DNA of 64,000 bases, taken from Paraspadella gotoi (lineage: Eukaryota; Animalia; Chaetognatha). The stretch spans positions 1,743,395 through 1,807,394 of the forward strand of contig CM119271.1 of assembly GCA_051294375.1 (NCBI GenBank), in the 5' to 3' direction. Positions 1 to 64,000 of the stretch are shown piece by piece. Within the stretch, counting starts at the first letter, position 1; each line of letters begins with the position of its first letter. The notes beneath the pieces are model-generated. The model was not told the origin of the DNA, did not search any database, and saw nothing but the letters and a program-made list of their open reading frames with translations. A program made the position numbers and the translations under genes.

Positions 1-2701
1 GCCAGTCCGTCACCCGCTGCCCGAATGCTCGATCCTGCCGCCCGACCGCCCGCGAGAGAAAAATAAAAAACCGCGAGGCGGGCGTCGGCCGATCGATTGG
101 TTGGTTTGGTTGGTCGGGACGGAATTAGAGTCTAGTACAAAAAGTTATTTGGTTAGTGTTTCTCACCATTTCTGCTTGATTGGTTTAGTGTGCCAGATCG
201 GTTGAACGTTGTTTTCGATTATTAGTTTTAGTATAATTGACTGATTTGTTCTAATAATTTGAATTGTTTTGCTTGTAATAATATTAAATTAATCAATCTC
301 ATTTGAATATTGCAGCATTTAGATCAATTTCCATCTTCATGCCATATAAGAGAGTAATTGAGTATAAAGCACTCCCTAACAGATTTACTCATTGATAACT
401 GTAAATATCATAATATATCACATCATATTATATCATATCATATCATATAAAATCATATCGTCAAAACCCACTTTGTCCGTAACCCCTTTCGGCCTTCGTC
501 CGTCTTCCGCTTTCGACGACCGAGTGTCTCTCGGATTGTTAATAACCGGAAGATAAAAACTCGTTTTCTTTTTTGTTTTCTTTCGGGGAAAAACAACTGT
601 TTTGTCTCGTCGAATTTGTGTTTCGTGAGATCGAAGGTTTCGTCGAGATTTGATTTGCCCCAATTAGGAATTAATAGGATACATATTCTTGTCTTATTCC
701 GGTCATCTACCAACGTGGAATTTATAAATGGAATGAATGAACAAATGGGGAAAGAGAAATAATGATTTAGTTTAAGTGACGAATTAGAATTGAATTAGTA
801 AAAAAAAATAACTTAACTAATCAATCAATCAATTGAACGACCAATTAATTAATTAGTCATTTAGAAAAATACATTAATGAATCAATGAATAAATTACTGA
901 ATAATTCAATCAGTCAATCAATCAATCAATCAATCCTCTCTTTAAAATCCTATTTTTAGTCGACATCGATTTTTGTTTCGCCTTTTTATGTTTCGTGTTT
1001 CGTCTTTTGTTCTCTCGTTTTGTCATCTCCGCCTTTTTAATGTTTTGTCGTTTAGCGACGCCGAATCTCGAAAATCTCGGAAACAACAACAACGACAACG
1101 AATCCCCCTCCTCTTCCTCCTCCCGTAGGATCGACGTTTCTTCGCTCCTCCTCATCTTCGAAAAGGTAAGAACGCCGCCGCCGACGACGANNNNNNNNNN
1201 GACGACGACGACGACTGAAGATTCTCTCTCTCAGCTTCTTCTTCGTTCTCCTGTCAAGACTTTGATGACGTAATCTGTTGGAACAATGTTTGCTTAAGGG
1301 GACCGGTAGAGATCGCACCTGGGGTTGAGTATCGAGGCTGATTGGTTGGATTGATTGATTGGAAAGACTGATTGAAAGGATTATTACTTTTTAAACTTTT
1401 TTCTCTTTTTTTGGAATTTTACTATAAAACGGCGGATCGGCGTCTGAAGCGGCGAACCGGACGAGAGCAGAAACGGAGAAATTCTCAGAAGAAGCCGCTT
1501 CTGATATTTAAACTTTTGGAAAAGAAGTATTGTCTTTGTGATTATTGTGTGGCGGTCACCGCAATGTGGTGTTTCTGTTGTTTTAAACGAATATAAACTA
1601 CTGATGGTATTAATACTACTATACATTAGCATGCTTGAATAATAAATTGAGTATAGCCGGTCGCTCATTCTCTGTATACAGATTAACGATTGCAAAAAAA
1701 AATTTTTTTGGGGGGCATAATTACTAAACGTCCATTAAGAAAGAATTTAAAATATCTTTAGTAAAACGAAAAGTTTTTAGACTTCAGCAACGAGATTTTT
1801 AATAAGTTTGTTTTAATCCAAATACAAAAACGCAACGAAAAGAGAAGAATTACACAATGTCTACTAATTTTTTTAGTATTTGATTGTTATTGAGTATTTT
1901 GAGTTGAGTTCCTAGAGCCAAACGCTAGAGTTCACTCTCGATCAAACCAATCGTCTCTCCTTGTTCATTTGTTTCCGGCGACATTCCATTCGCGGTGCAG
2001 AGAACAAAAATTTAAACTTTAAACTTTTTTTAAAAAATTACAAAAATATTTAATATAAAAAACTCCAATCGTTTAGAAATTAATTTTCTTCTTTTCTTGG
2101 TAAATACCTATACTGAATTTTTTACTCTTTCTAACCTTCCTATATCTCATTCATTTTTATGGAGACTATAATTTGGTTTATAGTATAAACCAAAGAATAT
2201 AATTATAGTATAAACCTAATTTGAAACAAAACATTTAAAATTACTGTATAGCAAATGCTGCATATGAATCGACAATATCCCGCGAAAACTATTAAAGTAA
2301 TTAAACAAATAAATATAATGATTATGACTAATAGAAGACGTTTGAAATTGTTTTCAACAACGATTTTATTGTAGCAATAAAATCAATTTCAAACGTATAC
2401 TATTAATCCAAAACGCAACGAAACGAAAGGAAAACGCCAAAATTTCGTCCCTACAAATCAGCATTTTCAATAAAGAAGAAATCTTGAAGGATAAAGACGA
2501 CACGACGACGACGACGACGACACGGACGAACTCATAATCACGAGTCTTTGAGTTATTTTCTTAACTTTTCCTTCGCTGATTAATTTTCATTAAAAAACTT
2601 AGAAAAACTTTAAAATTAGAAAAACTTTTCCCCTTTGAATTCGGATCGAACAGAAAAATAGGTTAATCGAATCTTAAGGAAACTGGTGCTACCACTCTCT
2701 C

Positions 2702-2795
<94 letters not shown>

Positions 2796-2933
2796 TAAGT
2801 TCGGGACGACACCGGTTTCTGCTCTATTCTTAATATTTAAGAACTAAACCTGAATCGAAAAAAATACATCGCAAATAAAAAACAAAATAAAAACAAAAAT
2901 ATAAACTAAACTAAACTACTCTCAACCGGCGCC

Positions 2934-5900
2934 ATGTGGATCACACTGCTGCTGCTGACCGCCGCGGCGTTGTTCCTGCGGCGCTACTTTCGCAACGTCT
3001 ACTCCACGTTCGACCGTCTCGGCGTGCCGGGTCCCAAGCCGACGCTGCTCTTCGGAAATTTGCTGGAGATCTATCGGCGGCCGGAAGGAAAGAGCCGAGA
3101 GCAGGTGGGCGTTAACGTTGTTGTTGTTGTTGCTTCTAATGCGGTCGTTGCTCTTTTGTTGATGTAGTTTCTGATATTCAACCTCAATCCTTTACCAAAT
3201 ACTTAACCTCTAAGACAAAATACAAATACAATTATTACTTAACCAAAACTTAATCTTAAACCCAAATTTCTAATACTTAACCCAAATTCATAATCCTAAA
3301 CCCAAATTTATAATCCTAAACCCAAATTCCTAATCCTGAACCCAAATCCATAACCATATCCCTTAATCTTAATCCTTAATCCTAATTCTTTAAGCAAATC
3401 TTTGAACAAATCGCTAACTCAAAAACCTTACCCAATCTTTAAACTTATAAACCCGATTAATACTGAATTCATGAGGGTCATTTTCGAATAATATAGGTAA
3501 TTCCGACATGATGAGGCCAGGTCTCCGACCTATAGCTACAAATAAGACCCCCGGGAGGTAACCCGGAAGGTTTGGTGGACTTTTTCAATGTCGATTTTGT
3601 GATGTTATTGAATGACGAGTTTTTATTTTTGTACGAGTTCAAAGTAGACAATACTTTCCTGTCATTCGACGACGCCTTAATTTTAAAATGAAATATTTTT
3701 TTTATTCATTTCTTTTGACCAACATTTTTTATTTTCTTTGTGTTTCGCTCGATTATGAATTTCAAGTTATCGGTCGGGAAAGAGGATGCGAATGATTTTT
3801 ATATATCGACGAAACTATTAACGGCAGTATGCAAATTAGTTTATGGGTTTACTAGTTTATCCCGTGCGTAAAAATTAGGTTTTTAATTTTTTTTTGGTAT
3901 CGAATCATTTAAGTAAGTAGATAAGTAGATAAGTAGGTAGTAAAAAATCAAAATTAAACCCTAAAAGAATAAATGATTTGGTACACTACATAGCGCAATG
4001 AAAATGCTATAATTAGTATAAATAGTATAGTATAGTATATATATACAATAAATAGTATAAACGGCTTTTATATTTTGATTTACGTTACGAATAAATTAGC
4101 CATTTTTTGAAATACTAAATAAAAAGTCAAATATAAATTAAAGTTAAATTACCTTCTTCACACGCCCTTCTCGTTAATTCCACTAATTCTGCTGCGGATT
4201 ATATTCGTCCTTACTTTTCACCCGCTCTTCTTTCTCAAACGAGGTAAGTTCGCGACGATCTTCACTTACTCTTAGCCGCAAAGTTGGCAACCGACGTTTC
4301 AAGAGAAAATCCAAAGACGGAAGTAAAATAATTAAACGAAAAACCTCGTCGGCGACTTGAAAAAAAAAAGTTAAACAGTTCGTAAACAAATAATTATATA
4401 TATTCAATTGGATGCCATATATTTCGTCTTATCTTTTTAAGTTATCATTAATTGCTAAAAGGGACAAAATGACAGACCGAAAAAAAATACTAAAAAAAGG
4501 GTGAACCCCTTCCCTGCCAGATCTCGGTTTCAAGCATCTGTCTTCACGTAGGCGCCAATTTTAAAAGCTATCAGAGTAAATGGCAACTGTACATCGCGAA
4601 ATTTATTAAAAAAATATTTTGCGCCCTTTTCTGTTGATAATTTTATTCTTTTTTTTTTTTGGCCAAATTTAATGTACAAAAATTAACCAAATCCTAAATT
4701 TAAAAAAAAGAAAAAGACAACCGTAATCCGTCTTTTTTTTTTCGTCCGCTTCAAAAGTCAACAAAAAATACGAAAAAATAAACAAACGAACCAAAGGTTA
4801 AATAAAAATAAAAACATGATCCAAACGTCCAATTTTCGATTTCGTCAAAGTCGTTCGATCGTCGAGGACGAAATTTCCAAGATTTTCAGGAGAAAAAGAA
4901 GAAGAATAAAAAGAAGGAGAAAACGAAGAAGGAGAAAGAGCGGAGAGAGAATTTGGAAGAAGAAGCTCCTGCTGCAGGGAAGGAGGTGGAAGGCTGCGCC
5001 GAGGCTGTTGGAGGATCCGACGAGAGAGTTGGAGGGAGGAGCGACGACGAACAGTATAGAGGAGGTAAGGACGATCGCCGCGGCTACGACGATTACGACG
5101 ACGACGACGACGACGAACGAATGGCGAAGAAGTTCGGATAGAAACGTGGGTATCGTTCTCGCTAACGTCACAGCCGCTGCTTTCGTTCCAACAGTATCTA
5201 GGTAAGGCTTAAGGGTAAGGGGTAAAGCTCAAGGGGTCATGGGTCAATGATAAGGAGTCAGGCCAGTATTGACACTTGTTTATCCCTCATTTTTAGTACG
5301 GCTGACTTACATTAGTTAGTCATACATTAGTATTTTAGTTACTATCTGTAAAAATTCAAAATTCTGAGAGAAAAAGTTGCATTGACAAGCTGAAAGACTA
5401 GAACGGACGCCCAGACATATAGGCCGATAGAGCAACAGCCAATGAGACAAAGAGACAGACCGACGGACAGAGAGAGCCAGAAAAACAGACAGACAGCCAG
5501 CCTAATAATAAACAAACTGGCTGACAGAGATACAGCCACTGATAGGACTTCAAATTTCGATAACGTTTATATCCATTGTATCATTAATTATAACAATTTC
5601 AACCACTCCCCGCTCCCCCGACCCCTCCTCCCACTTCCCCGATATGCCCCCCTCTTCCTCCCCCGACCCCATCGACTGGGACGACCCACCGTCGCCGTCG
5701 TCGTCGTCGGCGTCGTCGTCGTCTTTCTCGTCGTCGTCCTCATCTTCGTCTATCGATTCGACGAGAAATTTCGAGATTTCGTTCGGCGTCAATGCTGCAC
5801 AACCGGAGAGATGAGGAGAAAGGAGAGGAGGAGGGGAAGGGGAGGAGTAGGGGATGACGGGGAACGGGGTAAGGGAGTCGGTATATGAGGTAGGGAGGGG

Positions 5901-7235
5901 ATTGTGGAATGGAGCGAGAGAAGGGGCTTTTATTTTCCTAAGACGCCCCATTTTATCTTAAATTCGTAATTAAGTTAGTTGTGAGGTATAAAGGTTAGTG
6001 ATAAGTTTAACGATTAGATTACGGATTAAGTTTAAACATATTAGCATTGCAATATGTTTACCCCGTTTATAAGCATGTAACCTGGTGGCTCATTGAGTAA
6101 TGAGCTTATGACCATTAGGTACCGGGGTGAGAAATGTGAGGACTGAGGACGGCTGTAGAAAGCTTTAACCCAAATTTAAAATTAGTTTAAAAATTAGGTT
6201 AAGGGTATTTGGATTAGGGTTAAAATAAGGGTTTAAGGTTAATAATAAAGATTAAGATAAATATTTTTTAAAAATAATGTCGTTCTAAATTTAAGCTGAA
6301 ATGGGGCGTTTTTAGAAAACACGGCCTCTCATTCCCTCTTTTCAGCTCCCGATTCTTCAGGCGCCGACGAATCCGCTCTCGCCACGCCCCCTTTTTCCTC
6401 TTCCTCTTCCTCCTCTCCTCATATCGACGGAAGATGGCGTCGACGACGTCTCTCGTTCGATTCGCCGACGACGCCGGACACGTGGAACACAACAACAACG
6501 ACAACGACGACCCCGACAACGCCGGACGGAACTAGGTAAGAAAGATGATTGAAGATGATGATGATGATGATGATGATGATGATCTGTTAAGATTGTGAAA
6601 GAAGATGGCGTGAGCGGTTTACCATCCTTTGCACACGATTTTCTGATCTTTGGATCAGACGGTACCAAGTTCGACACTAAAATCTGTAGTCGGGCATTGC
6701 CTAGGTTCACCCCGCCTATAAGCATGATACCTTCAGTCCTGACCCGGTGGCTCATTGAGTAAAGCCATCAGCTCATGACCACTAGGTACCGGGTTCAATC
6801 CCAACCCGGTACCTACCCTATGGGAAGCGTGAGGACGGCCGTAAGCCGCCTTGGGGGCGTGGCAACCCCTCAAGCCTGGTTCCAGGACCCGTTCCATGGC
6901 TACTAAAGGGGGTTATAGAAGTTACGGATAGTCATCTTCAGCCCACTTAGCACCTTATCCACAAATCATGTGTGTGTGAATCTGCAGGGCGCGAACCCGA
7001 GTCCTTTCGGTTTTGGGAAGAACATGTGCTGACGTGTCAGTTGTGGGATTTTAAGTACTACCCGACGCCGGGGCCCGATATTACATTAGGCAAAGCTAGT
7101 TTCATGAATTGTTAATTGTATATATATTTATATATATCAATTGGTAAATTGTATAATCATTTGTGTGGGAAAAAAAAATTTGATTTTATTATCTTTCTCT
7201 CAAGGGACACACCGTCGACGCCGCCACCAACAGCT

Positions 7236-7270
<35 letters not shown>

Positions 7271-10200
7271 TCATCCTCACGTAGAAGCAGTCGTCGTCGT
7301 CCGCGTGGACGAGCGGCTGCACCTGCCGTGTCTCGACTGCCGGGTGGAGTCTCTGCGGAACGCGGCGAGGAGTTGGAGGAAAGAGGGAGCGAGCAGGTGC
7401 GGATCGATGCATCGATCGATTAAATCGATCAATCAAATTGATGTAGTGGTAATACTACCACTACATTGATCAAATAAATTATCTAATCAAGCAATCAGTC
7501 ATTTACCTAATCGTTTAATCTATCTTTTAATTTATCAGTTAATTTATTATTCGATCAATCATTTAATCAATCAATCATTAAAATAATAAAACAATAAACA
7601 AATTAACAAAATAATCCAGCACAAATTTAATCAATAGACAATTCATTAGACATATTCATAAACATTCATAAACATATTCAATAAATAATTCGAATATATA
7701 TTGGTTGTACCAATTTCATATCATTAGACATATTCATAAACATTCATCGAAATATTCAATAATTAATTAATAAATAAATAAATAAATTAATTAATTTAAT
7801 TAATTCAATCAATCAATCACTCTCTCTTCCAGACCCTACGACCCCTTCCTCGGCCACGCCTCTTTCCCGCCTCCCCAGATGTCGCTCTACAACGAGGCGA
7901 CGCTGGCGGCGCTCCGCGAATACGTGGAGATCTCCGATTGGCGGAGACGGAGCGAGAGAGAGAAGCTAAAGACCCTGGAGTGGCTCGTCCGGGATGGCGT
8001 GGTTTTTCACAAGAACTGCGTGGGGCTGTCGGGGATTAGCGTGGCTTGAAGGGAAGGGAAGGATGAGAGTGGAGAGGCGAAGGAAGAAGGGAGTCGGGAT
8101 AAGAGAGCGGGATTCTTTCTTTTCTTTTATTCTATTATCTTAATAACAAATAAGAATTATTCATCTGAAATTTTACTACTATGTGTATCTGTAATTTTGG
8201 GTTTGTTTCCTTATTCAGGTGGACAAATAAAATTTGTCTGTTTACTTTTTAAAATAAATACATGTCGGATTGTCGGAAGAGATATCTCTGCGTAAGCCTT
8301 TTTTGTATGTAATTCATAGTAGGTTTAACATCAATTAGATCAATTAGATCAGATGTTTGAAACAGCTATTTAAAGGCATTAACGTGCCATTATTGAGTGC
8401 CCATTTCGAAATATATATTAGTTTTTTAACCAAATATTTTAAAGACTCCTCGCACTTTAATCTAACCAATCAGCATCCTCCGTTTCCCTCAAGGTTTTCT
8501 CCGATTGGGTAAATCAATACGGTCTCATCTTCGGCTACTTCGAAGGCATCTACCCTGTCATCTTTGTCTCAGAACCCTCCGCGCTTCAACATGTCCTTCA
8601 GACCAACTTCAATAACTTCGTCAACCGGCCCATGAGGGACTTTCTCGACGGCGGAGAGAGGGGAGATGTGTTTACCAGCAAAGGTAGGGGAGAGATAATT
8701 TAAATTGTTTGAAACTGGTACAACCAATATGAAATTAATGATTTTATTAAATAAAGTAGGTTTTGGACTGCCTAATACCTATGGCGAGTCAAGGCCATAT
8801 TTCTACAAGACTGTTACAGTCTAGGTTATTACTTCCCTAATACTTGGCTTATGGATTATGGAATATTATTATTATTAAGTTGTATAATATTTTAAAGAAC
8901 TGTTTCAATTAGTTATGAGGACCACTCTCTTAATCGTTTGTATTTTTGATAAAACCGAAACAATGTTGAAATTCCCTAAAATGGATACAAATATGAAAGC
9001 AAATATAGAATACCGAGCCAAATTTGTATATTGTAAAATTATTAATAGAATTTATATTTGTCCAATTGTCCTATTTCTGTTTTAATTTCAGACTCTAACC
9101 AAATTTTAATGACATATGTATTTGAACAAATCTCCCATTTTTTTTACCCCAACTTCTCTCCCCAGGTCAACGATGGAAACGCATTCGCTCGGTCCTCAGC
9201 CCTGTCTTTTCAGCCTCAAACATGCGAGACATGGCGCCAATTCTGGATGAGAAGATTCGGATGCTCATGTCTCGATTGAGAGAAGTCGGGGCGGAGGAAG
9301 AGGTTGATATCTATCACTTGTTTCAGCTACTTACCATGGACATCATTGGTCAAGCGGGTAAGTTTTGCTTTTAGGGTGGGTATATCATTGAGTGGATATG
9401 TGATCGTCGTTATTATCGTTATTGTTTTTGTTTTTGTCATTGTCTTTGCTTTGAGAATTCTGAGTCGTGAGGCTAGTTCAAGAATATAGAACATTTTGTA
9501 GTGAAGTCAAACAATTCTTAAATAAACTTTATAAAAATAAATTCACTATGTTAATTTATTATTTATTTATTAATTTCTGACCACCTCTTATTATTTAAGA
9601 GAATTTATTTCAAAATATTCTCAGCGTTTATCACTCTCTTTATAGTTCATTACATTTTTACCCTCTCCATTTTGACAACAGCCTTTGGTATGAATGTGGA
9701 TTCCCTCACCGACGACTCCCATCCTTTTGTCATTCATTGTCAAAACCTCTTTCGCGCCATCGCCAAAGCCGATCTGCCTTTCCAACTTCTCAGAGGAGTT
9801 CCTCTCTCTGTTAAGAGAGTCTTGAGAACAATTTTTGTCAATATCGGTAAGTGTTAAGATCAGAATGTTACATTAGTTTTGATTTATTCATGTTTTTTAT
9901 TTGATTATATAAAATTAGTACACCCATTAAAATCTTTCATTCATTCAGCAGATAAGCTATCTTTCCCATGACTTTGAACAGGAAATGGTGGATTAAGGCT
10001 GCTATTCCTCTTATAAGATAATAACATAGCAACTTTCAATAAAGACTCTCACACAGTCTATTTTAATAATTTCTTTATCAAGGAAGTGATATAACATTTT
10101 TTGTAAATTCTGTCAATTGTTTAAATACATAATATTTCTAGCAATAATATCGTTATTTTGATTTTAACTTGCCCACCTTTTTTATTTGTGTCATTTGAAA

Positions 10201-12046
10201 ACTATTTAAACTAAATATTAGAACAAATTGCTCTAAAATCTTTCTCAATATTTTTTGGACCCAAACAATGATAATAACAACAGTCAAACATTCCTTTTCC
10301 AGGGTCGATCTTTTTCAAACGGAGCGACAACTTGCAAGACATGAAGTGGCTGATGGAAGAGAGCAAGAAAGTATTGCAAGACCGGCAATCGAATCCGGTA
10401 TTCATGGAAGTCCCGGATCTTTTGGCGCTGATGTTAAGCTACGCGAAGAAAGCGAGTGATGGGGAATCGGAAAGCAAGGAGAAGATCCAAGGGGGATTCA
10501 AGAAGGGCATCACTATCGAGGAGGTGAGCGAAAGAAGTTTTTGACTTAGACTTAGACTAATAAAATGATACTTAATACTTAAAATAATACCTGATAAAAC
10601 AAATGAGAGTGGTTTAAATTTGTTTTAAGGTTAAAAGATTAAGTATGGGTTAAGGTTTGGGATTAAGGTCTAAGGTTAGAAGATATATTTACTATTTAGG
10701 TTAGTATTAAAGAGATTAAAGTCAAATATGATGGGTAAAATTAAGAGTAGGAATTAAGGAACAGGAATGAGGGGCTTTTGGAAAATAGTGCTTGTATAAT
10801 TATACCAAAATTTATACATATTTATATTTAAATGATTCTAAATCCACCCCTCTTTCCTCAGATCCAGCAACAAATCTGGATCTTCCTCCTCGCGGGCTAC
10901 GAAACCTCAAGCACGGCCCTCGGCTTCCTTGCCCACTCGCTCTGTGACCGACTCGACGTCCAGGAGAGACTCTTTTGTGAGATCAGGGAGTCAGCGGGGG
11001 AGTTGGAGGATGGGCGGAACCTGGTCGACGCTGTGGGGAAGATGACTTACTTGGATCAGGTGCAGGATTGAAGACAAGTTTGGGACAAAAGTTGGTTTTG
11101 AAAAAAAAAAATTTTGTTACTGTTAACTTTTTTTTTCTATCTCTCTCTCTCTATTCTTTATCTTTCTTTCTCTCTGTCTCTCTTTCTCTCTCTCTGCTTC
11201 TCTCTGTCTCTCTCTATTTGTTTTTCTATATCTCTCTATATCTTACTCTCTATTAAGCTCACATTAAGTTATTAATAACAACAGCAGCTTAACTATCTAA
11301 TCGTATCTCCAATTTTCCATTCCTTCAGGTAATTCAAGAAACTCTTCGCCTATTCCCACCCGCCCCTGAAGTGATCAGGCGCCAGGCAAGCGAGGCTTTT
11401 ACTCTGCAACTTCCCTCGGGTCATGTGACCTTTCCCGCTGGATTCACAGTTAAAGTGGGCATGCTGCAAACTCACAAGAGCGAGCAACTGTGGCATTGCC
11501 CTCTGGAGTTCAATCCGGATCGCTTCAGCCCCGAGGGCAGGAAAGAGTTGCACCCTTTTCAATTCCTGCCTTTTGGGCTCGGTCCGAGAGGCTGTGTGGG
11601 TATGAGGCTGGCCAATATGGAGTTGAGAATGACGCTGGTCCGGTTGATCCAAAATTTTAGGTGAGGAACGAAGGAGGTAAATCGAATTTAACTTACCCTT
11701 GATTTGGGTTAGGAATTTTGGTTTTTAAAACCACAGTATTGTTTAATGTTTAGTATGCAAAAAGATTAACTAACATAAATTAAAATGGAACAAAGGAACT
11801 TTTAGTGAATTTTCTAGAGTTAATTAGTCTTGTTTTGTTTTGAACACTTAATTTTAAAGAATATAATTTATATTTTGATATATAGACTATATTATAGTGA
11901 AAATAATTATTAATAATATTTTTTTGTATTGAAACTGCAGACTCGAAAAATCTGCAGGATACAAAATCGACATCGCGATATCTGAAGGAGCAACGCGGAC
12001 TCCGAGAGATGGCGTATTCGTGAAACTAGTCCCGCGAAGCGAATGA
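2934..12046 (+). CDS. Cytochrome P450, clan-3-like (CYP3/CYP5-type), isoform A; 8 exons
   Basis: Exons 2934-3104, 8494-8683, 9166-9357, 9682-9846, 10303-10523, 10862-11059, 11329-11660, 11941-12046. All introns are GT-AG and phase-compatible. Motifs: N-terminal anchor + PGPKP..LFGNL, WKRIR (WxxxR), AGYETSS (I-helix), ETLR (ExxR), PDRF, PFGLGPRGCVG (heme Cys). Confidence 0.93.
4816..8049 (+). CDS. Putative multi-exon gene of unknown function nested in P450 intron 1, same strand; possible single TM segment
   Basis: Exons 4816-5201, ~5642-5868, 6346(or 6361)-6535, 7205-7396, 7833-8049. Donors (three GTAAG, one GTGCG) chain in compatible phases to end ...SRPYDPFLGHASFPPPQMSLYNEATLAALREYVEISDW...GISVA*. 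The exon-2 acceptor reads CG, not AG. Confidence 0.55.
6685..6966 (+). mobile_element. tRNA(Met-like)-derived SINE-like repeat, family 1
   Basis: tRNA-like head 6751-6821 with A-box TGGCTCATTGAG, CAT anticodon loop and B-box GGTTCAATCCC. Near-identical copy at 43032-43319 and a partial copy at ~6043-6155. Confidence 0.8.
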
Positions 12047-12550
12047 GTGGTGAAAAAAGTCCCGTGTTGGTGAGGGAAGTCGATGTGAACAATTTGTACA
12101 ATTCTTGGTGAAAAGTGATGCTGTAAATTTGATTTCTTGCTTTTTAAATAAAAATAGTTTTGCACAAGTTGCCTTTTAGACGAAATAGAATTTTGATGAA
12201 AATATGTAAATTTTTTGTAATTTTTTGGCTAGTCTGATAACATGTATAAATTGTAAGTTTACTGTTATGTATCTGTATTTTTGTGTTTGTTACTTTATTG
12301 AAGTAGAAAAATAAAATTTGTCCATTTATGTTTTAAAATACATGTCAGACATGTTAGCCTTTTTTGTACATAATTATTAATAGGTTTTACATCAAATAGA
12401 TCAGATGTTTGAAACAGCTATTTAAAGGCATTGAGTTTGTATAGCAAAATGCCCATTTTGAAATATATATTAGTTTTTAACCAAATATTGTCTTGTCTTC
12501 CTATCCTCCCATTTTAATCTAACCTATCAGCATACTACATTTCCCTCAAG

Positions 12551-15500
12551 GTCTTCTCAAATTGGGTGAATCAATATGGTCTCGTTTTCGGCTACTTTGA
12601 AGGCATCTACCCAGTTCTCTTCATCTCGGAACCCTCCGCGCTTCAACACGTCCTTCAGACCAACTTCAATAACTTTGTCAACCGGCCCATGAGAGACTTT
12701 CTCGATGGCGGAGAGAGGGGAGATGTGTTTTCTAGCAGAGGTAAGGGTGAGTTAATTTAAAAAATGTTTGTAACTGGTAAAACCAATATAAAATTAACAA
12801 TTTATATCAAGGCCTCCATATTTCTACAAGATAATAACATAGCATGATTCCGTAAGATATTAATAAAGCCTGTTACAGTCTAGGTTATTTCCTCCCTAAT
12901 ACTTGGCTTTCCTATGGATCCCATACTCATTAGTATTTTTGACAAAAGCGAAACACTGTTGAACTTCCCTTAATTTAACGGATGCTAATATGAGATCAAA
13001 TATAGAAGACCAAGCCAAATTTGTATATTGTAAAATGATTAATAAAATTTATATTTGTCCCATTGTCCTATATCTGTTTTAATTTTACACTCTAACCAAA
13101 AATTGAATGATGTACACATATGCAGTAAAGCGGGCCAGAATTTAACCTTTTTTCACAATGTGAAACAGTCTGCAATAAAAGTCTTTTGTCCTTATATAAC
13201 CAAATTGACTTATAATGTTAAATTTTGATTAAATTAATTTTCTTCATGCATGGATGCATTTTCATATTTAACAATATATGAGAATTGCTGAAAATTTTTT
13301 TTTTAAATTCAAATTTGAAAAAATGGATTCTGATAAAGATTAAAAAGTTAGATGAAGGTTAGTATTACAGATTTTAACAAATTTGATGATAAATGGATTA
13401 AAATTAAAAAAAACCTTTAGGAAAAACAGTTTTGTTTGACAACGATTTATTTGACACAATTTTAGTCAGACATGTTTCGGCTCTTTCATTTAGAGCCTTC
13501 ATCAGTGTTTTGTGTCAAATAAATCGTTGTCAAACAAAACTGTTTTTCCTAATACCTCAAAAACAACGAAAAGAGAGTATATACATAAAAAAAAACTTTA
13601 AAAAATTATCATTATCATCATCATTCAATAAATTTGATAGTTTTTATTAATGAACAAATCATTAAAATTTCAAAAAGTTGTAATAGTAACCGTCACCTAA
13701 CTTTTCAAGCTCTATCAGAATCCGACAAAAAAAATTGAAATTTATCAACACAAATTTTTGACATCATATAATATTTGGATAATATAAAATAGCATGCATG
13801 CATTTAACTATAAGATAAATCTTGTTTTTATTTTCACGATCTTTAATAAACATATCACAGATGAATAAAACGTGGAAACAAAGAAAAGGATTAAGGAAGA
13901 GGATTCTGGAAGAGGAAGAAGATTCTGGAAGCCAAATCCAGAAAAGGAACAATACCTTTCTGTCTACTTACTTAAATGTTATTAAATGTTATTAAATGTT
14001 ATTATATTTATACCGGACTTCTGTTAGTTTGTAACTTGTTCCGCCTTAAAACCTCCCCTATTTTTTTTTTACCCAACTTCTCTCCCCAGGCCAACAATGG
14101 AAACGCATTCGCTCTGTCCTCAGCCCTGTCTTTTCCGCCTCAAACATGCGAGACATGGCGCCGATTCTGGACGAGAAGATTCGGATGCTCGTGTCTCGAT
14201 TGAGAGAAGTCGGGGTGGAGGAAGAAGTTGATATCTATCACTTGTTTCAGCTACTTACCATGGACATCATTGGTCAAGCAGGTAAGGTTTATTTAGGTAT
14301 GGAGGGTGGGTAAGTCGTTGGGTGGATAATTGATTGTTGTTGTGGGCATCATTATCATTATTGTTTTCATTGTCATCTTTGCTTTTGGAATATTGTGATT
14401 AGTGAAGTGAGTTCAATAATGTTGAACGTTTAATACTAAAGTCACGCAATGTTTTTTAAAATATAAAATGAAATTAATATGTCTATTGACTTGACTTATT
14501 TTACATTTAGACTGTTCCATTACCCTACCAAGCGCCCAAAATGAATTGCCATTTTCTATGCCGTAATTTTTTTTAATTTCAAAATTTTATTTTAATATAA
14601 GAATTTGTTTCACAAAATTTACAGCATCCATCATCATCTTCATACATTCATCTACAATTGTCCATTACATTTCTACCACTACATTTCAACAACAGCCTTT
14701 GGTTTGAACGTGGACTCCCTCACCGATGACTCCCACCCTTTCGTCATTCATTGTCGTGGACTCTTTCGCGCCATTGCCAAAGCCGATCTGCCTTTCCAAC
14801 TTCTCAGAGGAGTCCCTCTATCTCTTAAGAAAGTTTTGAGAAAAATTTTTGCCAAGATTGGTAAGTTAGAATGTTAGTTAATTTTGATTTATTCATGTTT
14901 ATTATTTGATTATATAAAATTGGTACAACCACTAAAATTATTCATTCATTCAGTAGATACTAGATAAGCTATTTTTCCCATGACTTCAGACAGGCTATGG
15001 TCGGTTAAGGCCTCCATCCCTCTTATAAGATAATAACATACATTATATACATAACACACATATACATGATAAGTAAAAAAATTTTAAGAAAGCAATACAT
15101 ATATAATTAAAGAATATAGATTAAATAGTAAATCCTACATAAAATATAAAAATAGAAAATAGTGAAACAAGTAATTTGCAAATTTTCGTAACAGCTCTCA
15201 CAGTCTAGTTTAATAATTTCTCTATCAATGAAGAGATATAACATTTTTGTAAATTCTATCAATTTTTTAAATACTTAATATTTCTAGCAATGATATTATT
15301 ATTTTGATTTTAACTTACCCACATTTTTTTTCGTGTCATTTGAAAACTAAACTAAAGATTGGAACAAAATTCTAAATATTTTTTTGACCCAAACAATGGT
15401 AATAACAACATTCCTTTTCCAGGGACGATCCTTTTCAAACGGAGTGACAGCGTGCAAGACTTTAAGTGGCTGATGGAAGAGGGCAAGAAAGTATTGCAAG

Positions 15501-17668
15501 ACCGGCAATCCAATCCAGTCTTCATGGAAGTCCCGGATCTTTTGGAGCTGATGTTAAGCTATGCGAGGAGAGCGGGAGATGGGGAATCGGAAAGCAAGGA
15601 GAAGATCCAAGGGGGTTTCAAGAAGGGGGTCACCATCCAGGAGGTGAGCAAAAATAAAATGATAAAATGAAAAAATAAAATGATGCTTAATACTTAAAAT
15701 AATACCTAATAAAACTTATGTGGGTTGTTTAAATTTGTATTAAGGTTTAAAGATTAGGTATGGGTTAAGGTTTGGGATTAAGGTCTAAGACTAAAGTTTC
15801 TTCCCGACAAGGAAAAAAAATAGGACACTCTTAAATCTTAAATTGCACGCGTTTTATGCATGTAATTTTAAAAATTTGAAATGGTAAATATAATTTTTAA
15901 AAAAGAAATTTATATATGTAAAGGAATAGAAAATCGGTTCAGTCATTCAAGAGCTATAAGTCCCCAAAAACAAGTGGTAAAAAATAAAATGGGGGGGAAA
16001 AACATTCTTGAAGATCTGCAGAAAACCTTGTATGTCATTTGGCCTTTATTTTTAAGCGTTGTATTCTTGTTTTTTTTTTAAAAACAATGAATAGGAAATG
16101 TGGATTTTTGAAAGAAGAATGCATTTATGTAAGTTAAAAGAAAATTGGTCCAGTCATTCAAGAGATATAAGCAACCTAAATACAAAAGGTTAAAATATTT
16201 CAATTTTCTTCTGCTTTGATGTTCTGTTTGAGAAGTTACTTTTAAAAAAGCATTGCTTAAAAATGAATGGCTAAAATTATAAACAAATTTGCACTAATAG
16301 TTCTTTTTTTTAATGAACATTATCAACTTATAATATCTTTCATAATAAAGGATTCTTAACAAGATTTATTTGCACAATGTTTTAAGGGGTCCTTTTTTTT
16401 ACACAGGACTGTAGATTTAAATTATTGGAAATCCACTCCTCCTTTCCTCAGATCGAGCAACAAATCTGGCTCTTCCTCGTCGCCGGCTACGAAACCTCAA
16501 GCACGGCCCTCGGCTTCCTCGCCCACTCTCTCTGCGACCGACTCGACGTCCAGGAGAAACTCTTCCACGAGATCAGGGAGATGGCGGGGGAGTTGGAGGA
16601 CGGGCGGAACCTGGTTGACGCCCTGGGGAAGATGACTTACTTGGATCAGGTGGAGGCTTGAAGACATGCTTGGGACAAAAGTTGGTTATTATAAAGAAAT
16701 TTTAGTAACTGTTAGTTTCTCTTTCTCTCTCTCTCTTTCTCTCCCTCTCCCACTTTTACTTATGTCTCCATCTCTCTCTCTCTGTCTCTCTCTCTGTGTC
16801 TCTCTCTATTTGTCTTTCTCTATATTTTTCTATCTCTCTCTATCTCTCTATATTTCTCTTTATCTCTCTCTCTCTTTCTTTCTCTCTTTCTCTTTCTCTA
16901 TTATGCTCGCATTAAGTTATTAATAACAACTGCAACTTAAATATCTAATCTTACCCCTAATTTTTCCCTCCTTCAGGTCATTCAAGAAACTCTTCGCCTG
17001 TTCCCACCCGCCCCCGAAGTGATCAGGCGTCAGGCGAGTGAGGCTTTCACCCTGCAACTTCCCTCTGGTCATGTGAGCTTCCCTGCTGGATTCACAGTTC
17101 AAGTTGGCGTGATGCAAACTCACAAGAGCAAGAGGCTCTGGCATTGCCCGCTGGAGTTCGATCCGGATCGCTTCAGCCCCGAGAACAAAAAAGAATTTCA
17201 CCCTTTTCAATTTGTGCCTTTCGGGCTTGGCCCAAGAGGCTGTCTTGGTATGAGGCTGGCCAATATGGAGTTGAGAATGACGCTGGTCCGGTTGGTCCAA
17301 AATTTCAGGTGAGGAGTGGAGGAGGTAGATAGATTTTAACTTACTCTTGATTTGGGTTTTTAATACCACGGTGTTGTTTAATGTTTAGTATGCAAAAAGA
17401 TTAACTAACAAAAATTAAAATGAAACAAAGAAACTTTTAGTGAATTTTCGAGATTTAATTCGTCTTGTTTTGTTTTGAACACTCAATTTTAAAGAATGTA
17501 GTTTATATTTTGATACATAGTGAAATAATTATTAATAATATTTTTTTATATCAAAACCGCAGACTCGAAAAATCTGCTGGATACAAAATCGACATCGCGA
17601 TATCCGAAGGAGCAACGCGGACTCCGAGAGATGGCGTATTCGTGAAACTCGTCCGTCGAAGCGAATGA
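12551..17668 (+). CDS. Second P450 cassette (exons 2-8 only, no exon 1 of its own), isoform B
   Basis: Exons 12551-12740, 14090-14281, 14696-14860, 15423-15643, 16452-16649, 16977-17308, 17563-17668. Each has the same length and phase as in cassette A. No stops seen; AGYETSS, ETLR, PDRF and PFGLGPRGCLG are intact. Confidence 0.9.
13240..13805. mobile_element. Degenerate foldback/MITE-like insertion in cassette B intron 2
   Basis: Absent from the equivalent cassette A intron. Imperfect inverted arms (ggattctgataaagattaaaaagttagatgaaggttagtattaca vs tgtaatagtaaccgtcacctaacttttcaagctctatcagaatcc). Ends are approximate. Confidence 0.5.
13417..13585 (-). mobile_element. Penelope-like element remnant with minimal hammerhead ribozyme
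   Basis: Minus strand CTGATGA-aggctct/agagcc-GAAACATGTC, between ~43-bp inverted arms (13417-13459, 13510-13552), followed by a caacgaaaaga tail. Confidence 0.7.
15800..16413. mobile_element. Tc1/mariner-like MITE in cassette B intron 5
   Basis: Absent from cassette A. The right end reads TA-CAGTCCTGTGTAAAAAAAAGGACCCCTTAAA on the minus strand and matches a degenerate left end (aaaaaaataggacactcttaaa). Confidence 0.45.
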
Positions 17669-20600
17669 GTAGTGAAAATACAATTTATAACAAATGAACA
17701 GTTCCGTGTCGGCGATGGAAGTCGATGTCAATAATTCTTGGTGAAAAGCGATGCAGTAAATTTGATTTCTTGCTCTTTAATTAAAAATAGTTTCGCACAA
17801 GTTGCCTTTTAGACGAAATAGAAATTTGATGAAAATATGTAAGTCTGTTGTAATTTTTTGACTAGTCTGATAGCATGTATAAATTATATTCGGTAAAGGA
17901 AAATTATTCAAGTCTTCAAAAATAACATGGAGTTTCAAATTTTATGAATTAGAACATATTGGTTTAAGAACATATTTCTTTTCCACATCCCCCAAAAACT
18001 AACGCCCGTATCAAATCTGAATCGTCTTAATTGGTTGTTTGAAATAAAACTTTTATTAACCGCGGCCCCTCGTCATTATTTTCGGGGAAGGCCTTCGCAA
18101 GCCATGGCAAGGAATGCCTCGAGACAATCCAGAATGCGACGGCTACATTCCAGAAGTTGATGTTGACCAATGAGGGAAGAGAGAAGCTTGAAAGAGACTT
18201 CAGGACTCGCGATCTGATTGCCAATGAGTTGGATGTGGAAGGAGAGAGAGAGAGAGAGAGAATGAGAGAACTTCGAAACGTAGTCCACTAAAAACGTATT
18301 TATCTCTCTATGTTAAACTTGAAGATCAATTTAACATTTAAAACTATCTTACTATGTAGGTATGTACTAGACATGACATGACATGACATTAAAAAGAACA
18401 ACTGTGAACTTGTAATCGTTTATTTCTTATCATAACTGTTATATTATTGGCAGGGACAATTATAATGCAAAAGCTTATTTAAATGGTCATCAGGAGGGTT
18501 ATGCTAATAAACATTTACTTGCAAGAATAACAGTATACCATTTGACCATTCAACCATCGGTCAAAATAGCTTTACCAAAAAAAAACAAAAAAATAGAAGA
18601 GGCATGACACGTTATTCAATGTAACATCATCAAGATCATTTTTTTTCGTAACGTCTGTTCGAAAAGCAAGACCATCTTTGTTTAAAGAAACAGAGAAGAA
18701 AATTATGAATTCAGATTTAACGGTTATTTTTTTGAAGTATTATTTATCAGTTAAAATTTTAAAAAAAAGTAGATTAAAATTTTTAGCATTACTAATTTGT
18801 TGGAAGTTCCGTCGAATATAATGAGTATTTAAAAGGGCCACTTTAATACATTAATTAACAAAAGCTCAAAAAAATGTACAAAATGATTGTTTTTTTGGAG
18901 GGAAGAGGTAAGAGGGAATGGAATTGGTAGAAGTTGGGGCCCCACCCTGAAGGGTATTTATAGACACAAGGTATTCGTAATCTCTAATCAATTTTAGATT
19001 TATAAATCTTACAATAAATTTATCAGTCCGGGGACTGGCAGAGATTATTTTTTTTTATTAACAATGGAATAAAAATATAGTGAATAATATTATTAATAAT
19101 GTGAAACAAAAAACGCATAAACCTACTCGATAATAGAGGAAGATGATTTTCAGCTTTTCTCATTTGTTTTTAAATTGAGCGAATCGTGAGAGTTAGATAC
19201 GATTTGTATACTATATTTAGTCGGTTAAATTTATAGTATCGTTATTAATAAGTTAAATTAAATTTTTTTTTATTGGAATTAAAAGCAAGAATGCGATGTA
19301 TAAAAATTGTTTAAAAACAATTGTTAGTTTCATCGCAAGAATGCGATGTATAAAAATTGTCTATTGTTAGTTCCATCGTATCTCTGTTGACTCTTGTCTA
19401 ATTAATAAACCATTCTTTTGCAACAACAAAAAATAAGTTAAACAAAAAAACAAAAACAATTTTAAAACGAGACGCAAAAAGTAAATAGGTCAGGAAGCAA
19501 AAATGGCTTCGCGGATAAAGTAATACGCCACAGTGAATTTACCTCAAGGAGATAACGAGTAATAACAACACATCGGGTTTTTATATTCATGATTCACAAA
19601 AACAATTTTTTTAAGTACAATAAATTCATAACGGTTATATATCTTTAAAAAAATTTTTTTTGGAGCGTTCCAAAATTTTTTTTCCTCGATTGAAGATAAC
19701 TTTTTTGACTTTTTGGCTTTTTATTTTTCTTTACTTTTGGAAGCATAAATTTGCAAAAAAATACCATGCACTACCGTTTATTCTTCTAAAAGATATCGAG
19801 AATATATCTAAAAAAATACTGTGAGAATAGCCTTAGCAAAAAAAAGCACTTTGGAAGAAAGTCGAGTCCCGCATCAAAGAGCCCCCAGAAAGGGTCCTAA
19901 ATTGGCCCTTTTCGTGGAGAGCTCCCCCAAATGAACCCCCATTGGAAAGCGAGCCGAAATTTCATTTCAATTTCATTAACAGTAACAAATCAATCGCTTT
20001 ACTTTTAGTTTCACCCAGAAAATATAGGAAGTTAGGAACTACGATTTAGGTTTGATGGACTTATCAAGGGCGGTTAAAACGATTATAGCATACAGGCGAT
20101 GGGACTATTAGTCAAAGTCAAAAGCAGACCCGTAAATTAGTCTTCATGTATTAAACTTAAATATTTTTTTTTTAAACTTTTTTAATTCGAACTGAGTCAA
20201 CGAAAGACATGCACATGCGTCAGTTGATTGTTTTTTTAATTTCTTATCACAACTCAACTGTGTTAGAAGATTGTACCAGTTCGAGTCTTAAGCGAACAAA
20301 TTAGTTTTCGTTCTGCATTCTATTCGGTTAAAATTTTGATTAAACGTGCAGAAAATCTACTTGACCCTTGATTTCGGTCATTACAACGTGCGATAGAAAA
20401 ATTCATCATTCTAAGCACCAATTTATAGATTTAATGCCAAAAATTGAAAATTTAAATACATTTTTAGAAAAATATTTAATGAGATGGCAAGAATAAAATT
20501 TAATCGATTGTTGTTTAACTAATGCTGTATCCTAAAATTGATTTACTACCGTATTTTAAACATTAGTGATAAGACCTCAACTTTAGCAGCTTAATTGAGT

Positions 20601-22632
20601 TGTTTATGTTAACAAACTTTTACTATAGTTATTTTTTCACGGATAACAAAGTAGTAACTTATCGTACACAGGCACGACACAAAAATACGGGCCACTTAAT
20701 AGGTCCACAGTAACAAATGGAAAACAATATTACTGATCATAAGAAACGAAAGAGCGGCCAAAGTAAATTTTTTAACAAAATTTTAACAAGGTGAAAGCTT
20801 TTTTTTTTTTTTTTAATCAGGTATGATTATTTTCGATATTTAATGATTGGGGAATTTGCTTCGAATTAATTTCAAACTCGGATGAGGAGTGATCTCTTAT
20901 TGATTGAAAAAGTTCATGTAAACATAATATAAAAAATGCTTTAAAAATGTATATAATTTTTATGTGGATAATTTTTATATTGGTTGTACCAATTTCATAA
21001 TACTATTCTTAAGCGTTTATAATTCTTCATTAAATAAACAATTACTCTAAAAATTATTGAACAGCCCCATCAAAGTTTTTAAAAAATTCAAAATTGCCGA
21101 ATAATTTTTTTTTCCTGTCGCCTTTAGTACAGGTCTAATTTACGTAACCACTTTCACGATAAAAGTAGCAAAGAACGATTCATAAAAGTTGGCTCAATGC
21201 GCGATTCCGCCCACAAAAGAAAACCCTGAAAGAAAAAGATTGGGTTGGCGCAGCGATTTTTTTTTGTAGCGAGACAATTTTGAAAAAAAATTGTTCTATT
21301 TTACATTGGGATAGGTCTTTTATTGAAATTTTTTTATTGATCAAAAAACACCTGGCTTCTTTCAATTTATTTATCGGCTCATTTGTGATATTCCGTTTTA
21401 CTTTAACCTTATTCCGAACTAAAACTATTATTAAATAAACACGTTTTAGAAAAGACCTTTCCCAATGCAAAATAAGGAAAACTTCTTTTCAGTGCGAGAT
21501 ATAAAGTAGTTAAAGTAGAGTTCATTTTCAATCCGATTCACCCGGTAACTTTTTCAATTGGTTCAAGTCAAGCAAATCATGGCAATGTACAATTCTGGTC
21601 CAAAGAAATAAAAGGGTTTTTTTATTTTAAATTTTCCATAAAAAAGTTTGGTCACCGCCAATTTAAATTTTTTTTTTTGTCTTAATTTTTGTTGGAAGCG
21701 AGTAAAAAAAAAAACTTTCTTGGCTTGCGGGGAAAATCTCAGGGAGAGAGAAAGGAAGAGGCGCTCTCAATGCACGACCGCGGGCTCGTCTCATCTTTCT
21801 ATTGAGTTTTGTTAAAAATTTAAATAATTTGTTCATACACAAAAATCACATGAATCTAATTATATTATAAAATCGTTTTAGTTTTAAAATAAAATTTGGT
21901 TTACTTAAAAAAAATCAAAACTAGACGCAAAATCGCAAATCAGACCTTCAAAATTATTCAATAGAATATTTATTTTAATTTAGAACAAGAGTTTTTTGAA
22001 AAAAGAGTTGTAACAACGATTTTATTTCTTTGTTTAAACCAAATCGCAAGAACAGAAAGGAAAAAAATACCATAATTATTTTAATTTTAAATAATTTCAA
22101 AACTTTGAAAGAATCCGGTCGTGGATTTATCGGATTCGAGTTTGCGTGACATTTCGTTGTTATGTTAGAAAAAAAAAAGAAAAAAGAACGGAAATAAAAT
22201 TGCAATGTAAAGCAGATGGAAATGGGTTTTTTTTTAAGGACAATGATCGTTGAAGTTTGTCATTTTATAAATGGAGCTTTTTCCATTTGTTACAATTGCC
22301 CCGATACATTGGCTTTTGTAGTTTCGATCTATTAAATTATAGTAATCTATGATTCTAAGGTAAAATAAACTTAACAGCAACTCTTTTCTACAAAAATAAA
22401 ACCAATTGTTTTCGAATTTAACAAATTCCGTGAATATTACGTGAACATTGCGTAGTGCGTACACTTACAATTTTTAATTGTAAGTTACTTTTAATTATTT
22501 TGACTGAAAACTCGACGAGAAAAATAATATTGTGATCGTAGGAAATTATTGTAAAAAAAATCTAAAATTAACTAAACTAAACTAAAACTACGGAAATACA
22601 TACAAAATGGAAAGCGCCTCTGCCCAACGCTC

Positions 22633-22668
<36 letters not shown>

Positions 22669-22699
22669 GAGAGAGAGAGCGAGAGAGAGCGAGAGAGAG

Positions 22700-22734
<35 letters not shown>

Positions 22735-22782
22735 CGAGAGAGAGAGAGAGCGAGAGAGAGAGAGAGGAGAGAGGGCCAGCGA

Positions 22783-23044
22783 TCAGTTGGACGGCGGGGT
22801 CCTGTCGTCCGTTCCACTCTGGCTGAGATGACTCGCGCTCCCTCGGTTGCTCCCGCTACCACTTCCTGTTTTTTTTGGTTGGGGTGTTGAAGGTCCGGGT
22901 GAGTGATGGGTAATTGGGGTAGGGAAGGGGGTAGTGGTTGAAGGAGGTGGGAAATAGGGTGAGGGTGGACGAGAGGGGAACAAAAAAGGATTATGACTTG
23001 TGCCGTTCCTAAAAAAAGTTTCACTTTCAGTACAATACATTTAA

Positions 23045-23088
<44 letters not shown>

Positions 23089-25395
23089 TTTCGAATTCGC
23101 GAAAAAGTAAATAAACATTTGGGACTCCAAACAGTAAAATTTATGCGATAAATAGCGGACCAGTTCAACGGGTATTCACGAAGGGACATCCTGTCGCAGA
23201 TTTTTTCACCTTTCACTGTTGGCGAATAAGTTTTTAAAAAGTTTTTTTGTTGTCAAAACTAGGTAAATGGAAATGATTTTCTTATTCTCTTATTGCTATG
23301 CAATTTGTTATTTTCGATCTTCCTTCGTTTTTTATCGGAAGTATTTTTCATACTACGAATGTTATTGTATTAAGACATTGTCAGTTTGTTGATAATCAAA
23401 TGATTTCGTCTTTACATACTAGAAACCGTAAGATGAAAAGGAAAAAAAAATCATTTCGGAGATTACATGAAGAATTTGGATCAACCGCCGAGCATCCATA
23501 TCGTTAGATATACATTTGAGGGAGACAAAAATCCCCGAAGGTCAGTGCTAATTTTAAGAATAAATCATAAATACCAAAATTCCAAGTGCAGTTTCTACTC
23601 TTCCATATGGCCGATTATCTATTCTCCTCTTTTCGTCTAACTTACATGTAAAGACTAATTCATTAACAGTCATGACTTACCTAATAAACTTCCAATATGG
23701 AGTGCGCTCCCGAGTTGGATTCTTATGAGCTCTTTCTTTAAAGCCATAACATGCATGATCCAAAAGACGGATATGCATATTATAACTGCTGCTATGGGCA
23801 CACCCACACTGAAAAAGAGGGGAAAAAATAATGAAAAAATGACAATGGCATTGTAATAAAATCAAAAACAGGATTTGAATGTTTCACTAGATCAGGAAGG
23901 CAAAAATCAACAGTTTTCCAATATTGGTACAAATAGTTTTATACAGCCGAGCCAAAAAAAAAACCTTATTAATCTCCCAAGCTTACAGCTTACCTGATGC
24001 CAATCATTATTCCGAGACCGAATTTCTCAACGCAGTACTTGTGTGAATAATCAACGGCGTCCTTGTCGTTAAGCAGCTCTGGTTCATGACAGGTAAGATG
24101 TGGCTCCTGAAGGGACGTGAGAATGCAATTTAATATACGGTCAATATACTCAGATCAATGTATATTTTAAAGTGTGCTATGTTATTATCTTGTAAGTATT
24201 ATCATTTGAGCCTTTGCCCACTACAGCCTGTCCAAAGTCAAGAGGCAAGATATGTTATCTATCGAAGGAATAGTTTAATTTTTATATTTGTTGTACCAAT
24301 TTAAACATACATACGCAGACGAAGCCTGTTCGGTCCTACGCCGCTTCACCGCGGCGCAACACCTTGGAATAACCGTTCCTTGTTTTTCTGCATTTGTACT
24401 ATGCCGCACTCACCTCAACTCACTGCCGCACTCACCTCAACTCTGGTATCCCCCTCTTCCTCGTGCCGCTGCCGCAACCGCTCGACCCACTCCATGAGGC
24501 CCACGATGCGGCAGCTGCAGTCCCACGGGTTCGGATCCAAGATGATTGTCTCGATGAGGAAAAGGTTTTCGAAGGTGGGGCCTGAAGACGGAGTTGGTAT
24601 GCGCGGCGGCAGGGGGGGGGGTAGTCGGGGAGAAATCGGAAGTTTTGATTGACAGAAAATACGTTTGATTCTTGTTTAACAAAAATGTATCACCCACAGA
24701 ACTACAAAATTCAATGAAATAAAAATGTCAGAATTCAATGTCTGTAAAACGACACTATCAAATGACAATGACCATTAGAAGACAGAGTTCAATGACATTA
24801 AAATGACACAATTCAATGACATAAAATAGCACAATTCAATGACAATAAAACGATACAATTCAATGAAATTAAATCATAAAATTCAATGACATTCAAACGC
24901 CACACTTCAATGACAAGAAACAAGAAAATTCAATATCAGTGAAACGACACACTTTAATGACATTAAACAAGAAAATTCAATGTCGGTGAAATGACACACT
25001 TTAATGACATTAAAAAAAATTTAATGACAGTCAAATGCCACACTTCAATGACATTAAATATTAAAATTTAATGACAGTCAAACGCCACACTTCAATGACA
25101 TTAAATCATAAAATTTAATGACATTCAAACGCAACACTTCAATGACATTAAACGAGAAAATTCAATGACAGTCAAACGCTACAATTCAAAAACTACTAAA
25201 TTCGCCATTTTATTTCTTACCGGGAATTTCTTTCAAAGAGTTATTGTAAATTGTCAAAAATTTGATGTTGTAAGTCGTGTTGAAAGTTTCATTGTGAAGC
25301 GTCGTCAGTTTGTTCGAATGAAGATGCAAAATTTCCAAGGCAGGTAGGGTAGCAAAAGCAAAGTCTTCTAGCACCTGGTGAAGGTGAGAGAGTGA

Positions 25396-25437
<42 letters not shown>

Positions 25438-28400
25438 AGTGAGGAAGAGATGGAAAACAGCTATGAAACAGTCTCTTTTAATTCCAAACTTACAAAAACT
25501 TATTGTACATATTTTTTTGAAAAGTTTATAGACTAATCTTTCTATTTCGATTATTTTTAATTTTTGACAATCTTTTTTCAACTGAGAAAGAACATTTTTT
25601 TCAAAGCTAATTTTTGTCAAACTCCCTGTGAGAGAATTTTTCTCCAAACCAAATCTCTTTTCTTAACTCAATGTGAGAGAATTTATCTCTTTCTCAAATC
25701 TCTTTTCCGAACTCACTCGAGAAAGAATTCATGTCCAACCCAAATCTCTTTTCAAACTTACTGTGTAAAAATTTATCTCCTACCCAAATCTCTTTTCGAA
25801 ACTCACTGTAAGAGAGTTGTTGTTGAGCCAAATCTCTTTCAATCTGGTCGTGTACTGAAAAGCGTTGGGGGCGATGTATTGGATTTGGTTGTGGCTGAGG
25901 TTGAGACTCGTCAGATGCCGCAGTCCCTCGAAGGTCGAGTTGGTGATGTTGACGAGCCTGTCGAGGAGAGATCGGAGGATTACGGCGCGTTTAATTCATT
26001 CTAAATAAATTTTAGATTTACTTAATTTAAATTATGGCGTGAGTTAAACTAGCTCACCACGAATACAAAAAATTATGCCATTTTTAAATTCAAAACGCTA
26101 CGAAGAGAAAGTCGAAACACAATGCCATTTAAAAAAACAAAATTAATTTCTTTTTTATTTTCAAATATATTTTTTGCAGCTCTGGCTTTGAAAGTTTATT
26201 TTTACTAATTTTTTTTCATTTATTTATTCTTAGTCGTAAAAATCCGAAAATATAACCCTTTTCGTTTTTGAATTATAAAAAATAACAAAGAAAATCCCGA
26301 CTGATAAACTAGACACCCTAATTTCCCCACACAGCGACACCGCCCACACAACAAAGTCTACGTTGATCGAGTAGTCAACATTTCAAGCCGCGAATCAATA
26401 TTTTCCCCGAGAGAATCTCATCATCAGAGAAAAAAAAGTAAATATTTGCTGAAATTTTTTTTTACTACTGACGCGTGGCCACTGGCGAGGGAGGAAAAGA
26501 AACAGAAAGAGAGAGAAGAAAGGAGGACGAGGAAGAAGAGGAAGACGACGACAACGACAACAACAATCACGATAGACTTCTCCTTTCTTTTCCACCTCCT
26601 AATACCACGGTTCACTAGAACACTTTTCAAGNNNNNNNNNNAACAATCACGATAGACGGTTCACTCGAACACTTTTCAAGCCTTCAAAATTCACATTCCC
26701 TTTTCACCTCACAATTTCACTTCACAATTCCATTTCAAATTCCACTTCCTAATTCCACTCCCAAATTTCCAATTCCACTCCCCAATTTCATTTTCAATTC
26801 AGCTTTTCAATTCCACCTCCCAAGTCTACTCCCCTCATCCTAATGACACTTTCCAATTCTATTTTCAATTACATTACTTGTTTCCACTTGTCAATTCCAC
26901 TCACCACTTCCCAATGACGTTTCTAATTCTATTTTCAATTCCATTTCTCATTTCAACTTCTCAATTATATATTCAAATTCCACTCCTTACCTTTCGTTTC
27001 CACTTTCCAATTCCACTCACCACTTCCCAATGACCTTTCCAATTCCATTTTCAATTCCACTTCTCATTTCCACTTCCATTTTCCACTCACCGCTTCCCAA
27101 TGACGTTCCCAATTCCATTTTCAATCCCACCTCCGAATTCCAATTCCCAATTTCCCTTCCCCCCCTAACTTGTTATGCTCAAAATTGAGATATCTGAGCG
27201 CGGTGAGTCCTCTGAAGGTGCCGGGCTTGATGTCGGAGATGTTGTTCTGGTGGAGATCGAGCACCTCGAGCCGACCCAGATTCTGGAAGTCTTCTTCCTC
27301 GATGAAGTTCATGCGATTCCGGTAGAGACGAATGCAGCGGAGTCCGTCTCGTTGGAACTGTTTGAGATCTGTGGGGAAGAGAGATGGATTGATCACTTCA
27401 TTAATCAATCAATTCATTTATGAATCAATCGATCGATCAATCAATCAATGCATTAGTCGATAAATCGGTCGATCAGTGGATAAATGATTCAATAAATTCA
27501 TAATTTATTCTTTAATCAAATTAATATTTTAATCATAAAAATGTATTCTTTCTTCAATCAATTATTCTATCAATAATTTAATAACTACATATAAAAATAT
27601 ATCTATAGTATAGAAAAATCAATCATTCAAGCTCCCAATAAACCAATAAATCAATCAAATCAGTCAAAGCAATTGACAAACAATGAATCATTGCAGACTT
27701 CATTTCACTTTCAATTGATTGAAAAAAACCAATAAAATTAATATAACCTATTTGTCAATCTGATCAATAATTTAAGCCAATCAAATCTAGTTGGATCAAC
27801 TCACAAACGAGATTGATGAATCCGTAGAGTTCCTTGTGGCCGCACTCGATGACCGTGCCGTTGGGGCTGACCATGCCGTCGCAGGGTCGCGAGAGGCAGC
27901 GGCAGTTGAGTTTCTTCTCATTGTCCTTTTGTCGAATGTCGAAACTCGGAGGACAAAACCGGGGATCACGTTGGTCTGGGGATGGGTTGTGTGGATTGTG
28001 TGCCAGGGGGGGGTTGTGTGGGGGAAGGAAATGTGGGGGAGAAGGTGGAGAGTGGGGAGGTTTCGGTGGAGAAAGTGTGGAGAGATCGGAGGTTGATGGA
28101 GATGGAGTGTGTGGGGGAAGTGTGGAATGTTTGGTGGTTGCGGAGGATGTAGTGTGGGAGGGATGCGTATAAAATTTTGAGTTTGTGGGGGATGGAGAGT
28201 GAAAGGGATGTGTGAAGAGATCGGAGGTTGTGTGGGGAGGGAGTGTGAAATGGATGTGTGAAGAGATCGGAGGTTGTGTGGGGAGGGAGTGTGAGAGTTT
28301 GTAGGTTGTGGAAGATGGAGGGTCAGGGGTTTGTGGAAAGTTTGGAGGTTGTGGTGGAGAGAGTGTGGGAGATGTGCGAGGAGGAGGCACGTTGTATGGA

Positions 28401-29292
28401 AGAGTATGGAAGAGTTTCAGCAGTTGTGGGTTGGGAAGAGAAGAAAAATTTTTTTTATTAAAATTAAGTATTAAAAAAAAGAAGTGGGAGGAAGTCCTTG
28501 AAGTGATTACTGATTAGAACTGAAGTCGATTCAAAATAAAATTTCCTTTTAATCGATCGTTTGAAACAAATTTAGTCGCCGTCAGAGGGATTTGGACGGG
28601 GAAGGAGGATGAAGAGGAAGAGGAAGAGGAGGAGGAGGAGGAGAAAGAAGTGCAGGAGGAGGAAGAACGAATTTGAAAAGACTCTATTCAATTTGAAATG
28701 AAAAAAAAATTAAAGGATGAAAGGAGATTTTGATTCAAACTGAAAAGACTGAATGAATCATGACTGACTGACTGAGTTAGTATGGAACTAAAACGTGTTT
28801 TGATAATTTAATTTTAAAACGAAAGAAATACAAAATAGTTTTTTAAAATAAAATAAACAACTCTTACTTGGATGGTAAGCAGAGACTGGCACCGAAGNNN
28901 NNNNNNNCGACGACGACGACGAAAACGACGAAAGTAAAAAAGTCGAGATTAAAAATCGGAGACGCGAACGACGACGACGACGACGACGACGACGCCGTAA
29001 CCTCGCGAAGACGACGGATCGATGAAGCCGAGATGTCGAAACGACGCCGAAAATACGACGCCGAAACGAGAGGACGACGCCGGTCTCGTCGCCGTTCAAA
29101 TTCGGCGGCGAGCGGCGTCGTCGAAAATAGAATTCGTTGGTCAGAATTTCCTAGCGTTTTCGATCTTTCGATCCAACGACGCCGCTCGATTTCGGCGCCG
29201 CGTCCGATGAACGACGCCGGCGAAAAACGCCGTCGAACGTCGGCGTCTTCTTGGTGCCGGCGTGAGCGGGGCTTTTTAGTCAAAGGTGGCAT
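22783..29292 (-). CDS. Leucine-rich-repeat type I membrane protein (LRRNT + LRRs + LRRCT + TM)
   Basis: Exons: ~29292-28868 (spans an N gap, start uncertain; VSA|YHP looks like a signal cleavage site), 27975-27805 (CPP..CRC..VIEC), 27368-27170, 25957-25807, 25374-25221 (LxxLxLxxN repeats), 24581-24436 (NPWDCSC), 24106-23994, 23808-23681 (TM: GIMIGISVGVPIAAVIICISVFW), 22865-22783. Phases are compatible. Confidence 0.88.
24710..25190. repeat. Intronic minisatellite built on ttcaatgacattaaa (~20/40-bp units)
   Basis: Directly visible degenerate tandem array. Confidence 0.85.
25610..25842. repeat. ~44-bp intronic tandem repeat that includes the exon end and splice donor
   Basis: About five copies of caaatctcttttc-aactcactgtgagagaattt. 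The last copy overlaps the LRR exon 3' end. Confidence 0.75.
26690..27155. repeat. Intronic ttccaattccac-type minisatellite
   Basis: Directly visible; ccactcaccacttcccaatgac recurs three times. Confidence 0.85.
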
Positions 29293-29425
29293 GGTTTTTT
29301 TTTTTGACGCCGGGAAAGAGAGAAACCGGAAGTGGCGATGGGCGTCCCGGCGTCAGGATTTGATCGCGGGACGTTGCGTCATGATTGTGAAGTTTTGTTT
29401 CGCTTGTTTTGGTTTTGTTTTTGTG

Positions 29426-29514
<89 letters not shown>

Positions 29515-30781
29515 GAGAGAGAGAGAGAGAGACGAAGTTGATTGAAGCGGGGTTAAGGTCGTTTTGTTTCCGAGTCGTTTTCGAGAAAAATTAATCCAGC
29601 GAGCGACGAAGGATCCGGAAAAGACCCCAAAAAAGAGTCTTTAGATTGTCCGGATGATTGTCCGGTACGATTGTCCGGCGAAGTCTGATTGTCCGGGAAA
29701 TATTTGATTGTACGTCGGGGGTAGTTGATTGGTTGGCTTTTTTTATATAATCAGGGCGACTTGTCGCGGGTTATTCTGTGGGAGGGAGGGACCGGGGATG
29801 GGAGAGGGAGGGAGAGAGAGAGAGAGAGAGAGGGAGGGAAAAAGAGAGAAAGAGATTGTTTCTACGTAAACCTACAAGATTGAGATTATCGAGTAACCAT
29901 CCTAATTATTTTTAATCAAAATTCTATCTCAACTCAATCAAAAATTTGTCCCTAGATCCGATTAAACCTAAACATGGAACGGAATTTGGATGCACGATAT
30001 TATTAGCCCGATATTAATCAGATTTTAGGCCGAATTAAAAATACTATTTTCTCGAAGGTTCGCTAACACCTTCGTCTCGTGATTGTAAGGATTAGATTTT
30101 CCACAATCGACATTCAATCTCTTCGTTTATATTCGGGATTTTTTTTCACCGTTTTCTTCTTTTAAGGTTTTTTTTCGAATGTGTACTTTCTTTGGTTGAC
30201 TCGAGTTTTTACGTATGTTTGAATAAAATAATTAAAAAACCTTCAATTTATCTCATTTAATCGCGTAACGTCGATCAAAATTCCAAAAGTTACAACATAC
30301 ATACCGATAAAAAATAAAATGTTTAAAGGCGTGTTTTGTGGAAACACGCCATCTATCGTCATCCGTCCAGTACAACCAAGGTGCCGTAAGAGCGAGCATT
30401 CAGTCAATCTACCGAGCGGGCCTGTGTCCGCGCCCCATTGGTGTCAATTTGTCAATGCAAGTACGCGGGACGGGACGTCTCACCCACCTGTAGTGGCGAA
30501 CGACAGTTTTTTTACGGAATTCTGAAACTTGGGAATAATTGAACGTACTCTGTCCTGTCGGTATGTCTCTTAAATTGTAAACTTTCGACAATTTTACTTT
30601 TAGAAATTCATACGTAAAAATATGACAAGTTTCAGCAATCATATTTTATTTTAAAATAATTTTTAATCTTTTACAGAATTTTATTAGCTTAAAAAAACAC
30701 AAAAAACCTGAGGTTGATCTTTAAAGTTAACAGACGAAAATTATATTCAATTCGACAAAATCAAGAGCTTCGCCCTTCGAG

Positions 30782-33700
30782 ATGCTCTTTCTTTTGTTCT
30801 TCCCATTTTTGGTGGCGCCTCTTTCGGCGGCTTTTCCGCCAACCGCCTTTGCGACAAAGGAACAACAGGAAATCGTGGAATTGCACGAGAAGTACAGGGA
30901 CGAAGTGAAGCCGAAACCAAATCATATGGAAAAGGTTTGGGGATTTAATTATAGTTTTAAAAGGTGGCTTTGAAATTGAGCTGGGGCTCAGGGCTTTGGA
31001 CCTGGAGTGACCGCCCCATGTCACTGGCGTGTTTATGCTAACACCATCACACTTAACCAGCGTGACGGTGAGGGGATTGACCAGGAACTCACACGTTCAG
31101 TGTCCAATCTTATTGGACGAGCTGAGTCAAACCAGACTATACTGGAGGCGAATTTAGGATTCGCCATAAATTAATAAATAAAAGTAATAAATAAATAAAT
31201 AAATAAAAAGCCGAATTATGGTTTGGGATACTTTTGTTACCAATTAAACAGACTTGAAAAGTCACAGCTATTTTTTTTCCTCCGGCACAGTTGACTTGGC
31301 ACAGTGTTTGGCAGGAGCGGCCAGGAAGGGCGAACAATTGCCAGTGGGAACACGGAAACCCCGACTCCTCAAGGAAATCGAATACAACAGTTAATTTAGT
31401 TTTAAATGCTTTACGACTAATTTGTTAGAATTCAATATATTATGTGTTCAAAATATTAACAAAGTTTGATTTTATTTTGCAACGAATTTTATTTTACAAG
31501 AGCAGACATGTTTCGGCTCACAATACGAGCCTTCATCAGCGCATATGTTCAAATAAAAATAATAACTACTGGCTAAAGGATTATGAAAATTAAATGTGTT
31601 TAACAAAATTTATGTTTTCCTCTATCGCGGTTCGACGAAAATTAAAAATCACAAAGGACAATCGAACCTTAAGGGGACCCAGTGATAAAAATGATATCAT
31701 AAGCTTAAGGGTCTATCATGAAAGGAATTTGAATGGTGATTGGCATTAATTTTTCTTCGTGCAGGAAAGTAGAGAAAAAAATTTATATCTCCTGTTGAAG
31801 GCGAATAAGGATGAGATAATTATTCGAAAAATTTTCAATTGACCTTTATCTAAATACTGATACCTTCCATTGCCTTACTTCTGCAGGGGAAATAATTTTT
31901 TTACCAATTTTCTATTTTTTATTTTTAAATGTTGAGAGCTGAAATCATTAGTGCAAGCCTTGTTTAATAAAGACTTTGAACAATAATGTTTTCTTCTTCT
32001 TAATGATAGGGGAAGGTAGAAAAAAAAGTCAAAACTCCTTTGTCTCCTAAACATTAATCTTTTTTGATTTTTCATCTCTTCATAATATGGTTTTACAATT
32101 CAGTACTGACTAATCCGCGTCCTTAGATAGTACAACACAGATAAAAGTCGCTCTATTCATTAAAATTTTGGTTATAGACAAACAAAATCGGTTCTAATTA
32201 TACCACTCGTATATATTTCGGATTTTATTTTAACAATTAAATAATTCTTTAAAATATTTATTTGAAACTCTCTTTCTTCTCACGCTCTCGTAAAATGCAA
32301 ACGTATCGAGTACTAGTCCTCTTTGTTCTCCTGTTGAGGACTTGGTCTCATTTTTCGGACCCTCCTTCGGAAGATGAGATTGAGGAGGATCCACGCATAG
32401 TTTTCGTACTGCAGTTGACAAAGCTGGATTTTTCGTTCTTCCTTTTGTTTTCTCTTCTTCGTCTTTTCTTTGTTGCTTTTGTTTTTTTCTTAGCTCTTTT
32501 CTTAGGTGTTTTCTTATTTGTTTATTGTTTTACCAACTCTTCTAAGTGGCAAATATTAAAAATATTATCTGGATGGACTTGGACATATAAAACCAAAATG
32601 GCTTTTATATTGGTTATACTTTTGGCGCGTATACCCCAGCTGGCTTTTAAGTCTTGGGAGGCCTGGAATTCGGGTTCTTGGGAATTTCAAGATTTTGTGG
32701 GTATGATTCACCAGAGCTACCTTTTAAGCTTTCCAATTTTTAAGGATAGGCAGCAGATATGTTGCAGGATTACCATTATTTAAGTGTAAGGCGGATGTTT
32801 CTTGTTATGTCACGGATTGAAAGGTAAATACATAAAAATATAGTTGTAGACAGAAAAAGTAATACTAAATTTAATTGTCAGAAGGAATGCCGTTCCTATC
32901 TGCTTTGGGAGTGAAGTGACAAACAAGAAAGGGTTGTTGCGATTGTTGTACTTTGTTGTATAAATGAGCTAATTGCCTCCTGACTTTTGATAAGCTATAG
33001 TGGGTTAAGACTTTGGTCAATCTTTATTTCATCAAAAAATATATATAAAAACTAACAATAGTTATCTGATTTTAATAATGAAATATGTTGGTAGTTTGGC
33101 TCAATGTCAGATATCTGCTGCTGAAGAGGCTTTGCTCATATATGCGTCGATGGATTAATAACTTTCCAGGAAGTTATTAGATGTTATGGCTCAAACTCTC
33201 TCAGGGTCGCCGCATTGCGTATTCAAAAAAATATACTCATGGCAGCCCAAAAAGATTGTGTAAATTTTTTTTTATAAAACATTTATACACTTTTTAATAA
33301 AGTAATTTAATTTGATTAATTAATTTTTGTTTAATACATTTGTTCCCCTTGTGCTGCAGAGAACCCGGTAGATAGTAACTCTTGCAATGAGTACAATTCA
33401 GAAAAGATAAGTAATTCCAGCCACCAGGATAATAAGAAATCAGGCCGTCCATTAAATGTTCCAACAAAACAAGGACAATACATAAGGAAATCTAAAGGTA
33501 TAGAACTTAATAAAAATCAAGATCATTTTGTTTATTTCATGTCATTTTTAAAGCTTTAAAATTGTGATATAAATCCTTTCTTTTTGTTGTTTGGGACGAT
33601 TAGAGACAGTTTGAGTTTAATTTTGATAACGATTTTATTTTTATGCAAAACAGACATGTTTCAGCTTCATTTCAAGCCTTCATCAACGCTGATGAAGGCT

Positions 33701-35643
33701 TGAAATGAAGCCGAAACATGTCTGTTTTGCATAAAAATAAAATCGTTGTCAAAATTAAGCTCAAACTGTCTCTAAGCTTTAAAATTAAATTAACTGCTTT
33801 AGTACGTTTAATTGATGAATACAACCTCAATTCCCTCACCGACGATGGAAGCAACAGTACTGATTCTGATAAAGATATTGTATAAGATATTGTTTTAAAA
33901 ATAAATCCATGGCATTTGATTCAGCCTTTAAAGAGATGATACTTGCTATCAAATCTCTAATTTTGTCCCAGATCCAGACTACTCCGAAACAAGTTACTCC
34001 AAGTCTGATTCTGAAACAGATAGAAACAGCAGAAGAGGCATCAACACCTGAAGACAAAGATGTACAAGGTACTATTTTACCATGCAGTCTCACTACAGAA
34101 TCCATCCTCCAACATATTTTATTTTTATAATTGTAAATTTAAAAAAGACAAAAGTGAAAATTAAGAGTATATTAACTGTAGTGACGGGAATCAGCATGGA
34201 AAACCTGCTACGCTTATACTACTTCTTTCCGGTGGATAAAGATTGGCAAAAAAGAACAGAGGCAAGTTTTGGAGGGGAACCGCCGTACAAAAATTTTTAC
34301 CATAAATCATCATTGATGGAAGAAATGCAGCATCGATGCCCCACGATGTCAAAAAACGTCAAAGGAGATGGGGCTTGCCTTCCAAGAACAATTAGCCTGA
34401 CGATCTATGAAGATTGGAGATAAGGATAAACACCAAATACTACGAGAAGCCATTGTCGACTTTGTTTTGAAGGACCCTCTTCCGAGCGAGTCGAGACCAA
34501 GATAAAAAGTTTTACGAGAGAATGAAAAGGATGCGCGAACAAAACACTTGGATGGAAACGCTGGAAGTGGAGGCGTTTTCGTATTTGCTTGAAACACCCA
34601 TTTAAACATGTGCTAACATCGAACTAAATGGCTGTTCCAGATTTTTTTGGCAACGCATTCCTTACCCATGCTCTTTCAAGCAAGTGAAGAACAACTGTGT
34701 TATTTATATTTTGAATTCTAATGATCATTTTTATTTAATAATAAAACATTAACTTTTTTCATCTCTGACTTTCTTTCTCCCCCCTTGTCTCTAGCATCAT
34801 TTTATGTCACATTTGCCTTAGAGGCCATTGTTATGCTTATTTTTTTTGTCATCCTCTTTATCATGCTCGCTGCTGCCTTAATATACAGAGTGTCGGCTTT
34901 CAAGAATTAATCTTTAGTATAAAGTTGGAAACAAAAAAGAAATTCTATACTATCTTTACATGAAAAAAAAATGAAACTTAAAACCGAATTTTAAACGAAA
35001 ATCGGCGGAGCTGACAACATCGAATTTTTTGACCACTTTCCCGTTAGACTAGAGAAGAATGAGTTACATTTTTGGAATCGGGGGGAGTTTGAAGGACCAA
35101 ACGTTATGATATCAGCCTCTGACCCCCCCCTTCATCACTGGGTTCCCTTAAAGATGCTGAAATAAATTTATAAAAATAGAATAGAAATGACTAAAAGCAT
35201 CACTTTTGCCATAAAAAAAACCTTCTCTATCTCAATCTTTTAACCAAGCATGTCGATTATCATACTATATATTATCATATTATCATACTCCGCAATATTC
35301 ATGATATATTTTAACTTCAGCGGACTCGGGGAACAAGAAAATCGGGGATGACTCCGTCGGCCAAAACATGTTCATGGGGACGATTGGCTTTTTCGACGGA
35401 CTCAGTGCGACCACAAATTGGAACGACGAAATAGCGGACTTTCACTTTTGCAATAACTCTTGCAACAAGAACAAAGTCTGCGGTCATTTCACGCAGGTCG
35501 GTCTGGCGGGAGGACGTATTTTGTATACAAAATAATAATTGTAAAAGTAAAATCCTGGAATTGCTAACTTTGAACGATTCGTATTTAGTCAAATTATCAA
35601 TTTTCTTCGTTCATATTAAATTTTGATATTTTGTTTAAATTTG

Positions 35644-35674
<31 letters not shown>

Positions 35675-36139
35675 CATACATACATACATACGTATAGTAG
35701 AAATAAAGATTTATGAACAATAAAACGGTTTCCACTTCACGATCTCCCAGGTGGTATGGGCCAAAACGAAGCTGATCGGTTGCGGCACGAAAGATTGCAC
35801 GGACGATTCGCTCTTGACCAACGGAAACACCCTCATCGTCTGCAATTATTTTCCCGCCGGAAATATGAACGGAAGTGAGTTAAAAATATTTAAATTACTT
35901 AATATCATTATTAGTTGAAATGATTTTATTAAACTGTTCCTTCAGATAAACCGTATCAAGCCAAGGATTCCGCAGTCTGTTCCCCGCCGTCGACCACGAC
36001 TCCCGCAGATTCGGACGACAAGCATTTCCCGGAAATGCCACTGATCGGCAGCTCCGGTTCCGTACTTCGCTCAATCGGGAAAGTTTTTCTCTGTCTCTCG
36101 CTTTTCAGTATCGCGGCGCCGAGAGTTGTTTACGGATAG
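30782..36139 (+). CDS. CAP/SCP superfamily protein 1 (GLIPR1/PI16-like; signal peptide, hydrophobic C-terminus)
   Basis: Exons 30782-30934, 31291-~31389, 35321-35496, 35751-35874, 35946-36139. Motifs: HEKYR, CQWEH, GQNMF, W.DE, CGHFTQVVWA, IGCG, VCNYFPAGN. Exon 2 seems to contain small indels. Confidence 0.9.
31460..31545 (-). mobile_element. Penelope-like fragment with minimal hammerhead
   Basis: Minus strand gcgCTGATGAaggctcgtattgtgagccGAAACATGTCtgc. Confidence 0.7.
33600..33775. mobile_element. Penelope-like palindrome (inverted hammerhead pair)
   Basis: Near-perfect inverted arms of ~85 bp. The right arm is CTGATGAaggcttgaaatgaagccGAAACATGTC. Confidence 0.8.
34196..34752 (+). pseudogene. 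Decayed OTU-like cysteine protease ORF inside the transposon
   Basis: Across frameshifts and stops: PVDKDWQ, VKGDGACLPRTIS, HQILREAIVDF, TWMETLEVEAFSYLLETPI, YILNSNDHF. These correspond to the OTU Cys box, W..E motif and His box. Confidence 0.75.
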
Positions 36140-36691
36140 AGACGGAGATGGATAGAGAGAGAGAGAGGTGGATAGAGACTGGGATGGATAGAGGCAGGGA
36201 TGGATAGCTCGACAGGGATGAGAATCTGAAGGGCGCGAAAAGATACAGGATTAAGAATCAAAACATTTAAAAGTAATATTATCTTCACAAATAAACGAAT
36301 ATCTCTTAAACCGATGAAGGGAGTCTTGCTGTCAACCTACGCCGTATACTAAAGGCCGTAAAAGCTCAGGATAAAATCAGTTAAAAATGATTCCGAACTA
36401 TGTAGTGAAAATGGCATTTAAACAAGAGGTTTTTGAAAATATTGTCTTCTTGATTTGACTGAAGGAATAAACATTTAGTATTTCGATACAGTTTACATGT
36501 GTTTCGATTTTTAATGCATGCAGATTGCAGAGGTCGCCTGGGGATATTTTTCTGCAATAATTAGTAGTGGTATTTTATGCAGAATATTGTTCACATTAAT
36601 TTTCGTAAAATAATATGGATTAAAGAAGCAATTGTAATTAGAAATAAGTTGTTTTGTTTCCAATTCAAACAATCAAAAGGCAGAAGTCATA

Positions 36692-36940
36692 TGTATTAGG
36701 ATATTGAAGAGACAGTAATAATTGTTATGTATTAATAATAGAACCGTTCAATGTAAGCAGTCCCTAAGCTTCGGATCAGACTGTAACTCCATGTTACAGG
36801 CGGGTTAAGCGCCCCGTCCCTCTTAACTGTTAGGCGGCCACGGGGCCAGAACCCCGGACCTTTGGGTTGGGAGGCGAATGACTTGCCTCTGGCACCAATG
36901 GCCGCTGATGAACGTTTGGTGGATTTTAGTCCACCATAAT
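36692..36940 (-). mobile_element. tRNA(Gly-like)-derived SINE-like repeat, family 2
   Basis: Minus strand GCGGCCA-TTGGTGCCAGAGG..TCGCCTCCCAA..GGTTCTGGCCCC-GTGGCCGC tRNA-like head; the body matches 59023-59315 and 62469-62677. Confidence 0.75.
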
Positions 36941-37583
36941 ATTTAATCTATGGTTCAAAAAAGAATGTTACAAGATACCGTATACAGTAAAAGTTTTAAT
37001 TCCAGATTGCACTGAAGTCCATAAGATAAACGGTACAGTTCGTGTCCTCCTAAACGGAATCCGTTGGAATAATTACGATCTTCCTGTAAATCCTGTCCAG
37101 ATTTAATTAGGAACTCGTCAACACCGGCCAAAGGGGATGAAACAAAAAATTAAGAAAAAATGTAACAATTAAACACTTTATTTTTTTAGAAATATTTTGT
37201 TACAACGACGAAGATGATAACGACGTCTAAGACAAAGAAAATTAAAAAGACGACAAGTACCAGGGTCAAGAACGTCGTCTGTCCCCCACCTCTCCAATGT
37301 CCACCCACACACGCGAAGAATTTAAGAGAAGATTCCAACTTCCATGATTATGGTTTGAATTCATTCGTGGAACGAAACCAAACAAATTAAGAGCGACTTT
37401 TTTAAACTATTAGTTTTGGTTTTTTGTATTTTTTTGTTTTTTTGTTTTTTTGAGAGAGAGAGAGAGACAGAGATATCGAAAGTATAAAAAAAGGGGGCGT
37501 TGAAAAAAAAATGATTAAAATCTAAAAATATTTTTTTTATATTCTAATCTGTAGTTATCTGTACAATGTATATTTATATCCGG

Positions 37584-39673
37584 ATGGTGATGCTGATTTC
37601 GATTCTACTTGTCGCCATGGCGCCACTGGCGGCCGCGACGCTAACACAAACTGAAAAAGAAACAATTCTTAATATGCACAACGATTTCAGGGAAGATGCA
37701 AATCCGTTGCCTAAAACGATGGACAAGGTATTATTCATCCAGTAATAAGTTAATTATGAAATTGATACAACCAATATGAAAATTACGTACTTACGTAATT
37801 ATGTACGAAACATGAAAAAATATTAAACGGGGGAAAAATTTTTTATCTTCCGGCATTTTAATTTCATTAGGGAAATAATTATTTTATTATTATTATTATT
37901 ATTTTATTATTATTTTATTTATTATTAATAATTATTTTTCTTCTTCAAAATTTCAAGTTATCGTGGAACGCAGACTTGTCCAGCGCGGCTCAAACTTGGA
38001 CGGAAAGATGCAAACGGGAAGTAGGATGGCCAGAGAATTTAAAAACCGTCACCATTGGTGAGTTAGGGTAGGTTCGGAAGATTCGTCGTCTGGTCAGAGA
38101 GGCTGTTCAAATGTAGGGGAGCTCTCTTTTCCAAAAGCGCCCTATTTCTGTTCTAAATGCCTGAACCTAATTTTAATTCTAACGTACGGTTTTACTTGGA
38201 ATCTTCCTTCAATTTTTTTGTTTTCAGGTAAAACTACATGGTAAATTATACAAATGCACATATCTTTGCTGTATTTCCTCTCAATTTTCAGGGGCTGAGT
38301 CCATCGGTAATAATCCCATCGGAGTGAACATGTACATGGGAAAAGCGAGTTTGGTGGAAATCAAATCTACCCTCAATGAATGGAACGAAGAAAACAAACA
38401 TTACAACTTCTGCGAAAAAACTTGCAGCGATTTATTGCAAAAATTACACTCAGGTACGACTTATCGTTTTCATTTGTAAACAACACATTTAGATGAGCAC
38501 CGTTCATTGGGCTAACTTTTTGTATCCTAATGGTCCCTGGTTTGAGCCGAGGTGGTAACGGTCCTTGCTTAAGGCTGACAGGCCGGTAAAACCACGAAAT
38601 TCCGGAAAAATCTCCTGGATCTAGTGGGTACACTAAGTAAGGGGGGCTATCCACATTTCCTCTCTTTCTTTATACCCAAAAAACTCCTCAAACAAGTAAC
38701 CATGGAAACCTACTACCTAATTATTCTAAAGTCGTTGTACAATAACACAGATTGTAAAGGGTCGACACTAAATGGATCGGTTGCGGAAAAACCGACTGCG
38801 TTTCCGGGGGATCGCTCTATCACACGAAACTCTATCGTTTGCTATTATTTACCCAAAGGAGATGAAAGAGGTAAGGGGCAATCTGGTAACTTATGATTTT
38901 TGTGACTGTGAAAAAAAAGGTAAGATGCTTGCGACATCGGGAAGGCCAGACGTTCGATAAATGGGTTTGTTATGGCAATAGCCGGGTTGCATGTGATGCC
39001 CATTGGGATGGGGCATCTCACTGTTGGCTCTGGGAGCTTCCGACCCTCAGTGACGCCTCCAGTCACTGGCGCGGTTACCCTCGGACGGTCTCGCTTTGCC
39101 AACGCAGAGGGAAGTCGTTAGGACTGTGGATGGAACACAACGCCTGGTGCGTTTCCCCACTGAGTCAATGGAATTGGCTGAACGATGGTGGATGTGAGGC
39201 GGTGTGAATATACCGCCTCATTGTTTTAATTTTTTTTAATTTGTTTTGTTTGTTTTTATTGTAATTGTTTTGTAGTTTTATATGTTTGTGGTTTGTTTGT
39301 TTTTTGTTTGTTTTTTGATTTTTGAATAAAAATTACGATTACTGATATATAATAACGTTTTTAAAATTAATTACGCAAATAACTTAACTAATAATACTTA
39401 TTTCTTATTATATACTAAATTAATTATTTAGAGTTGTACCAATCTCTTAGCATTAATATCAATCTTATCTAATCAGAATCGCCCTACAAAACCTTGAACG
39501 ACAATGAGTGCAACCCACCACTGGCGGCTCAATTCAGTTATCACAGTCAATCTGGTGACATAATCAAGCCCGTAGTCGCGGGATCCGGCAGGATCTCTCT
39601 CGCGCCTTCGGGAATTTTACTTTGTCTCTTCGCGCGGTCAGTCGTCTACGGACTTGCAGCGTGGAGAGCCTAG
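37584..39673 (+). CDS. CAP/SCP superfamily protein 2 (tandem paralog; one apparent frameshift)
   Basis: Exons 37584-37727, 37958-38057, 38292-38453, 38751-38870, 39477-39673. Motifs: HNDFR, LSWNADLSSAAQTWTERC, GVNMY, NYTQ, WIGCG, VCYYLPKGD. There is one extra base near 38757. Confidence 0.85.
38971..39222. repeat. Dispersed GC-rich structured repeat of unknown class
   Basis: The first part recurs at 63912-64000, and a diverged relative lies at ~30966-31150. The agtgac/gtcact hairpin followed by ggcg is shared. Confidence 0.65.
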
Positions 39674-39847
39674 ACTTTGTAGTTGGAAGCTCCAAGCTTT
39701 AGGCTTGAGAGGTTAATTTAAACTCTGTACTATATCCTACTTGGACAGCCCAAATCTCCATTACTTAACATTTAATTACAATAGTAAAAAAACTAGATTT
39801 TTCACTCACTAAAACGAAAAAGAGAGAAAATACGTAAATTCGGCTCC

Positions 39848-40601
39848 NNNNNNNNNNNNNNNNNNNNNNNNNNNNNNNNNNNNNNNNNNNNNNNNNNNNN
39901 NNNNNNNNNNNNNNNNNNNNNNNNNNNNNNNNNNNNNNNNNNNNNNNNNNNNNNNNNNNNNNNNNNNNNNNNNNNNNNNNNNNNNNNNNNNNNNNNNNNN
40001 NNNNNNNNNNNNNNNNNNNNNNNNNNNNNNNNNNNNNNNNNNNNNNNNNNNNNNNNNNNNNNNNNNNNNNNNNNNNNNNNNNNNNNNNNNNNNNNNNNNN
40101 NNNNNNNNNNNNNNNNNNNNNNNNNNNNNNNNNNNNNNNNNNNNNNNNNNNNNNNNNNNNNNNNNNNNNNNNNNNNNNNNNNNNNNNNNNNNNNNNNNNN
40201 NNNNNNNNNNNNNNNNNNNNNNNNNNNNNNNNNNNNNNNNNNNNNNNNNNNNNNNNNNNNNNNNNNNNNNNNNNNNNNNNNNNNNNNNNNNNNNNNNNNN
40301 NNNNNNNNNNNNNNNNNNNNNNNNNNNNNNNNNNNNNNNNNNNNNNNNNNNNNNNNNNNNNNNNNNNNNNNNNNNNNNNNNNNNNNNNNNNNNNNNNNNN
40401 NNNNNNNNNNNNNNNNNNNNNNNNNNNNNNNNNNNNNNNNNNNNNNNNNNNNNNNNNNNNNNNNNNNNNNNNNNNNNNNNNNNNNNNNNNNNNNNNNNNN
40501 NNNNNNNNNNNNNNNNNNNNNNNNNNNNNNNNNNNNNNNNNNNNNNNNNNNNNNNNNNNNNNNNNNNNNNNNNNNNNNNNNNNNNNNNNNNNNNNNNNNN
40601 N
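39848..40601. other. Assembly gap (N run)
   Basis: N run. Smaller gaps at 1191, 26632, 28898, 52159, 54709, 55692, 58816-58989 and 60811. Confidence 1.
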
Positions 40602-41214
40602 TTTTTTTTTCTTCCCTAGTGCAACTGTTTTTGAAAATTATTTATTAAAATATTATTTCATGCTGTTTTTGAGGTAATTGGTTTAAATTTTTAAGAAATT
40701 GCGTTTTTCATTAACACAATTAAAAGAAAAAAGAAAATAAAAAATAAAAAGAAAAAAAAATTGAATTCTTACACGAAGAGCATTTTAATTGCAAGATTAA
40801 TGCAATGTGATAAAAAAAAGGTTTTGTTTGTCCTAGAATGAAAGTCGTCTCATCTATATGGAAAATACAATTTTAACTTGGAACAAAGTCATATTATTAT
40901 TAATGTTACTTTAAAAATAAATATTTGTCAGCAAACTAACAACGACCGCTAGGATTTTAACAGTTTTTCAGAAATTGAGCGTTTAAATTTTACAATTTAA
41001 CTCAATTATAGAATTTAACTCACCTTCGGATTATGATGGCTATGGAGAGACGGTTGATACATTCACTACGATGATGATGATTATTTGAGAGTAAATTTCA
41101 CACGAAGCACCAATAATGTCCAATATTCATGTTTTAATTTTGTTACGTATCTGTGAAGAAAGGATGGTTATTGGCTTTTATTAGTTGTGAAGAATCTTAA
41201 GCAAAACTAATTGA

Positions 41215-41265
<51 letters not shown>

Positions 41266-41573
41266 TATAAAATACAGAACGTAGAAAAAAATCAATGAAT
41301 TTTAAAATGTCTTTTTTATTTCAGTCGATAATCATTTGTTTCATGGAATATTATGGACATTTTCAGAGAGAGAGACGAGAGATGAGACAGCAGCAGAGAA
41401 GAGAGAAAGAGAGAGAAAGTGGTTAAATAGAACGTTGAAAAAGAAATCATGAAATTTTTTAAAATGGTCTTTTTATTTCAGTTCGATACTGCATTTGTTT
41501 TCAATGGAATATTATGGACATCTTAGAGAGGAAGAGAGAGAAGACAGAGAGAGAAAGAGAGGAGACTGAGAGA

Positions 41574-41621
<48 letters not shown>

Positions 41622-41834
41622 ACTATTTTCATTATTTTTTGAAAAAAGACAAATAATCAAAGAGAGACAGAGCGAGAGCAAAAACGATTATTCGCTACGA
41701 AAATAGTTGAATCTTCCTAAAATCTTAATCTACCGTCGGCCCAATAACGTAACCAGAAAAATTAAACAGTTGAGGGGAGGAAAAACCTAAAGATGGGAGA
41801 TTGAGAAACGACATTGGTCTGACTCTCTGGGGGG

Positions 41835-41866
<32 letters not shown>

Positions 41867-41933
41867 AAAAAAAAAAGATCTCCACTCCCTCTCTTCGCTG
41901 CCACCCCCTCCCCCCTCGGGCGGGGTCGGTTTT

Positions 41934-44135
41934 ATGGGCACCAAATTCTCGGTCTGGGTCAAGACGGTCAAGGAACGGCGCCGGCGGGCGAAGTCGCCCT
42001 TCAACGACAGTTCGGACAGCAGCGACTTTGCGCGGACTGGGGAAGACGACTCGGTCGGGACCGGACGAAGAGAGCGAAGACTCGGGTCGTGGACGTCAGA
42101 GTCGTTGACGACGGGTTCGGAGGAGGTGGAGGTGAAGTCGCTGTCGTTGACGACGTCGTTGTCGTCGTTGTCGTCTTCATCATCGTCTTTTTTTTTTTAT
42201 CGTCGTCTTCATCATCGTCTATTTTATCATCGTCGTCATTTCAGATGTCGTCTTTATCATCATTGTTTTTATTGTTGTCTTCAAGGTCATTGATCAATGT
42301 TGTCTTTATCATCGTCGTCATTGTCGACTTTTTTTATCCTTGTTTTCATTGTCGCCATTGTTGATATCCTCCTCGTTGTCGGCATTTACATTGTCTTTGT
42401 CGTCGCCTTTACATCAATGTCATAAGTCGCAGCTCAAATTTTCTCTTCTTTTTTTGGGCTACAATGTTTACTAATATATTCGTAATGACATCTGGCGGAA
42501 TTCATAGAAAACGAGCATCTTCTATCTTATCGATGTTTTATAAAACGGGGACAGAATCGAGGAGATCGGGAGATCCTGTCTCGCGACGCCGGATCGAATT
42601 TCCTCACTTCTTCTCACCCGGAAAGTCGCACCACGTATAAGCGGACGACGCGGCAGCCGTCGAGAAAGCAGCAGACGACGCCGCAGCTGTCGACGCGGCA
42701 TCTCAGAGGAGAAAAGTCGGAGGTGCAGAATCGGACGCAGAAAATCCGATTCGACACAGCGAAGACGAAAAGCGGCGTCGAGCGGACAAAGTCGTACGTG
42801 TCTGGGAGGTCAAGGTTTAATCGAATGAATGAATAAATGAATGAATGAATGAATGAATGAATAACTAAATAAATCAATGAATGAATGAATTAAAGAACAA
42901 ACGAACGGCCGCGCCCGCGTCGTCATCAAATGAATAAATGAAGGAAAAAATGAATTAAAGAATTAAAATAATTATATATTATAATTAATTATATAATTAT
43001 ATATTATAATTAAATTAAATTAAAATAAATATGTAGTCGGACATTGCATAGGTTCACCCCGCCTAAAAGCATGACACATTCAGTCGTGACCCGGTTCCTC
43101 ATTGACTAAAGCCATCAGCTCATGACCACTAGTTACCGGTTTCATTCCCAACCCGTTACCCACCCTGCGGGAAGCGTGAGGACGGCCGTAAGCCGCCTTG
43201 GGGGCGTGGAAAACCCTCAAGCCTGGTTCCAAGCCCAGGACCCGTTCCATGTCTGCTAGAGGGGGTTATAGAAGTTACGGATAGTCATCTTCAGCCTATG
43301 CAGCGCCTTATCCACAAATATATAAAAATAAATAAATAAATAAATAAAAACATGACTGACTGACTGAATGAAAGAATAAAAAAATGAATAAATGAAAGAA
43401 CGCACGAACGAATGAACGACCCATCGTTCGATCGGAACCTCGGCACATCGAATGAATGAATGAAGGAACGAAACCAAGGAGCCACGTCCTCTTCTCTCCA
43501 GACGCACGATCGGGACTTCGACTCCGACGCGCGACAACCGACTGTCCGTGGAATCTTCGGTCCTCGACGAACTCATGAGCGACGTCCCCGACGAAAACGC
43601 CGCCGACTACGGCGCCGTCTGGCACGCCGGCCACAGCGCCGTCTCCGTCCGGCGTTCCGGCCGATCCGGCGCCGCCAAGGAGCCGGAGCAGGAGTCGATC
43701 CGCGCAGGAAAGATAGACGAGTGGGGATCGCAGACAGCGAGCGCTTTTAATAAGGCGTCGAAGAAGGAGAGGTTTGTGACATGGAATGACATGGGTTTAT
43801 GTGGCATGGAATGACATGGAATTAAATGGGATTATATGGAATGGAATGGCATGACTTAATAGTTTATACGGAAGGGAATGGTATGGCTTCATATGGCATT
43901 GAAAGACATGGCTTCATATGGCATTGAATGTCATGGCTTCATATGGCATTGAATGACGTGGCTTCATATGGCATTGAACGACGTGGTTTTATATGGCATG
44001 AAATCACATGGCTTGTTATGGACTGAAATCATATGACTTTATATGAAATGGAATGACAGTGTTCTTTAATTTTAGATAATTTTTCCCCCCAACAGAAAAT
44101 TTTTGAAAGAATATTTCTCGAAGAGAAGAAAATAA
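41934..44135 (+). CDS. Putative 4-exon gene of unknown function with an N-myristoylation-like start (MGTKFS)
   Basis: Exons 41934-~42125, ~42555-42808/42813, 43502-43771, 44096-44135, with compatible phases. Ends ...KKERKFLKEYFSKRRK* with AATAAA overlapping the stop. Confidence 0.5.
43032..43319 (+). mobile_element. tRNA(Met-like)-derived SINE-like repeat, family 1
   Basis: Colinear with 6685-6966, including the 5' leader and the 3' end ccttatccacaaat. Confidence 0.8.
43790..44056. repeat. 25-bp intronic minisatellite atggcttcatatggcattgaatgac
   Basis: Directly visible. Confidence 0.85.
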
Positions 44136-44239
44136 AAGAAACGACGTCTCTGTTTTTTTTTTTATTTATTTTTTTAAAATTTATTTTCGTTTTTTTCTTT
44201 TCGTTTTTTCTTTGTTTTTGTTTTTTTTTTCCGACGTCG

Positions 44240-45575
44240 ATGGGCGTGGCTCCTTCCGCCTCCGCTCCGTCCGACGTCGTTATCTCGCCCCAACGGCGAC
44301 CTTGCTCTATCGCCTATCTACTGGAGCGGCGCCGCACCATGATGCTGGAGCTGCTGGAGTCGGCGAGAGACGTCAACGACGAGGTCGACGAGATGATTCG
44401 TGGGTCGAAAATGTGGGAGTTCGTGGAGGACAAGGAGGAAGAGGAGTGGCCCAGGAGCGGGACGGACAGATCGAGGAATCAGGGAGGAAGAGGAGCAGGA
44501 AGAGAAGGGAGGAGGAGGAGCAAGGGAGGCGGGAAAGAGAGCGGGAATGGAAGAGGGGTTGGATGGAGCGGGGTAGAAGGAGCTAAGGATAGCAGGTTGA
44601 GCGAGAAAGTGGTTTGGAAGACAGGGAGCGGATTAAGGAAGAGGAAGAAGTGGTGGAAAAGAAGTTGGAGGAAGAAGATGGAGGAGAGGAATAACTCGAA
44701 TCGTGGGGATAGGTGGAGTTGGAGCCACTACGGAAGATGTAGGAGCAGCATGGAGTGGAGAAGAGGGCGAGGTCGTAGGAGCAGCTTGGATAGAAGTCAT
44801 TGGCGCGATCGTAGGAGTAGCGTGGAGAGAGGGGAATGGAGGAATCACGGGAGCAGCTTGGACTTGAGAAGAGGACGGGGTCATAGGAGTCGCAAAGTGG
44901 GGGATGATCGGCGAAGTCCCTGGAGCAGCTTAGATTTGAGAAGAGAGAGAGATCGTTGGAGCAGCGGGGAGGATGGTTTTCGTGATCGTCGGAGCAGCGT
45001 GGAAAGGGACTATTGTCGGAATCGTGGGAGCAGCATGCAGTTAGGAAGAGATCATAATCGTAGGAGCAGCCCGGAGCGGATGGATTGGGGTGGTTGTTGT
45101 AGTAGTATTGAAATGAGAAGAGGGTTTGACCGTAGGAGCAGCCCGCAGAGGAGCGATTGGGGGAGCGGCGAGAGGAGAGATTGGCGTGAACGTAGGAGCA
45201 GCGCGGAAGGAACAGAAGATCGTGGTTGGAGGAGTAAAGAGAGAAGTGAATATCCGGATCGTAGGCTCCTACGATCCGGATCCGGATCTGAAAAAAGAAC
45301 ACATCACGGTCATAGGAGCAGCGAAGAAAGGAGTTATCATCTGTACGCACGACCATTGAGCCGAGCGGAGGTTCGATGGAGCGGGGAAGAATCCGGTTAT
45401 AGGAGCAACGTGGGGCGGAAGGACAGAAAAGAACCGGGTCGTAGGAGCAGCGTTGATGGAAATCTGTTATGGGAGGGTTGGAGGAGTCGCTCCAATACGA
45501 GGGTCGGCGACGGAGAAATGGAGGCGGGACAACATTTCCGAGTGAAAGATCGAAACCGTGGTGGAAATGGTAGAG

Positions 45576-45641
<66 letters not shown>

Positions 45642-45646
45642 ACTGA
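44240..45646 (+). CDS. Intronless 468-aa Arg/Ser/Gly/Trp-rich repeat ORF (RRSS units)
   Basis: Longest ORF in the window. cgtaggagcagc recurs with mostly ~36-bp spacing and the frame is preserved. The C-terminus runs through a (GA)n tract. Confidence 0.6.
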
Positions 45647-46563
45647 AATCGATAATTAGTTTGGGGAAATAATAAATTGCAAATTAAAATATTTCGTCTC
45701 TTCGTTTTTAACTTCATAGAATGATAGATGTAAGGCGATGTTTATTTGGCCTCCCGCTCAAAGCAGCGAGGGTAAACACTTGTTGAATCTCTGTCATTGT
45801 CATTGACAAGCGGAGATTTACCTACTAATGTAATGCTTTCTTTTAAATCCTAACGAAGGAGCAAAGTAAACAACGGAAACAGTGAATGGATTGTAGTGAA
45901 GGAACAGTCGTATACAAGTTACAACGGGTTGTGATATTACATCACTACAGGATCTCGATATTTGTCAGTATTTTGATTTCTGATGCTCTTGCGGAGTACA
46001 ACATACTTAAGGAGGTGGTAATTTCTGACAATTGAAAAAGGTAATCAAATTATTACACCACTTGATTGATAAGGAAGCCAGGTGCTCTGTGAGTGAATTA
46101 ACTAGACTGTCAAAAGAGTCTTGATTGTAAGCGGAATAGTGGCTTTAATAACCAATAACCTACAGTAGCCTGTCCATTTTTTTTTATTAATACCAAAAAC
46201 AGTATAGACAGGAAATGATTTCTTTTTTTTTTTCTGTTTTTTTTACAAGGATTATGAATAACCCTCTGCAAAATCAATTATAATCAAAACATATTCGTTG
46301 GTATTTATAAACCTTTAATTTTTTTCCCCTCTTCTGCGTCCTCTTGGCGTCGCCCACTTCGGGTGAGAAAAAAAAAATTTTGATTAGAACTCTCTAATAG
46401 ATATTCTTTTTAAAGAAAAGAGTATTGATCTCGAAAAAAAGGTTATGTTTAAAAGTCTAATGGCACAAACTTTTTTAAACTTATCGCGTACTGCAATATG
46501 CAAATGAGATTAAGAGAAACACTTTTGACTTTATTCGAGCGGAGCTCGCACAGATCCGACCGG

Positions 46564-47456
46564 TTTAAAAATAACAAAATATAACAAATCGAAGAAGGTA
46601 CATAGCTATTTTAATGTAAACAAGTTTGTAGAATTCTATGCTGATGACTTTTTTTTTATTATTTTATCTTTCTTGTCGGAAATGACGATTTTTAATGTAA
46701 TAATAAAATTGTCAGAAAAGAAAACCATTATAAGTTATGATAAATCAAATTATTAAAATTTCATAAAATTTACATGAGCTTTTGAAATATAAAAATAATT
46801 TTATATTTTATAAAAAGTTAGTTAGCTACATTTATTAATAATTATGAGTAAAAATTAGGTTAAAGTTGAAAAATAATAATTTTAAAATTTTAATCCTGGA
46901 TTTTTTATTCCAAAATTATGTCATTAAGTTGATCAAAATTCAGAAAAACTATAATTTTTAGCCAAAAATTAAAAAATTATTAAAAAAATAGTTTTTAACA
47001 TTTTTAACCTACTTAATGAAAGAATTTATTAAAATGGATTATACTTTCTTATATTAACTTTTTGTAAGGAATTCAAATCCGGTTTTAAAATTTTAAAATT
47101 TTAAATTTTTTACTTTAGCTTATTTTTTACAATTATTTATTAATAAATGTAACTAACAAACAGTTAATAAAATATAAAATTTATAAATAAACTTACCTAA
47201 ATATTTATATGGGTCTTTATTTTCATATTATTTTAACTTAATATGGCCTTTATAAAATTTTAATAAATTGAGTTTCTTTTACTCTACAACGTTTGTTCAA
47301 TTTGAATAGTGCCTCATATACTGCAAAAATCGCCATTTCCGACAAAGAAGATGAAACTTTCCAAAAAAATGGTTATCCACATCGAATTCTAGAGATTTCA
47401 TTACACTAAAATAGCTATGTACCTTATTCGATTTGTTATATTTTGTTATTTTTAAA
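46564..47456. mobile_element. Foldback/MITE-like element with long inverted arms
   Basis: tttaaaaataacaaaatataacaaatcgaagaaggtacatagctatttta at 46564 is almost exactly mirrored by the sequence ending at 47456. Weaker symmetry continues inward. Confidence 0.8.
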
Positions 47457-47873
47457 TGCCCTACTGTCCAAAGTCAGGGGCAAGATAGCTTGTTTAACGT
47501 TTATCGTTTAATGTTTATTGATATAATTTTTAAATTGGTTGTTCCAATTGCGAAACAAACCAGTCGTAGGTGGAGAGCGCCCTTTTGTTTTCCTCCCTCA
47601 TAAATCGCAAAAAAAACTATTTCCCCCTAAAAAAATCGAAAATTTCGAAATGACGTAAAAAAAAAAATATACTTTTTTCGACGCGTTTAATTTTTAAACG
47701 TATTCATCCAATTTTTATTTTCTCAAGAGGTAAAAAAAAATGGAGATGGAAAAAGAGAAAAATCGACGGACGAAAAAAACGGAAAGACGCGAGTCTTTTG
47801 TTTGTTTATCTTTTGTTTGTTTATCTTTTTGTTATGACTTTTCACTTTCCTTTCGTTTCCGATTCTTTTGCGT

Positions 47874-50173
47874 TTATAAGCGTCGAGAAGATGAAAGAGA
47901 CTTTTTGGTCTCCATCGAACAGCATCCATGTGGTCGTCGTCGGCTACAGCGAACGTCGTCTTCAGCGTCGTCGTCAATGTTGTTGTTGTTGTCGTCTTCA
48001 TCGTCTTCGTCGTCGTCGTCCTCCGAAGGTGGAAAAAGCGTCCGACGTTCCTGAAAAATATTTTAGAAAAAATTAACAATTATTTAAGTTGTTTTAAATG
48101 ATTGTTAAGATAACATTTGTCTGTTCAGGGTATCAGATAACGAAAATTCCGCAACATTACTAATATCATTCGCGTAAAAATTAAGCTATCCTAAAGGCTA
48201 ACCTAAATTAACCTAAATTAAATCATCAAACTACAAAATCAATCAAACGTTAAAAAAAACTACCTCCTTCTCCTCTTTGTCGACAGCCTCCCTATTTCTT
48301 GCAACCTCCTCCCAGTTTGCAAGGATCGACGAAGGGCGAAGCCTCGGCAGTCTTGTGCCAGGCGACCGCCTGTTGCTGCCACTTTTGGATGCGGGCGTAG
48401 TCTTCTCGTTGAATGGCTTCCGACTGAGGAGCGGAGACAAGCGGAGGAATGTTTGGCGGGGCGAAGAGAGAAAAGGGATGATATTTTCATGATAGGTGGA
48501 CACTATTTATTTCTTCTTATTATTATTATTTATTTTTTATTTAACTTCTCATACCTCAAACACTTCTCATACCTCGCACGCTTCTCATATCTCAACCTCT
48601 GACATTAAATGGAAATTTTCTGAATTGCTTTACAGAATGCTTCATATTATAAAATTATGTTGTGATTTTGGGACCAAATTTAATATTTGATTCTAAGACA
48701 TTAGTTAGCTATACAAATTAAAGTTAAACTATGATAGGAAATTTGAAAATTTACGCCAATTTACCAATTTACAGGCATCTTGGCTCAAGACCTGTAGGGG
48801 TTAAAATCTCCCTCTTGGGCGAACTATCTCGGCTCAGAGTTTCAATTTCACCTAAATTAGTATTCCTTAGACTTAGGCGATGTAAAATTTCGGTACTTTA
48901 GTCAGAATCGAGTACGGTCAACACCATTTCGCAATATGACGCCCTTTGTAGTTTGCATTCGTCCAAAGTAAAATCGATCCGTCTTCTTCTCCATGCCACT
49001 TCCACCATCCCTTCAGACACTCCACCATCCCCCCAAACCCTCCACCATCCCTCCAGACACTCCACCACCCCGGTCTACCCACGAAACCCTCCCGCCCACC
49101 TCGGCAGTAATCCTCGCCCACTCCTCGGCGTCCGCCTGCCACTTGACCGCCGTACATTTCCATTCCTCGGCCGTCTTGAGCTTCTCCTCTGCCTCTGTAC
49201 GACGTCGCAGCGCGATCCCGTGCGAGTTGAGCGCCTCCTGCATCCAGTTGGTGGCGCAGGAGAGCCATTCCGAGGCGATGCGTTGACGCTCCGCCGCTCT
49301 GGGGTTGTGGAAAAAAGATGGCGGAAGAGACAAGTAAATGGGGAGAGTAAACGAAGTGAAGTAAAACGAAAGATGTTTAATCAGGTGAGGTTTTAATCCA
49401 AGTCTCTTGGTAGGTCATTTATTTATAGTCGGGGTTAATTGTTGTTATTGTGATTGTTGTTGCCGATACATGAGAATTATTTTGAATATTATAAAAACTT
49501 ATTTATAACTCATTTTCTTTTGCTTAGTGCTGATGAAGACTTGTAAGCAAAGTCAGTTTTATATTCCAATAAAAAATGCATTTGTTCTAATAGCCAAATT
49601 TCTCAAAACTTTTCTTGAATTATGAAATGAAAACATAAGTTTCTATTCTATTATTAACTAATCTGACTCTCTCTCTCTCTCTTAGTCATTATTTTATCTA
49701 ATTCTCCTTTCCTATTTCCTCGTCCTACTTTCTCATAACCTTCTAATCTTTCCTTTCTAATCTTTCTCCAGTCTCGTTTGGCTCACTTTCGCTGAATGTC
49801 GAAGGCGTTCTTGGACCACTTCTCAGCGTCCTCGTGCCAGCGTCTCATCTGCGCCGCCGACTCGTCACGGTTGCTGGCGCGTTGCTGCCAATCCGCCGCC
49901 ACCGCCTGCCATTGCTGAGTCTCGACCTCCCACTGGCGCGCCTGTTCGTTTTGAAGGCCTGTTTGGAAGTGAACGCCGGACGCGAGGACGAAAGGGAAAA
50001 AAAATGAAGCTCACGACGGAGAGGAGAAAGAAAGAGAGAGAGAGAAGAGCGTTGTAGAGAGACGGAGTCGCCCCAAACTCGCCTTCGAACTCCTGACGCG
50101 TCTTCTCGGTTTCCTGACGCCATTTCTCCGCCCGCGTCTTCCACTCTTCCGCCAACTTCCACCATTCCTCCAT
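47874..50173 (-). CDS. Tryptophan-heptad coiled-coil protein of unknown function with an acidic tail
   Basis: Exons 50173-50083 (GC donor), 49958-49787, 49298-49100, 48423-48264, 48050-47874. The first three junctions are in phase. Exon 4 needs a 1-nt correction, otherwise it stops at 48292. Confidence 0.75.
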
Positions 50174-50802
50174 GGCGGGACTTTTTTCTTTTTTTCGTTG
50201 TGCTCGAGGAAAATTAGAAAAACCTAAAAAAATCCTCAAAAAAAATCGAAAAAACGGGAAAAGAAATAAAAAAGTCGCCGAAAAAAAGTCCGAGAACGGT
50301 AGGGTCTAATTGAGGCGGTATCGCCGCGAGATAAGACTATTTGTTTCCGTCGGCGTTTACTAAGTTGACAGGGAAAAGTCGTTAGCTGTTCACTGTCGAT
50401 TATATTTTACAAATACTCGACTCCCGTATGTTTTTTAATTAACCGGTCGGGTTTTAAGTTATGGCGAGATGGCGAGAATGTAGGACCATCTAAAATGAAC
50501 TTATTCTAAAATATCCAAGTAATGTAATAGATTTTTAGAAAATTTTGCTACCATTGTGACCATTGCTACCATTTGTGTTAACTTCTATCGGAAGAAAAGT
50601 TGTAAAAGCCGAGAGAGGCTATTTGCCCTATCAGATCCACTTACTGGTCCATACATCGCGGAGAATTAGAACCGACGAAAATCTTTAAGCCCCGAAGCGA
50701 TATAACTCGATTAAATAACAATCGAGCCGCTATCTCTAAACCGAGTGATAATTATCTCGCAAAGGTCAATCCGGCCTTCTCCGTCGCGCTATTCCCCTTT
50801 TA

Positions 50803-51033
50803 ATCCCCACGAGCTTCTCCTCTTTTCCCCACGAGCTTCTCCTCTTTTCCCCACGAGCTTCTCCTCTTTTCCCCACGAGCTTCTCCTCTTTTCCCCACGA
50901 GCTTCTCCTCTTTTCCCCACGAGCTTCTCCTCTTTTCCCCACGAGCTTCTCCTCTTTTCCCCACGAGCTTCTCCTCTTTTCCCCACGAGCTTCTCCTCTT
51001 TTCCCCACGAGCTTCTCCTCTTTTCCCCACGAG
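50803..51033. repeat. Perfect 21-bp tandem repeat ttccccacgagcttctcctct, ~11 copies
   Basis: Directly visible homogeneous array. Confidence 0.95.
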
Positions 51034-51595
51034 CCTTCCAATTGTCTCGTTCGAATTCCCCTTCCGGCGTCGAGGATGGATACTCAGTCACGTGATCGGA
51101 ACTAAATCCTCCAAATCGGAAACCCGGGGGAATTGGGTTGGTTTAAGCCCGGGGTTAAAGGGGAGGGGGGGCGTTTGAGGGGGGGACAAGGGGGTAAAGT
51201 AAGTGTGGGTCGAGGAATGTCATAGGGTTTGGAGCTAATAAATGGTCGCAACCTACGAACCAAAGATAACAATGATATAACGAGGTATTTGTACAAATGT
51301 TTCAGGAAGAGACAATGAGAAAGTGAAACTGACATACAGAATGACAGATTGGCGATAGATGAAAGTGAATTCTGAGATTCCGTTGCAATTTTTGTTTAAC
51401 TTAGATCCAAAAGTAGCAACGACGACAACAACGACGACGAAGGTATTCTATAAACCTTGCGAGAAAATTGAATTGTTTTACCTTTTGGATTCAAAAGTTT
51501 TAATTGAAGAAAATTTAATCAAAGAAAAGTTAAAAGCGCTCTGAAGGTTTATGATCTTCTGAGATGACCAGTTTTGTCCACGATGCCATTACGTT

Positions 51596-51679
<84 letters not shown>

Positions 51680-52616
51680 TCCCCCCTCCCTCCCTCCCAA
51701 AGACTTGCCAAAGAGACACAGTAAATGTCTTTTGTAGAACAAAATGCGGCCGAGGAAAGGAAAGTAAATAAGAAAAGTAAGTAAGTAAACATTCCGGATA
51801 AAGAACAAACAATTAAGGTCATTGATAAATGAGCGAGTAGCGGGAAACCGCGAAAAAAAAACGGAAAAAAAAAATTGAAACTAAAAGATTTAATTGACGG
51901 TAGATACAAAAATACAAAATACCTCGCGACCAATCGGCTTGTAGATAATTACTCATCGAATCGGTTTTTTTTTTGTCGCAGAATTTATTAGATTAATAAT
52001 AATTGTTGTTTTGTGAGCGTAAAATAGTTATTTTTTTAGTTTTTACATTTTTTTTTCTCATTATTTTGTTCTTTTTTTGTTTGTAGACGAAAAGAATCGA
52101 TGGCGTCGCCTGAGCAGCGCGTCTGGGAGGACGGAAGAGTGTGGCGGAATTTGAATAGNNNNNNNNNNNNNNNNNNNNNNNNNCGTGGCAAAGAAAGAAT
52201 TAAAAAAAAAAAAAATAAGCGACGTTGTGGAAAGTGGAAGTGTAGAAGGGATTAGTAGAATATAGAGAATTAGTGATTTAGTAGATTAGAGATTAGAGGA
52301 TTAAATTAGAGTTTTACAATGGAGATTAAGATATTAGATTTAGAGATTAAACATTCGAGGCGCAGAAGGGACAGTTATTTGGAATAGACGAAAATGCGAA
52401 AAAACGATTGAATTAAGTGTATGGATTGAACCACTGTGAATGAACCAATTAAACTTAATTGTGATACAGTAGTAAGCTAATAAATGACCATATGATTAAC
52501 CGACGATTGAATATTAAACGCAATGAATTGAAAGTGATCAATAAGACGATGAAAATAAAGCACTGAATTAAAGCAAAGGATAAGATAAGATAACTTAAGG
52601 AAGTGGTCTTTTTCAT

Positions 52617-52862
52617 ACAATTGAAAATTCTTCTGAAATATTAAACCACTTCATTGATAGGGTAGCAGTTACTCTGCGGAGTGAATAAACGAGACCGTGG
52701 AAAGAGTCTTGATTGAAAACCAAAGGGACCTGCTATTGCCATTATTCTTGTAAGAGTGATGGAGGCCTTTAAACCACCCAAAGCCTGTTCCAAAGGTCAG
52801 GGGCAAGATAGCTTATTATTAAATGAATGGATAATTTTTATTGTGTTTGTATCAATTTCATT
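52617..52862 (+). mobile_element. Short dispersed repeat family 3 (~240 bp; ends ataatttttatattggttgtaccaatttc)
   Basis: Other full copies at 58341-58582 (+) and 60946-61183 (-). Partial copies at ~46050-46175, 24224-24302, 47463-47550, 9912-10055 (-) and 14918-15040 (-). Confidence 0.75.
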
Positions 52863-52989
52863 AAGAGTAGAGTGATAAATAAGACGATGAAATTAGAGCA
52901 ATGATTTAATCTTTGGATAAGACAATGATTAACACAATGAATAAAACGATGAAATAAGACGATTAATTAAAAGCGATGAATTGGAGCGA

Positions 52990-53279
52990 TGACTAAGACG
53001 ATGAATTAAAGCGATGAATAGAGCGATGAATAAGACGTATGAATAAAGCGATTGAATCGTGGCAACGCGTTGGCGAAAAGGTCACGAAAAGAAATCGGGA
53101 CGCCTTACGCTCTTCTTCGGTGAAGATCTCCCATTTCAGATTATATCACGGGTATTGTGGACGTTGTGCGTAATAGTGGAAAATATAAAGTCATACATTG
53201 ATAGATGCGAGATTATCTTATCTTCGTCATTAAAGGTTTAAGCTAAAGATTAAATATAATAATAATAATAATAATAATA

Positions 53280-53334
<55 letters not shown>

Positions 53335-53527
53335 TAATAAATTATAATAATAAATAATAATCTAATTACTCTTTGATTTATTACTCTTTATTATTTTTTT
53401 GATTATATTTTAATATCAAAGCGTCGCAATTTTTGTCTGAATTCGGGATAAAAGTTTTGCAGGTTTGCAATTTATTTATCATTCTTTGCGGCTTTTGCGC
53501 GTTTTCTCTCTCCGTTTGTTTCTCTCT

Positions 53528-53559
<32 letters not shown>

Positions 53560-53576
53560 TCTCTCTTTCTCTCTCT

Positions 53577-53612
<36 letters not shown>

Positions 53613-54397
53613 TCTCTCTTTCCTTCTCTCTCTCTCTCTCTCTTATCAATTTTGCCATTTTTTCGTGCACATGAAATACTTACGTGGATATTGCGCGCCG
53701 TTTTGGGTCACGGGATGCTTTCTATATAGCTTTGCATTCTTTTATATTGGAGCTAAAACTCGATGCAATCGCCTCTCTCATGCCTTATACAGACGCAGTG
53801 TTCTTATGTCGCCCCTACTGCAACGACACGCCTGACGCGCGTACGTCTGCCGACGATTATCGCCTGCCACCTAGGTTTGCACGAGTCTAAATAAAAAACT
53901 ACAAAGATAATTTCTTAAAATATTCTCGAACTCAGCATCAATCGTTGGAAAACGCTGAGTTTAATTCCTTCTCCTCTCCCTCTTTCAACTTCACCTTTAA
54001 CTTCTTCTCTCTTCTCTCTCTCTCTCTTCTCTCTTCTTCCTCTCTCTCTCTCTCCTCTCTAACCTCCTCTATTCTGGACGTGCGGCGGCAAGTGAGGAAG
54101 AAGAAGAAAGAGAAAGGAGGAAAGTAAGAAGAAGACGAAGAGGAGGAGACGCCGGCATCAGGTCTTATATTATACGCCTGTGTGAGTTCTTCACCTTTCC
54201 CTTACCTCCGCATAATGACTAAGCGAATCTGGGAAACGTGCGGAGCGCAGAGGAGGAGGAGGAGGAGGAGAGAAGCAGGAGGAGGAAAGCGGGGGGAAAA
54301 GGAGCCTGAGAGAAGAGGAGCCGCGCTTACTATTGGTGGACCCTCATGAAAGTGCTAACCGTTTGCGTTAAGTTTTTTCTTCTCCTCCTTCCTCTCT

Positions 54398-54453
<56 letters not shown>

Positions 54454-55091
54454 TCTCTTTCTCCTCTTCTCTCTCTCTCTCGTCTCTCGTTCTCTCTCTT
54501 TCTCTCTCTCTCTCATCCTCCTCCTCCTCCTCCTCTCCTCCCACGTTTCCCAGATTCGCTTAGTCATTATGCGGAGGAAGGGAAAGGTGAAGAACTCACA
54601 CAGGCGTATATAAACGACCTGATCCCGGGCGTCTCCTCCTCTTCGTCTTCTTCTTACTTTCTCCTTTCCTCCTCTTCTTCTTCCTCACTTGCCCCGCACG
54701 TCCAGAGTNNNNNNNNNNNNNNNNNNNNNNNNNNNNNNNNNNNNGAGAGAGAGAGTAATTTTTCTCGCGTTCCAACGATGATGCATGAGTTCGGAATATT
54801 TTAAGAATTATCTTGTAGTTTTTTATTTAAGACTCGTGCAACTAGGTGGCAGGCGATATCGTGACAGACGTACGCGCGTCAGGCGTGCGTGCAGTAGGCG
54901 ACATAAGAACACTCTCCTGTATAAGGCAGCAGGCGAATTGCAGAGAGTTGAGCCCCATATAAAAGAATGCAAAGCTATATAGAAAGCATCCCGTGACCCA
55001 AAACGGCGCGCAATATCCACGTAAGTATTTCATGTGCACGAAAAAATGGCAAAATTGATAAGAGAGAGAGAGAGAGAGAAGGAAAGAGAGA

Positions 55092-55127
<36 letters not shown>

Positions 55128-55144
55128 AGAGAGAGAAAGAGAGA

Positions 55145-55179
<35 letters not shown>

Positions 55180-55306
55180 AGAGAAACAAAGAGAGAGAAA
55201 ACGCGCAAAAGCCCAAAGAATGATAAATAAATTGCAAACTGCAAAACTTTTATCCGAATTCAACAACAATTTCGACCTTTGAATAATTGACTTTAATAAT
55301 CAAGAG

Positions 55307-55377
<71 letters not shown>

Positions 55378-55690
55378 CTTTAGCTTAAACCTTTAATGAC
55401 GAAGATAAGATATCTCGCATCTATCAATGTATGACTTTATATTTTCCACTATTACGCACAACGTCACAATACCCGTGATATAATCTGAATGTGAGAATCT
55501 TCACCGAGAAGAAGCGAAGGCGTCCCGAGTTTCTTTTCGTGACCTTTTCGCCAACGCGTTTGACCCGATTCATCGCTTTATTCATCGTCTTATTCATCGC
55601 TCTATTCATGGCTTTCTTAATCGTCTTATTCATCGCTCTATTCATCGCTTTATTCATCGTCTTATTCATCGCTCAATTCATCGCTTTATT
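52990..55690. repeat. Large inverted duplication (arms ~1.2-1.3 kb), possibly an assembly artefact
   Basis: 53000-53260 mirrors 55376-55690, 53445-53960 mirrors 54765-55265, and 54065-54270 mirrors 54515-54708. Confidence 0.85.
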
Positions 55691-57140
55691 ANNNNNNNNN
55701 NNNNNNNNNNNNNNNNATTGTTTTTTAATTAACATCTATTTATGTTATTTATTTACTTTCACCTACTAAAAAAAACAGAGTTTTAACGGAGGCAATGCAT
55801 AGCCAAAAAGTAGAGTCCGTAGATATAATACTAAAGGACAAGCTGCTCGTGGGGCGTTACGGGGGCGAGTATTCGCCCGCGATAACTTCTGATGCTTGTA
55901 GATCTTGCTGAAAATGCAGTGAGGCGTGAGCGTGAGGCGTGAGCACGGGTGAATGGGGCAATAATGACGTAGGGCGTGGCAAAGAAAAGAAATTAACAAA
56001 AGGAAATATATCGAGTAGGAAAAAGTGGAAGTGTAAGAATCATAGTGATTGCATTCAGAGATTCTAGAGATTAAACCCATTAGATTGCTTTATCAGTAAT
56101 GCTGATGATTAGATATTAGGAGCTTAGAGGATTAAAACTTGAGCGATGAAAGGCGGACAGTGTCATATTTTTGGGAAAATTCAGAACCTCCCCCCCGCAA
56201 TGATTGAAGAACGATGAAAGTCTAAGCTGATGAATGAACCCAGGTGGAATGAACGCAAATTGAAACCGCCGATATGAACATTAAGTGTCGCGCGAGTACC
56301 AGTACGTAAGCTGTATTCATGTATGGACCGCATGCACAGATCGATCGCAGTATAGACGCTGCGCACGACGCTACTGATCAAAGGCACACGTCGAACATCG
56401 AAAGTGGACTACAATCAAGATCGGACTTGTAAATACGCTATGAAATGACTACGCTATGTGCTGAAGCGGTAGTAGCGAGCTGCACGACGGAGGATAGATA
56501 ATGCATTCGCTGATTGTGGTGAAAGCAGTAAGAGGGCCGTTATATGCAAGTTATAAGCACGACACGTGTGGAGTCACTTAGACGGTAGATTGGTCATGCA
56601 CGACATGCGCTTGAGTTGTAAATCATTGGAAGCATGCAGACAGATGGAATCAGCTCACAGATGGAGACTAGAAGGTAGCACGAAATTGAGAAGCTGAGCA
56701 CGCATGAATGTCAGATCAGTTGATAGCAAAGTAGGAGCGGAAGTCTATCGGAATAAGACAGTTTGAAATAAAGGCTAGATAGAATATGGTAGGCGATGAT
56801 AAGAACTCCAGCATGAACATGATGTAGCCAAAGAGCGCTGCGCGGATATGAGATATCGATCAGGAAAGCGGATGTGACTATTAGACGGCATTAAGCAAGA
56901 AGCCATGATGTGATGAAGCCGATGAATAAGGACGATGAAAAAAATATAAATCAATGTATAAAAATAAATAAGTCTCGCCTTCTTCGTCACAATAAATAAA
57001 AACAACGACTCCGAGGACTCTGTAGCTCTAATATAAAAAAAAATAAATAAATAAAAGTGTATTATCCGCTCGTCTATATTCTATCATTATTATTATTATC
57101 ATTTTTAATTATTACTGAGAGTATTATATTTCAATAGTTC

Positions 57141-57264
57141 TCATCTATACTGTTTCTCCGTCGCCATAGAAACGCCATCGATCCTCAAGACGGATTGGAT
57201 CGTTGTTGTTGTTGTTGTTATCACCCCGAAGACGACGTCTCCGTTGCTCCATTCCAGCACCGTA

Positions 57265-57302
<38 letters not shown>

Positions 57303-60300
57303 AAACTTAGATATTCTTCCTGATGTCAGGAAGAGGCTGCAATTGTGTCCTGGTGTAGATCTGGGCGGGAATAATAACATGTGGGCTTTATATTCCCAGA
57401 ACGACTCATTTCCTCTTAAATTCGTTAGTTTTTAGGTTTATAGGATTATGTTAGACTGGTTAGAGGTTAAGGTTTAGGTCAGGGATAAGGGTGAGGGTTT
57501 CGGTGAGGAATTTGGTTCGAGTTTTGGGTTAGGAATCGAGGTTTTGGATTAGAAAATAAGGTTAAAGATTAGGGATTAAAGTTATGGTTAGGGTTAGAGA
57601 TTAGGTTAGGCTGAAGGATCAAAAGTTAAGGTATTTTTTTTTTATCCTACCCTCTTATCTTTTCCTTTCTTCTTCTTCGTCGCCCAAGAAATTTGGCAAA
57701 AGAGCGGCACGCCGTCTTCATGGTCATTATCGTCGTCGTCGTCGTCGTCGACATCGTCGTCATTAAGGATACGCCCAGCGGAAAGGCTCGTCGACGGCGA
57801 ACCGATAGAAGGGAAAAGAGAGCGACTGACGAGAAGCTGCAGGGGGAAAGGAATAAAGTCTAAAGTGGTCGGTCAGTCCTTGGCTTTGAACCAGGCTAGG
57901 GGGGTTTTCCAGGTCCGTAGGTTGGCTTCTGGCCGTCCTCGCATAGGATAGACAGATAGATAAGATACTTAATGGTTTTGGGCTTATTATGACTTTACTC
58001 CAAAAGCTACAAGGTCACAACTGAAGGCGTTATTTTTTTGCTTCTTTCTTTCCTTTTCTATGCTTTTTGCAAAACGTTTCTTTCTTTGATTATCTCTCTC
58101 TCTCTGTCTATCTCTCTCTCTCTCTCTCCCTCCCACTCTCTCCAACTCTCTCACCTTTGTAAAATCTTTACTCTCCTCTCTATCATTGTTGTTGTTAAAA
58201 TTAAACGACTGCGATCTGTTTTTGTTCGTCGTCGTCGTCGTCGCTTTCGTCGTCGTCTTCGCGTCGAGGTTCGGCTGAGGTCGAGCAAACCGATCGCAAG
58301 AAGCGCAATTGTATCTATAGAGAGGAGGAAGAGAAACCCATACAATCGAAACATTCTTTGAAACATTATACCACTTCATTGATAAGGCAGCCATATACTC
58401 TGGGAGTGAATAAACGAGACTGTGAGAGAGTCTTGATTGAAAGCTTGCAGGGTCCTGCCATGCTATTATCTTGTGAGAGTGATGGAAGCCTTAAACCACC
58501 AAAGGCTGTCCCCAAGTCAGGGGCAAGATAGCTTATTTATTAAATGAATGGATAATTTTTTATATTGGTTGTACCAATTTCTTATTATAACAATCACATA
58601 ACACTCCCTCTTAATTTAAATAAAAGGACCAATCCCTGAAATCCCCTAGCATCAAAATACAAGGGACTCACTGATATAAAATTGGTACATAAGTTTAATG
58701 TGCCTGACTTTGGACAGGCTATGACAAATAGGCGTGGAGGACTCTTTTAATTTGTTCCGCCTATTTGTTCAAGCCATATATCAATAACCGCGTCAACAAC
58801 GTCAAACTCTTCACCNNNNNNNNNNNNNNNNNNNNNNNNNNNNNNNNNNNNNNNNNNNNNNNNNNNNNNNNNNNNNNNNNNNNNNNNNNNNNNNNNNNNN
58901 NNNNNNNNNNNNNNNNNNNNNNNNNNNNNNNNNNNNNNNNNNNNNNNNNNNNNNNNNNNNNNNNNNNNNNNNNNNNNNNNNNNNNNNNNTTTGATTTATG
59001 TATTAATTCTACTTGGCTGGACATATTAGGTTTGCGTAAGGTGGGTGAATGCCAGAGGTTAATGGTTTAGTATTATGGTAAAGAGACAGTAATGATTGTT
59101 ATGTGTTAGTGACCGAACCATTCAATATAAGCAGTACCTGAGCTTCGGATCAGGCTGTAAAACCGTATTACAGGCGGGTTAAGCGCCCCGTCCCTCTTAA
59201 CTGCTAGGCGATCACCGGGCTAGAACTCCGGACCTTTTGGGTTAGGAGGCGAGTGACTTGCCTCCGACACCAATGGCCGCTGATGAACGGTTGGTAGATT
59301 TTAGTCCACCATAATGTTTTGGATTAGGTTAGTCATTTGGGATATCGATTAGAGTTTCAACCTTGGTTTTAGGGTTAAGGATTTGGGATTAGTATTAAGG
59401 ATTAGGTTATTGGTTGGGTAACAGATTAGGGTTAAATATAAAGCTTATATTTAAATTCATGGATTAAGGAACACATAGGTAAACCTTTTCTAATTTTTCA
59501 GTGAGAATCCATTCCAGCTTTTGATGTTCTATATAGATAAGCTCAAACTGCGCTTCCATCTTTCCTATAAAAGAGATAAGGGGTAGAGTGAGAAAGAGAG
59601 AGAGAAAAAAATAAAAAGATAGATAGATAGAAAAAGATTGATCATTTCACCCTAGAAGGATGCACCTGACAGGTCCTCAAGCGTTCCGTCCAAATCTTCA
59701 AAGTCGATCTCCGCCCGTTCTTTGTCAACCTTCGTAGACAGATCGCCCACATTGGCCTTAAGACTCAGTTCGTCGATGACCCAACTAGATTAATTGGTTG
59801 ATTGGATGATTGATTGGTTAATTTTTGATTGATTTATTTAGAGAAAAAACAAAGTTTTTAATTGTGTTACAACGAATTTAATTAGAGATACGGACATGTT
59901 TCGGCTCACATTTCGAGCCTTCATCAGCGTTTGAAGGCTGATGAAGGCTCGAAATGTGAGCCGAAACATGTCCGTATCTCTAATTAAATTCGTTGTAACA
60001 CAATTAAAAACTTTGTTTTTTCTCTAAATCATAACAACAACGAAAACGAAAGGTTTATCGCATCAAGATTGATTTATTAAAATTATTAATTGATTAAAAT
60101 GGTAAATGATTTTTTAATTGAATAATGGGTTTATTAATATTTATATTTTGATTAATTTATTTAATTAAATAATGGATTCATTTATATAATAAATTAATAC
60201 ATTGAGTGATAGATTAAATTAATTAATTGATAAATATATTTACAAAATTCTTTTATCAATTAGGTTAAGACATACCTCTTATCAGCTTTCTCTGCTATAA

Positions 60301-61674
60301 GATTCGCTATTACTTCTTCCAATTTGGTGATGTTTCGGTGATTCATCTATGATGACAGAGCAAAAGAGAGAGAGAGAGAGACCAAAGGAAACAACGCCAC
60401 TTTATTTTAAATTTGGAATTCAGTTAGTTTTTATGTTTAATGGTTAGGTCAGAGGTTAAGTATTTTTTAAATATTCAGATTAAAATTAAGTTTAGGGAAT
60501 GAAAACCAGAAATGGGACGCTTTTGTTTTGGGAAATAGAGCCGTACATTTTTCCTTCACACATAATTTTTTTTTTTTAGATTGTGCAGACCTGAATATCT
60601 TCGTCGATCTGATTTATACCCTTGTTCATCTTTTCCAACTCCGCGCGCTCTCCCTCCACAAAGTCTTTGATGTCCTGGACTTCGGAGATGGCAGCCAACA
60701 TCCTCTGGGGGAAAAAAGTAACGAAGGATAGAAATATTAAACGGAGAAATGTATATGATATACATTGTTCAAACAAATAACCGATAAAAGTATGAAAGAA
60801 TGAATACAATNNNNNNNNNNAAAGAATGGAACAATGAAAAACATGAACGGTAATTCAAATGTGTTGAGCCGCAGCGAGCGCCTTATCATTTTAAAACGAA
60901 GCGGACTGAAAGAGCTCACCGACTAACGTACCGAGAGTGACTCATTATGAAATTGGTACAACAAATAAAAATTATCCATTATTTAATAATAAGCTATGCT
61001 GTGCCCCTGACTTTGGAACAGGCTTTGGTGGTTTAAAGGCCTCCATCACATCGTTACAATGATAAGCATAGCAGGTTTTGAGCTTTCAATCAAGACTCTT
61101 CACAGGTCTCGTTTATTCACCCGCAGAGTAACCTGCTCCCTATCAATAAGTGGTTTAATATTTCAAAGAATGTTTCAATTGTATTATTATTGCGAGGACT
61201 ACAACCATGAGGCCTAAGAGAGGCTAATATTTACTAAGCTGATGATGATGATTGATGATGATGATGCGATGATTGATGATATGATGATGATGATGATGAT
61301 GATGAATGTTTCAATCGTTGTTCCGCAATTTTTATTAAAAGAAAAGTCTATTAAAAAAAAAAAACCAACCCTAACAAAACAAACATTTAAATCCCCGCCC
61401 ACACGGACCTTTTCTTACTACCCTCACTCCTCAATCCCGCTTGCCTCACCTGCCGTAGCTAAATCCTTGGGAAATCGCTTGTAAGCGAGAATGATGTCCA
61501 GCCTTCTCCGCTGGTCCGCCAGCATCGCCACCACGTCCTGCTTTGACTGCGGGCCTTTCTTGCCTCCTTTGCCGCCGACGCCACCGGCGCCGGCCTCGCC
61601 GCCAGTTCCCGTTCCGGCGGCGCCGCCTCTGTTTTGGAAGAGTGGAGAGAGAGGAGGAGGGAGGAGGTGAGAGA

Positions 61675-61723
<49 letters not shown>

Positions 61724-61856
61724 CAGATAGACATAAAGAGTTCTAAAATTTATAAGAGAGAAAGAGGGAGAGACAGAAGAGAGAGAAAGAGACGACAGAG
61801 AGACAGTAGGAGGAAAGAGAGAAAGGAGGGAGAAAAACGGGAAAAAAAAAGGGGAA

Positions 61857-61891
<35 letters not shown>

Positions 61892-63500
61892 TCGACCTAC
61901 CGTCGGCGTCCATTCCAACGATTGTCTCCAGATGCTTGAGTCTGTCCGACCAATCCTTGTCGTTCTTGTTAATCGCCTCGAAAAGGGAAATAAAAACCGA
62001 TTCCATAAATAAAAAAAAATCAAGGAACAAAAATATTACAACCAAATTAATAACTCCCCTCACCACAACAGCAAACTCATTACTCACAACTCTTTCCCCA
62101 CAGACCTTGACTCTCTTCTCCATCTCGCCCCACTGATTCCCGTCCAACAACATGCCCAGCATTTGCTCAAGGGCTTTCAGGTCCGACCCGCTAAGATTGG
62201 GCATATCCTCCAGGAAGTCCAGCATCTCCATAAGCCTGGAAGAAGGGGGAGGAAGAATTATCCTAGTTGGTAAGAACTTGCCTTTTAAAGTGATGTGCAT
62301 TTTGTCAAATGATAGGGAACAAACGAACGGTTCTGTCAGTAAGACATAACAAATATTACTGTCTCTTCATTGGTGAGCTTGACTTCCGAACACAACAGCA
62401 ACAACACAACACTTTCAGGCGACATGCCTCAACCTGGCGACGTTCTTTCCACCAACAATTCAACCACCAAACCCAAAGGTCCGGGGTTCTAGCCCGGTGG
62501 GCGACTTGCAGTTAAGAGGGATGGGGCGCTTAACCCGCCTGTAACATGATGTTAAAGCCTGATCCGAGGCTCAGGGACTGCTTATAATATATAATATATA
62601 TAATATAATATATAATATATTGAACGGTTCTGTCACTTACTCATAACAAATATTACTGTCTCGTCAAATCCTAATATTGCAATATGCAAATGAGAATAAA
62701 CAACAAAATTTCTCTTTTAACGATAGGACTATTGGCGCAAATATCGAAAAAAAAGACCTACTTGGGGTTGGGGAGCGGACAAAGTTACGAATTGGGGGGG
62801 TGAGCGGTCCTCGCATCCCTCACTTCTCTGAGCCTCCGGAAGCCTGGAGCAGGTCGATGCTGGCTCGAGCGAAAGTCTCCAAGTCTTCGTCGCTTAGACC
62901 TTTGATCTTCGCCGACGCGGCCTTGCGAAACTTTTGAAGTTTTTCGATGTCGTCTGAAGGTGCGATCGAGGAGCCGTTGGTGAAGTTGGGGGCGTGGGGC
63001 GTTGGTTCATGAGCGTGGTTTGGTGAGGGGTGGATCAGAGTGGTGTGAAGTGAAATGTGTGAAATTACTGAATAATCGATGACGTTAACAAAACAAATCA
63101 TACAAGAAAAACAAACATTTAAATTAATATTTAAAAAAAGTAAACTAGTTGTGGACTAAGAAAACGAAAAAGCATATGTTTTGTTTCGGCAATCGTTTAA
63201 TAAAAAAAAATAGAAAAACAAAATAAATAAACTTAAACAAAAAATCAAAATAGGATAAAAAAATAAAAATAAAACAAAATAAGAAAACCTAGAAACGACA
63301 AATCAACAAAATAACGAAAAAATACAACAAAAAGAAAACTCGATAAAACTTCCAAATCTATTTTGCCTGAAGAGACCGAGAAAAAAAAAAACAGAAAAAC
63401 AAAACGTTATAACATTTAAAAAATCCAAAAGAAACAATTGAAACCTTCCAATTCGCGAATTCTCTCTTCCAAAGTTCGATCGTCTTCTTCGTTTCTTTTC
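57141..63500 (-). CDS. DUF4795-family coiled-coil protein (QRICH2/C16orf96-like); both ends uncertain
   Basis: Exons near 62824-63000, 62105-62234, 61901-61976, 61449-61628, 60591-60704, 60276-60346, 59666-59784, 59485-59564, 58155-58314. Peptides EKADKSWVIDELSLKANVGDLSTKVDKERAEIDF and YNCASCDR resemble the family's KAD..L..KV and C.SCDR motifs (recalled, not searched). Confidence 0.7.
59023..59315 (-). mobile_element. SINE-like family 2 copy
   Basis: Colinear with 36692-36940. Confidence 0.75.
59834..60066. mobile_element. Penelope-like palindrome with two hammerheads, a 3' tail and a likely TSD
   Basis: Perfect inverted arms of ~95 bp around gtttgaag; CTGATGAaggctcgaaatgtgagccGAAACATGTC. 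gattgatttatt is repeated at 59827-59838 and 60067-60078. Confidence 0.85.
62469..62677 (+). mobile_element. SINE-like family 2 copy, 5'-truncated
   Basis: Reverse complement of the family 2 body; an extra tail fragment lies at ~62323-62369. Confidence 0.7.
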
Positions 63501-64000
63501 CTTTTTTCTTTCTCTTTCTCATCTTCTCCTTTCTTTCCCTTTTTTCCTTTTTTTTTGTTGCCAAAACGAAAAAAAATTAAAAGGGAATTCGGTCAAGTTG
63601 ATTGGCTACTTTAATTCTTTGAAAGATAATCGTGTTTCGTCCCAATGTAAAAGTTTCGGTTTAAAGCGAGGCCTCAGGTCAAGCTCTAGTGTCTTCCGAG
63701 CGATACGGAGGTTCCGACAACATATACTTACTTACTTATACACACATTTATGTATATATACAGATTTACTTTCAAACGCGGGATTAAAGTTAGCGATTAC
63801 AGGGTTAGTGATTTGGGTTTATGGAACTTCATTATTGGTTTAGGATTCGGTTAGATTTGGATTAGAGATTAGGATTAAAAAAGATTAAAAAAGATTAGGA
63901 TTAAAAACAGCTATGGAAACAGCCGGGTTGACTGTAATACCCATTGGGATGGGGCTTTGTGGGTTTCCGACCCTCAGTGACGCCTTCAGTCACTGGCGCG

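What the first reader, a model, noticed from the sequence alone, without database searches (positions are those of the whole stretch)
2934..17884. P450 locus with one membrane-anchor exon and two alternative 7-exon catalytic cassettes
Seen: exon 1 exists once. Exons 2-8 are tandemly duplicated, and unit B starts directly after A's 3' UTR with only ~300 bp of copied intron 1, leaving no room for its own exon 1. B nevertheless keeps every exon length, splice site and catalytic motif. In exon 2 I count 13 synonymous and 6 conservative (D/N, I/V, I/L, V/I, T/S, K/R) codon differences, while the introns have diverged and gained insertions. Both exon-2 acceptors are phase 0, matching the exon-1 donor. 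Inference: B is under purifying selection and expressed by splicing exon 1 across the whole of cassette A, so splice/poly(A) choice selects between two enzymes. This mirrors UGT1A and clustered protocadherins, which have variable first exons and a constant 3' end. Matched phases also allow A/B chimeric mRNAs.
Basis: partly seen in the sequence, partly recalled or inferred. Interest (0 to 1): 0.85.

Follow-up and report, generated by a model that had tools for sequence, protein, structure and literature searches.

The report
One anchor exon, two P450 enzymes
An animal cytochrome P450 gene has one membrane-anchor exon followed by two tandem copies of the seven catalytic exons, both intact and both spliced into RNA; the second copy likely borrows the same first exon, and a predicted RNA pairing would choose which of the two enzymes is made.

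Summary
Observation confirmed. Exon 1 (2934-3104) occurs once in the window; exons 2-8 are duplicated head to tail with identical lengths, open frames, all P450 motifs and dN/dS 0.18. A DNA contig bridges the A-to-B junction. In one RNA run both cassettes are spliced. B exon 2 is joined to 28 upstream letters that are not its genomic neighbours; the letters were not displayed, so the exon 1-to-B junction is inferred. A model in which A and B share exon 1 predicts 5 of the 7 listed RNA contig lengths to the base. This is the docking-site/selector layout shown in fly 3' variable cassettes (PGRP-LC, CG42235, Pip), a closer parallel than UGT1A. A/B hybrids are not major forms at 5 of 6 junctions. 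The architecture is known; I found no paper describing it for a P450.

The parts
2934..3104 (+). Exon 1: start codon, hydrophobic anchor, PGP hinge; phase-0 donor; single copy in the window
   Evidence: 26/55 and 29/57 identical to the N-termini of full-length relatives P0061 and P0161
4527..4540 (+). Candidate docking site, complementary (13 Watson-Crick pairs + 1 G-U) to the two selector copies
   Evidence: predicted pairing, not tested in RNA
4816..8049 (+). Probable same-strand nested gene X in intron 1: pieces ending 5064, 6346-6535, 7205-7396, 7833-8049; 5' end uncertain; no family
   Evidence: no Pfam or Atlas assignment; no RNA laid here
8350..8363 (+). Candidate selector upstream of A exon 2, inside a 36-base block (8345-8380) identical in A and B
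8494..12046 (+). Cassette A, exons 2-8: 8494-8683, 9166-9357, 9682-9846, 10303-10523, 10862-11059, 11329-11660, 11941-12046
   Evidence: A7-A8 joint and A3-A4 contig in RNA run X8
12047..12251 (+). A 3' UTR and flank with AATAAA at 12147; ends at the duplication junction near 12252
   Evidence: bridged by DNA record 3 of run X1
12252..12550 (+). Copied end of intron 1 (299 bases, 27% G+C, no CpG), no coding exon
12402..12415 (+). Candidate selector upstream of B exon 2 (block 12397-12432)
12551..17668 (+). Cassette B, exons 2-8: 12551-12740, 14090-14281, 14696-14860, 15423-15643, 16452-16649, 16977-17308, 17563-17668
   Evidence: joints B2-B3, B3-B4, B4-B5 and a B7-B8 contig in RNA run X8
17669..17888 (+). 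B 3' UTR and flank with ATTAAA at 17780; end of the duplicated unit

Best explanation
This is one clan-3-like P450 gene in which a tandem duplication copied exons 2-8 but not exon 1; both copies are intact and spliced into RNA, and exon 1 is likely spliced in cis to either copy, giving two predicted membrane-anchored enzymes 89% identical after the shared 57 residues. The choice likely works by competing RNA pairing: one docking site at 4527-4540 would pair with the selector before A exon 2 or with its copy before B exon 2. Pairing with the first would loop out the nested gene X; pairing with the second would loop out X and all of A, including its poly(A) signal. I infer that the pairing first served to carry exon 1 across gene X, and that the duplication made a usable second enzyme because it captured the selector with the acceptor. 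Shown: the anatomy, selection, splicing of both cassettes, the DNA junction. Inferred: identity of B's first exon (about 0.85), cis rather than trans, and the pairing (about 0.55).
For: dN 0.055, dS 0.31, ratio 0.18, Fisher p 8e-22. A neutral B branch would alone give about 79 amino-acid differences (58-100) against 50 seen in total, and would keep its frame free of stops in 2.4% of 2000 simulations; about 19 frameshifts are expected at the intron rate, 0 seen. The 46 codons of B before its first in-frame Met are also constrained (12 synonymous, 4 replacement changes, p 1.5e-6), so B is translated from an upstream start in phase 0. Run X8: GT..AG joints A7-A8 (depth 31.6), B2-B3 (30), B3-B4 (37.8), B4-B5 (39.2); record 26 (219 letters, depth 33.7) matches 12549-12741 and has 26 more upstream letters that lie nowhere in 11290-15660. 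A k=31 graph of exon1+A and exon1+B predicts records of 219, 460, 196, 142 and 262 letters exactly; an unshared exon 1 without an intron branch, A6-to-B2, and unspliced read-in do not. DNA record 3 of X1 runs 11998-12426 with no difference at depth 120. Docking site: the only site of 12 or more pairs with both selectors in 5061 bases of intron 1; 7 of 300 shuffles as long, 0 of 300 as stable, 0 of 19 other tiles as long; 3 matches in the window against 0.03 expected; five other conserved blocks give 10-12 pairs.
Against: The 26 upstream letters of record 26 were not displayed, so the junction is not read. An unshared first exon whose own intron is also read into gives the same 219 letters (H3); such intron branches occur at 1 of 5 testable donors in this run, so the geometry favours sharing only about 3- to 5-fold. 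The ATG-bearing piece 4816-5064 would fit too if it fed both cassettes. One RNA run, one study. The DNA bridge comes from the sample that may be the source of the assembly. The first, broader pairing scan was not significant (best window -24.0 against -21.2 +/- 1.6; 2 of 30 shuffles), the stem statistic was chosen after the site was seen there, the selectors are identical so there is no covariation, both are partly folded locally (mean unpaired 0.26-0.47), and equally long identical blocks occur in introns 5 and 7. No whole genome was held, so a second exon 1 outside the window is untested.
Confidence: 0.75

Rival explanations
1. B is a functional gene with a different first exon: a second exon 1 outside the window or in a gap, or the basic ATG-bearing piece 4816-5064.
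For: Record 26's upstream letters are unseen; an unshared exon with an intron branch, or 4816-5064 feeding both cassettes, also gives 219 letters. No genome to search.
Against: No second exon 1 in the window; none between A and B, where DNA contigs are continuous; needs an extra coincidence seen at 1 of 5 donors; 4816-5064 has no anchor or PGP hinge, while relatives carry an exon-1-like N-terminus directly before the exon-2 sequence.
Confidence: 0.1
2. Exon 1 is shared, but joined in trans: exon 1 and the cassettes are on separate transcripts, as reported for CYP3A43 exon 1 with CYP3A4/5 and (recalled) for fly mod(mdg4) and lola.
For: Exon 1 must otherwise cross a nested gene with strong acceptors (12-14 bits) and poly(A) signals; a docking/selector pair could also act between molecules. 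CYP3A hybrids are reported as trans-spliced (PMC1890557, 1 passage).
Against: All parts are collinear on one strand; the copied intron before B has no CpG and 27% G+C against a CpG-rich exon 1 region, which is weak evidence against a promoter there.
Confidence: 0.08
3. B is a transcribed relic, kept open by recency or by gene conversion from A, and makes no useful enzyme.
For: Identical runs of up to 53 bases between A and B; against outgroup P0021 more changes fall on B (11 against 5); B's end branch is longer (0.06 against 0.033).
Against: dS 0.31 with differences along the whole coding length; neutral simulation rejected; against P0061 and P0161 more changes fall on A (13 to 7, 12 to 7); all motifs intact; spliced at a contig depth like A's.
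Confidence: 0.04
4. A and B are two haplotypes that the assembly joined in tandem.
For: The window has N gaps; the only bridging contig is from the probable source sample, and X5 and X6 do not bridge.
Against: Record 3 crosses the junction without a difference at the same depth as its flanks; two further DNA samples each hold both A-type and B-type contigs nearly identical to the window; dS 0.31.
Confidence: 0.03

Closest known systems
Drosophila 3' variable cassette genes CG42235, Pip and PGRP-LC (PMC6191721; abstract, introduction, sections 12 and 14 read; supplements not read)
   Same: Common 5' exon(s) spliced to one of several tandem 3' cassettes with their own ends; CG42235 has five cassettes of five to eight exons; PGRP-LC isoforms share the membrane segment; selection by one docking site and several selectors, shown there by compensatory mutation.
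   Different: Here the variable part is a whole P450 catalytic domain (467 of 524 residues), there are two cassettes, the docking site lies 1.4 kb from the donor, and the loop also encloses a probable same-strand nested gene. The pairing here is only predicted.
Detoxification enzymes with a shared exon 1: Drosophila GstO2 A/B (PMC4195677, passages) and Anopheles GSTD1 (four splice variants, PMC2588609, passage; its shared-5'-exon layout is recalled from Ranson 1998, not read)
   Same: One first exon, alternative enzyme bodies.
   Different: Small soluble GSTs with short variable parts, not a seven-exon membrane-anchored P450.
Human CYP3A43 exon 1 joined to CYP3A4 or CYP3A5 exons (PMC1890557 and PMC5793191, one passage each)
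   Same: A clan-3 exon 1 joined at canonical sites to a paralogue's remaining exons.
   Different: Those genes have their own exon 1 and the hybrids are described as trans-spliced; here B has no exon 1 of its own in the locus, so sharing would be obligatory.
UGT1A and clustered protocadherins (recalled)
   Same: One locus, several proteins from duplicated cassettes.
   Different: Opposite polarity: variable first exons with separate promoters and a constant 3' end.
CYP3-clan P450s (CYP3A, thromboxane synthase)
   Same: About 30-33% identity to named CYP3A-like and TBXAS proteins; CYP3A4/5/7 are the best solved structures for relative P0061.
   Different: Forms its own supported branch with three unnamed proteins (100/100); below the 40% family convention (recalled) for CYP3; substrate unknown.

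Membership tests
Cytochrome P450 (microsomal) | Haem motif FxxGxRxCxG, ExxR, PxRF, AGxET, WxxxR | tested here: met
   All present in both models; Pfam p450 E 9e-32 for B exon 7. Motif definitions are recalled.
Cytochrome P450 (microsomal) | N-terminal anchor and proline hinge | tested here: met
   In exon 1 only: hydropathy 2.3 over residues 1-15, PGP at 32.
CYP3 clan | Best relatives and tree position among clan-3 proteins | tested here: inconclusive
   Named relatives of P0061 are nearly all CYP3A-like or TBXAS; the tree had one long CYP4-like outgroup and an open base.
CYP3 family proper | At least 40% identity to CYP3A (recalled convention) | tested here: not met
   30-32% to P0172 and P0175.
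3' variable cassette gene | Tandem duplicated 3' cassettes, each with its own stop and 3' end, downstream of a single common exon | tested here: met
3' variable cassette gene | Each cassette expressed and spliced | tested here: met
   Run X8 joints for A and B; one run.
3' variable cassette gene | Common exon joined directly to each cassette | tested here: inconclusive
   Contig geometry fits; junction letters not seen; exon 1 to A2 was not covered by the laid stretch either.
3' variable cassette gene | Cassettes used one at a time | tested here: inconclusive
   No abundant hybrid at 5 of 6 junctions; contigs drop rare forms; A5-B6 not testable.
Docking-site/selector regulated cassette | One upstream site complementary to a sequence before each cassette | tested here: met
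Docking-site/selector regulated cassette | Conservation or covariation across species; compensatory mutation | not testable with these tools
   No related genome held; the two selectors are identical.
UGT1A/protocadherin type | Several first exons, one constant 3' region | tested here: not met
   One first exon, two 3' regions.

The most novel reading that the evidence does not exclude
An RNA bridge that evolved to carry a P450's anchor exon over a same-strand nested gene was captured by a partial duplication and at once became a switch between two enzymes: a single 14-base docking site decides between two P450 active sites, showing how a 5'-truncated duplicate that annotators would call a pseudogene is born functional. 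In the boldest form exon 1 is a hub that also feeds gene X through its phase-0 acceptors (4890, 7879).
Probability: 0.4. Interest if true: 0.75.

Novelty: new variant of a known kind. Interest (0 to 1): 0.6.

Why it matters
P450 repertoires are counted gene by gene, and copies without exon 1 are usually filed as fragments (own knowledge). If B borrows exon 1, two enzymes share one promoter and their ratio is set by splicing, not by transcription. The differences include two I-helix positions that align with CYP3A residues 301 and 304 (recalled as lining the active site) and many in the F-G region, so the enzymes may differ in substrate. The locus is also a compact two-choice test of docking/selector pairing outside flies, with a plausible origin for the pairing.

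Tried and rejected
No whole genome was held. The run search listed no holder on record as RNA; 4 of 9 runs were laid, on 11290-15660 only; X8 proved to be spliced RNA, X5 and X6 low-depth DNA, so my guess that shares near 0.3 meant RNA held for 1 of 3 such runs laid. Exon 1, gene X, A2-A6 and B6-B8 were not in the laid stretch. X8 has no cover from 12020 to 12457, which includes the last codons and 3' UTR of A where the model predicts a 173-letter contig; a hole proves nothing either way. Only 32 of 1153 pieces and 24 of 179 loose ends were displayed. Of the 7 X8 records listed, one (27) is predicted by its start only (I set its end) and one (28, a repeat) was not modelled. A search for short proteins holding B exon 2 found none; a search with B exon 7 found no protein of this organism. 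Gene X got no family: Pfam best E 0.006-0.5 below cut-off, Atlas unnamed or no hit. The first stem search covered 3105-4300 only and missed the site. The site pair as transposon ends: the flanks show no target-site duplication (read); not excluded. A 27-base micro-exon around the docking site and a leader ending in ATG do not fit record 26, which ends in AG; A6-to-B2 and A5-to-B2 give other contig lengths. F-G region (200-262, bounds chosen after seeing the data): pN 0.109, pS 0.19, p 0.18, relaxed or diversifying, not positive selection shown. Literature: searches for a P450 with a shared first exon listed nothing relevant; the library lacks most subscription papers, Hatje and Kollmar 2013 was not held, and no supplements were read, where lists of fly 3' cassette genes could name a P450. 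PMC2776167 (9 passages) gave the cholinergic locus only; PMC9540044 (2 passages) and PMC3634070 (8 passages) added nothing beyond GSTD1 being spliced.
Full report
Observation. Exon 1 (2934-3104) encodes 57 residues with a hydrophobic anchor and the PGP hinge and ends in phase 0. It has no second copy in the window at protein or DNA level. Exons 2-8 occur twice, A at 8494-12046 and B at 12551-17668, with the same seven lengths, AG/GT ends and phases; each gives an open 524-residue frame with exon 1. Self-comparison puts the duplicated unit at about 8166-12255, copied to 12252-17888. The 504 bases between A's stop and B exon 2 hold A's 3' UTR and 299 bases of copied intron, with stops in all three frames.

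The protein. Both models keep the WxxxR, AGxET, ExxR, PxRF and haem motifs (motif definitions recalled). Two unnamed full-length relatives, P0061 and P0161 (41-49% identical), run from an exon-1-like N-terminus straight into the exon-2 sequence, so exon 1 is the proper front end of this enzyme. Named relatives are CYP3A-like and thromboxane-synthase proteins at about 30-33%; the pair forms a supported branch with three unnamed proteins. The host is an animal that I did not identify.

Selection. A and B are 89% identical in protein; dN 0.055, dS 0.31, ratio 0.18. In 2000 simulations at the intron rate, a neutral B branch alone gives 58-100 amino-acid differences against 50 seen for both branches together and stays free of stops 2.4% of the time; about 19 frameshifts would be expected, none is present. 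Changes polarised on three outgroups fall on both branches (13 A, 12 B, 25 unresolved of 50). The 46 codons of B before its first in-frame Met are as constrained as the rest, so B needs an upstream start codon in phase 0.

Reads. Nine runs hold the stretch; four were laid on 11290-15660. DNA run X1 bridges A's 3' end and B's copied intron in one 429-letter contig with no difference, at the depth of its flanks; it may be the source sample. Two other low-depth DNA samples hold both A-type and B-type contigs but do not bridge. Run X8 is spliced RNA: GT..AG joints A7-A8, B2-B3, B3-B4 and B4-B5 at depths 30-39, plus A3-A4 and B7-B8 contigs laid on the other copy. Its record 26 covers B exon 2, matches the two letters AG before it, and has 26 more letters that lie nowhere in the stretch; these letters were not displayed. 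A graph of 31-letter words built from exon1+A and exon1+B predicts contigs of 219, 460, 196, 142 and 262 letters, exactly those of 5 of the 7 X8 records listed. The 219 arises because both exon 2s start with GT and part at the third base. An unshared first exon gives 219 only if its own intron is also read into, which is seen at 1 of 5 testable donors in this run. This is indirect, and worth about 3- to 5-fold on top of the anatomy. Each hybrid junction A2-B3, A3-B4, A4-B5, A6-B7 and A7-B8 would have broken a contig that is whole; rare hybrids would not show.

What lies in intron 1. Three pieces, 6346-6535, 7205-7396 and 7833-8049, have good splice sites and join into one open frame of 198 codons; the last has the same G+C pattern by codon position as exon 1 (0.61/0.44/0.82), though the first does not in this frame. 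A fourth piece ending at 5064, or one ending at 5868, could be its 5' exon. No family was found and no RNA was laid there. If real, exon 1 already has to cross a same-strand gene to reach A.

A candidate switch. That paper (abstract, introduction, sections 12 and 14 read) shows that fly genes with tandem 3' cassettes pick one cassette by pairing a docking site with a selector upstream of it. The longest block identical between the two intron-1 copies is 36 bases (8345-8380, 12397-12432). Its core pairs over 14 bases, one G-U, with 4527-4540 (-20 kcal/mol). It is the only site in 5061 bases of intron that pairs over 12 or more bases with both copies; 7 of 300 local shuffles reach the length, none the stability, and none of 19 other tiles reaches the length; 1 of 400 shuffled selectors does. 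The window holds just these three matches. The docking site lies upstream of all pieces of gene X, so pairing with selector A would loop out X, and pairing with selector B would loop out X and A. Against it: a broader first scan was not significant (2 of 30 shuffles), the statistic was chosen after seeing the site, there is no covariation, and identical blocks of like length occur in introns 5 and 7. I put it at about 0.55.

Mechanism. Most likely one promoter drives a long transcript; exon 1 is spliced to A exon 2 with cleavage after A, or to B exon 2 with cleavage after B, and the pairing biases the choice. The anatomy, selection, splicing of both cassettes and the DNA junction are shown. 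The identity of B's first exon, cis splicing, the pairing and its origin as a bridge over gene X are inferred. The two enzymes differ at I320L and L323V, which align with positions 301 and 304 of a CYP3A, and at 16 replacement sites in region 200-262; different substrates are plausible and untested.

Comparison and novelty. The architecture is known: CG42235 has five cassettes of five to eight exons, PGRP-LC shares its membrane segment, Drosophila GstO2 A and B share exon 1 (PMC4195677, passages), and human CYP3A43 exon 1 is found on CYP3A4/5 exons. UGT1A and protocadherins (recalled) are the mirror image. Seven searches listed no paper on a P450 with an obligatory shared exon 1; the library is incomplete and supplements were not read. 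I rate it a new variant of a known kind, interest 0.6.

Noticed in passing
window 4816-8049 +: Probable same-strand nested gene in P450 intron 1; acceptors at 4890 (weak) and 7879 (strong) are in phase with exon 1, so exon 1 could also feed it.
   Followed up: partly
window 14759: Runs X8, X5 and X6 read A for G, changing B residue 206 from Gly to Glu in the F-helix region; the window may carry the rarer allele.
   Followed up: partly
window 18043-18288 +: Frame just after cassette B with a weak serine carboxypeptidase S28 match (E 8e-4, below cut-off); looks like an isolated exon.
   Followed up: no
window 25783-27408 -: Leucine-rich-repeat exons (Pfam LRR_8, E 5e-12 and 2e-15), beside tandem repeats at 24700-28400.
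   Followed up: no
window 35724-35915 +: Weak CAP-family C-terminal match (E 0.002).
   Followed up: no
window 44057-45683: Long repetitive frames open on both strands (529 codons on +, 366 on -), Arg/Ser-rich on +; no Pfam match.
   Followed up: no
window 13100-14060 and 15040-15190: High-copy repeat insertions in B introns 2 and 4 (DNA depth in the thousands), including a palindrome at 13417-13552.
   Followed up: no
window 33600-33775, 46564-47456, 59836-60029: Long palindromes or inverted repeats; 6680-6966 recurs at 43027-43319.
   Followed up: no
window 1-8000: CpG-rich zone (13-42 per 500 bases) that drops to 3-23 across the P450 cassettes; further exon-like G+C-rich pieces at 1040-1560.
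   Followed up: no
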